A stretch of 64,000 nucleotides of DNA. It comes from Macrostomum lignano. Its lineage: Eukaryota. This document shows, in pieces, positions 1 through 64,000 of the stretch (position 1 is its first letter; each line of letters opens with the position of its first letter). Below the pieces are notes generated by a model. The model ran no database searches, had not been told where the DNA came from, and saw only the letters and a list, made by a program, of their open reading frames with translations. The stretch covers positions 1 to 64,000 of the forward strand of contig NIVC01003176.1 in NCBI GenBank assembly GCA_002269645.1, read 5' to 3'. A program made the position numbers and the translations under genes.

Positions 1-2537
1 CTATCGTTGAAAATTGTTGAACTAGCGCGCTTAAGCATAGCACAGCTAGCCATTGTACTGTTAGTAGCTTGAATGATTTGTTGTTCTTATTAGTTTCTGA
101 GCCTATTGGCAGCGACATTTTGTATTGGTGTTTTTAAAAAATTGAAACTATTTGATTTCGAGTCACACAATGTCTGGTTTCTTCTGCACGGTCAGAGCTG
201 TCCTGTGAATGAAATACTACAGCTAGGAAGGCATGGTTTCGGCCGGTATTTATACAAAAATTTTGCCGCTTCCGCGATCAAAGAGGATGCTGGAAGGCTA
301 AGATGGGGTTGGTCCCGTCTTCTGCCAATCTAAACAGCGCTCTACTCGTATAGTCAGTAGTAGGACTTGGCCAGCCAACCACAAGGAGTGGTTTTCCGTC
401 TTAGAGTTTAGTATTATTAAGAAGAAGAAATCGGCGGCGGCTTCCTTTCAAGTGTCGGCTAGTCTATTTTTATCTATTCTCTTCGTCTGTTATTGTGCCT
501 TATTCAAAGACCGCTACGTCGGGACACCTGGATTTTTCTAGGAAATGTTTTGTAGTCATAACGACGGGTTATAATTTGGAAATAGAAGCAAACCAATGTT
601 GCAAATCAAACTACCCAATAGTTTTAAGTTATATGCACTGCTTCTTTGCATACAAACATAGTAGAAGCATGTGTTATATCACAATGAAATCTTTAATTCT
701 GATTTATAACATTACCCTAAACCTTTACTTCTTGTGTCAAGCAAGCAAAAAAGAAGATGCCAGGAAAGACTCGTTAATATTTTCGACGCAAAAATGCAAC
801 ACTACGGAGCGTCCTGTCAAGTTTCTGTTTTTAATCATTTAGTAGAAAATGGAATTTTATACACCTGCGGCCAAATTAATGTGACACAAACAGACTTAGG
901 AGTCCTGGGTTTGGCAGAGATGATTATTCGCAGCCTAAAGTCTCTGTGCCAATTGCAAATTGGATTGCCAACAAAAACAAAGAATGAGCACATTCTAGTG
1001 ATCTTTGTTCTGAAACAGGTCTCTACGAGTGAATCACGCGGTCTCTCTGTCAGTCCAATTCAGTATTTTCTCTCACAGTTCCGCTCTGACGCAATCTATA
1101 AACATCTTTGTGGGTGGAGAAAAAAAGAAAAAGAATTAAATTTTCTGTCAGAGGCAGGTCTGATCAGAAGAAATAAATGCATATAGTTAGTTTGAAAAAG
1201 GTGGTGCATTTTATGCTTGGAATTCGTCTTTTGCAAACATTCAATGATGGACTGACTGCGAGACTGAAGCCAGGCCGAAATCGTTTGCTTTTAACCATTT
1301 CTGCGCGCTCTATGGGCAACCCCCGTTTTTCCCATTGCCTATTTCTGGCTTTGCGCTGCCGAAACATCAAAGGATGCCGCCATCTCTCTTCATATTGGGA
1401 GGCCGACCTCGCCCAAAAGCTGCTACCCGCCCCTCGACCCGGCACAGCGGGTGGTTTCGGCAGCCCCTTCGGCCACTGCTGTCTGTAGCAGATTGCTGGC
1501 CCTGGCGGCAGTCTTTGATGCTAAAAAGGCGCGTAGAGGTGGTGGGGCACGGAGGCTTGTGTGTATTTTTTGGCGAAAGCTGTGGTTAAAGGCTCGTCTC
1601 CCCTCTAAGTCTAGGGTTAATCTCTTCATCCTACCTGCCCCACCCCCTCATCCTTGATAAACACTTCTCAGTCCGTGGGACGAGACAAGCTACCGTTGTG
1701 GGGGGGGGGGTAGTCTTGGATAGAATGATGTCTTCTTTCTTCTAAAAGCTGCCGCCGCCACCGCAACCTATTGGGAAGTTTAGAAAGTTAGAGATGGGAC
1801 CGCGCGGTGTCTTGTTTGAGGAATCCCTAATCCTTCTTGCTGATGCCTGTCTAGGCCTGTCCGTCTGTCTGTCTGGTCTGCAACTTTTCTCTTTAAAAAA
1901 AATAAACCGTTGCCCGACTCACGGCTCATAATTGATTTCATTATGCAGTTCGTTTTAGTACTGCGGTCCGTAGTTGTGCCGTTTTTGGCTATTTCTGCCC
2001 GTCCTGGCGGCACTGTTTGATCTTTCATCCGCCCAGGCCTGACGTTGCCGATCAAACGAAATGATGAGAAAAAACTTGTGCTAATGCGGCTTTAGTCAGC
2101 TTCGCGGCCTAGTTACTAATTCGCTATTTTCACCAGAGTGAAAAAAAGAGAAAATGTGTGACAGGCATAGGAGAAGAGAGGCTTTAAACAGGCCCGATTC
2201 TTGGCGATCAAAGTCGGCAAAATCGGAATTTTTATTTGCCATTTTTTTCTCTTCCTTTATCTGTTTCTGAATTCTAGTCTACTTGTAGTTGCGCTAATCG
2301 CATTTTTCTCGCCCATACCGAACTGTTCGATCAATCCTAGTAGAAAAAAGTTGTTCAAATCGAATCGGCCGTCAGTAAGACTGACTAAACAGTGCCTATT
2401 CTTGGAGTCGATTAAATTAAAAATTGCTATTGAAAATGCCAAAAGATTCATCTAGTAAAAAGTTGCTATAAAATCTTTTGTTACTGCATAATTTAACTTG
2501 AATGAAACAAAACATGTGACATATGGCCGAAACGGTT

Positions 2538-3615
2538 GCTACACATTAACAACACAAATGACAACCTATTAGCTACCCGTATATCATTTTTGTTCCCAAA
2601 GCTACACATTAACAACACAAATGACAACCTATTAGCTACCCGTATATCATTTTTGTTCCCAAAGCTACACATTAACAACACAAATGACAACCTATTAGCT
2701 ACCCGTATATCATTTTTGTTCCCAAAGCTACACATTAACAACACAAATGACAACCTATTAGCTACCCGTATATCATTTTTGTTCCCAAAGCTACACATTA
2801 ACAACACAGCTGACAACCTATTAGCTACCCGTATATCATTTTTGTTCCCAAAGCTACACATTAACAACACAGCTGACAACCTATTAGCTACCCGTATATC
2901 ATTTTTGTTCCCAAAGCTACACATTAACAACACAAATGACAACCTATTAGCTACCCGTATATCATTTTTGTTCCCAAAGCTACACATTAACAACACAGCT
3001 GACAACCTATTAGCTACCCGTATATCATTTTTGTTCCCAAAGCTACACATTAACAACACAAATGACAACCTATTAGCTACCCGTATATCATTTTTGTTCC
3101 CAAAGCTACACATTAACAACACAGCTGACAACCTATTAGCTACCCGTAGAGCATTTGTTATCCCAAAGCTACACATTAACAACACAAATGACAACCTATT
3201 AGCTACCCGTAGAGCATTTGTCAACCAAAGCTACACATTAACAACACAGCTGACAACCTATTAGCTACCCGTAGAGCATTTGTCATCGCAAAGCTACACA
3301 TTAACAACACAGCTGACAACCTATTAGCTACCCGTAGAGCATTTGTCATCGCAAAGCTACACATTAACAACACAGCTGACAACCTATTAGCTACCCGTAG
3401 AGCATTTGTCATCGCAAAGCTACACATTAACAACACAGCTGACAACCTATTAGCTACCCGTAGAGCATTTGTCAACCAAAGCTACACATTAACAACACAG
3501 CTGACAACCTATTAGCTACCCGTAGAGCATTTGTCAACCAAAGCTACACATTAACAACACAGCTGACAACCTATTAGCTACCCGTAGAGCATTTGTCATC
3601 CCAAAGCTACACATT
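2538..3615. repeat. 63-bp tandem repeat, ~17 copies
   Basis: Unit CCAAAGCTACACATTAACAACAC(AAA/AGC)TGACAACCTATTAGCTACCCGTATATCATTTTTGTTC. It explains the 21-aa periodic ORFs 2536..3264 (+) and 2493..3224 (-). Confidence 0.97.
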
Positions 3616-3974
3616 GGCCAGGCCAGACAAGTAGAATTATGCCACCTATTTGCAACGAAAGTATCTAAGACTTATAAGTCTCTTATGTAATAACTCTTAC
3701 TATTATAATTAGCCAATAGCACTTAAACCTACCAAAAAGTAAAAACAAACAAATATCGCCGATATCACGCCAAGCATAAAATACGAGTGTATTAAATATA
3801 AAAACCTTTAAACTTTTAAAGGTTATTAAAAGCAATAATTCTAATGCATAATATTCATGCTGTTGTTGGCCTGTTACGTTTATTTCGTTAAAGCAACACC
3901 GCACTCGTGGCAGTCCAAAGAACTGTGACGGTCTGTCTGATTTGGTGCGCAAAAATACTATAAAAATTATTGCC

Positions 3975-6900
3975 ATGCAGCAACAACAACAAAACGAACT
4001 CAGCCACAATACTGCAACATCGTCTTCGCAAACAATAAACGATCCAACATCTAATATTGCTACAAACCAATCGTCCAGCAATACTAACAATAGTAACAAT
4101 ACTATCGCTTCCTCGTCGGCGGAGCCGACCGTGGTCGATCTCGACGCCGGCGCGCCGGACGTCGAAGACGACGACGACGATGATAATGAGAAAATAATTG
4201 AGAAAAGTCCGAGTGAACGATTCCAGAAACGGAACATACGCCAGCCAGTGACCATTGTTGGCGTTGATTCCACTTATCTGTCTATTGATCCAAGGTTGGC
4301 AGGGAGGTGCTCTGGAACGAGGTGCTGATTGGCAGCGATCAGGGCAAAGCTGTTGCCGAGTTGGAGGTAATTTCACTTTGATATCGATTTGGTTTATCGA
4401 TGTCGACATTAATTATTTTGATGCTTTAGATTAGACAATCGTTAGCTCAGGATTAGGGATATTTGTAACTGGCATATCGATGTAGTATCGATATTTAAGC
4501 ATTAAAATTGATAACCTAAAATTAATACTGATAACTACTCATTATTCTCGGTAATTAGGAGTTAATATCGATAACTAGGCATTAGTATCGATAACTAGGA
4601 ATTATTACCAATAACTAACGGTTAGTATCGATAGCGCTAGGGATTATTATCGAAAACTAGGGAGTAAATATCGATAACGCGTTAGTTTTGATAACCAGGA
4701 TCAACATCGATAACTGGGGCTTGATATCGATAACTAGAGATTAATATCGATAACTGGGTCGTTTATATCGATAAATGAGGGTAATGTTGTTAACCAGGGA
4801 TTAATATTGATACCTAGGGATTAATATCGATAACCAGGGATTAATATCTGATAACTAGGGATTGATAACTGGGGATTTGGAAAGTCGGAAGACTTGGGAT
4901 TAGGGTATCAATAACCGGAGAGTTTTAGTGTTAACAACAATCGCCCCCCCTCCCTAATCAAGTCGCTTTTCCGCAAACTGAGGCGCATTAATCATCCGTC
5001 GATGGTTCGAATCCTGGACAACTGGACAGTGCAGTTAGAAGATGGCCAATCAAAATTCGTATTCGTCACCGAAAGAACGGAGGAAGGCTCGCTTAAACAG
5101 TACCTAAGCAACTCCAAGATTAACAGTGTCATGTGGAGAAAGTACACCGGCATCCTGCTGTCCGTTATTAAGTGAGTGGTTTCTTCATTCATTTTTGTGG
5201 GCATTAGCTTGACCTGATTTCATGACCTTGAAGTGACCTTACCGGTACTTTCCTTTACTTGCCTTTAATGCGACCTTGAAAGGGGAAAAGTAACAATAGG
5301 TTGACAGAAATATTGACCTAATTAACTTGACCTTTGACCTTTTTTGTGTGCTTGACCTTAAATTGACCCTCTGTTCTTGACCTTGAAGTGACCTTTTGCC
5401 TGCTGGACCTTCAAATGACCTTTTGTTTTGTTGACTCTGCTAGTGTTTTTTACTTAAGCAAATAGTTGTTATAGCCTTTTTCTTAACTGTCTCCGATAAT
5501 TCCCAAACGACCAACACCTGAAGGTTCCTATCAGACGCCGGCATAGTGCACGGCAACTTGAGCAGCGAATCGATTCATTATCACACTAGCGGTACACTTA
5601 AAGTCGGCTGCTTCGCTATTAGCCAGTGCCTCGGATCGTCTAGACAGAGGTTGACGGACTACTCCAGGGTGCCGCAGAGCGTCGCTTACCTGGCGCCGGA
5701 ATGTCGCCAATCCGTTGCCGCTTCAGCCGAAAATGTTGCAGATTCTGCTACAGCGGAAGCAGCAACGCCGCCTTCAGGTCCGATGGTTCGAGTTAACCTA
5801 GCCAGCGACATCTACGCGGTCGGCCTGCTGTCACTGGAGATTCTTACCTGGGACGCTAAAGACTCGGCTAACTCGAACGAATCGGCAACTAGTCAGCAGC
5901 AGAAGCAGCAACAGGAGCAGCAACAACAACAGCAGCAGCAGCAACAACAAGAAGAGCAGCAGCAGATTTCTCGCGACCATCGCATCGAAACGATGCTAGC
6001 GAGAGTTTCCGACAGTGTCATGCGCGACTTTTTCATTGGCTGCTTAGAAGCCGATCCTAGCCGGCGGCTGTCTCTGGCTGAGCTGTACCAGCACCGGGCT
6101 CTGCTGGAGGTGCCGTCTCTTGTCATTCTGTGCGGCACTGCTCTGGTGTCCTTTAGTGAGTGTCTTTTGTTTGATTTGCGCTTTGGTTGTTGTTACATTA
6201 GAGTAGACTTGGATTATTAGTTCTAAGCTAATAGTTATTAGTTATTATCGGAATTAAATTGGTTTATTTTAATAGATCGTTTTAATTAGGTGATCCGATA
6301 ATTCTCATTAGGTGATTAGATAACTCTCATTAGGTCATTAGATAGTTCTCATTAGGTGATTAGATAACTCTCATTAGGTCATTAGATAGTTCTCATTAGG
6401 TGATTCGATTATTCTCATTAGGTGATTATATTATTCACATTAAGTCATTGAATTATTCTCATTAGGTGATTAGATAACTCTCATTAGGTGATTAGACAAT
6501 TCTCATTAGGTGATTAGATGATTCTCATTAGGTGATTCGATAATTCTCATTAGGTGATTATTAGATTTTTCACATTAGGTGATTAGATTTTTCACATTAG
6601 GTGATTAGATAATTCTCATTAGGTGATTCGATAATTCTCATCAGGTGATTATTAGATTTTTCACATTAGGTGATTAGATTTTTCACATTAGGTGATTAGA
6701 TAATTCCCATTAGGTGATTAGATTATTAGCATTAGATGATTAGATTATTCTCATCAAGTAATTGAAATGTTCTCATTAGATAATTAGATAATTCCCATTA
6801 GGTGATTAGAATATTCTTATTAGATAATTATATAATTCTTATTAGATAATTAAATCACCCTGATTGTGTAATTAGATCATTCTCATTAGAAAATCAATCG

Positions 6901-7953
6901 CATCAGTTGTTAAGATAATTTTAATTACCAGAGCACTTATTTTCTCCAAAATTGGACAATTGCAGTTCCGGCCGAGAGGCGCGGAGACAACAGCCGCTTA
7001 CAGGAGCTAGTAGACCATTTCAATGACAAATTTGACAATGACACGGTGATCTGCAAAATGACTAAGGACGGCATTGAGAGAACTCGCTACGTTAAAGAGA
7101 TGACTCATTCTCTGTCTATGACTGTTCGCTTTCTTGAAGACATCAGGTATGCCTTTGAAACATATAGAATAGTTTCGATAACTTTTCACAGATTCGAACT
7201 CAGTAGCGCAGCTTAAAAAGTGCATCGGGCTCTTAACTTCCATGCCAGTGATGTTTTACTAGGAGTGTCAAGCTCAGGACGCGGGCTTACTGCCAAAGCC
7301 CTATTAAAGCTTGGGGCTCGAACTTGGGACCTTTACCAAAACTCAAACTCAGATCTTTACCGACACTAAAATTCGGGTCGGAAGTTTTACTGGGCTTGAT
7401 CTTAGGAGATTTACCAGACTCGAACTCGGGACCTATACCGGGTTCGAACGCGGGACCTATACCTAACTCAAAGTCGGGGAGCTATGCCAGGCTTGAACTA
7501 GGGATCTATGCCAAACTCAAAGTCGGGGAGATCGGGGAGCTTATGATTAATAAGCTCTTAATAGGCTCGAACTTGGCACCTATACCGGGCTCGAACTCGG
7601 CACCTATACCGGGCTCGAACTCGGCACCTAATGTATACCGGGCTCGAACTCGGCACCTAATGTATACCGGGCTCGAACTCAGGACCTATATTAGGCTCGA
7701 AATCGCGACCTATACCGGACTCGAACTCGGGACCTATAGCAGACTCAAACTCGGGACCTATAGTCTCAGGACCTTTACCGGAATCGAACTCGGGACCTAT
7801 ACCGGACTCGAACTCGGGACCTAAAGCAAACTCGAACTGCCAAACCGCAGGTACGGCTTCTATCCAATATTCGGCATCGCTCGATCTAAGTCAAGCCACG
7901 GCGGCTCGGCGGGCCCCAACGCCAGCGTTAGTCGAACACCTTCGCAGAAGAGA

Positions 7954-7985
<32 letters not shown>

Positions 7986-10900
7986 ACAACAGCAACAATC
8001 ATTAGCTAGTTCGCTATCCTCTTCACAGAATTCGCAGATTCTGCAAAACTTAGCAGCCTCTTCTACTAACAGTAGTACTGGTTCAACAGCTACTTTACCG
8101 GCTAATTCTGACGTACAATCATTGAAACCGGCATCTGTTGCAGATTCTGCCAGCGAAAGAAGCTCGCCAATTATATTAGAAACTGCTTCTGTGTCTAATA
8201 ATCTGACTACTGCTGCAAGTAGTATTAGTAGTAGTAGTATCGGCAATGAGCCACCTGCAATTGCTGTCTCAGTTTCTTCTGCTCTTAATAGTGCTACTGT
8301 ATCTGCATCAGTGTCAGGCACCGCTAAGCTGTCTACAGTGGCACCTGTGTCATCGGCTGCTGGCCTGACTGACTCCGGGTTTGATAACAAAGGCGCTCCG
8401 ATGATGGAACAGAACCACTCGGTAGCGACTTTAACTACAACTACTACTACTACCGCTGTATCGGCACCCGGCAGTGCTAGTTCTGTCCAACTATCTGATG
8501 CGGTTTCCAATGTGTCCACTGGTTTGCTTGCTGGGGACACTTGTGTAAGTGTGCTGTGTTTTTAATTGAGAATTGTCCTATAATATTCATGAGATTTGTC
8601 CTATAATCTCCATGAGATTTGTCCTATAATCTCTATGAGATTTGTCCTATAATCTCCATGAACTTTGTTTTATAATCTCCATGAGATTTGTCCTTGAATC
8701 TTCATGAGATTTGTTCTATAATCTCTATGAGATTTGTCCTATAATCTCTATGAGATTTGTCCTATAATCTCTATGAGATTTGTTCTATAATCTCTATGAG
8801 ATTTGTCCTATAATCTCTATGAGATTTGTCCTATAATCTCCATGAACTTTGTTTTATAATCTCCATGAAATTTGTTTTATAATCTCCATGAGATTTGTCC
8901 TATAGTCTCTATGAGATTTGTCCTATAATCTTCATGAGATTTGTCCTATAATATATGAGATTTGTTCTATAATCTCCATGAGAATTTTCCTATGATCTCT
9001 ATGAGATTTGTCCTATAATCTCCATGAGAATTTTCCTATGATCTCTATGAGATTTGTCCTATAATCTCCATGAGATTTGTTCTATAATCTCCATGAGAAT
9101 TTTCCTATAAAATCTATTAGATCTCTGAGAATCGCGCTGTAATCTCTGAGAATCGCCCTGTAATCTCTGAGAATCGCCCTGTAATCTCTGAGAATCGCCC
9201 TGTAATCTCTGAGAATCGCCCTGTAATCTCTATGAGAATCGCCTAACACTCAGTCTCGAACCTGGGATTCATAGGTCTCCCCCAATGGCGCATCAGCTGT
9301 TAACAATGGTTCCGAGTCGACTCTGAATACCCCAGATGAAGCTGCTCAGCAGCAGCAGGAGCCAACGAAGCTGGACTTATTCGGCGATTACGACGATGAA
9401 GAGGACAGCATCCTAGTTGTTGACAACGAGAATCACGAGCCGCCCACTAAACAGATCACTAGCCGAGCGCAGTTCATAGACGTTTACATCATCTACATCG
9501 GTTTAGGCAGGTGGGACGTGCACGTTCGACTGTGGTTTGGCAAAGAGAACATAATGAGAAATGCGCATTGTCAATTTGTCGAGTCCGAGTATAGCGACTT
9601 GGATTATTTGACCACTTTTATGATTGACGAGGTGAGTTGAAACGTTGTAGGCTGATTTCTTTAAGTTACTGTGTTTTGCCTAGAACTCAAGATAACTATT
9701 TAAACAATCTTAACATCCTTCAAACAGATGTGAAAATGGAAATCCTCATTCTAAAATCCCTAGAAAGAAAGATCCCCAGATCCCCACTCCGTAATTCCCA
9801 ATATTCCAATTCAAAACTCCCAAGATCCTCATTGACAATGAGGTCCCTATTTAAAAGCCTCAAAATCCCCATTTAAAAGTCCTAATGTCCCCATTTATAC
9901 GCTCGTAAGTCCCAAGATCCCCATTTTAAAACCTCAATATCCCACTCCAAAATTCCCAAGATCCCTATCCAAATAATCCCAAAACGCCCACTCCAAATCT
10001 CAAGATACCCACTCCATAAATCCCAAGCTCCCCATTCAAAAATTAAAAAATCTTCATAGAAATCCCAATATAAAAATCACTAAGTTCACATTTCATGATC
10101 CCAAGTCCATATAAAGAACCCCAATACCTCTAGTCTGGTTGAAATTAGTCGAAGCAAAAAATTAGGTTCAAGCCTGTGTTGGGAGTTTGTTAAATCTCAA
10201 AGTATCCATTGCACTTTTTTGTTTTTTGCAGCGTATATTTTGTTATTTTGTCTCGCTTTATAATTTAATTATATTTATTTTTAGTCATTACTCAACTGTT
10301 CTTGCGCTTAATTTCATTGATTTCACTTGACTGCGTAAGTGCACTGAATTGTTTTGTTTTGTTTTATTTTCATTTCTCTGCTGGTTGCCTTTAACTCTCG
10401 TGTCATATTCATCTGAGGTGCTGCAGTTTGTCGGGGATGTTTTGGGATATTCATAAATATTTGGCTTGCTTTAGTATCCTATGTATTCAATGTTTAATCG
10501 CTATTGCTATAATTGTAAGGGTCTAAAATTTGTTCCCTATAAACCATGAAAACATCTTTTGACCCAGCAGCTGTTCTGCGTGTGGCCTTTGACCCAATAA
10601 AAATTCTTCTCTTGCTTATCCTATTGCGCTGACCCACTGAGTAGTAGTATCTTGACCCATTGTCATGACCCACTGAATGGTATCTTGACCCATTGCCATG
10701 ACCCACTGAATACTATCTTGACCCATTGTCATGTCCATCTGAATAGTATCTTGACTTATATTGTTATGACCCACTGATTAGTATCTTGACTCATATTGTT
10801 ATGACCCACTGATTAGTATCTTGACTCATTGTTATGACCCACTGAATAGTATCTTGACTCATTGTTATGACCCACTGAATAGTATCTTGACCCATTGTTA

Positions 10901-13900
10901 TAACCCACTGAATAGCATCTTGACCCATTGTTATGTCCCTCTGCATAGTATCTTGACCCATTGTTATGTCCCTCTGAATAGTACCTTTACCCGCTATCAT
11001 TACTTATTAAGGAGTCATTACCTGGCCCATGAATTAAATAGTTTCATCGAAAGCTGTCATCGAATCTTAGTAGAGTATAATCATCCAAGTTCCATGGTCA
11101 GTTGTACTTTACCTCGCTCCCCCGTTCTGCCGAATGATTCCGCAGGTGTCCGTGTGCAGTCCGGAAGATCGTGCCGAGCTGCACCGTCGCCTGGCCCTGG
11201 CCTACGCCGGCCACCCGACCGTATTCGGTTACATTCAGCGCTACCGTCAGCTGTGCCGCAAGATGGGCTGGCCTGAGCCGCACAAAGACTACGAATCTGC
11301 CGTGCAGCGCGCTATTAGTCGCAGTCTGGCTACGGACGGCGGCAGCGGCAGCGGCGGAGGCCACAACGATGATCCTGCACCGGCTACAGAGCAAACGACA
11401 ACCACCGCAGCGACTTCGTCGGTAGCCGCGTCCGCCGTGACAATCGCTAATAGTACATCCGGAGCCGCTGCTCATTTGCAACAGCAGGCTGTTGTGGCTG
11501 GAATTGGTTGGTGTTGCCTGATGAAGACTCTGGATAGTTAGTTTGCACTTTTGAAACTCTTAACAGCGAGTTTGTACTTTAGGAGCCCTAGATGGTGTCA
11601 TTTTGTGTCATTTTGTACTTTTGAAACTCTAGACAGCCAGTTTGTACTTTAGGAGCCCTAGATGGTGTCATTTTGTACTTCTGAAACTCTAGACAGCCAG
11701 TTTGTACTTTAGGAGCCCTAGATGGTGTCATTTTGTAGTTTTGAAACTCTAGACAGCCAGTTTGTACTTTAGGAGCCCTAGATGATGTCATTTTGTACTT
11801 TTGAAACTCTAAACAGCCAGTTTGTACTTTAGGAGCCCTAGATAGTGTCATTTTGTACTTTTGAAACTCTAGACAGCCAGTGAGGGCTCTAAATAATCCG
11901 TATTTTATTGTACCCCTACCCGGTAAAAGTAAGGCCATTGAATGGTCAGTTTTTACTTTAGGAACCCTAGATTGTAGCTTTGTACTTTTGGAACCATATT
12001 TCTTAAAAGTACTTTAGGGTTGTACTTTAGGACCCTACACGTGGTTTGATTGTAGTTTTAGGGACCATAGATACTAAAAATGAATGTTCTCAACCCTCGC
12101 TGTAAACCAGGTGGCGGCGGCGGCGGCGGCTGGGAGTTGGATCCCAACGTGCTTAACGAGAAGCTGCTCCTGCTCAGAGAGACCGCCGTGGCAGCCGCAG
12201 CCGCCGCACAGAAGTCTCCAACTAAAGAAGAGTTGCCAATTCTTGAAGCTGTCGATAGAGCTGACACCGCGGATAGCGAACCAGCCGCACTAGGAGCACC
12301 AGAAGCAGAAGACAAAGCGGGCACAAAAGCGACGGAAGAGACTGCAACCGACGATGCGGCACTGCTGCCGTGCATCACCGACAATCACAGCTGCCAGCTG
12401 ATGGTGAGGCTATTAAACTCGAGTGTCTCCCTGTTAGACTCGAGTATCTGCCTGTTAGACTCGAGTATCTCCCTGTTAGACTCGAGTATCTCTGTTAGAC
12501 TCGAGTGTCTCCCTGTCAGCCTGGAGTATCTCCCTGTTAGACTCGAGTGTCTCCCTGTTAGACTCGAGTATCTCCCTGTTAGACTCGAATGTCTCCCTGT
12601 CAGCCTGGAGTATCTCCCTGTTAGACTGAAGTATCTCCCTGTCAGACTGGAGTATCTCCCTGTTAGACTGGAGTATCTCCCTATCACACTCGAGTATCTC
12701 CCTGTCCGACTGGAGTATCTCCCTGTCACACTGGAGTATCTCCCTGTCCGACTGGAGTATCTCCCTGTCAGACTGGAGTATCTCCCTGTCCGACTGGAGT
12801 ATCTCCCTGTCAGACTAGAGTATCTCCCTGTCAGACTGGAGTATCTCCCTGTCACACTGGAGTATCGCAAATCGCCCTATCGCAGGCGGTCCAGCCGGAG
12901 AGCTCAGCAGCCGTGGACTGGGAGACAGACCGGCATGAGTTGCAGCAGCTCAAAGATCGCCTGTTCGATTTGGCGGCCGCCAGAGAGCGGGAAAGATTTC
13001 GCAAATATCCGCAGGATTTTTATCCCGGAGCTGGCGGCCAGGCGCAGCAGCAGCTCCATCAGCAGCAGCAACAGCATTCGCACAGTCAGCTGATGAGGCA
13101 GCAGCGAAGCAGACGGAAGCAGCGATCTCGAGCTGACAGCGAACCGCCTGAGGCTGCCGACTTCACTGGAGCGGCCGCTGCTACGGCTGAAGCGCCGCCG
13201 CCTGCGGCAAACAACGAGGTCGCTGGTCGATTGACCACAGCGGCAGCTGCGTCGGAGTCCACGGACGAGCGTCGTTCCGCGTCATCGGATAGGGGGGTGA
13301 GTTTTTTTGTCGTTTTGATGGAATTTTCCATTTCTCTTGGTTTTGGGGTCAGTGGAATTTTCCAATTCTCTTGGCTTTGGGGTCAGTGGAATTTTCCAAT
13401 TCTCTGGGTTTTGAGGTCAGTGGAATTTTCCAATTCTCTGGGTTTTAAGGTCAGTGGAATTTTCCAATTCTCTGGTTTTGAGGTCAGTGGAATTTTCCAT
13501 TTCTCTGAGTTTTGAGGTCAGTGGAATTTTCCAATTCTCTGGGTTTTAAGGTCAGTGGAATTTTCCAATTCTCTGGTTTTGAGGTCAGTGGAATTTTCCA
13601 TTTCTCTGGGTTTTGAGGTCAGTGGAATTTTCCAATTCTCTGGGTTTTAAGGTCAGTGGAATTTTCCAATTCTCTGGGTTTTGAGGTCAGTGGAATTTTC
13701 CAATTCTCTGGGTTTTAAGGTCAGTGGAATTTTCCAATTCTCTGGGTTTTGAGGTCAGTGGAATTTTCCAATTCTCTGGGTTTTAAGGTCAGTGGAATTT
13801 TCCAATTCTCTGGGTTTTGAGGTCAGTGGAATTTTCCAATTCTCTGGGTTTTAAGGTCAGTGGAATTTTCCAATTCTCTTGGCTTTGGGGTCAGTGGAAT

Positions 13901-15582
13901 TTTCCATTTCTCTGAGTTTTGAGGTCAGTGGAATTTTCCAATTCTCTGGGTTTTAAGGTCAGTGGAATTTTCCAATTCTCTGGTTTTGAGGTCAGTGGAA
14001 TTTTCCATTTCTCTGGGTTTTGAGGTCAGTGGAATTTTCCAATTCTCTGGGTTTTAAGGTCAGTGGAATTTTCCAATTCTCTGGGTTTTGAGGTCAGTGG
14101 AATTTTCCAATTCTCTGGGTTTTAAGGTCAGTGGAATTTTCAAATTCTCTGGGTTTTGAGGTCAGTGGAATTTTCCAATTCTCTGGGTTTTAAGGTCAGT
14201 GGAATTTTCCAATTCTCTGGGTTTTGAGGTCAGTGGAATTTTCCAATTCTCTGGGTTTTAAGGTCAGTGGAATTTTCCAATTCTCTTGGCTTTGGGGTCA
14301 GTGGAATTTTCCAATTCTCTGGGTTTTGAGGTCAGTGGAATTTCCAATTCTCTGGGTTTTAAGGTCAGTGGAATTTTCCAATTCTCTGGTTTTGAGGTCA
14401 GTGGAATTTTCCATTTCTCTGAGTTTTGAGGTCAGTGGAATTTTCCAATTCTCTGGGTTTTAAGGTCAGTGGAATTTTCCAATTCTCTGGTTTTGAGGTC
14501 AGTGGAATTTTCCATTTCTCTGGGTTTTGAGGTCAGTGGAATTTTCCAATTCTCTGGGTTTTAAGGTCAGTGGAATTTTCCAATTCTCTGGGTTTTGAGG
14601 TCAGTGGAATTTTCCAATTCTCTGGGTTTTAAGGTCAGTGGAATTTTCCAATTCTCTGGGTTTTGAGGTCAGTGGAATTTTCCAATTCTCTGGGTTTTAA
14701 GGTCAGTGGAATTTTCCAATTCTCTGGGTTTTGAGGTCAGTGGAATTTTCCAATTCTCTCAACTTCGCTCCCATTCAGGTCATGTCGGATGGCGAGTCGG
14801 GTGTCGATGCTGTCGCTGCCGTATCTGCCGCCGCAGGCAGCCAGCGCAGCTCCGGCCTGGCGCTGTCCGTAGCGCCCAGACCGGAGGTGCCGCCGAGCCC
14901 AATCCACTGGGGCTGCTCCCACGACTGCCGGCGCTACCGCCAGTGCCGTTGGCACGATCGAAACGATTATTTAAGCAAATCCTACCTGCCGCCCTACCTG
15001 ATTTCCCGCTGCTATCACTGCCGCGAACAGTCAGCTAGAGAGTGCGGCATCAGCGCCTTCATGCTGTGGTTTCTGCACCTGCAGCACCAGATTCCCTATC
15101 CGTATTTCCTGCAGCAGCGGCTGCGCTACCCGCCTGGCCGGGTTGGCGAGGCCGAGATTCGCTACGAGATGCGGCACCGCGGCAGGCAGCCGTGCACCTG
15201 TCTGCGCGACCGGGCCACTGGACAGCCGCTGGTGATGCCGCCCTGCACGGAGTTTCCCGAGGATTACCTACCGGATGAGGAGTTCGCCGCCCAGCTAGCG
15301 GCGCAGTTTCCTTGGGCTGATAAAGACAATAAGGATAATTATGATGACGCCGAGGCGGCTACTGAGCGATGCTGGATTCAGCGAATGCTGTCGGCCGGGG
15401 ATGTGCCACTTCCGGCTAGGCGGCGCAGCACTTCCGGCGATTGCGAATGCGAGCCTTCTGATGCCGCTGATGATGGTGCTGATGACACTGGACAGGTTGT
15501 CGAAGTTGGAGAGAAACGTCAAGATGTCGTTGACGCCGACGCGTCCGCAGTCACGACTGCGCAAGTGGCCAGTTCCGGTTGA
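3975..15582 (+). CDS. NRBP: Nuclear receptor-binding protein (NRBP/Madm) pseudokinase with long C-terminal extension; 10 exons, ~1444 aa if one missing base near 4295 is restored
   Basis: Exons with GT-AG ends and consistent phases: 3975-4366, 4963-5171, 5524-6155, 6966-7146, 7851-8544, 9275-9631, 11146-11506, 12111-12403, 12886-13296, 14779-15582. NRBP-type motifs: [51 protein letters not shown] (no HRD), LKVG (no DFG), [45 protein letters not shown]. The exon 7 donor is the least certain. Confidence 0.88.
4480..4915. repeat. Degenerate ~21-bp minisatellite in NRBP intron 1
   Basis: Recurrent ATATCGATAACTAGGGATTA-like units. Confidence 0.85.
5207..5420. repeat. TTGACCT-motif degenerate repeat in NRBP intron 2
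   Basis: About 15 (T)GACCT motifs. Confidence 0.7.
6290..6880. repeat. 22-bp minisatellite in NRBP intron 3
   Basis: Unit ATTAGGTGATTAGATAATTCTC. Confidence 0.92.
7300..7840. repeat. 24-bp minisatellite in NRBP intron 4
   Basis: Unit CTCGAACTCGGGACCTATACCGGG; explains ORF 7324..7824. Confidence 0.88.
8570..9245. repeat. 23-bp then 21-bp minisatellites in NRBP intron 5
   Basis: GAGATTTGTCCTATAATCTC(C/T)AT to ~9120, then GAGAATCGCCCTGTAATCTCT to ~9245. Confidence 0.93.
10630..10990. repeat. 33-bp minisatellite in NRBP intron 6
   Basis: Unit GACCCACTGAATAGTATCTTGACCCATTGTTAT. A looser CCCAAGATCCCC repeat lies at ~9740-10110. Confidence 0.9.
11545..12060. repeat. 60-bp minisatellite in NRBP intron 7
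   Basis: Unit GTTTGTACTTTAGGAGCCCTAGATGGTGTCATTTTGTACTTTTGAAACTCTAGACAGCCA, ~5 clean copies plus degenerate ones. Confidence 0.92.
12410..12865. repeat. 21-bp minisatellite in NRBP intron 8
   Basis: Unit CTGGAGTATCTCCCTGTCAGA; explains the LEYLPVR periodic ORFs. Confidence 0.95.
13318..14760. repeat. 33-35-bp minisatellite (~42 copies) filling NRBP intron 9
   Basis: Unit GTCAGTGGAATTTTCCAATTCTCTGGGTTTT(G/A)AG, with higher-order duplications of variant units. Confidence 0.97.
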
Positions 15583-15712
15583 TTTTGATGAGCTTGCTTG
15601 GCATTGAACTGTCGGTTCATTGTTTGTTTTTTGTGTGCACTACTGTGCTGTGGGCTGATCCTGCCATTGGGTGGCGTGTCTTTCTGCTGTGTCTTTCTCT
15701 GGTCCTGGCTTG

Positions 15713-16314
15713 TCTGCCTGCCTCCCTATCTGCTAGTGTCTGTGTGTCTGTCTGTCTGTGTGTCTGTCTGTCTGTCTGTCTGTGTCTGTCTGTCTCTCTG
15801 CCTGTCTTTCTGTCTGTCTGTCTATCTGTCTGTCTGTCTCTGCCTGTCTGTCTTTCTGTCTGTCTGTCTGTCTGCCTGTCTGTCTGTCTATCTGTCTGTC
15901 TGTCTCTGCCTGTCTGTCTTTCTGTCTGTCTGTCTGTCTGTCTGCCTGTCTGTCTGCCTGTCTTTCTGTCTGTCTGTCTGCCTGTCTGTCTGTCTGTCTG
16001 TCTGCCTGTCTGTCTGCCTGCCTGTGTGTCTGCCTGTCTTTCTGTCTGTCTGTCTGTCTGCTTGTCTGTCTGTCTGCCTGCCTGTCTGTCTGTCAGCCTG
16101 TCTGTGTGTCTGCCTGTATGTCTGCCTGTCCGTCTGTCTACCTGTCTGTCTGTCTATCTGTCTGTCTGTCTCTGCCTGTCTGTCTTTCTGTCTGTCTGTC
16201 TGTCTGTCTGCCTGTCTGTCTGCCTGTCTTTCTGTCTGTCTGTCTGTCTGCCTGTCTGTCTGTCTGTCTGTCTGCCTGTCTGTCTGTCTGCCTGCCTGTG
16301 TGTCTGCCTGTCTT

Positions 16315-16353
<39 letters not shown>

Positions 16354-16378
16354 GCCTGTCTGTCTGTCTGTCTGTCTC

Positions 16379-16427
<49 letters not shown>

Positions 16428-16498
16428 GCCTGCCTGCCTGCCTGCCTGCCTCCCTATCTGCCTTAGTGTCTGCCTGTCTGTCTGCCTGTCTGTCTGTC
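15713..16498. repeat. Cryptic (CTGT/CTGC)n microsatellite 3' of the NRBP stop
   Basis: About 790 bp of TGTC/TGCC tetramers; explains the SVCL and TDRQ ORFs. Confidence 0.97.
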
Positions 16499-17283
16499 AA
16501 CATGTCTCCCTTCCCGTCCGATTGTACATTGCCATATTTCGCCTACTTTGCCAGTGACCCGTTCTTACTTGTACTCCGAACACTGTCATCCAAGTCTATC
16601 GGTGTCCGCGACTATTTATATTATATTATAAATTTCTTCCTGATTTGCTGTGGAAATTTTTATCGATTACGTCTGGCCTCTCAATGCAATTTCAGCTGCA
16701 ATTTAAATGCTTTCTCTTTGCCATTTCTTTCTTTAACTGTCCGCTCTTCCACTTTGGCCGGCCCTCGCCCTGTCTTCTAAATGCAGATCTGCTGTGTTGC
16801 TTTGCCGCTCTCCGCCTTACTACTCTAGTTCGTCATAGATTGTAGCTGTGAATTTTTATTGATGAATTTGTACTAATTTTAGTTTTACACCATTATAGTA
16901 CCTTCAATCAAATCGATTTTATTAATACAAATTGTTCCTTTGTGTTGCAGTTTACACACGCATCAATTAATTAATCTGTGATTGTTTTTCTATTCGTTGA
17001 TTAATCCTAAATCATTTAATGCATTGCATTGTATTCCTTTTCTTCCTTGACATTTGGTACTACGCTTGCTTATACAGAGGCGAAGGGCTACTAGCTAATC
17101 TTGCATGCTATTTAATAATTGATAATTTTCACCTTTGAGAGTGATAAAAACGATTTTATTATCTTGGACTTTAGCCAGCTTTTGTCGTGCTTTTTCTGAT
17201 GTTTTTTTTCTTTATTATTTTCTTTGTACGTTGTGCTCGACATTTTACTTGATGTACACTCAGCCATTCTGTACGAAACTCTC

Positions 17284-17555
17284 ACCCTAGATGTACACAC
17301 GGCCTGCCCCCGCCAACCCCCATTGGGCCACTCTTACCCTAGATGTACACGCGGCCTGCCCCCGCCAACCCCCATTGGGCCACTCTTACCCTAGATGTAC
17401 ACGCGGCCTGCCCCCGCCAACCCCTATTGGGCCACTCTTACCCTAGATGTACACGTGGCCTGCCCCCGCCAACCCCCATTTGGCTCCTCTTACCCTATAT
17501 GTACACGCGGCCTGCCCCCGCAAACCCCCGTTTGGTCCCCCTTACGCTAGACATA
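17284..17555. repeat. ~52-bp GC-rich tandem repeat, ~5 copies
   Basis: Unit CCCTAGATGTACACGCGGCCTGCCCCCGCCAACCCCCATTGGGCCACTCTTA. Confidence 0.92.
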
Positions 17556-18564
17556 CTCTTCTCTAACTAAACGTGTTCAATTTTTTCGGATATATTGTAG
17601 AAGACGCCGAACTACTGTTAGAAGTTTAGAATAACTTTCGTTTTTTCTTTAAACTTAAAAAAGTAACTTTTTCTGAGCTTGCTTGCCTTTTCGCTGGCCT
17701 TATTTTCAGCTTTTTTGCAAATTATTTCTTTTTAGTTACCGATTCTTGTGTTTTTTTGTGTCATTTATAGATCTAAAAAAATTGAAACGCCACAATGATG
17801 CCTAAATATGGCTATAATTTTTTATAGTGTTCTGATTAAACCCATTTTCGGTTCTTTTTTAATTTATCAATCTATTCAGACTGCACGATCTTCCTTTTGT
17901 ATATATATATTATATATAAGTATTTATTGTGTTAGTGTAAAACGCGCTGTAACCTATTTTTTTGACAATCGTCATAGCTATTTTAGTCCTACTCTAGCTA
18001 GTAAAGCTCATTTATTCAAGTACAAATCATTATTCACATTGTTTGATGTCAGCATTGCAAACGAATTCAAATTTATTGGAATGGTATGTATAATTAGTTT
18101 CATTTGAAATGCTGCCCAGTTAATACAAACCTTTATGCTAAAAGTTTTGTTATATTGAGAGTTCACGATGTACTACAGAAAGATTGTACTTTTTGTTTGG
18201 TACACGAGTAACTAATAGTTTTTATTGATTTACTCATTTTTGGTATTATTTGTTTTGATATGCTACACCTTTTTTCTTTTACTATTAAAGCTTCCGCTGT
18301 AAATCTATATTACTAAATATAACAACATTTTTATTAAAATCAATGTTTACTTTCCTTTCTGTGTTTATTATTTATTATTCATTTTATTCGTATATTACTT
18401 ATAGTAGATTAGTTGCGCAAACAAATTTTTTTTATGATATTTAATTATTTCTGCTTATAGTAGGTTGACAATGCAAGCAGTAAAAACACTTTTTTGTTAA
18501 TATTTATGCTTTTCTCTTTTTCGGCTACAAAAAATTAGACTGATTGATAATAATATCATACAGC

Positions 18565-21500
18565 ATGGTACTCGAAGCCACCGTTATCTGCGTAGACAAT
18601 TCCGATTACGCTCGGAATGGCGATTTTGTGCCCACAAGACTGCTGGCCCAACAGGACGCTGTCAGTTTGGTTTGCCATTCTAAGAAGTCCAACGCTGAGA
18701 ATACGGTAAGAAAATATCGCGTACATGCATGTCGGTGTGCGTTTGTTCATTGGTTAATTGCTAGTGCCGATATGCATCGAAAGTTAACTTTATTAGCCTG
18801 CATTTACAGACAAACATTTAACTTGAGTTCAGCTGCCGATATGTATCGAAAGTTAACTTTAACAGCTTTCATTTACAAGGAAAAAATTAAGTTGAGTTTA
18901 GTTGCCGATATGTATCGAAATTTTTGTTATTTATTCAATCCTGTTAGGTCGGTTTAATCTGCATGGCTGGCGCCGAAGTGCTGGTGACTCTGTCCCCGGA
19001 CGCCCAGAAGGTCATGTCCCGGCTGCAGTCTGTGCAGCCCCGGGGCAGCATCCAGTTTAGTACATCGATTCGCATCGCTCACTTGGCCCTGCGACACAGG
19101 CAGAGTCGAAATCAGCGAATGCGCATTGTGGCCTTCGTTGGCTCGCCTATTGCCGAGGACGAGAAGGTTAGCTCAATTTGGGGGCTTTGATACCAATTAG
19201 GGATATTTTATTAAAAATTATCGCAATAGGGATTTTTTATTGATAGTTATCCCAGTTAGGGGCATTTTGTTAAAGTTATCTCAAATAGGGGCATTTTGTC
19301 ATAGTTATCTCAATTAGGGATATTTCATTTATAGTTATCCCACTTAGGGATATTGTATTGATAGTTATCCCCATTAGAGATATTTTATTGATAGTTGTCC
19401 AAATTGGGGATATTTTATTGATAGTTGTGCCGATTAGAGATATTTTATTGATAGTTATCCCAATTTGGGATGTTGTATTGATAGTTATCCCAATTAGGGG
19501 TATTTTATTGATATTTATCCCAATTAGGGATATTGTATTGATAGTTATCCCAATTAGGGATATTTTATTGATAGTTATCCCAATTGGGGATATTGTATTG
19601 ATAGTTATCCCAATTAGGGATATTTTATTGATAGTTATCCCAATTGGGGATATTGTATTGATAGTTATCCCAATTAGGGATATTTTATTGATAGTTATCC
19701 CAATTGGGGATATTGTATTGATAGTTATCCCAATTGGGGATATTGTATTGATAGTTATTCCAATTAGGAATATTTTATTGATATTTATCCCGATTAGGGA
19801 TATTGTATTGATAGTTATCCCAATTAGGGATATTTTATTGATAGTTATCCCCATTAGAGATATTTTATTGATAGTTGTCCAAATTAGGGATATTGTATTG
19901 ATAGTTATCCCAATTAGGGATATTGTATTGATTAATTGAGAATTTCATTCATAACTTATGTTACCAGGATCTGATTCGCCTGGGCAAACGGCTTAAAAAG
20001 GAGAATGTCAGTCTAGACGTGGTCAACTTTGGCGAGGAGGAGGCCAACCAGACCAAACTGACCGCCATGCTGGATGCTGTGAATGGCAAAGACGGCACCG
20101 GCTCTCATCTGGTTACCGTTACGGCCGGATCTATGCTTCACGATAGCCTGATGGTGAGGGACCGACTGTTACTGGGTTCATTTGAACCGCCTTCTGACTC
20201 CCATGAGAATCTCTCTCTCACTCCCATGAGAATCTCTCTCTCTCTCTCACTCTCAGGAGAATCTCTCTCTCACTCCCATGAGAATCTCTCTCTCACTCCC
20301 ATGAGAATCTCTCTCTCACTCTCAGGAGAATCTCTCTCTCACTCCCATGAGAATCTCTCTCTCACTCCCATGAGAATCTCTCTCTCACTCTCAGGAGAAT
20401 CTCTCTCTCACTCCCATGAGAATCTCTCTCTCACTCCCATGAGAATCTCTCTCTCACTCCCATGAGAATCTCTCTCTCACTCCCATGAGAATCTCTCTCT
20501 CACTCCCATGAGAATCTCTCTCTCACTCCCATGAGAATCTCTCTCTCACTCCCATGAGAATCTCTCTCTCACTCTCAGGAGAATCTCTCTCTCACTCCCA
20601 TGAGAATCTCTCTCTCACTCCCATGAGAATCTCTCTCTCACTCCCATGAGAATCTCTCTCTCACTCCCATGAGAATCTCTCTCTCACTCTCAGGAGAATC
20701 TCTCTCTCACTCCCATGAGAATCTCTCTCTCACTCCCATGAGAATCTCTCTCTCACTCCCATGAGAATCTCTCTCTCACTCTCAAGAGAAACGCCCCCCC
20801 CTGACTCCCATGAAAATCGCCCTCTGACTCTCACGGGAATCTCCCTGTGACTCATGAGAATCACCCTCTGACACTCATGAAAATCGCCCTCTGACTCTCA
20901 CGAGAATCACCCTCTGAATCTAACGAGAATCGCCCTGACTCTCACGAGAATCGCCCTTACTCTCACGAGAATCGCCCTGACTCTCACGAGAATCGCTCTT
21001 ACTCTCACGAGAATCGCCCTTACTCTCACGAGAATCGCCCTGACTCTCACGAGAATCGCCCTTACTCTCACGAGAATCGCCCTGACTCTCACGAGAATCG
21101 CTCTTACTCTCACGAGAATCGGCCCCTGACTCTCATAAGAATCGCCCTCTGACTATCATAAGAATCGCCCCTTCAATCCCTCAGGTAAGCCCAATCGTTG
21201 TCGGCGAAGACGGCGCCGGCTCGCTGCCGCCGGGCTACGGCGGCGGCTACGACTTCGGCGTCGACGCCCAGGACGACCCGGAGCTGGCACTGGCTCTGCG
21301 CGTCTCCATGGAGGAGCAGCGGGCCAGGCAGGAGCAGCAAAACGCCAATCAGGAGGGCTCCGGCAGCCTAGCCGGCGGTGTTGTGGCCGCCTCGACTGGC
21401 GCCGGCACCGGCGCTGGCAGCGAAGCGCCACGCAACCCCGAGGAGGCGATGCTGGCTAGGGTTATGGGCGGCGCTGATACTGGTTAGAAACTGTTTTGTT

Positions 21501-22441
21501 AATCTGTATCGTAAAACTCTCTGTATGCCTACTACCAGTAGCTAATAAACGCCTTTTGATTGGTTCAAATTGCCACGAAACCGGCCCTCTAAAAGTAGCT
21601 TCTAGGAGTCTGATAAGAATTAGGAGTGACTCTGCTTAGGATTAGGAGTGACTCTCTGAGGATTAGGAGTGACTCTCTGGCGATTAGGAGTGACTCTACT
21701 GAGATTAGGAGTGACTTTGATGAGGATTAGGAGTGACTGTGATGAGGATTAGGAGTGAAGGAGTGACTGTGATGAGGATTAGGAGTGAAGGAGTGACTGT
21801 GATGAGGATTAGGAGTGAAGGAGTGACTGTGATGAGGATTGGGAGTGAAGGAGTGACTGTGATGAGGATTAGGAGTGACTGTGATGAGGATTAGGAGTGA
21901 AGGACTGACTGTGATGATGATTAGGAGTGACTGTGATGAGGATTAGGAGTGACTCTCTGAGGATTAGGAGTGACTCTCGGTTAAACCTGCCGCCTCCGCA
22001 GGCGTCTCCATGGACACGGACATCGACATGCTGGCCAGCATGACCGAAGATGAGCAAATCGCGATGGCGCTGCGCATGTCCCTCCAACCCGAGCTTGGTG
22101 CCGAGACCCCGGCGCCAACTGCCAGTGCCGCGGCCGCCGCTGCGGGCGGCGCCGGCACCGCTTCTGGTGCCGCTTCTGGCTCGTCTAGCGAAGGCCGCCT
22201 CGATCCGCCTAGCAAGAAAATCAAAGTCGACCCGTCCGAAGATCTCAAATCCGGCTCAGCAGCCGCCGATGACGACGAGGCCCTCGAGGACCCGGAATTC
22301 CTGGAAAGCGTGCTCCAAGGCCTGCCGGGCGTGGACCCGAAATCCGCCGAAGTTCAAGCCGCCCTGCGCAATAGGAAGCGCGACAAAGACGGCGGCAATG
22401 AGGGCGGCAGCGGCGGCGGCGGCGGCGGCGGAGCCGCTTGA
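18565..22441 (+). CDS. PSMD4: 26S proteasome ubiquitin receptor Rpn10/S5a; 5 exons, ~427 aa
   Basis: Exons 18565-18705, 18948-19166, 19968-20153, 21185-21482, 22002-22441. vWA domain start [46 protein letters not shown]1 [19 protein letters not shown]2 [16 protein letters not shown]-terminal [17 protein letters not shown]. Confidence 0.96.
19200..19932. repeat. 30-bp minisatellite in PSMD4 intron 2
   Basis: Unit GATAGTTATCCCAATTAGGGATATTTTATT with a near-palindromic core. Confidence 0.95.
20197..21170. repeat. 23-bp then 21-bp minisatellites in PSMD4 intron 3
   Basis: CTCCCATGAGAATCTCTCTCTCA to ~20790, then CTCTCACGAGAATCGCCCT(G/T)A to ~21170. Confidence 0.95.
21615..21980. repeat. 21-32-bp minisatellite in PSMD4 intron 4
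   Basis: GATTAGGAGTGACTGTGATGAG-type units. Confidence 0.92.
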
Positions 22442-23886
22442 TTCATTAATTTTGTTACCTGCTTTATTAATCCTTACCTATTACTGTCTGACTAAAAACT
22501 CGTTGGTTTGTTTTCGGGTCTTATTAATTAACTGCGCGCCTCTTTTGTTATTCTTAGGAGAAACTATTAAGATATGGTTACCTAGCAACGGGTGTGTTTA
22601 CCTTGGATACCGGCAGTTTTTCGGATTTTCCGTGTAGCTTAAATACTCTGCATAGCAACGGGTGTGTTTACCTTGGATACCGCTACCTATAGTGAACAGA
22701 AAATTGCTTCCTTATCTACAGCCCTACCATAACTACGCGACTTAAGTTGCCTTGGGTACCAACGACTCTTGTGTACTTTTATATTTTCAGCAAAGCTATG
22801 TACTATTAAATCAATTCAAAAGTTTGTCAATACTTGTACGATCTATTTGCAACCGTAGTAAAGCGAACACCACTATAATAAAAGTTTATATTTTCCTTTA
22901 TTCCGCTCCAATTCGGCTTGTCTAAACTACTTCAAGTAGGACTGCATGAATATGACTATTCAATTTGCTAATAAAGAATCAAATTGGCAATTGGCATTTT
23001 TTCTGCAAAAAAGCAAATAAAACTTAAAGTGCGTACTAATACGATCATTTAGCTTTGTCACCTCTTTTCCCCAAGTCTTTTAACTTCAGCAAAAAAGTTT
23101 AAATAATACTAAACAATGGGAATATCTGCCGTCTTGCGCTACATATTTTGTTGCTGCTAAAAGAAGACAAATTTTGCCTGGCCTGAAAGGCATCAATTGT
23201 TTGACTTTGTTTTCGTGTTTTCTTTAATAAAACTGACCTAACGAAACATGCCAAGTGGACTACTCGCGAAAACCAGATGAAGCCTTCATTTATTGAGGAT
23301 TCGTCCTTGAAATGCAGATCATTTGTAATCTTGATCGCATGCTGTAAAGTGTAAACCACATTGTTGTTCAGGCATCGCGCGTCCTTCGAGTCATAAAAAT
23401 ACAGTAAGATGGCTGCTGTATGCTGTCACGTTATTTTTTGTTTACTAAGCACAGTGGCCAGTGGGTAGCTTTGGTTTCAGAATTAGCACGGCCCAAGAGT
23501 CCAAATCCAGACCAGACAATGTGCCTTAGTCACCTGATGATGCTGGCAGCCTCAGGGCAGACCACAGATATTATAGTAATCTACAGACAGACAGACAGAC
23601 ATCAAGAGAGTTGAGTGAGAATTACAGTATGCAATGGAATTCTTCGCTTCTCTCGAAGAGTCGCAGTAAATACTGGTATAAAGCCTGTTTCTTTCATTGT
23701 CAGCACGCCTCAGACAGGATTCTGTGAGCGTCTTAAGGTCGTTATTTGACGGCGAATGTACATATGAAATGTACGCAACCCTAGAGAGGGAGAGAGAGTG
23801 GGGAGGGTGTTAAATTCTGGCACTCCAATTTAAAGACTTTCTAGTGGAAAATTCCACTCCAATAGAACCTTGTGTGTCCGTTTACT

Positions 23887-24055
23887 ATTGGCTACAATAA
23901 TCACTCAACCCCAAAGCGCCACCCTCCCCTATCCCCTACTAGCGAGACCCCCTCCAACCCCCCCCCCTCTATAAATTATCGGACGAAAGCGCAGTTGAGG
24001 CTTCGCCTGCCTTCTTTTTTGACACATTTTTAAATGGAGTCAATTCTGGGTAAGT
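23887..24055 (+). promoter_or_regulatory. Promoter and first leader exon of unknown-gene copy 1
   Basis: ATTGG (reverse CCAAT) at 23887, C-rich tract, TATAAAT at 23970, GCAGTT initiator-like site, donor G|GTAAGT at 24050. The same order is conserved in copies 2 and 3. Confidence 0.7.
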
Positions 24056-24469
24056 TTAACAATTTGGTTGTTATTGTTGCTTATCTGATGATATTCTTGT
24101 TTGTGCTGTTTTGGTAATCAGTGCAGTGGCTGTAAAATTACTAATTAGTGTAGATACCCTTAAGCGAGTGCTCAACATGTACTTTTAGATCTCTTAATAC
24201 TATTACTAGTTTACTAACTTTTAACTAGCGTTTTTCAATACGTTTCACGGCGTTATCAATAGGAATTCTACGAGTATAGAAAATTTGGAGCAATATGATG
24301 GCAATTTAGATAAGCAAGCTTGACCAACTTTAACTCTTGCTCTTACAAATTATATATATGTGCATGTATTTTCTGTATAGACTAAGCACTATAGGCCTTC
24401 TAAACACTGTCGGATCGGACACTTTCTGTAATTTTATCCGTTTTTGCAGCCATGTTGATTCGACTGGAA

Positions 24470-24770
24470 AATTTCCAGGAAATTGGCGTAGAAAATTTCC
24501 AGGAAATTGCGCATCTGAAATTTCCAGGAAATTGGCGTAGAAATTATTTTATGCTTTCGAAGAAAGTGCGCATCTGAAATTTCTTGGAAATTGGCGTAGA
24601 AATTATTTTATGCTTTCGAAGAAAGTGCGCATCTGAAATTTCCTGGAAATTGGCGTATAAATTATTTTATGCTTTCAAAGAGAGTGCGCATCTGAAATTT
24701 CTTGGAAATTGGCGTAGGAATTTTTAGGCTTTTGAAGAGAGTGCGCATCTGGAATTTCCTGGAAATTTTC
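24470..24770. repeat. ~59-bp tandem repeat in intron 1 of copy 1
   Basis: Unit GAAATTGGCGTAGAAATTATTTTATGCTTTCGAAGAAAGTGCGCATCTGAAATTTC(C/T)TG. Confidence 0.9.
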
Positions 24771-25437
24771 GAGAAAAAATGATAAGAAATGACTACAATG
24801 CACTATGCAAGGTTGCACTGGTAGAGATAGGTACCCTGTAGCAAAAAGACAGTTCGTGTACACTGCCCAGTTCCAGAATTGCAAACTTTCCCAGCCTTTG
24901 CGCACTCGTATTGGCCTACAAGGCAGCGATAGACAGTCAGACAATCTCACGCCCACCCTCTGCGACAGCGTCAAACTTGAAGGTTCTGTTCTCTGAAAAA
25001 TCATGTGATGCTTTGGTAGAACTTCATAGTCCTCGTTGTACAAACTTTCATATGCTATTATACTACTTAGTTGCCTCAGCAGTAGCGTATGTACATGTAT
25101 GCAGAAATACTTTCATAACAAGCTTGAAACAACTCAATCGTTCCAACCCCGCTCCTCTTCTCCTCCGTTGTCAGGGTAAACAACCTGAAATCCCAGAGGT
25201 GATCCTCGGCTGAGCAGGCCCGGCGGTGGCGGTGCCGGTAGTCGTGCTTTTTGTGCGGAGTCTGGCAAAAGAAAACAAACACAAAACTTCTCTACTTAAC
25301 TTCCTGATGTCAGTCGAAACACAGAATCACCACAACCTGCATCGTCGCTGCTGTTCAACATCGCCTCCGTCCGGCGCCCATCAGGATGGAGGAGCCGACG
25401 GTGATTTCGAATTGCGACTATCATTGGTCAGATTTGA

Positions 25438-26064
25438 ATGCCAGATAAGATCGTTGTAGCAATCAGCAACAGCTTTAGTTTTCTAATGGAACTGAGAAAC
25501 GCACGCAACGGCGGCGGCGTACCGGCCGCTGTGCAGCGTCGAAGTTACGAGAACAATATCACCTTCTTCCAGTTCATTCTCGATAGTCAAGAGGACGGTC
25601 GTCTGGTGCCAAAGCGGCAGCAGCAACAGCGGCACGTAACTGTTTGGCACGTGTGGCATGCAGACAGTGTCGTTGTCAAGGAACCGGAGTCGGAGACATC
25701 AGGCCGGAGTTACACCGTCCGTCTGCCGAGGAAGTCTCCAGATTCGATCGGGACTGAGGCAGTCATCGAGGATGTGTTCGGCATGGCTTTTAAGATCGAA
25801 AGCTCGACGGATTACCAGCAGTTTTTGAGCAGTTACCATCGGATTGAGTGCCAGGTGACTGGAGCATCGTCGGTTCCTATCGGAGGATCGCCAAGTATTT
25901 ATAAAACACTTGTTGAAGTTGGCGACGCCGCTTCAGACCAGCTGGACGCGGTGCGCATCCGGGAGGTGCTGAATGATGTACACCTGTTCCAGTCGGGGCA
26001 GGTGGACATTGCGAGCAACGCGACAGATGGAGTGCCGTCTTCTGCGCTGTTGATTGAGTACTGA
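25438..26064 (+). CDS. Unknown 208-aa protein, tandem copy 1
   Basis: Non-repetitive, GC-richer ORF, intact in three near-identical copies and downstream of a conserved promoter and spliced leader. I do not recognise the family. The true start is uncertain (see findings). Confidence 0.72.
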   Translation: MPDKIVVAISNSFSFLMELRNARNGGGVPAAVQRRSYENNITFFQFILDSQEDGRLVPKRQQQQRHVTVWHVWHADSVVVKEPESETSGRSYTVRLPRKSPDSIGTEAVIEDVFGMAFKIESSTDYQQFLSSYHRIECQVTGASSVPIGGSPSIYKTLVEVGDAASDQLDAVRIREVLNDVHLFQSGQVDIASNATDGVPSSALLIEY

Positions 26065-27049
26065 TTGAGTACTGATCATTGTGCATTGATGACGCGCGAA
26101 TTTGACTAAGTTTCACTGAGCATACTAAATAACTAAGTAGTACTTGTTCAACATTTCTGCTCAGTTGATCGGCACCGATGCAACACCCGCTTGGTCGCTG
26201 ACTAAATACAAGTTTTAGCAAACACCTTTAAAATCTGCTTCTTTGTGTTGCGTTTAATTTCCTTTTTCTGTATGCAATAATTGTATAAAAGTCGTAGTTG
26301 TTACTGTCTATGGATCAATAGTTCGTAAATCAAATTTGATTAAGTAGTTGAGAAACAATAATTGAGTGCTTGTACGTTGACCTGATCTGAATGTGAGAGA
26401 TCACAAATGGGATAGCAAATAAATCCTGGGCTCCAGAGCAGTTTGTTGGTAAACATGACCGTTTTGGCTTCCGACTAAGAGTCCGACTGAGGTCACATTG
26501 GTTTGCCCAACGCTCCCTCCGCCCGTCCCAGCAGAGAAGATCTCTAGTGGTATCGACCGAGAGGCCCGGCGGCCCGCGCATAGTGCCGGTTGTGTCATCG
26601 GTAGAGCCCACCTTGAGAATGGGGTCACAATTGAAGATCAATAACTACATTTTGGCGCATCATTTTATCTAGATAAATTGTACTTTACATGTATAGCGCT
26701 TGATTCTCAAATAGGAATGGTGCTTGCTTGTTTATCTAATCACTCTAGCCATAGGGTTATCGACTATACCTGTCACGCTAGTCTTTTGTCTGTAACTCTG
26801 TACACTCCTTGGTTATCTGATGCTGGCAGCGGCAGGGCAGACAGAAGACAATTAAGAGAATAGAGGCAGAATTACAATATGCAATGAAATTCTGCACTTC
26901 TCCCAAAGTCGACGTCGGTCAGCGGTCGGCTACTGACATTGGTCATACGTCCGCCGACGTCGAATTTCCGTACGGGTCTCAAGGTCGTTGTCATTGACGA
27001 CGAATATGCATAGATGTACCCACCCTAGGGAGAATGCAGTCCGTTTACT

Positions 27050-27215
27050 ATTGGCTACAGCTGCTGCGATAATCACTCAACCCCCGCCACCCTTCCCCAT
27101 TCGCATACTGCCCCCAACCCCTCCCCCTCTATAAATTATCGGACGGAGGCGCTGTTGAGGCTTCACCTGCCTTCTCTTTCGACACATTTTTAAATGGAGT
27201 CAATTCTGGGTAAGT
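27050..27215 (+). promoter_or_regulatory. Promoter and first leader exon of unknown-gene copy 2
   Basis: ATTGG 27050, TATAAAT 27130, donor at 27210; homologous to copy 1. Confidence 0.7.
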
Positions 27216-28931
27216 TAAACTTTAGTTGTAATTGTTGCTTATCTATAATAATATTTTATCTGGTTTTACAAATCAATGCGGTGGTTTGTACATGTACAAT
27301 TAGTATAACCCTTAAGCGAGTTGCTTCAAATGTACATGTACTATTCATAGTATTAATATAGTACTAGGCCATTTAAAACTATTAAATATACATCTATATA
27401 CTGAGCTAAGACGAGCGGATGAGACTACTACTGGTACAAATCTCAGTCTAATAGAGCTAAGTTTAAAGGCAATAAAGGCAATTTTAAGGGCAATTTAGAT
27501 AAATTATTTGATAAGCATGCAAGCTTGATAGACGTTTACTTTATTAATTTAGCTATAGATAGACTACGTACTAGCTTATAAGCACTGTCTGATCGGACTC
27601 CAGTGTGAGCTCTTCTATGCAAAAATAATGGAATGCACCCAATAAATATATGGAAACGTTCTGGCCACAAGTAGAAACTAACGTTCCGAATTTAAATCAG
27701 GCACTTAAAACTCGCTGGTTTTAACAGCATGGAGTTAATAATTTATTATTATGACAGCTTCTGAAACTTTGCAGAAATTATAAGGCACCTTTTAACTCAG
27801 TACTGTAAACGAAAACATGGAACTAAAACTCACCGTCTAGGTTGTTCCTTGTGAGCAATGCATTTATGTAAAACCAGGAACTGCACACCCAGTTCTAATA
27901 ATAGAACCGCCCCGCAAGACTGCGAATGCTGTTGGTCAAGAACTAGGTACTGTGGGAATAAAAAGCCGATCGATCATCGCATATTTTTGTAACAAGGTAG
28001 TACCCGAAATCTATTTTAAATGCAATCTAAAATCTATTCATTTCCTGAACTCATTTATTACTGGTAGTTACGAAACTACACTAATGGCCGCAGCGAAAAA
28101 AGATTTAATCGCCACCATTGTCAAGATGACGTCGGCTCTTGACAATAAAGAAAGTTCAGTTAAAGAACGCAAACTAAACGCATGAAAGGATGAGTTTCCA
28201 CTACTACCATTACCACTCGTAGCAGAAAGACAGCTCATTTACACAGCCTAGTTGCAGTTATAGTTACTAACTTTCTCATCCTTTTCGCACTCACATATTT
28301 GGCCTATTAGGGTGTTAACGATAAGGTATAGCGGTGGACAGTCGGTGTGTCAGACAATCCAACATTCACCCTCAGCGGCAGCAAAAAACTATAGGATTTA
28401 TTTTCTCTTCACATGAAAAATCATGTGATGCTTGGTGGAACTCCGTAGTTCTCGTTTTACAAACTTTCATACTCTGGTATGTTTGTACATGTATGCAGAA
28501 ATACTTTCATAACAAGCTTGAAACAACTCAATTCTTCTTCCCCCGCTCCTCTTCTCACCCGTTTCCAGGGTAAACAACCTGAAATCCCAGAGGTGATCCT
28601 CGGCTGAGCAGGCCCGGCGGTGGCGGTGCCGGTAATCGTGCTTTTTGTGCATAGTCTGGCAAAAGAAAACAAACAGAACTTTTTACTTAACTTCCTGATG
28701 TCAATCGAACCCAAACAACAACCAAAAACTTCTCTGTGCGGTAGTTGTGCTTCTATTATTACTTCGAACAAAGCAAACGAATTGTCTACTAAACTTCCTG
28801 ATGTCAGTCGAAACACAGAATCACCACAACCTGCATCGTCGCTGCTGTTCAACATCGCCTCCGTCCGGCGCCCATCAGGATGGAGGAGCCGACGGTGATT
28901 TCGAATAGCAACTATCATTGGTCAGATTTGA

Positions 28932-29558
28932 ATGCCAGATAAGATCGTTGTAGCAATCAGCAACAGCTTTAGTTTTCTAATGGAACTGAGAAACGCACGC
29001 AACGGCGGCGGCGTACCGGCCGCTGTGCAGCGTCGAAGTTACGAGAACAATGTCACCTGGTTCCAGTTCATTCTCGATAGTCAAGAGGACGGTCGTCTGG
29101 TGCCAAAGCGGCAGCAGCAACAGCGGCACGTAACTGTTTGGCACGTGTGGCATGCAGACAGTGTCGTTGTCAAGGAACCGGAGTCGGAGACATCAGGCCG
29201 GAGTTACACCGTCCGTCTGCCGAGGAAGTCTCCAGATTCGATCGGGACTGAGGCAGTCATCGAGGATGTGTTCGGCATGGCTTTTAAGATCGAAAGCTCG
29301 ACGGATTACCAGCAGTTTTTGAGCAGTTACCATCGGATTGAGTGCCAGGTGACTGGAGCATCGTCGGTTCCTATCGGAGGATCGCCAAGTATTTATAAAA
29401 CACTTGTTGAAGTTGGCGACGCCGCTTCAGACCAGCTGGACGCGGTGCGCATCCGGGAGGTGCTGAATGATGTACACCTGTTCCAGTCGGGGCAGGTGGA
29501 CATTGCGAACAACGCGACAGATGGAGTGCCGTCTTCTGCGCTGTTGATTGAGTACTGA
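28932..29558 (+). CDS. Unknown 208-aa protein, tandem copy 2
   Basis: 4 nt differences from copy 1 (I41V, F43W, and S->N near the C-terminus). Confidence 0.72.
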   Translation: MPDKIVVAISNSFSFLMELRNARNGGGVPAAVQRRSYENNVTWFQFILDSQEDGRLVPKRQQQQRHVTVWHVWHADSVVVKEPESETSGRSYTVRLPRKSPDSIGTEAVIEDVFGMAFKIESSTDYQQFLSSYHRIECQVTGASSVPIGGSPSIYKTLVEVGDAASDQLDAVRIREVLNDVHLFQSGQVDIANNATDGVPSSALLIEY

Positions 29559-29944
29559 TTGAGTACTGATCATTGTGCATTGATGACGCGCGAATTTGAC
29601 TAAGTTTCACTGAGCATACTAAATAACTAAGTAGTACTTGTTCAACATTTCTGCTCAGTTGATCGGCACCGGTGCAACACCCGCTTGGTCGCTGACTAAA
29701 TACAAGTTTTAGCAAACACCTTTAAAATCTGCTTCTTTGTGTTGCGTTTAATTTCCTTTTTCTGTATGCAATAGTTGTACAAATATTCGTAGTTGTTACT
29801 GTCAGTGGATCAATAGTAGTTAGTAGTAAGACGGATTTCTGAAAAAGTAAAAGTATTGAAAAACATTTATTCAGTGCTTGTACGTTGACCTACCCTAGCT
29901 GAATGTGACGTATTCACAAATGAAATGACGGATCTAGCAAATAA

Positions 29945-30914
29945 AATTCCGGGCAAGCGCCGAAAAATCAGAAAGCCGTGGATCACCAGAGGTCCTCGAT
30001 AGCTGCGACAGACGACGTGAGCTACGAAGCAAAAGACACGTGGGTCGCGGGAAAGAAAAGATGGACGAGTACAGAAAAAAGGAATTGCGAATACAATTCT
30101 GATAGCATGCAGCCAAATAAGAATGTGCAGAGGAACAATCAAGGCTGGTGGAAAGCAACTCTAAGAGGAACAACACGAGAGAAGCCTATATAATAATCAA
30201 GAAACTAACGTGATGGAAAGACACAAAAAACAAATGAATGTTGTAGAAGGTCGCGAAAGAGCACTACAGACCAAATTGCCAACTTGCTAGCGTGAAAAGG
30301 CTAGAAATCAACGGAAAATAATATCACAATTTGATTACTTCAAAAAGGCCTTTGACAGGGCGAAGCGCTTTGGCACACAATGAAAAAATACAACATCGAA
30401 GAAGACATCACGAGAGTAATTAAGCGACTGTATGAAGAAGCTAAGACTAAATTTATAGCAGGTGACCAGTACAGATACTGGTTTAGGGCAACGGTGAGAG
30501 TGAGACAAGAATTTATCCTATCAGCCACTCACAATTCAAACTTGTCCTGGAAAGGATAATTACAGAAACTATGGAGGAACTGAATGAGGTCGAAATCAGC
30601 TGCGGAGGCATGAAAATCAACAACTTAGAGTTTGCATGGACGACATCGATTTGATTGACAAGGTGAGGAAGAATTACAAGAATTGACAACGAAACTAGAC
30701 AGAACTAGAAGAAAGTTGGAATGCAAGTCAGCAAGGAAAATAGTAAGACAATGGTGTCAGGGAATGGGGGAGTCGGGCTAGGGATTGTGATTGATGGAGA
30801 AGAACTGAAATAGGTGAAGAAGCTTAAAATATCTGGGGGCAACCATCATGGAGAATGGGACCTCGGAGGAAGAGATCATATAGAATCCGCATTGGCGTCG
30901 CAGCCAGCTCAATG
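29945..30914 (+). mobile_element. Decayed RTE-clade LINE, 5' part
   Basis: Frameshifted KPWIT.EVLDSCDRRRELRSKR, AYIIIKKLT, D.FKKAFDR, KLVLERII, INNL.FA, KTMV, IRIGVAASSM. Confidence 0.85.
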
Positions 30915-32751
30915 ATAATGCGAGGACCACTAGAAGTTGCCGTTGTATCAACAACAGGTAGCGGAAGTCTCGACACTCTGCAATGGTGTCGCCGCTAGGG
31001 AGGATCAGAGCAGGGGCGTTCGCGATGCCGACGTGTAGGACCTCGGTTTTTGGCGTTAATTCTCAGACCAACTCGCTCGCCTTCTTGATAGAGACGGGAG
31101 AGGGTGCGCTAATTAAGCGGCTTCAGGGTCACGGCAGGAGAGGGCTTTGTTGTCTGCGAACCCGAGGGCAGCGATTGTGACACCCGGTGAAACGTCGGCT
31201 CCTGCGGCGTGCGACGACAAAACCGTTTTCTTTTCGAGCGAGCGGCGGGGTACGTAATCGAGCACAACGATGAAGATGAAATGGGCGAGGGTGTCTTCTT
31301 GCAGGACGCCAGAGCTGGTGGAGAAGTCATCTGTGCGATCCTGGCGGAGCTAGGTAAAAGCTTTGGTGTTACTATATAGGTAACGCGCAGAACTCCGGAA
31401 GCGGCCGCCAGAATAAATGGGACGACAGAGCGATCGATGGTGTCAAAGGTTTTGATGAAATCAACAAAGATAACGCTATCGTGATCGTGTGGCTTAGCCT
31501 GCATGTTTCGAGAATGTGCTGGGCGGTAGCAATTTGCGTTGGTTGACCGGCCCGGACGAAATCGGCGAGCAGAAGTGGGTCGATGACACGCACGAGCCGT
31601 TTTCTCAGAATCGAGTTGAGCAGTTTGGGAAGCGTGCACTCGAGCGCAATTCCTCTCTGGTTGTTCAGGTCGGTCGGGATGCCCTTCTTCGGGATTGATG
31701 CAATTTTTTATATCCGTCACGTCTCCGGGGCCAGGGTGGAATGGTTGCCTCCGATTTGCGAGTTGTTGCATGTAAGTAGAGCCGTGAAGATGCGTCAGTT
31801 CAGGCAGCTTGAGCACCCTGAGAAGGATGCAATCAAGGCCCGCAGCAGCATCGGGCTACATCATGTCAAGGGCGTAACGAATTTCACTCAGTGATGGGTT
31901 CAACATCGAAGTCGCTCTCTTTTGCCGGGTTGAGGCCCGGGATAGGGAGGAGGATCTGAGTCGCAGGTGACGGTGCGTTAAAGACACGGCTGTAGTGTTC
32001 CACCAGCTTTTGCTTCCTGTCCTCGATCGACTCAGCCCCGACAGCTGATTGTCCTTCCTTCCTGTCAAGTTGTTGATGGCCCGCCAGGCAGCTCTGGCAA
32101 CGCAAATTCTCTTCTTCTCCACGAACTTCTTCGATGAAGAGACCTCGCACCGGTAAACGGCTTCCTCAAATGTTATTGCAAACTGCCAACTTTCTTCGGC
32201 ATGAGAGGACGCGTGACGCGCCTTGATTGGCTGCTCTGCCCTCGTTCTCACATCACACATCAACAAGGTGCGCAAGGTCGTCAACATTCGACCAGCTTGC
32301 ACCCCCTCTGATCACAGTCTGCTTGCTTGCGAAGTGAAACTGCAATGGCTCATATTCAAGACTCTATTCCCTCTCCAAGCCAACCTTCGCAACCCTGACA
32401 CGAAAACCAAGTTCGTCAGGCGTATCTTCGAATCTGACAGAAATCCAGCGGTTTCCGCCAAATCCTTCGCCCCAGCTGTTAAAACTGCTGCTCCTCTAAA
32501 ACCTCTCATCTTCCCAAAGCGGTCTGTGACGCCGACCCACACATCGACAAGGCCAGGCGAGCGTTCAAAGCGTCATCGCTAAATGGGATCCCAACAGTGA
32601 AGCTCCCGCTCGTGCAAGGGAAGATCTCCAGAAAACCTATGCTCAACACACCAAGATGCATGTGGAAGAAGCCGTCAAGGAGATCAGCTCTGCGACTGAG
32701 GCGTCGCAACACAGAGCTGCCTGGCGCACCATCAACAAGTTCAGGAGGTAT
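30915..32751 (-). mobile_element. Second decayed LINE (RTE-like) inserted in the first, with an inverted 5' segment
   Basis: Minus strand 32222->30930: AAWRAINNLTGRK, IFVDFIKTFDTIDR, GVLQEDTLAHF, ALGFADN. Plus strand 32223-32750: endonuclease end PSDHSLL and linker EEAVKEI..AAWRTINKF. Confidence 0.82.
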
Positions 32752-33037
32752 TGGGAAAGGAACCAGCATATGTAGAGGAGATCATCAAGCGGAGAAAGCT
32801 TAAATATTACGGACATCAGACGCGGAATTAGAGAGCTTGGCAAATGTCTGTGTTCAAGGAGCAATGGAAAATAAAAGAAGAGGAACCCACCGAAAAGCCA
32901 ATGGGAAGATGACCTGAAGGAATGGACCGGATGGACAATGGAGAGGTTAAGAAGAGCAGCGAAGGACAGGCAGTGGTAGCGGAAGCTGCTGCATGAATGG
33001 ATGCCCCCACGGCCATGACTGCTACGTCGGTAAAAAG
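32752..33037 (+). mobile_element. Decayed RTE-clade LINE, 3' end (continuation of 29945-30914)
   Basis: IIKRRKLKYYGH, QGAMENKRRG, WEDDLKEWTG, AKDRQW. Confidence 0.85.
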
Positions 33038-33244
33038 ACGTTGATCTTAAATGTCTAGTGCGAGCGTACGCACTACGATGGTCAATCAGTACAAAAAAGG
33101 TAGCTTCCAATCTTGATTACATTGCATATACGCGTCACTGTGACTCGAAAGTTGACAACATGGTTTTCAGATAAACTGACCCCCTCGGTCTCAAAGTGCA
33201 CCTTAACTTGGTCTTAAGTGGAATCTACCTCGGTCTCAAAGTGG

Positions 33245-33537
33245 CCTCTTCCTCGGTCACAAATTGAACTCTTCCTCGGTCACAAATTGAACTCTTCCTC
33301 GGTCACAAATTGAACTCTTCCTCGGTCACAAATTGAACTCTTCCTCGGTCACAAATTGAACTCTTCCTCGGTCACAAATTGAACTCTTCCTCGGTCACAA
33401 ATCGAACTCTTCCTCGGTCACAAATTGAGCTCTTCCTCGGTCACAAATTGAACTCTTCCTCGGTCACAAATTGAACTCTTCCTCGGTCACAAATCGAACT
33501 CTTCCTCGGTCACAAATTGAACTCTTCCTCGGTCTCA
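33245..33537. repeat. 23-bp minisatellite
   Basis: Unit AACTCTTCCTCGGTCACAAATTG; related to the array at 37680-38270. Confidence 0.95.
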
Positions 33538-33611
33538 CAGGTTTTTCCCCATGTTTTCCAAATTTTCAGCACATTTTTATACATAACTAATAAATTTATT
33601 ACAATAAATTC

Positions 33612-33706
33612 TGTTCTTGGGTGGCACTTTGAGCAATTGTATACGTGATCAAACAAATTTAACCAATCACACTGCGAACGCGGGCAATCCTGGTGCGGGA
33701 TATTCC
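33612..33706 (-). pseudogene. Duplicated, degraded fragment of the ROPN1L last codons and 3' UTR
   Basis: GGGTGGCACTTTGAGCAATTGTATAC...GCGGGCAATCCTGGTGC matches ~38479-38570. Confidence 0.8.
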
Positions 33707-33729
33707 GGAATTATCTATAGAGAAGGGGC

Positions 33730-33960
33730 TCCGAGGAAGGCATATTCATGCTTTCAAAGGCTGTAGAGGGCCATGTTGGGCGCCCATAGTAGTTATGCGG
33801 CAGGTTCTGCCCTGGATTCTGTAGGGAGCGTCGAGGTTACCCTTGACGCTAAGGCCGATAGCCCACACGAGGCTGGCGAAACTGATGGAGGGGCGGATAA
33901 TGGCAGTGTAAATTCACCGCAGCTTCTTGGGAATGAGCCCCAAAGGTGGTGCTCACGGAG
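33730..33960 (-). mobile_element. Short LINE fragment (RT C-terminal region, R1/LOA/I-group-like)
   Basis: Minus frame GLIPKKLR*IYTAIIRPSISFASLVW...RIQGRTCRITTMGA resembles the WGL.P..L.WIY.A+IRP.+.Y...VW..LQR.AC..ITGA region. Confidence 0.7.
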
Positions 33961-34295
33961 CACCTAGTCTAGTTAAATACATTTTGCACATGTTATTCTG
34001 GTTTAACTTTTCAGCTACATGTGTAAGCAAGTAGCTCATGTGTAAATACCAGCAATTTCGGCCGATTACTCGTATATTTAATGAATTAGATTAGGGTTCG
34101 TTTCGTGCTAATATACGAGCTACTTGTGGTGACCGGCCTGAGTATTCGTTCCGATCGTTGGATCGTTTCAATGAAATTGATTTTTAGGTTTCAGAAATTG
34201 AGGTTGGCTGTACAACTACTATAAGTAGTTATGCAAAACTAGCAACTAAAGATTACAATTTTATGTATGAAGTGCTATGTACATATTCTCGTATA

Positions 34296-34578
<283 letters not shown>

Positions 34579-35094
34579 ATGTTTTTGGACTGTGTGGTTC
34601 AAGCATCGCGAGCCCTAAGAGTCATAAAAATACATGTAGTAAATATAGTAAGATGGCTATAGCTGCTGTTATACTGTATATTGTCCCTTTCATTTTTTTG
34701 TTTGCTGAGCACAGTGGGCCGCTTCAGTCTCAGAAGTATCAAGGCCCAAGAGTCCAAGATCCACATCAGACAAGTGCCCGTGTACACTCCTTTGTTATCT
34801 GATGCTGGCAGCGGCAGGGGCAAGACAGACAGACAATTAAGACAATACATGTAGAGGCAGAATTACAATGGAATGCAATGGAATTTTCCACACTTCCCCC
34901 AGAGTCGCAGTAAATCCAGTGTTCCGTGCGTGAGCCTCTCAAGGTTGTTGTCATTGATGGCGAATGTGCATAGCCGTGACCAACCTTAATGAGAGGGGAT
35001 TGGGGAGGGTGTTGAATTCTGGCACTACATCTAAAAAACTCTCTTGTGGAAAATTCCTCTCCAATACTCGTAAAACCTCGTGTGTCCGTTTACT

Positions 35095-35266
35095 ATTGGC
35101 TACAGAGACAGCTGCTGCGATAATCGCTCAACCCCACCGCCACCCCCTCCGCGGGAGCCCCCAACCCCTCCCTGCCCCCTCTATAATTATCGGACGAAGG
35201 CGCAGTTGAGGCTTCGCCTGCCTTCTTTTTTGACACATTTTTAAATGGAGTCAATTCTGGGTAAGT
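35095..35266 (+). promoter_or_regulatory. Promoter and first leader exon of unknown-gene copy 3
   Basis: ATTGG 35095, TATAATT 35182, donor at 35261. Confidence 0.7.
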
Positions 35267-36596
35267 TGGGTTGTAATTGTTGATTGTCTAATGTCTAATA
35301 TTATTTTGTGCTGTTTAGTTAGCTGTTTTGGTAATCAATTCAGTGGCTGTATAATTACTATAATTACTAGTCTTTATCTGCTCGTCTTAGCTTGGTATAA
35401 AGATGTTAGAGTAAAAGTCGGCCATGCTTGTTTGTCTAAATTGCTATCATATATACTTATTGCTCCAATTGTAAATAAACTTCCTATAGTATAGTATAAA
35501 ACCGTGAAAACTTGAAATACATGAAAATGCAATGCCATAATTATAATAATAAATAACTAGCCTTATTCATTCAGCTCAATCGCTGCAAGTCAGCTATAGT
35601 CTATATAAGATAGCATAGGCCTTCTAAGCACAGGCGAAACGGACTGAGCAAAAAATCCTTGAAAAGTTGTCCAACTACTACCTGTATAAACTAAAATGTA
35701 AGTGTGCTGCATTCTAATAAAATTTAATTCTAAAAGACGGTGAAGTGTGAATGTTATTTAAGTCAACTGTTCGTAATTTTTTGCGTTTATTTTGCAAAAT
35801 TGCACGCACAATAATATAAAAGTAATAATAATATTTTGCAGCCGTGTGGATTCCAAAGGAAAATTTCCTGCAAATTCCTGTAGAAATTGTTTTGGCCTTT
35901 CGGAAAAAGTACGCCTCTAAAATTTCCGGGAAACTGTTGAGAAAATGACTACAATGCACTATGCAAGGTTTCCCTGTAGAGGTATAGGTACCCTGTATAG
36001 CAAGACAACTCATGTACACTGCTGATCTGCAGTTAGTTACTTAACTTTCTCACTCTCTCTGCGAACTCGTATCGGCCTATAGGGTAGCGATGGCCATGCA
36101 GTCAGTCAGTGTAGGTCAGGGAGTCCCGCATCCACCCTAAGTGACAACGAAAAACTGTATGAGTTCTTTTTTCTTCTCATAAAAAACTCATGTGATGCTT
36201 GGAAGAACTGTGTTGTCCGTTTATACAAACCTTCATATGCTATACTACTTATTGTTGTCTCAGCAGTATATCATGTACATTATGCATAAAAACTTTTCTA
36301 ACAAGCATTAAACAACTCAATCTTTCTTCCGCCACTCCTTAACCGTTGTCAGGGTAAACAACCTGAAATCCCAGAGGTGATCCTCGGCTGAGCAGGCCCG
36401 GCGGTGGCGGTGCCGGTAGTCGTGCTTTTTGTGCGGAGTCTGGCTAAAAACTTCTCTACTTCTTTATGTCAGTCGAAACACAGAATCACCACAACCTGCA
36501 TCGTCGCTGCTGTTCAACATCGCCTCCGTCCGGCGCCCATCAGGATGGAGGAGCCGACGGTGATTTCGAATTGCGACTATCATTGGTCAGATTTGA

Positions 36597-37223
36597 ATGC
36601 CAGATAAGATCGTTGTAGCAATCAGCAACAGCTTTAGTTTTCTAATGGAACTGAAAAAGGAACGCAACGGCGGCGGCGTACCGGCCGCTGTGCAGCGTCG
36701 AAGTTACGAGAACAATGTCACCTGGTTCCAGTTCATTCTCGATAGTCAAGAGAACGGTCGTCTGGTGCCAAAGCGGCAGCAGCAACAGCGGCACGTGACT
36801 GTTTGGCACGTGTGGCATGCAGACAGTGTCGTTGTCAAGGAACCGGAGTCGGAGACATCAGGCCGGAGTTACACCGTCCGTCTGCCGAGGAAGTCTCCAG
36901 ATTCGATCGGGACTGAGGCAGTCATCGAAGATGTGTTCGGCATGGCTTTTAAGATCGAAAGCTCGACGGATTACCAGCAGTTTTTGAGCAGTTACCATCG
37001 GATTGAGTGCCAGGTGACTGGAGCATCGTCGGTTCCTATCGGAGGATCGCCAAGTATTTATAAAACACTTGTTGAAGTTGGCGACGCCGTTTCAGACCAG
37101 CTGGACGCGGTGCGCATCCGGGAGGTGCTGAATGATGTACACCTGTTCCAGTCGGGGCAGGTGGACATTGCGAACAACGCGACAGATGGAGTGCCGTCTT
37201 CTGCGCTGTTGATTGAGTACTGA
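36597..37223 (+). CDS. Unknown 208-aa protein, tandem copy 3
   Basis: 7 nt differences from copy 2 (R20K, N21K, A22E, D53N, one A->V, 2 synonymous). Confidence 0.72.
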   Translation: MPDKIVVAISNSFSFLMELKKERNGGGVPAAVQRRSYENNVTWFQFILDSQENGRLVPKRQQQQRHVTVWHVWHADSVVVKEPESETSGRSYTVRLPRKSPDSIGTEAVIEDVFGMAFKIESSTDYQQFLSSYHRIECQVTGASSVPIGGSPSIYKTLVEVGDAVSDQLDAVRIREVLNDVHLFQSGQVDIANNATDGVPSSALLIEY

Positions 37224-37679
37224 TTGAGTACTGATCATTGTGCATTGATGACGCGCGAATTTGACTAAGTTTCACTGAGCATACTAAATAGCTAAGTAGT
37301 ACTTGTTCAACATTTCTGCTCAGTTGATCGGCACCGGTGCAACACCCGCTTGGTCGCTGACTAAATACAAGTTATAACAAACATCTTTAGAACCTAGCTG
37401 CTTGTTTGTATTGCGTTTAATTTCCTTTTTCTGTATGCAATAGTTGTACAAATATTCGTAGTTGTTACTGTCTATGGATCGCTACATGTAGTTAGTAAAT
37501 CAGATTTGATTAAGTGTGGGAGCAAAAGTTTGAGCGCTTTGTACTCGTACGTTGACCTTAAATGTCTATGAGCGTCCTTATAGTACCCAAGCCTGGAAAG
37601 CAACACAGCACGGAATTCGGATCGCAAGGAACACAGAGGTGAAGCAACGGCCTCCACAAACTTCAATCCGGAGGCTCCG

Positions 37680-38270
37680 GAAGTGGACTTTTCCTCGGTC
37701 TCAAATTGGACTCTTCCTCAGTCTCACAGTGGACTCTTCCTCAGTCTCACAGTGGACTCTTCCTCAGTCTCACAGTGGACTCTTCCTCAGTCTCACAGTG
37801 GACTCTTCCTCAGTCTCACAGTGGACTCTTCCTCAGTCTCACAGTGGACTCTTCCTCAGTCTCACAGTGGACTCTTCCTCAGTCTCACAGTGGACTCTTC
37901 CTCAGTCTCACAGTGGACTCTTCCTCGGTCTCACAGTGGACTCTTCCTCAGTCTCACAGTGGACTCTTCCTCGGTCTCACAATGGACTCTTCCTCAGTCT
38001 CACAGTGGACTCTTTCTCAGTCTCAAATTGGACTTTTCCTCGGTCTCACAGTGGACTCTTCCTCAGTCTCACAGTGGACTCTTCCTCGGTCTCACAATGG
38101 ACTCTTCCTCAGTCTCACAGTGGACTCTTTCTCAGTCTCAAATTGGACTTTTCCTCGGTCTCACAGTGGACTCTTTCTCAGTCTCAAATTGGACTCTTCC
38201 TCGGTCTCACAATGGACTCTTCCTCGGTCTCACAGTGGACTCTTCCTCAGTCTCGCACACTGGACTCTTT
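37680..38270. repeat. 23-bp minisatellite between copy 3 and ROPN1L
   Basis: Unit GACTCTTCCTCAGTCTCACAGTG; explains three overlapping periodic ORFs. Confidence 0.96.
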
Positions 38271-38534
38271 AAGTGTACACCTTTAGCCGTCTTTAAGCAG
38301 ACAGACAGATGAAGCAGTCCTCAAGCGAATTAATTAACCACTCAGAAGCTCAAAATGAAATAAGAACTCAGTTTCTTCTGCCTATGCAGAAGCTTGCATA
38401 TACGAGCGTGTATATTTGCAACTTGAATTTCTGCTTTTGTTATACCGGCTTACAAAATTTAATCATTAGAATCAAGTTTGTTTTGGGGTGGCACTTTGAG
38501 CAATTGTATACTTAATCAAATAAAATTTGCCCAA

Positions 38535-39909
38535 TCACTGCAAAGGCGGGCAGTCCTGGTGCAGGAAATTCCTCGGCTGGATGACACCCTTCTGTCGTTC
38601 CACGTCGCTAGCCAGGTGAGTGAGGGCTGCCTCAGCCACCTCGGGATCGGCCTCCTGGTTGAGGCTGTACAGGTACAGGTACAGCCGTTTCCAGGTGTCG
38701 AAATTCATTCGAGCCGGGCCGCCCTCCGGATCGGCTGTGAGCTGCTCGCAGATCAGCTTCATCGTGTCTGTCAGGTCGCCGCAGAGCGAGGAGCAAGCAA
38801 CAGAGAAGAACTTCAGCCATTCCACTTTGCCTGTGAAGTCGCCAACCTTTGTGTTGGGAAACGGATAGAGTGCATTTCATAGTTGGGCGCGGATCGGGAA
38901 GTAGCATTGTTGGATCTAGATATAATTATAATTGCGCCTGATTATCTAATTTGAATTGCGTCTGATTATCTAATTGGAATTTCGCCTGATTATCTAATTG
39001 AAATTGCGCCTGATTATCTAATTGGAATTGCGCCTGATTATCTAATTGGAATTGCGCCTGATTCTTTAATTAGCTCGTATATAATTGGCTTGATCAACTA
39101 CATGCAATTGGAATTGCGCCTGATTATCTAATTGGAATTGCGCCTGATTATCTAATTTGAATTGCGCTTGATTATCTAATTGGAATTGCGCCTGATTATT
39201 TAATTTGAATTTCGCCTGATTATCTAATTGAAATTGCGCCTGATTATCTAATTGGAATTGCGCTTTGGTATCGAATTGGAATTGCGCTTCGGTATCTAAT
39301 TATAATTGGCTTGATTAACTACACGTAGTTGGGATTGCGCTTTATTATCAAATTTTAATTGCACTTGGTAATTTAGTTGGACTTACGAATTTAATTGTGT
39401 AACATTAGTATTAGAGAAATGTGTCACCATCAATCAGGAATGTGCTTTTGTCTAGCAGGAAGGCTCAGTGTGAAAGAACTTAATTAATAATCTAAAAAGA
39501 ATGTATGGTGCATGGCTGAACTATCTAATCTAACAGAACCAACCTGCAGCAGCTCCTGAAGCCGCTCTGACGGCAGATTGATTGCCCGCCATTTTTCGGC
39601 AATTTCGTCCACCTCGACCTGCTTCTTCGGGCCCAGCTGTTTATTCAATACTCGCAACAGACCAGGCGTCAGTCCCGAGTCAGTCTTTTGGGTCGCCACC
39701 GCCATCTCAAGTCGCTCCTTCACTGGCGGCGTCTCGGCGTTGGCCATCGCTCGAAAATAGGCGGCAGACCACTGAAGCACATCCTGCGGCTGCGTGCGAA
39801 TGGCCGATTTGGTGTACTGCTTTAGCACGTCGGGTAGGCTGGGGGGAATCTGGATCTGCTCAGAGCAGTAGTACGGATCCTCTGGGTCTTCCTTTTTGTC
39901 GCGGGTCAT
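38535..39909 (-). CDS. ROPN1L: Ropporin-1-like (RIIa-domain, axonemal radial-spoke/AKAP-binding protein); 2 exons, ~225 aa
   Basis: Exons 39909-39544 and 38846-38535. YCSEQIQIPPSLPDVLKQYTKSAIRTQPQDVLQWSAAYF, ATQKTDSGLT.GLL, ICEQLTADPEGGPARM. Confidence 0.93.
38930..39360. repeat. 24-bp minisatellite in the ROPN1L intron
   Basis: Unit ATTGCGCCTGATTATCTAATTGGA. Confidence 0.93.
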
Positions 39910-40719
39910 ATTGACAGATTTTTTTGGCTGAAATAAAAACAATTATTACAGATATTATTACAGTATTAACAATATTACTACAGAGCTGGTATCCAGAGAG
40001 GTATTTCCAGTTCTATTTTAAGATAAAGGTCAATCTGAAGAGTGAAGATCCTGTTTCGCAAGGTTCCAAACGGATGAGGTTCCAGATGACGGTGAAAGAG
40101 TTTCTCTTTGGGCTTGCAGCGATCGAGGAGCCTACTTTGTGAGTATGCCCCATTTGCCATTAAAAATTGTAGTCAATTTCCAATTAAGCGAGGTGCTACA
40201 AAGTAATACCGTACCCTTAATTTCATTCAAATACTTAAGATACGAATAATTATAGCTGTCGAGCTTTAGTAGAATTTCGATTTATTGTCATGCTTACAAA
40301 TTGCAGCACATTATCCAAATTTCCTAATTCTGTTTCTGTATAAGAAATAGCCATACACATAACACATATAAACGAAAAACCAATGCAGTTGCAGTAAGTT
40401 AATTCATCTATTCGATGATTGCAACGAAAATTAGTCTATGAGAAAGCAGGCTCAACATAATAATTAAGCTTTTACCCTAAATATGTAAATAGAATCAACA
40501 ATCAACGAGTCTTTCAATTAAAAGCATAACTTGTTCTTAAGAAAATAACCTATAGCTTGAATTTTCAAGTGAGAAACGCATGAAATGAAATCAATATAAA
40601 TATAAGTTATTAAAAGCTTAAAACAGAAAAAGGTGCCTACTAAAACTGTTAGTTATTAAGCTTACCCTAGTTCGATTTAAAAAGCAAAATTTATGTTGTT
40701 CGTTATGTAAAGAAAGTAG

Positions 40720-41894
40720 CAGTGTTGGGCACTTCCGTTACCGAGTAACTTGTAAATGGTAACGCAAGTTACTTTTTCGTAAAGCGTTCCTTACGCAAGT
40801 TACTTTCCTATTTTGGTAACGGAGTAACGGTAAGTTACTCAAATTTCGGAAGTCCGTTACAGTTACTTTGCAACAATCGCAATATTTAAATTTAAAACTG
40901 ATATGCTTAGCTATTACGCCAGTTGTCACATTTTTAGCATTTTTCATTCTTAAATTCAAAACTAAGTGAATAATATCATACGGTATTACGCTGTAATTAA
41001 TAAAGAAATACTTGAAACATGTTTTTACTTTGTTATTTTCGGTAAAATATTTTTGCTTTTCGTTTTTAAGTTAATAAAAATATTTTGTTTAGTTCTTAGA
41101 AACAAACAACCAAAGAAAGAAATTCATCTGTAGTCTCCACAAATCCACTCAGTGATCGACGTAGCCAGGAATTTTAATTGGGGGGGGGGGCGGGTTGACC
41201 TGGCTGGCCATGCCTCATGCACCCGCCACGCCCAACCCCACCCCCCCCTGGTGGGGTGTCTTGCAGGTGGGGTGAAGTTGCCGCCCCAACGATTGTTAAG
41301 GCGGCCTCCCTGGCTACACCACTAAAGTCCACTGGCACTGCACTGCACTGCACAATAATTTAATATTAATGAATTGAAAAATAATTGAAAAAATTGAAAA
41401 AAATTTCAAATAATTGAAAATAAAAAGACTAGTAAAGCAGACTGTAGAGTGGAGTAAAGCCAGGTACTTATTACGAGCGATGTATTATCAAGGACAACTG
41501 AAGTTACGTTAAGTTGTCCTTGTGTATTATAACTTATAATGTTATTAAAAATTAAATTGCGTTTTGCCTTTAACGTTTCTGACCTTCAGCTTCTCTTCTT
41601 TTTACGGAAAGGGCCTAAAGTGATTAAAATTTAATACAGTTACTGAAATTAATTTTGTTGTATTTTTCCTTCTGGCTTTCGCGATCATTTGTGCTGTTCC
41701 AGCACATTTGCAATGTTAAAAAAGCAGAAAATTTTGTTTATAACATAGGTAACGGAAGTAAGTAACGGAAGTAACTTAAAAGTTACCGGGTTTTTGTTCA
41801 AAGTTACTAGGCTAACGTAAGTTACTTTTTAAAAAGTGGTAACTTAAGTTACAGTAACGCAAGTTACTTTTTTTGAGTAACTTGCCCAACACTG
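40720..41894. mobile_element. Non-autonomous hAT-type DNA transposon, 1175 bp
   Basis: TIRs CAGTGTTGGGCA / TGCCCAACACTG, perfect 8-bp TSD GAAAGTAG (40712-40719 and 41895-41902), subterminal GTAAC/GTTAC repeats. Confidence 0.93.
41150..41324. mobile_element. Small GC-rich MITE nested in the hAT element
   Basis: Ends CAGTG..CGTAGCCAGG / CCTGGCTACACCACTA; flanks AAATCCACT / AAGTCCACT (TSD with one mismatch). Confidence 0.7.
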
Positions 41895-43008
41895 GAAAGT
41901 AGTCAATGCTGTTAGTATTGGCGCTGTCGCATGCAAAAAAATCGAATTTAATACCAAAGTCGAAAAATTAGGTAACCAATGTTGCTATAATAGTGCATAA
42001 GTAAATATTATGTTTAATTTTTATTTAATAAACTTTTGCTTATTTTTTTGTAACTATATTACTATAGTACATGATTTTTGTGTCTTTGACAAAGGTTTTC
42101 TTATAATGCATATCTATGAACTCTAAAAAATAGGCGGTAAATCAAGCTTCTTTGATCTCAAGAATATTTTTATTGCACCAGCACCACGCAATACAAATCG
42201 AACTTATCCCAGCCTTCTTTCAATGTTTTAGCTTTAAGCAACAAGCAGCAGCTAAAATTATTGTAGAAATCTCATATAAACTTATAACCTTCGTATATTT
42301 GTAGTTCTCCACTTTTACACTATTGCATTGCTTAATGCTTTTTTATTGCTTGAAAACATGAAAACCTGAAATTTGTTGTGAATATTTTTACGTCACAGTT
42401 GTGTTGAAGTGTTGCAAAGAAAAACAACAAATAGTTCGAATGCTCTGTTATATAAAATGTGTCTGTCATTCTTTAATGCAACAATTGTATTAGAAATTTA
42501 GTTAAATTTGCAACCTTAACCTTAACATCTTAAAGATTACCAGTTGTGGCAATGTACCCATTATAAAGGGTAATGTTTTTTTATTACATAGGATTATCAT
42601 TAGCCATTAATGGTACAAACCCTGAATAATTTTCTGTGTTTTAATCTGTGCTTTAAAATGTGTTTATACTACATCAGATATTTTAGCATAAAGGATTATA
42701 CCAATGAACTCCTATTAGTATTAGTATGATAGCATCCAAAAACTTTTCTCAAGGAAAATTTATCAATGATAATTAAATATTATCATATTTAAAAAAAATT
42801 CTCTTTGAATGTCTTAATTTTTAGGCAGAGCAAATGTAGAGTTAAGATTTTTTAAAATTTAAGTGCATTATAATTTAAATTATAATAAATACAGTATTTT
42901 GTATCACAATTATTCCTGATCAAGTCATCACCTAAATCTACTTTCACAACACTTGCATTTAGACTATTAAGTGTCGCATCGAGTCGAGTTTCACTACTAA
43001 AAGTAGTC

Positions 43009-46000
43009 ATGACCAAGCGCAAGGCAGCAGCAACCGCAGCAGCAGCTGGGTTATCGCAGCCAACCCGAGCTAAAAGTGCTCGCACTGCGGCAGCTAACAA
43101 AGCATCGACTTCATCAAAATTGCCGCCGAATTTCGAATGGACTCAAGCTGGCGGATTAGCCAAGCCCGGCGTACCGCACATGTTCGTGCTGTCGTCTTCA
43201 ACCGCCGTAGCGGCGAAAAAGTGCGCCGTATTCGACATTGACTGGTGCCTCATCAAGCCCAAGTCTGGTGGAAAATGGCCAAAGAATGCCTCAGATTGGT
43301 GCTGGCTGTTTGACTCTGTGCCGGATAAGCTGAAGCAGTTGCACTCAGACGGCTATCGGCTGCTGTTCATCTCCAATCAGTCGGGCTTTGAGAAGGGCAC
43401 CACCAGTCCCAAAGAGATTATGCAGAAATGCGAATTGGTTATTAGCGAGCTGGGCGTGCCTGCTGATGTCATTCTGATTGGCTCAGTCAGTCATTTTCGT
43501 AAGCCCGACATTGGCGCCTGGGAGTTCTTCGTGAGGGACTGCAACGGCGGCGTTGAGGTGAGCGAATGCTAGTGTGGGACAGGGAGTGTGCAGGGAGTGT
43601 GTAGGGAGTGTCCCTGTCCCACACTCCCTGTCCCACACTCTCCCTGTCCCACACTCCCTGTCCCACACTCCCTGTCCTACACTCCCTGTCCCACACTCAC
43701 TGTCCCACACTCCCTGTCCCACACTCCCTGTCCTACACTCCCTGTCCTACACTCCCTGTCCCACACTCCCTGTCCCACACTCTCCCTGTCCCACACTCTC
43801 CCTGTCCCACACTCCCTGTCCCACACTCCCTGTCCCACACTCCCTGTCCTACACTCCCTGTCCCACACTCCCTGTCCCACACTCTCCCTGTCCCACACTC
43901 TCCCTGTCCCACACTCCCTGTCCCACACTCCCTGTCCCACACTCTCCCTGTCCCACACTCCCTGTCCCACACTCCCTGTCCCACACTCCCTGTCCCACAC
44001 TCCCTGTCCCACACTCCCTGTCCTACACTCCCTGTCCCACACTCCCTGTCCCACACTCTCCCTGTCCCACACTCTCCCTGTCCCACACTCCCTGTCCCAC
44101 ACTCTCCCTGTCCCACACTCCCTGTCCCACACTCTCCCTGTCCCACACTCCCTGTCCCACACTCCCTGTCCTACACTCCCTGTCCCACACTCCCTGTCCC
44201 ACACTCCCTGTCCCACACTCCCTGTCCTACACTCCCTGTCCTACACTCCCTGTCCCACACTCCCTGTCCCACACTCTCCCTGTCCCACACTCTCCCTGTC
44301 CCACACTCCCTGTCCCACACTCCCTGTCCCACACTCCCTGTCCTACACTCCCTGTCCCACACTCCCTGTCCCACACTCTCCCTGTCCCACACTCTCCCTG
44401 TCCCACACTCCCTGTCCCACACTCCCTGTCCCACACTCTCCCTGTCCCACACTCCCTGTCCCACACTCCCTGTCCCACACTCCCTGTCCCACACTCCCTG
44501 TCCCACACTCCCTGTCCTACACTCCCTGTCCCACACTCCCTGTCCCACACTCTCCCTGTCCCACACTCTCCCTGTCCCACACTCCCTGTCCCACACTCTC
44601 CCTGTCCCACACTCCCTGTCCCACACTCTCCCTGTCCCACACTCCCTGTCCCACACTCCCTGTCCTACACTCCCTGTCCTACACTCCCTGTCCCACACTC
44701 CCTGTCCCACACTCCCTGTCCTACACTCCCTGTCCTACACTCCCTGTCCCACACTCCCTGTCCCACACTCCCTGTCCTACACTCCGTCCTACACTCCCTG
44801 TCTACCGAGCAACCCCCTCTCTAAACTCGAACCCAACTCCCCCAGTTCGACAAGTCGTCCAGTTTCTTTGTCGGCGACGCGGCCGGCCGCCCAGCCAGCG
44901 GGTCGCACAAAAAGGATTTCTCCTGCTCCGACCGGATGTTCGCTGCCAACATCGGCCTGCCGTTCAGCACGCCGGAAGAATTCTTTCTAGACGAGCCGAA
45001 GTCCGAGTTCGATTGGGGCGCACCGAGTCCGCAGAGTTTGCTGGATGCGGCGGCGAGCTGCAGCCTACCGGGGGTGAGTCTGTTAATCCGGATTATCTCA
45101 ACATTAATAATGTCCCCGCCTGGAGTAACTCTAAATAAGAAATATCCCCACCTTGATTATCCCTAAATTAGAAACATCCCCACCTGGATTACCCCTACTT
45201 TAAAAATATCTCCACCTGGATTATCTCTCAATTACAAATATCCCCACCTGGATTATCCCTAAATTAAAAATATCCCCACCTCGATTATCTCTAAATTAGA
45301 AATATCCCCACCTGGATTATCCCTAAATTAAAAATATCTCCACCTGGATTATCTCTAAATTAGAAATATCCCCACCTGGATTATCCCTAAATTAGAAGTA
45401 TCCCCACCTGGATTATCTCTAAATTAGAAATATCCCCACCTGGATAATCTCTAAATTAGAAATATCCCCACCTGGATTATCTCTCAATTAGAAATATCCC
45501 CACCTGGATTATCCCTAAATTAGAAATATCTCCACCTGGATAATATCTCAATTAGAAATACCTCACCTGGATTATCTCTAAATTAGAAATATCCCCACCT
45601 GGATAATATCTAAATTAGAAATATCCCCACCTGGATTATCCCTAAATTAGAAATATCCCCATCTGGATTATCCCTAAATTAGAAATATCCCCACCTGGAT
45701 AATCTCTTAATTAGAAATACCCCACCTGGATTATCTCTAAATTAGAAATACCCCCACCTGGATTATCTGTAAATTAGAAATATCCCCACCTGGATTATCT
45801 CTAAATTAGAAATATCCCCACCTGGATTATCTCTAAATTAGAAATATCCCCACCTGGATTATATCTAAATTAGAAATATCCCCACCTGGATTATCTCTAA
45901 ATTAGCAATATCCCCACCTGGATTACCCCTACATAAATAATCGCCAATCTCCCCTACTCAATCAAGAACCTGTTGTCAAGCAAGCAACCGGAGCTGCTGC

Positions 46001-47220
46001 TGACCGTAGGCGCCCCAGCCTGCGGCAAGTCCAGTCTGGCTGAGCGCGTGTTCGTGGGCGAGCAGGGCTACTCCAGGGCCAACAGGGACCTGTTGAAAAC
46101 GCCGGCCGCATGCCTGAGACTGGCCGAGGAGGCGATTAAGAGCGGCAAGTCGGTCATTGTGGACAACACTAATCCGTCTAGGCAGGATCGGGCCCAGTAC
46201 CTGGAGCTGGCTAAGAGGCTTAAGGTGTGCGCACTGCTAATTATCTTAATGATCCTAACAAATTTTCCTAACTTTCCACGACGATTAGATCCCCAAATTA
46301 TCCCAACATATCCCAACGATTAGATCCCAAATAATCCCAAGGGTTAGATCCTAAATTATCCCAATTTCTACCAAATATTAAATCCTAAATTATCCCAACT
46401 TCTACCAAATATTAGATCCTAAATTATCCCAATTTCTACCAAATATTAAATCCTAAATTATCCCAACTTCTACCAAATATTAGATCCTAAATTATCCCAA
46501 TTTCTACCAAATATTAAATCCTAAATTATCCCAACTTCTACCAAATATTAGATCCTAAATTATCCCAATTTCTACCAAATATTAAATCCTAAATTATCCC
46601 AACTTCTACCAAATATTAGATCATAAATTATCCCAATTTCTACCAAACATCAGATACCAATTTCTTCTATAAGCACTGGTATTTAGATCCCAAATTATCC
46701 CAAATTCTTCTAAATATTAGATTCCGAAATATCTCAATTTCTCCCAAATATTTGATCCCAAATTATCCCAAATTCTTCTAAATATTAGATTCCGAAATAT
46801 CTCAATTTCTCCCAAATATTTGATCCCAAATTATCCCAATTTATCCCAAATATTAGATCACAAATTATCCCAAATTTCCCAGGACCAGATCCTAAATCAA
46901 TGAGCAGACAATGATAACCGATCAGGGATTCCTTCATCACGATAGTAACTGATTTATCCCAGGTGCCAGCCCGCTGCCTGCTAATGACAACAGACAAGGC
47001 CCTGGCCGAGCATCTGAACATGTTTCGCCAAAGCCAGACGGCCAGCAAAGTGCGCCGGGTGCCCCTGGTTGCCTACCGGATGTACTACAGCAAGTACTCA
47101 GAGCCCACTGTTGCCGAGGGCTTCTCAGAGATTGTCCGAGTTCCATTCGTCTACAAGCCCGAGCTGCTTAGCCAGAGAGACAGGAAGCTCATTTTGAACT
47201 GGACAACGGCTGGCCATTGA
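43009..47220 (+). CDS. PNKP: Polynucleotide kinase 3'-phosphatase; 4 exons, ~430 aa
   Basis: Exons 43009-43557, 44846-45073, 45967-46224, 46963-47220. FDIDWCLIKPKSG, ISNQSG, FRKPDIGAW, FFVGDAAGR, KDFSCSDRMFAANIGLPFSTPEEFF, P-loop GAPACGKS, VDNTNP, EPTVAEGFSEI. Confidence 0.95.
43611..44800. repeat. 14/16-bp minisatellite in PNKP intron 1
   Basis: Unit CCCACACT(CT)CCCTGT; explains the many PCPTL/GQGV ORFs. Confidence 0.97.
45085..45930. repeat. 32-bp minisatellite in PNKP intron 2
   Basis: Unit ATTAGAAATATCCCCACCTGGATTATCTCTAA. Confidence 0.96.
46260..46900. repeat. 34-bp minisatellite in PNKP intron 3
   Basis: Unit AAATTATCCCAATTTCTACCAAATATTAGATCCT. Confidence 0.93.
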
Positions 47221-47409
47221 GACAGACGCATAAAAGTACACTTTATGTACTTTTTACTGAATGAAAAAACATTGTTTCCCATAATCTTCAACGGAATTTT
47301 TACAATTATCCTCATATAACGTCATGGAATTATTTTTCATGATGTTTGCTTCACTTCACGTGACTTGGCCAGCAATAGATTCCCTTCTGTGATTGCAACT
47401 CGGTCTATG

Positions 47410-47680
47410 TAGGTCACGTGACTTTACTAATGCACAGTAGGTACCAACTGCGGCTGCAACTCTGGGTCACGTGACTTTACTAATGCACAGTAGGCACCCA
47501 CTGCGGCTGCAACTCTGGGTCACGTGACTTTACTATTGCACAGTAGGCACCAACTGCGGCTGCAACTCTGGGTCACGTGACTTTACTATTGCACAGTAGC
47601 CACGCACTGCAGCTGCAACTCTGGGTCACGTGACTGCTAATGCACAGTAAAGGGCACTCTGGGTCACGTGACTTTGCAAC
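47410..47680. repeat. 53-bp tandem repeat carrying six GTCACGTGAC palindromes
   Basis: Palindromes start at 47413, 47466, 47519, 47572, 47625 and 47663. Confidence 0.93.
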
Positions 47681-48169
47681 TGCAGCTCAGTAATTCAGTT
47701 CAACCATTTAATCAGCATTGAATTTCTATTTTTCCTCACGCAAAGCACAAAAACCCACAATCACTCCACTATACTACAACAAAACGTTTCATTCGATAAC
47801 AATTTTTAGTGTCATAAACTTTTATTGTCGCGAATTTTATGGTTTTACACCGTACGTAGATAGAGTTTTGCTGAAACTATTTTTTAAACTAGTTAACAAA
47901 CTACTAAAGAAAATATATATACTAATCAAAACTAAAATATTTATCTCCTTAAGCAGTTAACTTTTTCTGCAAAAAGCAAAATATTTACATATTTACATTG
48001 ATTTTCTTGGACCCAGTCAGAACTAACCCACTCGGAATCAACCTCATACACCTACATGTTTGATCTGTGACCCAATCTCTTAAAAAGACACCCTGACACT
48101 GACCCACTCGGACTCCCATCACGATGCTTTTGACCCTATTCTATCGACCAACTTGAACTTCATCCTCTC

Positions 48170-49170
48170 GACCTTCTTGACCCAGTCTGACCTCACCCTC
48201 TTGACCCACTCTGACCTCACCCTCTTGACCCACTCTGATCTCACCCTTTCGACCCACTCTGAACCACCCTCTTGACCCACTCTGACCTCACCCTCTTGAC
48301 CCACTCTGACCTCACCCTCTTGACCCACTCTGACCTCACCCTCTTGACCCACTCTGACATCACCCTCTTGACCCACTCTGACCTCACCCTTTCGACCCAC
48401 TCTGACCTCACCCTCTTGACCCACTCTGATCTCACCCTCTTGACCCACTCTGACCTCACCCTCTTGACCCACTCTGACATCACCCTCTTGACCCAGTCTG
48501 ACCTCACCCTCTTGACCCACTCTGACCTCACCCTCTTGACCCCACTCTGATCTCACCCTTTCGACCCACTCTGAACCACCCTCTTGACCCACTCTGACCT
48601 CACCCTCTTGACCCACTCTGACCTCACCCTCTTGACCCACTCTGACCTCACCCTTTCGACCCACTCTGACCTCACCCTCTTGACCCACTCTGACCTCACC
48701 CTCTTGACCCACTCTGACATCACCCTCTTGACCCACTCTGATATCACCCTCTTGACCCACTCTGACCTCACCCTCTTGACCCACTCTGACATCACCCTCT
48801 TGACCCACTCTGATATCACCCTCTTGACCCACTCTGACCTCACCCTCTTGACCCACTCTGACATCACCCTCTTGACCCACTCTGACATCACCCTCTTGAC
48901 CCACTCTGACCTCACCCTCTTGACCCACTCTGACCTCACCCTCTTGACCCACTCTGACCTCATCCTCTTGACCCACTCTGACCTCACCCTCTTGACCCAC
49001 TCTGACCTCATCCTCTTGACCCACTCTGACCTCACCCTCTTGACTCACTCTGACCTCACCCTCTTGACCCACTCTGATCTCACCCTCTTGACTCACTCTG
49101 ATCTCACCCTTTTGACCCACTCTGACGTCACCCTCTTGACCCACTCTGAACCACCCTCTTGACCTTCTTG
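48170..49170. repeat. 24-bp minisatellite
   Basis: Unit CTGACCTCACCCTCTTGACCCACT; explains the RVGQEGEV and THSDLTLL ORFs. Confidence 0.97.
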
Positions 49171-50074
49171 GACCCATTCTCTTGAGCAAACTAGACCCTA
49201 GCCTACTGATCCAATCCTACCCTATCCGCAGCAGGTAAATGTGAAGTTACCTGCTCACTGTTACATACGTCTGAATATGAGGAAAAAACCAACAGCAAAT
49301 ATATAAATTGCATTTTCTGTGCAGTTATTAATTATTAATTATGTACACTGGGGATTACACCTGATGTATTATTATACATTGTATATATTAATTAGGCAAC
49401 AGTTGTCGTTAAACAACAATTTTAATATTACTTACAGTAGCAAGAAGTCTCCAAACGGACAAAATGCGAAAAATCAGCTTTTGTATTATACTACTATAAA
49501 TAGCACCGAGAAAATAGTTTTGTAATAAATTTAAAAACAAAATTGAAAGTTTTAAATTGAAAGCAAGTGACCATTGCGGCGTAAGTGAATACGAGGTAAG
49601 AAAGAGCAAAATTTGTTTCAATTTTTGTGCGCGCGAATTCAAATCAAACTATAAGTTCTGCTGTCGAAACGTGACAGCAGATCAACAAATTGAATTTGAA
49701 TTAACAAACTAAATAAACAGTACATAGAATGACTAAAAATAGTAAATTGAAATGCGCATACTACTACTGACAAGTAAAATGCTAACCTTAGTTTATTAAA
49801 AATAAACAATTTGCACGAGATTTCGAGTTAAATTAAAAGTATACGATTGACAAAGTTAATAGAACAAAATCGCTAACTGATTAACTAACAAATAAAAAAG
49901 ACAAACCGACACAGGGCTTCAAGCTTTTAATCCGTCATTATACGACTAGGAAATAATGAGTTTATGAAAAAGACAAACTAATATATATAAAATATATGGC
50001 TGTAACAAACCAAATTTTACAAGAATGACAAAAAAGAAATAAATTTAAAAAATACACCAGAAAGTCAGTTACAA

Positions 50075-50280
50075 AGTGGGTCAGGTAGTCAATAGGTGAG
50101 TCAGCAAGTGAGCCAAGAAGTGAGTCAATTAGTGGGTCAGGTAATTAGTGAATAAGTAGGTCAAGTAGTCAATAAATGGGCCAGGTAGTGAGTCAATAAG
50201 TGGGCAAGGTAGTGAGTCAATAAGTGGGTCAGGTAGTGAGTCAATAAGTGGGTCAGGTAGTGTCAGAAGGTGGGTCAATG
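50075..50280. repeat. Degenerate 24-bp minisatellite
   Basis: GGGTCAGGTAGTGAGTCAATAAGT-type units. Confidence 0.8.
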
Positions 50281-50351
50281 TTAGGTTAGTAAGTAGGTCA
50301 GACAATGAATCCGTAACTAAATTTGGTTGTGCTTAATTGGGAAGTCTAACG

Positions 50352-50880
50352 AGCAGCACACAACTCAGTATTTGAGCAGCACTCAGCAGCACACAACTCA
50401 GTATTTGAGCAGCACTCAGCAGCACACAACTCAGTATTTGAGCAGCACTCAGCAGCACACAACTCAGTATTTGAGCAGCACTCAGCAGCACACAACTCAG
50501 TATTTGAGCAGCACTCAGCAGCACACAACTCAGTATTTGAGCAGCACTCAGCAGCACACAACTCAGTATTTGAGCAGCACTCAGCAGCACACAACTCAGT
50601 ATTTGAGCAGCACTCAGCAGCACACAACTCAATATTTGAGCAACACATTCAACTCAATATTTGAGCAACACATTCAACTCAATATTTGAGCAGCACATTC
50701 AACTCAATATTTGAGCAGCACATTCAACTCAATATTTGAGCAGCACATTAAACTCAATATTTGAGCAGCACATTCAACTCAATATTTGAGCAGCACATTC
50801 AACTCAATATTTGAGCAGCACACAACTCAATATTTGAGCAACACATTAAACTCAGTATTTGAGCAGCACATTCAACTCAG
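50352..50880. repeat. 30-bp and 25-bp minisatellites starting at the SLBP stop codon
   Basis: Units CAGCACACAACTCAGTATTTGAGCAGCACT and CAGCACATTCAACTCAATATTTGAG. Confidence 0.95.
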
Positions 50881-52848
50881 TGCTTGAGCTTCTTGGAGGG
50901 CGAGTCGGTGAGGGCGGAGGACCTCTTGCGGGTGAGTCTGGGACAGGCGGCTCCCACAGCGAGTCCCTGAACGTCGCTGGTCAAGCCGCTGTGCAGAGCG
51001 TCGGGCTGGACGCTGGAGGTGGCGGCAGGTGCAGCGGTGAGGGTCCGAGAGTCGCCGTCTTCATCGTCAGCCGGAAGCTTCGCAGGCGGTGGCGGCGGCG
51101 TGGACGATGGCGAGGACCGCGGCGAGATGCCAGCGCTGCTGCTGGCTGCGTCATCCCAGCGATGAAGCTGCAGCTTCCACTGCTTGACGCAGCCGTCCCA
51201 GGCTCTGCGGGACATTCGCACGAACTTGTTCGGAGTTCGCGGGTCGCCCTTCTCCCGCAGAGGCTTCGGCACCGACTTCACGTAGTTCGCGTACGCCGTC
51301 AGGTTCTTCGACTTGTCGATGTCGCGCTGCCGACGCAGCAGAACCGCCTCATCGTCCTCCATCTCGAAGCAGCTGCCGTCTGAGGCGTTTGAGTTCAGCG
51401 ATGAGTTCAAGTTGCCTCCCACGCTGCTGTTGAGGCTCTGCGACAGCCGCTTCTGCGCCTGCTTGGCCTCGTAGCGCTGCTTGTCGAGTCGCGTCGTCTC
51501 GAACAGCTCGTCCTGCTTGGCCCAGTCAGTGTACATGGGGATGCGCTCCTTCACCTGGGGATGGGGTGCGGCTGCTCAGTACCTGGGATACCTGGGATGG
51601 GGTGCGGCTACTCAGTACCTGGGATACCTGGGATGGGGTGCGGCTGCTGAGTACCTGGGATACCTGGGATGGAATGCACTCATTCATCTGGGGATGGGTT
51701 GCGGCTGCTCAGAACCTGGGATACCTGGGATGGGTGCGGCTGCTCAGAACCTGGGATACCTGGGATGGGTGCGGCTGCTCAGTACCTGGGATGCCTGGGA
51801 TGGAGTGTGGCTGCTAAGAACCTGGGATACCTGGGACGGGGTGCGGCTGCTGAGTACCTAGGATACCTGGGGATGGGGTGCGGCTGCTCAGTACCTGGGA
51901 TACCTGGGATGGAATGCACTCATTCACCTGGGGATGGGTTGCGGCTGCTCAGAACCTGGGATACCTGGGATGGGTGCGGCTGCTCAGAACCTGGGATACC
52001 TGGGATGGGTGCGGCTGCTCAGTACCTGGGATGCCTGGGATGGAGTGTGGCTGCTAAGAACCTGGGATACCTGGGACGGGGTGCGGCTGCTGAGTACCTA
52101 GGATACCTGGGGATGGGGTGCGGCTGCTCAGTACCTGGGATACCTGGGATGGAATGCACTCATTCACCTGGGGATGGGTTGCGGCTGCTCAGAACCTGGG
52201 ATACCTGGGATGGGTGCGGCTGCTCAGTACCTGGGATACCTGGGATGGAGTGTGGCTGCTAAGAACCTGGGATACCTGGGACGGGGTGCGGCTGCTGAGT
52301 ACCTAGGATACCTGGGGATGGGGTGCGGCTGCTGAGTACCTGGGATGGGGTGCGGCTGCTCAGAACCTGGAATACCTGGGATGGGGTGCGGCTGCTCAGT
52401 ACCTGGGATACCTGGGATGGGGTGCGGCTGCTCAGAACCTGGAATACCTGGGATGGGGTGCGGCTGCTCAGTACCTGGGATACCTGGGATGGGTGCGGCT
52501 GCTCAGTACCTGGGATACCTGGGATGGGGTGCGGCTGCTCAGTACCTGGGATACCTGGGATGGGGTACGGCTGCTCAGTACCTGGGATACCTGGGATGCT
52601 CCCAATACCCCAGCAAGCGCACGCACCTGCCGCAGCTCAATGCTTGGATCATATCGCAGGTGTCTCGGCACCCCGCCAGCCAGGCTGTTCCGCCCGCCAG
52701 CAAAGCCGTGGCGCCGACCGCCCCTGCCAGCCGGTGAGAAGCTGGCGGCAGCGGAGGCTGGCAGCGATGGCCGCGAGATTCGACTCCGGGACCTGCTGGT
52801 GTCCCTGCGGCGCTGCGGCGAGGCCGCCTTCCTGTGACGGGTCTCCAT
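50877..52848 (-). CDS. SLBP: Histone RNA stem-loop binding protein; 2 exons, ~299 aa
   Basis: Exons 52848-52627 and 51554-50877. RNA-binding domain EDDEAVLLRRQRDIDKSKNLTAYANYVKSVPK..DPRTPNKF..SRRAWDGCVKQWKLQLHRWD. Exon 1 was assigned from ATG, donor and phase only. Confidence 0.92.
51555..52600. repeat. ~36-bp minisatellite filling the SLBP intron
   Basis: Unit GGGTGCGGCTGCTCAGTACCTGGGATACCTGGGATG, with ~240-bp higher-order repeats. Confidence 0.96.
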
Positions 52849-53383
52849 AATTATACACAAAGCTTTGATTCGGTCTAGTATATAAAACAAGCTTTTAAGT
52901 TGTCTCTCTGTAGTGTGTACAGAAAGTAGAATGATTAGTATATTTTTATTATTGTACAGGCAAAATAATTTAATATGCATTTTATTATAAAAATGAATTT
53001 ATCAGCGTTGCTAATGAAAATTTTAACTTCTGTTAATTGCAAAAGTAAAAATATTTAATAAAAACTACTTCTATATAAAATACTACTAAGAGTATGTATA
53101 AAGTAAAATAAGTAACTTTTGTAATCGAAATCTGAAATAACTCATAATTTTAACTCATTAATTGCATGATCATCATAAACAGAGATTAATTAGACAAGTT
53201 AGAATGTTTTAACTTCTTATCAGACTTATTGACTATTTAGTAATGAAGTGGTGCTCAACACTATTATTAAATAAGTTAATGTACTTGGGGAATAAATTTA
53301 AATATTATAGTTCATTCCTCATGTTCCTGTTTTATTAGGAATAACTAAGCCAATTATACAATAGGAACTAAATCAATTACATT

Positions 53384-53753
53384 TAGGGATTGACTGACCA
53401 TGATTTTTTGTGCGTGATTGGAACTAGACCATGAATAAAACTATGTGTGACCATGAATTTTATATAACATTCATTTTAATTTTAATTCAAGTTAATTAAT
53501 ACTACCAAGTCTAGTAATTTTTATTGATTTTTAAGCTTTGTTTTATCATGTTTAATGTTTGACCATATTTAATTATGTGGCTTTGTTGCATCTGTGCTAA
53601 TTTGCTGCAATTTTGGTTTGCTTTGGATGTGCTAATTTAAAAAAATTAAAGTTTTATTACACAAAATTCATTAATTGTGATTTGCAAGACTATGCCTGAT
53701 TTTTTTGTGATCATATTTTTTGCGATTGTGACTATGATCACAGCCAATCCCTA
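53384..53753. mobile_element. MITE, copy A
   Basis: TIR-like ends TAGGGATTGACTG / CAGCCAATCCCTA; no TSD seen. A homologous inverted copy lies at 55132. Confidence 0.7.
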
Positions 53754-55131
53754 TTCTATTCCAATTCCAATATTGATTCCACATTTTTCTAGGTGTCCTA
53801 AAGTAATATACACAGTAATAATGAATAATAAAACAATGTTGGTGATATTCTAGTTTGTTTTACAATATTATTTTGAAGTTTGAATTGGTACCACAATATA
53901 GTGCCACAATATGAGGCTGGGCTAAGTACTAGATTAAAAGATAGGCCTAAAATATTATTGATAAAGCATTTTCTGACATCATTTCCTATTTTTTTGGCTC
54001 TATCATTCATCATTCAAAACTTATCATTTTTGTCATAGTACTAAGCTTAAATATTGTAATCTAATTTAAAACATTGCTAAACAAACTATTAGATTGGCAC
54101 AATATTTAGTTAATTGCAAAATTAAGTTATTACTAAGCCTACCACTATCATGAAATAGATATTTTTGTCTACTAGTAGAAAAAACTAATAGACAAAATGA
54201 AAAATTTCAGCTTTTAATTTTGCTTATGTCATATTTTCTTAATTTTCAATCATATTTTACATTTGTTTTTATATTTTTAATTATTTATTTTGCAATTTGT
54301 CATTTTTGTTTAGTTTTTATAATAAGTACTTTTAAAAGGATTGATAAAAGATTGATAAAATGATTATTTTCATTTTTAGTATATAGGAAGGTTATAAGTG
54401 GATAACTTGGCCATTTTTGTATCCTAAGTTCAAACACAATGTATCCTTATATTGGTTGAACCTGAGAATTTTCTATGCCAAGTGTATATAACAAGTAGGA
54501 TTTATCTTAGTGAGATGCAAAAATATGCCAAAACTTTTTAATACAAAAACCGTTTTTAGATTATAGGCATTATATACTTTCAGTCTACCTAAGTCTAAAA
54601 TACATAAAGGGACTATGAAAACATTTTACTATTTTAAGTGAAAAATTTGGAACTATAACAATATGTTCCTATGATTCTATGCAATTGTATACCTTTTCTA
54701 ACTTAATGGCATTTATGCAGACCCTAAATTATCTATTATTAAATAATTTATATATTGTTTTACATACCAATTTTTTATAATTCCTAGGATTTCAAAATTA
54801 TTATCTATTGTAACATTAGAATGTATATGCTTATGCAAATTCTTTAAATCAAAGAGACTCAGGTCATAGCAATAGGGAGATAGTATATACAGCATAGAAA
54901 TGTCTATGCCATTGCTGCACAAGCAAGATATGCTTTTCTCACATGGTCATACTATGGATATCAGCCAGTATGCACTATGTAACAATGTATATTATATATA
55001 TATGCTGAGAAACATTATTGCACATTGATCAATATATAGTATTAAAATATAAAGAAAAAAGTAGAGATGTTGGTGTTTTATTTAATTTTGTACTTTTTGA
55101 CTAATTTTAAGTTTGACATCTAAGTTGCATT

Positions 55132-55375
55132 TAGAGATTGACAGTAATAATGGTCACAATCACAAAAACCATGATCACAAGAAAAAAATACTCATAGTCT
55201 TTTGCCTATTATAATTTATGAATTTTGAGAATTAAAATAATTTTCAAGTCATAGCACAACCAAAGTAAACTAAAATTGCAACAAATTAGCACAGATAAGC
55301 TTAAATATCAATAAAAATTATTAGGCTTGGTAGTATTAATAGTAATAGTTCTGTTTAAATTAAAATATGTACTAG
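55132..55375. mobile_element. MITE, truncated copy B in opposite orientation
   Basis: Starts TAGAGATTGAC; the reverse complement of 55150-55345 aligns to ~53495-53735. Confidence 0.68.
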
Positions 55376-55589
55376 TGCTATGCCTTTATAATAGTATACT
55401 CGAATGTTCTTTCAATAACTGTATATTCGAATCTTTCCTAGAAACTGAATCTACGCGAAACGCTAAATAATAGTTTGTTTTAATGTGCGAAATAAATTGG
55501 GGAATTATTTTTTGTTTTAATGGTATGGGAGGGAAACCACTATATATAGGAGTGGTTTTGCGGCAAATATACTCGAACTGTCTTTTACC

Positions 55590-56095
55590 TGTGAGCAATA
55601 TTGCGAACAAAATAAGCAGTTCAATCTAAACCTTTCAAAGTCTTCCGAGTTGAATAAACGACTTATTTATTTGCAAAGTCTGAGAAACGATTCTAAGAGA
55701 TCTGCTAAGAAAAGGGAATCGGGGGATAATTCGCAGAAGTATTAAGAGAGGCGCCGTGACCCTCTAGTCTTGGTAACGCCCGATTAGGACTATTCACTAA
55801 TACATATACCAGTACTAGACCGCTCAGGCCATAAGCTACCAGAACGCTACCAGAAGGCAAGCCATAAGCTACCAGAATGCTACCAGAAAGCAGGCCATAA
55901 GCTACCAGAACGCTACCAGAAGGCAAGCCATAAGCTACCAGAATGCTACCAGAAATGCTACTAAGAACGCTACCCAGAAATATTTAAATGAAATTCTAAG
56001 AAATAGTTAGGGAGTAAAAACAAGTATAATCAGGATAACTGTAGTTGGCAAACAGGAATAACCCCTGTTACAACTTAGTGGCAATAGAGGGATAA
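55590..56095. mobile_element. LTR-like segment (TG...CA) with internal ~32-bp repeats, followed by a degenerate PBS-like motif
   Basis: TGTGAGC at 55590 ... TGTTACA ending 56072, then TGGCAATAGAGGGAT at 56079 (tRNA-Leu-like, degenerate). The AATAAA position makes orientation ambiguous; no partner LTR or TSD found. Confidence 0.45.
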
Positions 56096-56719
56096 TTTGA
56101 AGGGACAGAAGTAAGCCCTGCGACAACTTTATAATATAAAAAATTGGTAATCAGCATAGGTTTTAGCCTACTTTGACAAAAGAATTTTTGGCAAAAGTCA
56201 TAATGTTGAAAAATACTTTTGCAATGACTATTTTGTCTAAAGCTGACCATTTCAGTGAAAAATTTATTCTAAGCTTTGCTAAAGAGTTTTTTGCTCTAGA
56301 AGAAAGTTAAAACCAAAATGACGAACTTTATAAATACTAATTTTATCATGACATGTTTTTGTTTTGTCACAATTAAATTCAGGGCCTAGTTGTTTTATGC
56401 TTTTCCTATTTTTTTTCTAATTCCTTTCCTTTCCTATTTCCTATCTTTCCATTATGCCATAATGAAAAGATGCCTTTCCATTATGGCAAAATTTCAAAGT
56501 ACAATTTTAAGAGCCTGGATAATCTGAAAAACCACAACTTCATCATCCCTAATCTATTGACTACATATTGATAGATTGCATGTACATAACACAGCTACAA
56601 ACTAAGTCATGAGTTTTTTAATTTTCTAACTGCAAATAATTTGCAGCAATGAACAATTTATTAAAACTTCAATCACCAAAGTGGTAGGCCTATATTTGCA
56701 ATATATATATGTATGATAT

Positions 56720-57830
56720 GTGCTCACAGTGGTTGGTAGCACCATGCAATACCCTTTTGCCTTTCTGATCTGCAACCAGAAATCAGATACTGTCATTAAA
56801 ATCCTGCAGGAGAGAATCTTTAGTGAGTACAGACAGTGCCACTGGATTCTTACCAATAATGGTAAAACATTCTCCAGCAGGCAGTTCAAGGCTTTTTGTG
56901 AACTCCATAATGTCAAGCAGACATTCACTACCCCTTATCATGCCCAGAGCAATAGCTTGGTAAAAAGGTTCAATAAGCAGATAAAGTCTATTATTACCTG
57001 CCTTATCAAGAAAGTCCATAATAACTGGGATCTGATGATTCCAGTTGCGCTAGTTGCTGTCCAAACCAGTGTCAATCAGACAACAGGTTTCACACCCTAT
57101 TTCCTGTTATTTGGAAGGGAAGCTGTGTTACCTATGGACAATCAAATCAAGGACTCAAAGCACTACGCAGGCTATCCATCCTATAATGTGAAACTTGTAA
57201 AAAAGAAATTGGAGAAGGTGATAAACCAAGGACAGACTGCTGCTGAAACTAGCAAACAGCCAAAAGAAGTACCGTTAGGAAGTTTAGTGCTTATTAATAA
57301 CCTGCAACTAGATAACGAGGAGTCGCATAAAATCCATAGACAGCGAAGATTAGCATACCGAGTTTTGAAGCAAATTTCAGAGGTAGTATTCAAGGTGCAG
57401 AAGGAAGAAGAAGGAAAGCTAATAGGAATAGAGTTGTTAGTGCATAGGGACAACTTAGCTCTAGTGCCAAATTCAGTTAAAGAAATTGCCGCCAGCTAGT
57501 TAGACAAAACTGCGACTGCGAGAGAGCCTAAAGTTAAAGGAAGCCAGCGCAGTACCACAGAAGCAAAAGTTAAGGAAAGCTACCCCCGGAGGGAAGAGAT
57601 GGAAGAAGAAGAATCAGAAGATAAAGACCGCCTGAATTGGCAAAATCAGAGCAAGACAGTGAAGGCAAAGATGGAGCATCAAGTGAGTCAGATAGTGAGA
57701 TCTTTGAAGAAGAAGGCAATGATAACAAAGAAGCAGAACTGACACAAGAGGAAGAGAGAGAAGAGCTCAAACCTGAGCAAGAGCCCATTGAGATTACTAA
57801 AGAGGCGCCTAGGCTTGTAGTCAGATAAAG
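56720..57830 (+). mobile_element. Ty3/Gypsy integrase relic with acidic tail; catalytically dead
   Basis: ILTNNGKTFSS..F..FC...V....TPYHAQSNSLVKRFN, W..IP..L.A..TS.N.TTGFTPYFLLFGRE. The DDE residues appear mutated (LTNNG for xxDNG, VKRFN for VERxN). Confidence 0.92.
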
Positions 57831-57959
57831 CCCCCGAATAGGTGCTCATGCTACCTGAAGAGGCTGATTATGGTATGGCACCTATTGCCTAATCTGACCT
57901 ATTGAGAGATGAGAAACAGGAGAAAGGGTGCGCACAGGCGCAAAGGCTAGGGGAGCAAT

Positions 57960-58150
57960 CCCATTGGAAGAGAGGAGTGGTGTGAGGAGAGCCAATGAGA
58001 GCACAACATTGGGAAATTGGCTGTCTAAGCAAATCAGAGATCACAATCTATCCCAGGATCCCCCCTGGGAGAGGCCTATATAAGCGAGACCCCTGAGCCC
58101 CGGAAGCCATTCATATTTCCTAGAGAAGCCGAGAATTTTGGATAAGTATG
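57960..58150 (+). promoter_or_regulatory. Internal Pol II promoter for the downstream ORF
   Basis: CCAAT/ATTGG at 57963, 57992, 58008, 58016; TATATAAG at 58077; CCATTCA initiator-like site ~58107; ATG at 58148 with A at -3. Confidence 0.6.
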
Positions 58151-59660
58151 AGCAATCAAGGAGAAGACGAATTCTTCCTGCTCAATGAGCTACTAAGCTT
58201 TAACAATCCGTATGATCTCCAAGAGGAGATAGTGGTAACAACTGCTGAACCTGGCGCAGCTGTGAATGCCAAACATGGCTCAGCTACTGCCGAATCTGGC
58301 TCAGCTACTGCCAAATCTGGCCCAGCTATGGCTGTCGACCCAGGTGCAGCTGCGACCGCCAACGTGGGTGCCGCCACTATAGTCAATCTGGGCACCTCCG
58401 GATCAGCCGAGGCAGCCGCAGTTGCTGAAGCAGACACCCTTGACAATCGGAGCACAGTCCCAAAATGGCCACCATTTGTGGCAATAGGGATCTGGAGGCT
58501 CCCGAAAGGCAGCCCACCATGCCCGCCAAGCCCGAAGCACGCCTGAATTCAGTAGTGAAGCGAATTGGGTTGCCGGTTTGGGCTCTGGTGCAGCCAAAGA
58601 AACCTGCTACAACGAGAATCCTAGTGTCTCAGGCAGCTGAAAGTTGGGCTGCTCTTTTACAGCGGCAAGCGAATTGAGTTCTTGAAAATCCCAATGTTGC
58701 TAGAAGGAACCCCAAAGCGGCTAGCTCTGCGGTGATGCTGTGCCTTGGCCCCGCGGTCAGGAGGATCCTGCCAAAATCACAGCAACAGCCGCCGGCGCAA
58801 CAGCCATTGCCCAGGGGACGTTTGGCTAGGCAGAGATTGTTGGCGCAGCAAGAGACAGCGACGGTCCCCTACACGGCAGTAGCAGCAGCAAAAGCCACCG
58901 GTGCAACCGCTGCAGCAGCCGCCACACCCACAGCTGATGCCGCAACCGCCGCAGCAGCTGCCATACCCACAGCAGCAGCCGATGCCACAATTACCGCAGC
59001 AGCCACCGCACCTACAGCCACAGCTGGCATTGCAACCACCACAGTAGCCAATGCCGCAACTGCTGCAGTAGCCGCCGCACCCGCAGCCACTGCTACAACA
59101 GCCGTCAACATATCCAAAATAGCTACAACCACAACAATGGCCGCTGCTATACCAGCAGCCTCTGCAATAGCCACCATAGCCACAGCCAATGTGGCTCCAG
59201 CCATCGCAACCGCAACTTCAGCAGTCTTTTCAACAACCACTTCATGTCACAGCCGTTGCCGCAATCTGCCTGCGGCATGACCCAACCTTAATATCAGCAG
59301 CAGCCTGGACGAAAGCCATTTCCACACCCCATTGACAAGAATGAACTAGGTGCCAATCTTAGTCAGGTGCTAAGTGAGATGCCGGAAGTGCGCCATGCCC
59401 ATTTTAAGAAAATGATTGCGATGATAAAGTCCTATCTCATGAGGATAACCAATGTCAGGCTGGACCAGGCTTTGGCACAGAGAGCTCATGTCCAGCCAAT
59501 ACTCAACCTGCTAAGCAATGACTATTCGCAGGAGCAAGCGATTGCCACCTGGAGGCGAGCAGTCACCTATATGCTACAGGCGCTACGAATGGCAGGACAA
59601 CCGTATTACGCCACCCTACTCCAGATAGAGATAAGGTGGATGGCCAAAATCCTAGGCTAA
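58148..59660 (+). pseudogene. Decayed ~500-codon accessory ORF (acidic N-terminus, Pro/Gln-rich linker, helical-looking C-terminal domain)
   Basis: Pieces 58148..58546, 58465..58860, a PQ-rich frame 58860-59290 broken by TAG/TAA, and 59292..59660 ending ...IEIRWMAKILG*. Confidence 0.6.
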
Positions 59661-60199
59661 GGACGACAGCCACTGCCAGAGGAATTTGAGATGGAATGAT
59701 GTAGAATTGCGAGATGAACTGATCATTACAAACGCATGCCTATCCCATTTATTATCTTTGTGTTTATGTTGCTTTTTATTGAATATCCTATGGTGCTATT
59801 TCATCCTATGGTGTTTTCCTTTGAATATCTTATAATAACTTTTGCAACTATGTGCCTACACCGCGCTACCTTTTTCTTTGTGCACGCATTCACCATGTGC
59901 TTATTTTTAGGACTAAAATTCTGTGCATTAATACTTACTTTGCTTGCCCATTTGCCAATCGCATATGCTCCTTTTTATACATGTTATTCTGCACATGTTA
60001 TAGTCATTTTTGCTTTTAACAATGCACTTTTGTCATATATTACTGTTAGTAGACACCTTCAGCATTGAATAATTTTAGCATCAATTAATTTCTCACTCAT
60101 ACTTTTATTCAAAATTAATTGCTAGAAAAGCCAGTTGATGTAGGCCCAATTTAAATTTTTGCATCACTATGGAAACATAACTTGGAAAATAATATTTTT

Positions 60200-60866
60200 G
60201 TTTAAATGAATCTGGTCCCCCACCCTAATTTTAGTATAAATATACAGGAGTTTTGCACCCAAAGAGGCGACCAAGCTTTTTACTCGATCTTGAATTCAGA
60301 GGTGATTTGCTTAAGAAAATTAGAGGTGTTCAAGCCTTCCCTATTTGTCAAAAGCTGAGAGCAACTGCTCATTGGGCAAAGGTGGAATCTACTAAGAGTA
60401 TCAGACTAACAGTCTACAAGCCAATAAGCGGACCCACAAAGAATGGAGGCGTGATCAGCCAATAGACAAAGGAGAATTATCCCAATGGCTATTTCGAATC
60501 GAACAGCCAATGACAAGTTGTGAATGACATAAGCAAATCTGTAGACAGGAAACCAGAATTCACCAGGCACCCTCGGTCCATTAGAGAAGCTGCTTTTTAG
60601 GACTTAGTCACCCCCTTAGCTAAACAATGTCTTGCTGCTCAGGCACTGTGCACTACCAGGGCAATCCGTACTTATATGAAAGCCCATAGTTCTAACCTTG
60701 TAACTTAGTAATTCTAGGAATTCTAACTGGTTCAAATGGCCAGCTTATACATAAACCTTTAAAATTATAAAACTCACTCCAGGATACTCAAGAGCTTTGT
60801 AGCATCAGCAGGATAAGTTAAAATTAAAAATAAAATCCTCTAACAACTTGGTAACAACCGTAGGAT
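60200..60866 (+). mobile_element. Second LTR-like segment with PBS-like motif
   Basis: CCAAT cluster 60421-60512, TATAAAA 60766, AATAAA 60829, end ..TAACA 60845, then TGGTAACAACCGTAGGAT at 60849. The left boundary is uncertain and no internal ORF follows. Confidence 0.55.
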
Positions 60867-63800
60867 TGTGATAGGGCAGAAAGAACCCCTAGAACATATA
60901 GCCCATCTTTTTGCCAAACTGGTCACTTTCTTTTGCCAAAATGTACATCTATTGAAACTTAAAATTCATTTTTGCCAAAGTGTCTTTTGCAAAAAAATCT
61001 TTTGCTGAAATAGGTTGCACCTGATTTATGCATGGTCTAGTTCCCATAGTTTGGAATATCCTAAATGTGTGCCGGACTAAAATCTCCTACAATTTATTTG
61101 GTATGCCAGTGTACACCAATTTTTTATAACCCAAATTATAATTCTAAGAAAAAACACTTGAGGCTTATTATAAAATTTTGTTTTTTCTAATATTGTGCTG
61201 CACCAATTGACCTTTTTTGCTTGTTCATTTTACTTTTTTGCCTTTTCGCTTTCAAAAAAATTACTTTCTATTTGAATTTGCTTTTATTTCATAATTTTAT
61301 TCTATAATTGCAGGAACATGTTTGCCACTTTTTTATTATCTATTCTTATACACCAAATAGGGTCTAGTATGCCAGATTAAAAAAAATAATATGTTAAGAT
61401 ACCAAGTATTTCACAAAAGTCATGGGTGTATGTTAGATTAATCCGGTATGCCACCTTTCTTCTAGACTTTGGAGTAGGCCCAATGGTCTAGTTTTAATGA
61501 CACAAAAAATCATGGTTGGTTGATCCCTAAAACAGAATAACATTGCAAAATGTGAAATCTATAGCTATTAACAGCATCTATAGCTATCTATATAAATTGC
61601 AGAATGACTACAGATTCTATTAACTTTAAGAAAAATGCAAATGCAAGATAGCTAAATGTCTAAGGCTAAAATGCAGTATGAACTATTATATTACAACAAT
61701 AAAGTCTTCAAAATTTGACCAAATTGCTAAAGAGAAAATTATGATAATATTTTCAACACCCATCATTAGCCATATTTTTCATGAGACTGAGAGAACCTAG
61801 GCACCTATACTTACATTTTTTATAGGCCTACATATTTTATTTAGTCCAAAGTTGTGAAGACAAAAACAACAATAATATTGAAATGACAGTTGACAATGCC
61901 CTATCTATAGGCCTAGTAAAACTTGTACAAGACTACAATTGCAAAACAGCAATGCTAGCATAGTACATTGTCATTTGTCAATACTACTTACAATACAATA
62001 ATGGTAGGGCCTACACCACGTCACCACCTAGCCTGAAGCCACTAGTTTTTGACTTTTTGTTGATTAAATTGACTCAATCTAGGCCCTATCTAAATCTAGT
62101 GAATCCAATAATAAGCTTTAAATGGCTAGCACGTGCAGAATTCACACATGAACTAAGACTGTATAAATGGCAATGCAAAACGCACAAGTGCCTTGTCAGT
62201 TTCAATTCAATGTCGTCGTATGTAAACAAATCAATGTGAATTTATAGCGGCAACAATCGAAGGCTTGGGCCTTTTCATATTGCTTGTTCTGGTTCCAGAA
62301 CCAGAACCAATTTGTGAAGTATAACTTTTTGTCTCCATAACTAGAGGGAGATACGTGCTATAAAGTTTTTATTATTGAATGACAATCGCCAAAAAGAAAG
62401 TGAAAAATTGTGCTGAGGTTGTTAAGGCAGTCAAACATACAACAGAATTAAATAGTTATACTCCTGTTTTTCTTGGAAGATCCGAACCGATTCTGATTCT
62501 GGAATTGGTAATATGAAAAGCCTCCTTGATATTAATAAACACCAAGACACTTAAAAAAATAATATCAGATTGGGCAAATATTTCTACCAAAGTTATAAAA
62601 CATGTTTTAAAGTGTACTACACAAGGTAGAAAGCTAAATATTAGTTTTTAAAAAATAAAAACAAGTAGCAGAATCTCAATGAAACATAGAAACTTGATCT
62701 GGAGTTTGTTATTATAAAACGATGTGTACTTAACCTAATCCAATCGAATTTGCTATTGATGTTAACGGTAATTTAAAAGTTCTTACAGGCCAAAAAGTAT
62801 GGCCCAATTTTTTTTGCCCACGCGGCTGAGAGGGGCATGCATGCCCCCCTTGCACTAGGATCCAACACTGATTGGAATCCAGCAGCCAGGCCTTCCTACG
62901 GGAAATCTGGTCGGAATCCAACGACCTATGGTACATGTATATGCAGACCAATTAACTTAATCCCGTCAAATTCCAACCGTCGAATTCCGACCAAATTTTG
63001 CGGAGCACAAGTCTGACTGGATTCCGATGAAGTATTCAGATGACTAGCTGCAGCATGTTTTTTCATGCAGCGGTTCTCATCATTTGGCGCGAATTCGGCA
63101 AAACAATTTTGTGCAAAGTGACTTGATATTCGTTTGCTGAAAATTAAAGAATTTTTTCTAAAGTTAAGATTCTCGCGAGAATTAGTCAGCTTTATATGTA
63201 CGCCAAAGACTCAACCCTTACAGAGATAGCAAGCTACAGGCGTCCAATTCGGTTAATTAATTTCGTATTAAATGCAGTACATGTATCACGTACAAGTTTA
63301 GTTATACCTGCTGTACATTTTGAACGCGTACGACCGAATCTGTAAGACTCCTCCTCAGGTCAAAAAAATCATTCGAATTCTTAAAATGTGTACATTTCAG
63401 CAAATGAAAACACACTTCGATCTCAGCAAAGCTTGCAATTACGCTTACACACCTATGAATAGCTACCTTAGCTTGAGTCCTGCTGTGGCTCACTCTCGAT
63501 CCCTTGAAAAACAGAGCTCAAGCGTGTACACGTACGAGTATACGACGCTGCTTTGTTAGAATTTAATTCAATTAGTTGGACTTGAAAAAGCAATTTCTGC
63601 TGCAATTTTATAAAGCCGCGCACACCACTATCACAATTCACAAAGTGCATAATGCGCATGTACACGTCGGAGTTACCCAAAAATGACTTTATTCTGTGGC
63701 AAGTTTGTAAAATTTATATGCTTTAGCACGTGTATGACGCTATTATATGTATGATTTTCCAGACAATAGGACAAATATACCAAAAATTATTTTCAAAAAG

Positions 63801-64000
63801 CATTTCTAAAAAGTACGCGCAAAAGTGAAAGTCCGCAACAATTAAATCATATTCATAAACATTTCGAAAAGCAAGTGCTCATTTTACATTAGTCTGAATA
63901 TTTACTGTGAAAGATATCTCCTGACTGTTAAAAACTGAATTGCAAACAATGAATTATAGTTTTCCACACGATTACTGCTAAGTGTTTGGCGTAGCCGCTG

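Follow-up and report, generated by a model that had tools for sequence, protein, structure and literature searches.

A tandem orphan gene family in Macrostomum lignano with a conserved structured mRNA leader and a possible shunt-type layout

Introduction

Several leader architectures let ribosomes deal with upstream open reading frames (uORFs). In ATF4 and GCN4, a short permissive 5' uORF is followed by a uORF that overlaps the main start out of frame. In the "zipper" model of Cat-1 (SLC7A1), translation of a 48-codon uORF remodels the leader into an active IRES. In the leaders of CaMV, RTBV, RTSV and foamy viruses, a short uORF is translated, the structure behind it is bypassed and the main start is used (PMC5902531, PMC3291615). 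The short uORFs of RTBV and RTSV have 7 and 6 codons and end 7 and 8 nt before the closing helix (PMC5902531, PMC3291615).

Here we describe a gene array in a 64,000-nt stretch of M. lignano DNA (contig NIVC01003176.1, positions 1 to 64,000; hereafter the window). As in CaMV, RTBV, RTSV and prototype foamy virus, its leader has a 5'-proximal short uORF, of 6 codons, ending 7 nt before a closing helix, then a large AUG-rich structure, an AUG-free, moderately A/U-rich stretch and the main start. Unlike the viral pregenomic RNAs, it belongs to a cellular, intron-containing animal gene known from sequence alone, and an 8-bp helix closes a near-invariant four-way junction where the viruses have a stable elongated hairpin. 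The leader shares with ATF4 and GCN4 a short 5' uORF and a conserved out-of-frame overlapping uORF, but here a very stable conserved structure separates and surrounds the uORFs, the stop-to-helix spacing is fixed, and one family member tolerates many extra AUGs. As in Cat-1, the uORF overlaps a strand of one hairpin (H1), whose formation competes with that of helix P1, such that translation could switch the fold; yet there is no sequence or structure similarity to Cat-1, the uORF has 6 codons against 48, and the switch is predicted thermodynamically only. The best explanation overall is a tandem orphan gene with a shunt-type leader, a reading we place just short of probable.

Results and discussion

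The window contains three intact 208-aa ORFs in direct tandem repeat with 97.6–98.6% protein identity, confirming the tandem copies of the initial annotation. Its promoter, donor and long-intron assignments also stand. A TATA box and a CCAAT box, the latter inverted (ATTGG), precede all three copies at about the same spacing, and in copy 1 the first AUG lies 64 nt downstream of the TATA box. Exon 1 ends identically in each copy (ATGGAGTCAATTCTGG, then GTAAGT; donors at 24050, 27210 and 35261), and the 64-kb window contains this motif exactly three times, where zero occurrences would be expected. An intron of the anticipated ~1.1–1.4 kb follows, and directly 3' of each acceptor (25175, 28569, 36353) lies an identical block. 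Together these features define a two-exon, TATA-driven, protein-coding gene in three tandem copies:

23887..23976 (+): copy 1 core promoter; inverted CCAAT (ATTGG, 23887-23891), TATA box TATAAAT 23970-23976
27050..27136 (+): copy 2 promoter; ATTGG at 27050, TATAAAT 27130-27136
35095..35188 (+): copy 3 promoter; ATTGG at 35095, TATAATT 35182-35188
24000..24049 (+): copy 1 exon 1; 5' end inferred ~30 nt past TATA, uORF1 AUG 24034, donor G/GTAAGT at 24050
27160..27209 (+): copy 2 exon 1; 5' end inferred, uORF1 AUG 27194
35212..35260 (+): copy 3 exon 1; 5' end inferred, uORF1 AUG 35245
24050..25174 (+): copy 1 intron, 1125 nt, GT...AG borders
27210..28568 (+): copy 2 intron, 1359 nt
35261..36352 (+): copy 3 intron, 1092 nt
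25175..26290 (+): copy 1 exon 2 (leader, CDS, 3' UTR); 3' end uncertain; colinear with related transcripts
25438..26064 (+): copy 1 CDS, 208 aa
28932..29558 (+): copy 2 CDS, 208 aa
36597..37223 (+): copy 3 CDS, 208 aa

The copy 1 intron, ~75% identical to those of the other copies, also holds a tandem repeat (59 nt, 4–5 units) at 24496-24784.

The copies are 95–97% identical over leader, CDS and ~350 nt of 3' flank, and ~75–80% identical in promoter and intron. Because exon 2 is so much more alike than its surroundings, and its few differences are mostly non-synonymous, the sequences point to probable homogenisation of exon 2 by gene conversion or unequal crossing-over, and not to protein-level selection alone. 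A homologous M. lignano scaffold (L002) carries two copies at 94–96% identity, so that copy number differs between assemblies (3 vs 2). In narrow lineage, variable copy number and exon homogenisation, the array resembles other tandem orphan families under concerted evolution.

The best protein match is an M. lignano protein (BOX15_Mlig025766g2, 95% identical), and in that species the gene is annotated as a hypothetical protein only. Searches of 1.8–5.8 billion proteins returned ~10 related protein clusters. Family proteins have ~190–220 aa, and the relatives lie nearly all on RNA-seq contigs of ~1–1.4 kb, several of which carry Illumina adapter or poly(A); the small, apparently flatworm-restricted family is known from M. 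lignano and RNA-seq contigs alone. Between members, dN/dS is 0.16–0.5, with dS from 0.63 to saturation. Two contigs (L004, L006) contain the spliced exon 1/exon 2 junction, ...AATTCTGG joined to GGTAAAC/GGTAGAAC..., and the spliceosomal intron position is conserved between relatives. A search for an M. lignano transcript of the gene found none, and the M. lignano protein cluster has one, genome-derived, member; expression and splicing in M. lignano itself we infer from the relatives' transcripts. The undescribed family suggested at first reading is thus transcribed, spliced, protein-coding and without recognisable relatives, and is almost certainly a real expressed coding gene family.

The gene encodes a soluble, acidic protein of ~200 aa, which the initial annotation had likewise failed to recognise. 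The family matches nothing in Pfam, PDB sequences or Rfam, and Foldseek returned no significant structural match. A usable AlphaFold model (pLDDT 69.9, pTM 0.71), in which a beta-alpha-beta(n) arrangement is seen twice, indicates with moderate confidence an alpha+beta fold that resembles nothing solved. The model does not sustain the earlier comparison with PH-superfold domains: the strand and helix concerned (residues 114–142) lie mid-model with three more strands after them, and its Foldseek matches include no PH-like structure.

One part of the initial gene model fell. It had placed a 63-nt exon 2 before a short intron of 57, 76 or 176 nt, which in copy 1 corresponds to:

25238..25313 (+): supposed short intron, copy 1; distal 5' arm and variable apical loop of hairpin H3, retained in transcripts

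In M. lignano this stretch does open with GT and close with a pyrimidine tract and AG, and the evidence from the species itself is genomic only, retention being observed in relatives' transcripts. Still, the stretch is present in all seven related transcript sequences, and in L006 and L007 both GT and AG are absent, so that the gene comprises two exons, with the indel-rich stretch in its 5' UTR. The supposed donor sits within a fully conserved 15-bp helix, splicing would destroy H3, and indels of this kind are to be expected in a terminal loop. Copy 2 does have the described duplicated segment with CAAT for CAGT; the three-exon model that it was taken to support does not hold, as the stretch is retained in all the related transcripts. 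That M. lignano nonetheless splices it as a true intron is improbable.

The region folds instead into a structured domain, recovered in all copies by a covariance model:

25187..25408 (+): copy 1 leader domain; P1 = GAAATCCC (25187-25194) with GGTGATTTC (25400-25408); holds H2, H2b, long hairpin H3 and H4; RNAalifold consensus; covariance model 266 bits
28581..28902 (+): copy 2 leader domain; P1 28581-28588 with 28894-28902; covariance model 245 bits; H3 apical loop enlarged by a ~100-nt insertion including a partial duplication
36365..36567 (+): copy 3 leader domain; P1 36365-36372 with 36559-36567; covariance model 258 bits

The domain, ~220 nt with four helices here, spans ~200–650 nt across leaders. 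Its core is 76–96% identical to M. lignano even where synonymous sites are saturated, compared with 34–73% in the apical loop and 21–80% in the landing region. On these comparisons the mRNA 5' leader is conserved far better than the protein; this is the most unusual feature of the gene, and one that the initial annotation had missed. Orphan genes normally have no non-coding leader far more conserved than their protein, whereas this one does.

The same fold is predicted for each leader singly and as an RNAalifold consensus. Across its 57 consensus pairs, 97.7% of cells are paired, against 35–52% when partners are slid. Nine pairs show compensatory changes (0/500 shuffles reach the observed values), in a set of eight sequences where most pairs never vary. 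The basal 15 bp of H3 include five invariant G.U pairs and the covariance model scores the antisense strand far below the sense strand, both of which argue for function as sense-strand RNA. We consider it very probable that the leader is a functional structured RNA. The near-invariant sequence further implies a putative conserved binding partner.

Could the domain serve small RNAs or a mobile element instead? H3, with a conserved ~30-bp stem, two nearly invariant arms and a variable loop, could be read as a pri-miRNA-like precursor or dsRNA substrate within the 5' UTR, its arms conserved as mature small RNAs. Its apical region of 60–450 nt, however, far exceeds animal pre-miRNA loops; H2, H2b, H4 and P1 are equally conserved; and Rfam yielded no miRNA match, making this reading very unlikely. 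Less credible still is an accessory gene of a transposon or endogenous virus, with a leader that serves as a signal for packaging or replication. Pararetroviruses and foamy viruses do typically have structured leaders of the shunt type, and the window has a possible RT-like ORF (no Pfam match) and a weak integrase-core fragment. Yet transposon hallmarks were sought at the units and none found: neither terminal inverted repeats nor long terminal repeats flank them. The window has just three occurrences of the leader and exon-1 motifs, each with the gene; two assemblies show the locus in synteny with the PNKP gene; the spliceosomal intron keeps its position between relatives; and neither a viral nor a Pfam family matches the protein. 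The transposon-accessory or known-family match that the initial annotation had named as a possible refutation did not appear.

The AUGs around the domain suggest how it may act:

25177..25179 (+): uORF1 stop codon TAA, copy 1; 7 nt upstream of closing helix P1
25386..25388 (+): conserved upstream AUG, copy 1; strong context CAGGAUGG, inside H4; present in 8/8 leader types

uORF1 (MESILG*, 6 codons), fully visible in M. lignano, L004 and L006, the other contigs being 5'-truncated, begins at the first AUG in strong context (AAAAUGG) and spans the exon junction. Within the domain lie 2–12 AUGs, depending on the leader, and the uORF from the H4 AUG overlaps the main AUG out of frame. The main AUG, in weak context, follows 26–36 AUG-free nt downstream of P1. 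The 705-nt leader of L009 has eight AUG-started uORFs and 12 AUG triplets inside the domain, so many that linear scanning could hardly traverse it. The 3' half of uORF1 is predicted to pair with the 5' strand of P1 as hairpin H1, whose predicted energy is close to that of P1 (within ~6 kcal/mol in six leaders).

We propose that the 5' leader controls expression of the gene at translation, which is probable. Ribosomes would translate uORF1, stop 7 nt before P1, shunt over the P1-closed domain with H2, H2b, H3 and H4, and start at the main AUG. Since H1 and P1 share the 5' strand of P1 and differ little in predicted energy, uORF1 translation could also flip the leader from H1 into the P1-closed form. 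uORF-dependent shunting specifically is a more tentative proposal, offered as possible. P1, a bulged helix of just 8 bp, is much weaker than the GC-rich stems at the base of the CaMV and RTBV structures; A+U makes up no more than 50–66% of the landing region; and shunting needs only a stable stem, which leaves the near-invariant helix sequences unexplained.

The same uORF layout also fits ATF4/GCN4-type delayed reinitiation, in which the short uORF1 permits reinitiation, the H4 AUG opens an inhibitory uORF, and ribosomes scan linearly and, under stress, when ternary complex is scarce, skip the H4 AUG and use the main AUG. The out-of-frame overlapping uORF in 8/8 leader types, the short 5'-proximal uORF1 and the weak main-AUG context all agree with this. 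We nevertheless judge it unlikely: just ~50 nt separate the inhibitory AUG from the main AUG, scanning must melt structure of a predicted -90 to -200 kcal/mol, the extra AUGs of L009 would trap scanning ribosomes, and neither the fixed 7-nt spacing from uORF1 stop to P1 nor the compensatory changes are explained.

Equally doubtful is an IRES or a factor- or ligand-sensing switch, a P1-closed four-way junction with H1 as its alternative, that recruits or blocks ribosomes independently of uORF1. The multi-helix junction with its near-invariant sequence, invariant G.U pairs and variable-length peripheral arm suits such an element, as do the mutual exclusion of near-isoenergetic H1 and P1 and the ~450-nt insertion that L009 tolerates in its H3 tip. 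But the leader matches no IRES or riboswitch in Rfam, and this reading gives no reason for the conserved uORF1 or its spacing. No eukaryotic riboswitch is known other than the TPP class, found in plants, fungi and algae.

Conserved motifs also occur in the 3' UTR:

26114..26175 (+): copy 1 conserved 3'-UTR motifs; CACTGAGC (26114-26121), GCTCAGTTGATCGGCAC (26159-26175)
29608..29669 (+): copy 2 conserved 3'-UTR motifs
37273..37334 (+): copy 3 conserved 3'-UTR motifs

Candidate 3'-end signals of copy 1 are TATAAA at 26284 and AATAAA at 26418. In L004, the 3'-UTR motifs carry matching changes, CCGAGC with GCTCGG.

A tandem array of two-exon genes

The window, eukaryotic DNA rich in tandem repeats, carries three copies of one gene, each with an intact ORF.

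Open reading frames of the array
25438-26064, + strand, copy 1, 208 aa, intact
28932-29558, + strand, copy 2, 208 aa, intact
36597-37223, + strand, copy 3, 208 aa, intact

The three proteins are 97.6–98.6% identical to one another, and no further copy of the ORF occurs elsewhere in the 64 kb. Self-comparison of the window revealed that the entire unit is repeated, not the ORF alone: between copies, promoter/exon 1 and intron are ~75–80% identical, and the stretch that starts ~160 nt before the ATG and runs ~350 nt beyond the stop is 95–97% identical. Every copy has an inverted CCAAT and a TATA box; 64 nt downstream of the latter comes ATGGAGTCAATTCTGG, the same in all three, followed by the donor GTAAGT. 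Introns measure 1125, 1359 and 1092 nt (copies 1, 2 and 3), and the acceptor of each precedes an identical block beginning GGTAAACAACCTG. ORF search, self-comparison and motif positions thus all match the array, promoter and splice-site coordinates of the initial annotation.

Protein-coding differences within the array are few and mostly non-synonymous (3:0, 8:2, 5:2). Because high identity also extends over the UTRs, homogenisation by gene conversion appears to be the best reading of these sequences. L002, an M. lignano scaffold, represents the same locus at 94–96% nucleotide identity and continues into the same PNKP gene, but has only two gene copies versus three in the window, so copy number varies between assemblies; the junction pattern fits unequal crossing-over within the highly similar exon-2 block. 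The units are bounded neither by terminal inverted repeats nor by LTRs. In the window, the leader and exon-1 motifs number three each, all accompanying the gene, and L002 likewise has them only with the gene. Lacking both bounding repeats and dispersed motif copies in the window or L002, the gene is unlikely to belong to a transposable element or endogenous virus.

Transcripts of related genes, found mostly on RNA-seq contigs, bear on the exon structure. The spliced junction in L004 joins AATGGAGTCAATTCTGG to GGTAAAC, and L006 shows the same junction with GGTAGAAC, exactly the exon 1–exon 2 splice first proposed. An additional 63-nt exon and short intron upstream of the ORF had been proposed as well, but L001, L003/L004, L005, L006, L007, L009 and L015 all continue across the supposed donor and acceptor, and its GT and AG are missing in L006 and L007. 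Because the relatives' transcripts are unspliced here, the gene has two exons, judged by the splicing of its relatives. The earlier observation was largely right, with an exon model wrong in this one place. Searches gave no transcripts of the window species, exact-sequence look-ups of two window proteins gave no contigs, and the M. lignano protein cluster has one member, from genome annotation.

An uncharacterised, lineage-restricted protein family

The top protein match is an M. lignano hypothetical protein, BOX15_Mlig025766g2 (95% identity). Only ~10 clusters of relatives, 188–222 aa long, emerged when 1.84 billion representative proteins were searched exhaustively by profile and 5.8 billion in two indexed searches. 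Nearly all lie on contigs of 1.0–1.5 kb that were assembled from a JGI sample or from RNA-seq runs; Illumina adapter opens several of these, and one has a poly(A) end. Two very long prokaryotic proteins with weak profile scores (P0006, which carries Ig-like repeats, and P0007) dropped out once the family profile was broadened, and are spurious. Scanning metagenomes for peptide or leader DNA patterns gave unrelated bacterial matches only, and the literature held nothing on the locus tag, peptide or nucleotide motifs of the gene. Between family members, dN/dS is 0.16–0.5 (dS 0.63 to saturated), which marks the ORF as genuine, fairly fast-evolving coding sequence.

None of nine members matched Pfam at E <= 10, save for two unrelated single-member matches, and none had a PDB sequence match. 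The undescribed family suggested by the initial annotation holds up as an uncharacterised, lineage-restricted one. An AlphaFold2 model from a nine-sequence alignment reached moderate confidence (pLDDT 69.9, pTM 0.71); a five-sequence alignment gave an unusable model (pLDDT 29). The predicted fold is alpha+beta, roughly beta-alpha-beta(n) twice, in the order E4-10, H13-22, five strands, E114-120, H123-142 and three further strands. Foldseek returned nothing significant (best E 0.06 in PDB and 0.016 in BFVD, TM <= 0.3). The PH superfold is a seven-stranded antiparallel beta-sandwich closed by a C-terminal alpha-helix. An earlier guess of a PH/EVH1/RanBD-like domain finds no counterpart here: the helix is internal in this moderate-confidence model, and neither Foldseek chains nor profile matches were PH-like. 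The proteins are acidic (pI ~5–6, one 7.8), share no conserved cysteine pattern, and by eye have no signal peptide.

A conserved, structured 5' leader

Between the window copies and L001, the protein is only ~55–60% identical (0.60 over aligned codons); two leader blocks match at almost every base, with an indel-rich stretch between them. Compared with M. lignano, the eight leader types are 76–96% identical in the leader core, 34–73% in the intervening apical loop and 21–80% in the final ~30 nt before the ATG, and synonymous sites are saturated in most comparisons. Folded independently, the sequences adopt one common architecture, with which the RNAalifold consensus agrees.

Predicted helices of the leader domain
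P1, closing helix: GAAAUCCC with GG(N)GAUUUC
H2: GAGG/CCUC
H2b: GGCU/GGCC
H3, long hairpin with a 15-bp base: CGGCGGUGGCGGUGC/GCAUCGUCGCUGCUG, five invariant G.U pairs
H4: CGCCUCCGUCC/GGAUGGAGG

Pair counts on a MAFFT alignment support this architecture: 97.7% of pairs are standard versus 35–52% when partners are slid by 1–3 columns, nine pairs show compensatory changes, and 0 of 500 shuffles attain the observed values. The predicted P1 helix is 100% paired, with one compensatory and three one-sided changes. The domain spans 203–648 nt with predicted energies of -80 to -199 kcal/mol, and the folding energy of copy 1 has z = -3.0 against shuffles. In this model the supposed short intron is the distal 5' arm and apical loop of H3, which would explain why indels are confined to it; this tip stretch measures 57–176 nt in the window copies, and in L009 it is longer by ~450 nt. 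Judging by its G.U-rich predicted helices, the leader is a sense-strand RNA feature. A conserved leader peptide was rejected, since the frames and peptides of its upstream ORFs (uORFs) vary, including by a 1-nt indel in L001, which excludes coding constraint.

A covariance model derived from the alignment recovers the three window copies (245–266 bits) and both L002 copies, and matches nothing else on the same strand. It misses L009 and L010 (SRR30276804/12), the most divergent family member with a 705-nt leader, because of a ~450-nt insertion at the H3 tip that bears most of the uORFs. Only motif search and inspection by eye found H1 (an alternative hairpin), H2, P1 and H4-like elements there: L009/L010 retain the stop of uORF1, the 5'-proximal uORF, along with H1, H2, the P1 strands and a 30-nt AUG-free landing stretch.

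Such a structure could act as an IRES or RNA switch, or its long hairpin H3 could be a small-RNA precursor. Against these rivals, Rfam 15 gave no relevant match, whether IRES, riboswitch, miRNA, snRNA or other, in the genomic region (E <= 1) or in six spliced transcripts (E <= 5). Three short resemblances were also dropped. GGCGGTGGCGGTGCCGGTAGTC, considered for likeness to a tRNA primer-binding site and to 7SL/Alu, has no T-arm complement by eye and no SRP match in Rfam; UGAUCCU of the H2 loop complements the 18S 3' end over 7 nt only and is absent in L009.

A proposed ribosome-shunt configuration

The first AUG past the TATA box (AAAAUGG) opens uORF1, a 6-codon uORF (MESILG, then stop) that crosses the exon junction. 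M. lignano, L004 and L006 share its exact sequence, AUGGAGUCAAUUCUGGGGUAA/UAG, and L007 and L009 have its 3' part including the stop. Between this stop and P1 lie 7 nt in eight leaders, against 8 nt in L009. The P1-closed domain contains 2–12 AUGs, and the 26–36 nt from P1 to the main AUG are AUG-free and 50–66% A+U, with small local hairpins predicted in some members.

In plant pararetroviruses, RTSV and foamy virus, the shunt configuration consists of a short uORF near the 5' end that stops just ahead of a basal helix; this helix closes a large structure with many AUGs, beyond which lies an unstructured landing site. The RTBV uORF has 7 codons and stops 7 nt before the helix, that of RTSV 6 codons and 8 nt (PMC5902531, PMC3291615). 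Like CaMV/RTBV-type leaders, this gene's 5'-proximal AUG opens a few-codon uORF, which ends 7–8 nt before predicted P1 (a few nt, ~6–8, in that type) and precedes a large, stable predicted structure holding further AUGs. On the strength of this layout, we tentatively propose uORF-dependent ribosome shunting, possibly coupled to a switch from H1 to P1, and consider it a plausible candidate that falls short of probable. H1 would form from the 3' half of uORF1, UUCUGGGGU, pairable with AUCCCAGAG; it is predicted to be mutually exclusive with P1, and H1-forced and P1-forced predicted energies lie within ~6 kcal/mol in six leaders. Translation of uORF1 could thereby drive the switch to P1, and ribosomes would then shunt past the closed domain. 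Counting against shunting are the shortness of P1, a landing region of only moderate A/U content, and the near-invariant helix sequences, which shunting leaves unexplained and which imply an additional conserved partner.

ATF4-like delayed reinitiation is a rival. As in ATF4/GCN4, a short and presumably permissive uORF is followed by a second, opened by the H4 AUG CAGGAUGG, which in 8/8 leader types runs over the main AUG in another frame. The main AUG itself has U at -3 and usually C at +4, and an in-frame UGA or UAG immediately precedes it in most members. Far less likely than shunting alone, to our minds a long shot, is that the leader of this animal cellular mRNA is a sequence-specific RNA switch, a four-way-junction domain toggling between H1 and P1, whose near-invariant core is read by a ligand or factor and gates virus-style shunting onto a lineage-specific protein of new fold. 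If true, Metazoa would thereby gain their first described riboswitch-like sensor.

The shunt-like structured leader is the feature most deserving follow-up. Very few cellular mRNAs are known to conserve the viral arrangement of a short uORF in front of a closed structure, and evidence for such shunting comes mostly from viral RNAs. The family comparison amounts to a natural mutagenesis series: the 7-nt spacing stays fixed, pairs change in a compensatory way, and the loop accepts 60–450 nt. The mechanism is also directly testable, because Macrostomum lignano is a transgenic-capable model. That a non-coding leader evolves far more slowly than the protein it is proposed to control implies a conserved partner, and an orphan protein family of no known fold is likely under tight expression control.

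Motifs shared with the 3' UTR

The 3' UTR carries CACUGAGC and, ~40–75 nt further downstream, GCUCAGUUGAUCGGCAC. In L004, the 5' leader and the 3' UTR each have CCGAGC in place of CUGAGC, and the 3' UTR also has GCUCGG instead of GCUCAG.

Window equivalents of the hexamers changed in L004
25208-25213
26116-26121
26159-26164

These joint changes, in a single lineage, may stem from 5'–3' or intra-3'-UTR pairing. Cyclisation by pairing of leader CUGAGC/GGUGCCG with 3'-UTR GCUCAG/CGGCACC was rejected: the order is not colinear for a duplex, and the matching change occurs in L004 only.

Neighbouring genes and repeats

Other ORFs and genes in the window
5522-6217, + strand, protein-kinase exon
18544-22441, + strand, upstream neighbour with a weak sub-threshold VWA match and ubiquitin-interaction motifs
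30175-31666 and 31109-32311, - strand, ORFs between copies 2 and 3 with a FVDFIKTFDTIDRSV-like motif
39487-39942, - strand, ORF with a weak RIIa (PKA regulatory-subunit dimerisation/docking) match
42889-48248, + strand, downstream neighbour, polynucleotide kinase 3'-phosphatase (PNKP) gene with PNK3P and AAA_33 domains
56717-57496, + strand, weak sub-threshold integrase-core (rve) match, suggesting a retroelement fragment

The domain matches of the upstream neighbour suggest a proteasome Rpn10/PSMD4-like gene; its introns are packed with 21–30-nt tandem repeats (20078-21165, 21606-21982). Long tandem repeats also interrupt the PNKP gene (43560-45135), which is syntenic with M. lignano scaffold NIVC01000732.1. 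The stretch between copies 2 and 3 is missing from L002; its ORFs, without a Pfam match at E <= 0.01, are a possible reverse-transcriptase (LINE) fragment inserted into the array. RIIa domains occur in sperm flagellar proteins.

Repeats also accompany the array itself. A 23-nt satellite flanks copy 3 in two blocks ~80% identical to each other (33079-33700, 37590-38310), and a perfect 8-nt microsatellite of ~45 units (34232-34620) lies directly upstream of its promoter. Intron 1 of copy 1 holds 4–5 tandem 59-nt units (24496-24784), with one diverged copy at 35839-35950. Each unit contains a TTCC(A/T)GGAA-type palindrome, such as TTTCCAGGAAAT, resembling a STAT/GAS-type site, and the repeat could be an intronic regulatory element or a mere minisatellite.

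What the first reader, a model, noticed from the sequence alone, without database searches (positions are those of the whole stretch)
25386..25448. Conserved overlapping uORF in antizyme-like +1 frameshift geometry in all three copies
A strong-context ATG (AGGATGG at 25386/28880/36545) opens MEEPTVISN(C/S)(D/N)YHWSDLNAR*. It ends GCC AGA TAA G, overlapping the weak-context main ATG (TGAATGC). Skipping the T of TAA lands exactly in the main frame (AAG ATC GTT...), the same stop-dependent +1 arrangement used by ornithine decarboxylase antizyme. Both substitutions in copy 2 keep this frame open (one of them creates a stop in another frame). A further uORF, MESILG*, is formed across the exon 1/2 junction. 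The gene therefore looks translationally controlled by frameshifting, leaky scanning or re-initiation at M17. I see no convincing antizyme sequence motif in the main ORF.
Basis: partly seen in the sequence, partly recalled or inferred. Interest (0 to 1): 0.75.

Follow-up and report, generated by a model that had tools for sequence, protein, structure and literature searches.

The report
Overlapping uORF in ultraconserved flatworm leader
The small upstream reading frame is real, but comparison with relatives shows it is not an antizyme-style frameshift site: it is one start codon inside an unusually conserved, folded 5' leader that probably gates translation of a flatworm-specific gene of unknown function.

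Summary
All three tandem copies carry MEEPTVISN(C/S)(D/N)YHWSDLNAR*, overlapping a weak-context main ATG in the +1 phase, and MESILG* spans a real exon 1/2 junction. The three copies are recent duplicates (dS 0-0.014), so their agreement says nothing about constraint.

The window is Macrostomum lignano-like DNA. The 208-aa product belongs to a lineage-restricted family (9 proteins among 1.84 billion) with no Pfam, PDB or fold match, antizyme included.

Eight further cDNA-like homologues decide the reading. The strong-context uATG is kept and always overlaps the main ATG. Its phase is +1 in four lineages and +2 in four. Its length (20-87 codons), stop and peptide vary. The main ORF has its own conserved ATG, usually directly after an in-frame stop. 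The site AGA-UAA-G fits no known antizyme site. Frameshifting is therefore not supported.

What is conserved is RNA. Two leader blocks stay 81-100% identical while synonymous sites are saturated (dS 0.6 to >3). They fold into a long-range 15-bp helix plus a hairpin holding the uATG, with a few compensatory changes.

The most likely function is a peptide-independent overlapping uORF within a structured leader, blocking main-ORF initiation unless it is bypassed (ATF4-like reinitiation, leaky scanning or shunting).

The parts
23885..23974 (+). Putative promoter of copy 1: inverted CCAAT box (CTATTGGCTACA, 23885-23896) and TATA box (TCTATAA, 23968-23974). The same pair lies upstream of copies 2 (27048/27128) and 3 (35093/35180).
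   Evidence: Sequence and coordinates. Function is inferred from position about 60 nt upstream of the exon 1 end.
24034..24049 (+). Exon 1 part of uORF1 (ATG GAG TCA ATT CTG G|), ending at the splice donor CTGG|GTAAGT. uORF1 (MESILG*) is completed by GG TAA at 25175-25179. Copies 2 and 3 have it at 27194-27209 and 35245-35260.
   Evidence: The spliced form is seen in L006 and L007. MDPILG* occurs in the distant L013, and ..ILG*/..VLG* in the 5'-truncated L008 and L010. The stop is TAA, TAG or TGA in different lineages.
24050..25174 (+). Intron 1 in the 5' UTR (GT..AG) of copy 1. It contains tandem repeats at about 24469-24767.
   Evidence: The junction is confirmed by the homologous cDNA contigs L006 and L007.
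25197..25256 (+). Leader block A, 91-100% identical in homologues. It holds AGGUGAU (25197-25203), the 5' strand of the 15-bp helix CGGCGGUGGCGGUGC (25221-25235) and UUUGUG (25250-25255). Copies 2 and 3 start at 28591 and 36375.
25307..25459 (+). Non-conserved third-frame uORF (weak context CTGATGT, 50 codons, overlaps the main ATG). Its ATG is absent in L006, L007 and L008.
25320..25412 (+). Leader block B, 81-100% identical in homologues. It holds CACAGA (25320-25325), the 3' strand of the long helix GCAUCGUCGCUGCUG (25339-25353), AUCGCCU (25360-25366) and the hairpin CCUCCGUCC (25364-25372) x GGAUGGAGG (25384-25392), which encloses uAUG2.
25386..25448 (+). uORF2, the finding itself: MEEPTVISNCDYHWSDLNAR*. 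It has a strong context (AGGATGG) and overlaps the main ATG by 11 nt in the +1 phase. Copies 2 and 3 have it at 28880-28942 and 36545-36607.
25438..26064 (+). Main ORF of copy 1: 208 aa, a Macrostomum-restricted family with no known domain. The ATG has a weak context (TGAATGC) and is preceded by an in-frame TGA. Copy 2 is 28932-29558 and copy 3 is 36597-37223.
26114..26175 (+). Conserved 3'-UTR element: stem ACUGAGC (26115-26121) x GCUCAGU (26159-26165), followed by the invariant UGAUCGGCAC.
   Evidence: L006 carries a compensatory U-A to C-G change.

Best explanation
uORF2 is a genuine, transcribed overlapping upstream ORF whose start codon matters, not its peptide, length, stop or phase. It sits in the 3' strand of a conserved hairpin at the end of a roughly 310-nt, strongly conserved and folded 5' leader. 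That leader also carries a conserved 6-codon cap-proximal uORF1 (MxxILG*).

Ribosomes that initiate at the strong-context uAUG2 are carried past the weak-context main AUG, so the 208-aa protein is made only by ribosomes that bypass uAUG2. Three bypass routes are possible:
- delayed re-initiation after uORF1, which is the ATF4/GCN4 logic;
- leaky scanning modulated by the hairpin;
- shunting across the long helix.

No programmed +1 frameshift is involved.

Shown here: the anatomy, the transcription and splicing in homologues, the nucleotide-level conservation, the non-conserved phase, and the predicted structure with a few supporting substitutions. Inferred: that uAUG2 is used, that it represses the main ORF, and which bypass route operates.
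For: (1) The uAUG with a purine at -3 and G at +4 is present in 8 leader-sharing sequences: window copies c1-c3, L001, L003, L004, L006, L007 and L008. The distant L010 and L013 also have uORFs overlapping the main AUG.

(2) The uORF2 frame has no stop between uAUG2 and the main AUG in 8 of 8 sequences. The other two frames hold 18 stops in 16 frame-sequences.

(3) The peptide is not conserved. 1-nt indels change the frame in L006 and in L007/L008. The tail is 43-62% identical in L003-L007, which is near the CDS third-position level of 37-49%.

(4) The phase is +1 in four lineages and +2 in four. uORF2 length is 20-87 codons and the stop lies +8 to +203 from the main ATG.

(5) The weak context (TGA|ATGC) of the main AUG is conserved, with an in-frame stop directly upstream in 7 lineages. 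The N-terminal strand right after M1 is conserved and is the best-predicted part of the model.

(6) Block A of the leader is 91-100% identical and block B 81-100%, while dS is 0.64 to >3. The linker between them is only 39-44% identical in L003-L007 (79% in L001) and carries indels, which argues for selection rather than gene conversion.

(7) RNAalifold and three independent single-sequence folds recover the same 15-bp long-range helix and the uAUG2 hairpin. The z-scores are -2.9, -2.2 and -3.6. 97% of cells are paired against 32-60% when partners are slid. One-sided GU-to-GC/AU changes keep pairing, and there are 2 compensatory changes, one in the uAUG2 hairpin.

(8) The contigs L006, L008 and L010 start with an Illumina adapter followed by exon 1 sequence, and L006 ends in poly(A). 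The mature mRNA therefore contains uORF1 and uORF2 and shows no spliced leader.
Against: - There is no translation data of any kind, so use of uAUG2 is inferred.
- uAUG2 lies inside a block that is conserved as a whole, so its conservation cannot be separated from that of the RNA structure.
- Most helix columns are invariant, so covariation support is thin: 45 of 500 shuffles reach the observed score.
- The species of origin of the Logan and JGI contigs is unknown, so some may be paralogues rather than orthologues.
- No M. lignano transcript was seen directly.
- uAUG2 is only 50-59 nt from the main AUG, much closer than my recollection of the uORF2-to-CDS start spacing in ATF4 (not checked here). 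That makes a pure delayed-reinitiation switch less obvious.
Confidence: 0.6

Rival explanations
1. The AUG is incidental. The block around 25360-25412 is conserved purely as an RNA structure or binding site, for example for a regulatory protein, an IRES-like or shunt-landing element, or a switch between alternative pairings. The uORF has no role of its own.
For: Conservation extends well beyond the AUG on both sides and ignores the reading frame. All three AUG bases are paired in the predicted hairpin, which has a compensatory CG-to-UA change next to the AUG. AUCGCC can pair either with the upstream GGUGAU or, by eye, with the downstream GGYGAU (sequences), which is a possible switch.
Against: The strong Kozak context is kept, including in L008 where -2 changes. 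The U of AUG stays as a G.U wobble, although C would pair better. The uORF frame is kept stop-free up to the main AUG in all 8 sequences, despite frame-shifting indels and a fast-evolving tail.
Confidence: 0.25
2. Programmed stop-dependent +1 frameshifting at AGA-UAA-G fuses the uORF to the main frame in M. lignano, possibly as a lineage-specific innovation.
For: The geometry is correct in the window and in L001, L006 and L010. The 92 nt after the stop fold better than shuffles, with z = -2.9.
Against: - The phase is +2 in L003, L004, L007 and L008.
- In the closest homologue, L001, a one-codon insertion in the main frame removes the TAA.
- AGA is not among the known antizyme P-site codons. 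The stop is UAA followed by G, an efficient termination context. M. lignano's own antizyme uses UUU-UGA (PMC1874602).
- The usable shift window between the main-frame TGA (25435-25437) and the TAA is only 3 codons.
- The main ORF has its own conserved AUG.
- PF02100 does not match, and Foldseek finds no antizyme-like or any other significant fold.
Confidence: 0.03
3. Leader conservation is not functional at the RNA level. It would reflect concerted evolution or gene conversion among paralogues, a DNA-level element such as an enhancer, or an embedded or antisense non-coding gene.
For: The family is tandemly duplicated, with three copies in the window against two in NIVC01000732.1. Paralogues co-occur in one sample: P0005 and P0009 are both in SRR28338166. 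The species of the contigs is unverified.
Against: - Conservation is mosaic. Blocks of 81-100% identity flank a 39-44% linker with indels (L003-L007), unlike a conversion tract.
- Only P0001-type proteins come from the annotated M. lignano genome, which suggests the others are from other species.
- Substitutions in the blocks preserve pairing.
- There is no Rfam family on either strand.
- A 1-nt indel in block B excludes coding on either strand.
Confidence: 0.1

Closest known systems
ATF4/ATF5/GCN4-type delayed re-initiation leaders (short permissive uORF1 plus an inhibitory uORF overlapping the CDS out of frame)
   Same: There is a cap-proximal very short uORF1 (6 codons). A second uORF in strong context overlaps the main AUG out of frame. 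The uORF2 peptide and length are unconstrained. A stem-loop sits at the uORF2 start, and stem-loops are also reported to tune ATF4-type control (PMC11058473, PMC9971878).
   Different: uAUG2 is only 50-59 nt upstream of the main AUG, while uORF1 lies about 200 nt upstream of uAUG2. The intervening leader is an ultraconserved folded domain, which ATF4 logic does not need. The gene is an orphan protein, not a bZIP factor. Stress dependence is untested.
Pararetrovirus (CaMV/RTBV)-type ribosome shunt configuration (PMC5902531)
   Same: A 5'-proximal short uORF terminates upstream of a large elongated stem-loop. The base of that stem-loop is conserved and its apex is variable: copy 2 tolerates a 100-nt insertion in the apical linker.
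   Different: The uORF1 stop is 17 nt upstream of a weak 7-bp helix and 41 nt upstream of the 15-bp helix. The region 3' of the stem is a GC-rich hairpin with an AUG, not an unstructured UA-rich landing site. This is a cellular flatworm mRNA.
Ornithine decarboxylase antizyme +1 frameshift (PMC1874602)
   Same: A short ORF ends at a stop codon overlapping a longer ORF in the +1 frame. This holds in the window and three other lineages.
   Different: The product is not an antizyme. The shift codon (AGA) and stop (UAA-G) do not match. The downstream ORF has its own conserved AUG. The phase is not conserved. ORF1 here is 20 codons, against about 68 for mammalian antizyme 1.

Membership tests
Antizyme-type programmed +1 frameshift | The ORF2 product is an ODC antizyme (Pfam PF02100) | tested here: not met
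   hmmscan of the main product and of the hypothetical fusion found 0 families at E<=10. The profile search of PDB sequences gave no hit below E=0.84. Foldseek against PDB gave no match with E<=0.001 or TM>0.3.
Antizyme-type programmed +1 frameshift | [quoted passage not shown] | tested here: not met
   The site is AGA-UAA-G. The list of sites and the UUU-UGA site of the real M. lignano antizyme are from PMC1874602.
Antizyme-type programmed +1 frameshift | ORF2 is reachable only through ORF1, with no functional initiator of its own | tested here: not met
   The main ORF starts with an ATG conserved in all 11 sequences. An in-frame stop lies directly upstream in 7 lineages. The N-terminal residues MPxKI..VV(I/M)SN are conserved.
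Antizyme-type programmed +1 frameshift | The +1 phase of ORF1 relative to ORF2 is conserved among homologues | tested here: not met
   The uATG-to-main-ATG offset is 52, 55, 58 and 61 nt (mod 3 = 1) in the window, L001, L006 and L010. It is 59, 53, 50 and 50 nt (mod 3 = 2) in L003, L004, L007 and L008.
Antizyme-type programmed +1 frameshift | Frameshifting actually occurs and responds to polyamines | not testable with these tools
   This needs reporters or mass spectrometry.
ATF4/GCN4-type two-uORF delayed re-initiation leader | A very short, cap-proximal, re-initiation-permissive uORF1 | tested here: met
   MESILG* (6 codons) is present in copies c1-c3, L006 and L007, and MDPILG* in L013. The stop is TAA, TAG or TGA.
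ATF4/GCN4-type two-uORF delayed re-initiation leader | The last uORF overlaps the main ORF out of frame | tested here: met
   This holds in all lineages examined. uORF2 ends +8 to +203 nt past the main ATG, and its frame is stop-free in 8 of 8 sequences.
ATF4/GCN4-type two-uORF delayed re-initiation leader | Main-ORF translation is induced when eIF2-alpha is phosphorylated; the uORF1 mutant loses induction and the uORF2 mutant is derepressed | not testable with these tools
   No expression or ribosome-profiling data are available here.
CaMV-type ribosome shunt | The short uORF terminates just in front of the stable base of a large stem-loop (take-off site) | tested here: inconclusive
   The uORF1 stop (25177-25179) lies 17 nt before the predicted AGGUGAU x AUCGCCU helix, and this spacing is conserved in L006, L007 and L008. 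The main 15-bp helix starts 41 nt downstream of the stop. The structure is predicted, not probed.
CaMV-type ribosome shunt | An unstructured UA-rich landing site lies 3' of the stem | tested here: not met
   The sequence 3' of the helix is the GC-rich hairpin CCUCCGUCC..GGAUGGAGG.
Conserved-peptide uORF (CPuORF) | The uORF amino-acid sequence is conserved | tested here: not met
   The uORF2 peptides are MEEPTVIS.., MGEPTAIS.., MENRRRFL.. and MGEADGDS... Frame-shifting indels are tolerated, and the tail is 43-62% identical at the nucleotide level in L003-L007.
Known RNA families (Rfam 15), including SRP/7SL, which block A superficially resembles | Covariance-model match | tested here: not met
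   There is no hit at gathering score in the whole window. In 24900-25500 at E<=10 there is nothing except a chance ctRNA fragment.

The most novel reading that the evidence does not exclude
The roughly 310-nt leader, possibly together with the conserved 3'-UTR stem and motif, may be a previously undescribed, deeply conserved structured cis-regulatory RNA domain. It could be a translational switch or shunt/IRES-like platform with alternative pairings and perhaps 5'-3' UTR communication. It would control a Macrostomum-specific orphan gene family, with uAUG2 as its built-in gate.
Probability: 0.3. Interest if true: 0.6.

Novelty: new member of a known kind. Interest (0 to 1): 0.38.

Why it matters
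As a frameshift candidate it does not matter, because that reading fails. What remains has modest but real value. This is a cellular mRNA whose 5' leader is far more conserved than its coding sequence, near-identical where synonymous sites are saturated. It combines a tiny uORF, a long-range helix and a hairpin-embedded overlapping uORF. Macrostomum lignano is transgenic-tractable (from my own knowledge; not checked here), so this would be a convenient natural model for uORF- and structure-based translational control in flatworms. It also gives a handle on an orphan gene family that must be tightly regulated.

Tried and rejected
- **Antizyme identity.** Pfam on the main and fused products found nothing.
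- **Function of the protein.** The profile search of 1.84 billion representatives found only 9 family members. The AF2 model has pLDDT 65.5. Foldseek against PDB gave no meaningful match, with TM<0.3. PDB sequence profiles gave nothing.
- **Leader as a known RNA.** Block A superficially resembles the 7SL Alu domain, but Rfam found nothing.
- **Leader elsewhere.** Pattern scans of JGI metagenome contigs and viral contigs gave 0 hits. Even the JGI contig L003 was not recovered, so these collections are uninformative here.
- **Exact M. lignano transcripts for the three window proteins.** None is on record.
- **Coding explanation for block B.** This is excluded by a 1-nt indel in L001 and others.
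- **A 31-nt GT..AG mini-intron inside the uORF (by eye).** It would give ACG-ATT-TGA, and the homologous cDNAs are colinear with the genome, so I rejected it.
- **Spliced-leader trans-splicing removing the uATG.** Adapter-capped contigs show exon 1, not a spliced leader. This remains untested for M. lignano itself.
- **Distant long leaders.** The L010 fold is not better than shuffles, with z = -0.45. A possible equivalent long-range helix there is only an eye impression.
- **Literature.** There are no papers on Macrostomum uORFs or on Mlig025766.

Full report
**1. What is in the window**

The window is flatworm DNA. The closest database protein is the hypothetical protein BOX15_Mlig025766g2 of Macrostomum lignano, at 94% identity. 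The M. lignano contig NIVC01000732.1 (locus L002) is colinear with window 24.7-48.2 kb at 88-97% identity. It carries two copies of the gene where the window has three.

The three copies encode an intronless 208-aa ORF on the + strand, at 25438-26064, 28932-29558 and 36597-37223. Each has a short exon 1 about 1.1-1.4 kb upstream, ending ...ATGGAGTCAATTCTGG|gtaagt at 24049, 27209 and 35260. A TATA box and an inverted CCAAT box precede exon 1. Exon 2 begins cag|GGTAAAC at 25175, 28569 and 36353.

**2. Check of the observation**

- The uORF lies at 25386-25448, 28880-28942 and 36545-36607.
- It starts in AGGATGG and ends GCC AGA TAA G.
- The main ATG in TGAATGC lies 52 nt downstream of the uATG, which is the +1 phase.
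- Copy 2 carries the two substitutions, and one of them creates a TAG in the third frame.
- MESILG* spans the exon 1/2 junction.

Agreement among the three copies carries no weight, because they are very recent duplicates with dS of 0-0.014. The uORF is in fact the most variable part of copy 2: 2 differences in 63 nt against 4 in 616 nt in the rest of the CDS. Two random substitutions leave the frame open 87% of the time. Any overlapping uORF must be in one of only two phases.

**3. Homologues**

A profile search returned four more proteins (P0003-P0006) beyond P0001 and P0002. An exhaustive HMMER search of 1.84 billion representatives returned only nine family members. The family is therefore lineage-restricted.

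It has no match in any library I searched:
- no Pfam domain, for the main product or the hypothetical uORF-main fusion;
- no PDB relative by sequence;
- no fold match, using an AF2 model of pLDDT 65.5.

Each homologue sits on a 0.9-1.5 kb contig from Logan or JGI assemblies. These contigs are cDNA-like for three reasons. Several begin with an Illumina adapter followed by exon 1 sequence. L006 ends in poly(A). They contain the spliced exon 1/exon 2 junction predicted from the window. Mature transcripts therefore contain both uORFs, and no spliced leader is seen. I could not assign these runs to species.

**4. The decisive comparison**

The coding sequences are highly diverged. dS against copy 1 is 0.64 (L001), 1.03 (L003), 1.28 (L004), 1.38 (L006) and 3.2 (L007), with dN/dS of 0.2-0.45. 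Yet all of these, and L008, carry the same 5' leader.

| Region | Identity to copy 1 |
|---|---|
| Block A (AGGTGATCC...TTTGTGCG) | 91-100% |
| Linker between the blocks | 39-44% in L003-L007 (79% in L001), with indels |
| Block B (AACACAG...GGATGGRGGAGCCGAYGGNGATTYC) | 81-100% |
| uORF tail, from the end of block B to the main ATG | 43-62% in L003-L007 (86% in L001) |
| CDS third positions | 37-62% |

The uATG lies inside block B and is retained everywhere with a purine at -3 and G at +4. Everything the frameshift model needs is not retained.
- The offset to the main ATG is 52, 55, 58 and 61 nt (+1 phase) in the window, L001, L006 and L010.
- The offset is 59, 53, 50 and 50 nt (+2 phase) in L003, L004, L007 and L008.
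- uORF length is 20, 36, 35, 23, 87, 26 and 26 codons in the window, L001, L003, L004, L006, L007 and L008.
- The stop is TAA, TGA or TAG, at +8 to +203 from the main ATG.
- In the closest homologue, L001, a one-codon insertion in the main frame (P-D-K to P-E-D-K) removes the TAA.
- 1-nt indels inside the first codons change the peptide in L006 and in L007/L008.

**5. Further points against an antizyme-like site**

The main ORF has its own ATG in every sequence, with a conserved weak context. An in-frame stop lies directly upstream of it: TGA-ATG in six lineages and TAG-ATG in L006. In the window, a shift into the main frame would therefore have to occur within three codons.

The residues right after M1, (I/V)xV(I/M)SN, are conserved and form the best-predicted strand of the model. 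M17 is not conserved.

According to Ivanov and Atkins (PMC1874602):
- the stop is UGA in about 97% of cases;
- ORF2 is reached only through ORF1;
- M. lignano has a bona fide antizyme with a UUU-UGA site.

The site here is AGA-UAA-G.

**6. What is conserved: an RNA structure**

RNAalifold on seven leaders and independent single-sequence folds of copy 1, L006 and L008 (z = -2.9, -2.2, -3.6) give the same core.
- A 15-bp long-range helix joins block A to block B: CGGCGGUGGCGGUGC (25221-25235) pairs with GCAUCGUCGCUGCUG (25339-25353).
- This helix is extended by GGU/ACC and UUUGUG/CACAGA, with the variable linker as its apex. Copy 2 tolerates a 100-nt insertion there.
- Small 5' hairpins precede it.
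- A hairpin, CCUCCGUCC (25364-25372) x GGAUGGAGG (25384-25392), has uAUG2 in its 3' strand.

On eight sequences, 97% of cells are paired, against 32-60% when partners are slid by 1-3 columns. All four variable positions in the 15-bp helix keep pairing (G.U to G-C, U.G to U-A, G.U to A-U). There are two compensatory double changes, one of them (C-G to U-A) next to uAUG2 in L008.

Most columns are invariant, so covariation statistics are weak: 45 of 500 shuffles reach the observed score. No Rfam family matches. A 1-nt indel in block B rules out a coding explanation on either strand.

**7. uORF1**

MESILG* is present in the window, L006 and L007. MDPILG* is present in the distant L013, and ..ILG*/..VLG* appear in 5'-truncated contigs. 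The stop is TAA, TAG or TGA in different lineages.

Its last codons, CUGGGG, can pair with the conserved CCCAG 15 nt downstream (folds). RNA structure may therefore also explain its conservation.

**8. Mechanism**

The conserved features are:
- a tiny cap-proximal uORF;
- a folded spacer of about 200 nt;
- a strong-context AUG whose ORF always runs across a weak-context main AUG, in either alternative frame.

The uORF2 frame has no stop before the main AUG in 8 of 8 sequences, against 18 stops in the other 16 frame-sequences.

This is the signature of a peptide-independent inhibitory overlapping uORF. The architecture is closest to ATF4-type delayed re-initiation, for which stem-loops near uORF2 are also reported (PMC11058473, PMC9971878). 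The short uORF followed by an elongated stem also recalls the pararetroviral shunt configuration (PMC5902531), but the landing region does not fit.

I put 0.6 on 'start-codon-dependent gate within a structured leader'. I put 0.25 on 'pure RNA element with an incidental AUG', 0.1 on non-RNA explanations of the conservation and 0.03 on frameshifting. All functional steps are inferences, because no translation data were available.

**9. Novelty**

The finding as proposed is not supported. What remains is a new example of a known kind of control. It is attached to an unusually conserved and apparently undescribed leader; I found no literature on it.

Noticed in passing
window 26114-26175 (copy 1); 29608-29669 (copy 2); 37273-37334 (copy 3); 3' UTRs of L001, L003, L004 and L006: The 3' UTR carries a conserved stem, ACUGAGC x GCUCAGU, followed by the invariant UGAUCGGCAC, in homologues with saturated dS. 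L006 has a compensatory U-A to C-G change. It also has the same U-to-C change in the CUGAGC of 5' leader block A, which hints at 5'-3' UTR pairing or a shared partner.
   Followed up: partly
window 28655-28780 (copy 2 leader): Copy 2 has an insertion of about 100 nt in the variable apical linker of the leader. It includes a duplicated ACTTAACTTCCTGATGTCA(A/G)TCGAA, which adds an extra uATG with a 66-codon uORF. The conserved blocks are untouched.
   Followed up: partly
window 25435-25440 and the equivalent position in homologues: An in-frame stop codon directly abuts the main start codon (TGA-ATG in six lineages, TAG-ATG in L006), and the weak context is conserved. No conserved ORF ends at that stop.
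   Followed up: partly
window 24.7-37.5 kb versus L002 (M. lignano NIVC01000732.1): There is a copy-number difference: three tandem gene copies in the window against two in the colinear public contig. Overall identity of 88-97% suggests another haplotype, subgenome or assembly.
   Followed up: partly
window 24469-24767 (intron 1 of copy 1): Tandem repeats lie inside the 5'-UTR intron, seen as self-BLAST hits offset by about 50 and about 120 nt.
   Followed up: no
window about 45090-45930: An array of tandem repeats with a period of about 32 nt, judged from BLAST offsets against L002. It lies in the strongly C-skewed 44-50 kb region, which is colinear with the L002 gene carrying the PNK3P and AAA_33 domains.
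   Followed up: no
L010/L011 and L012-L015 (distant homologues P0008 and P0009): The more distant family members have much longer leaders (640-720 nt) with 12 uATGs each. They still keep the uORF1-like start (..ILG*) and an ORF overlapping the main ATG. P0005 and P0009 occur in the same sample, so at least two paralogous leader types coexist.
   Followed up: partly
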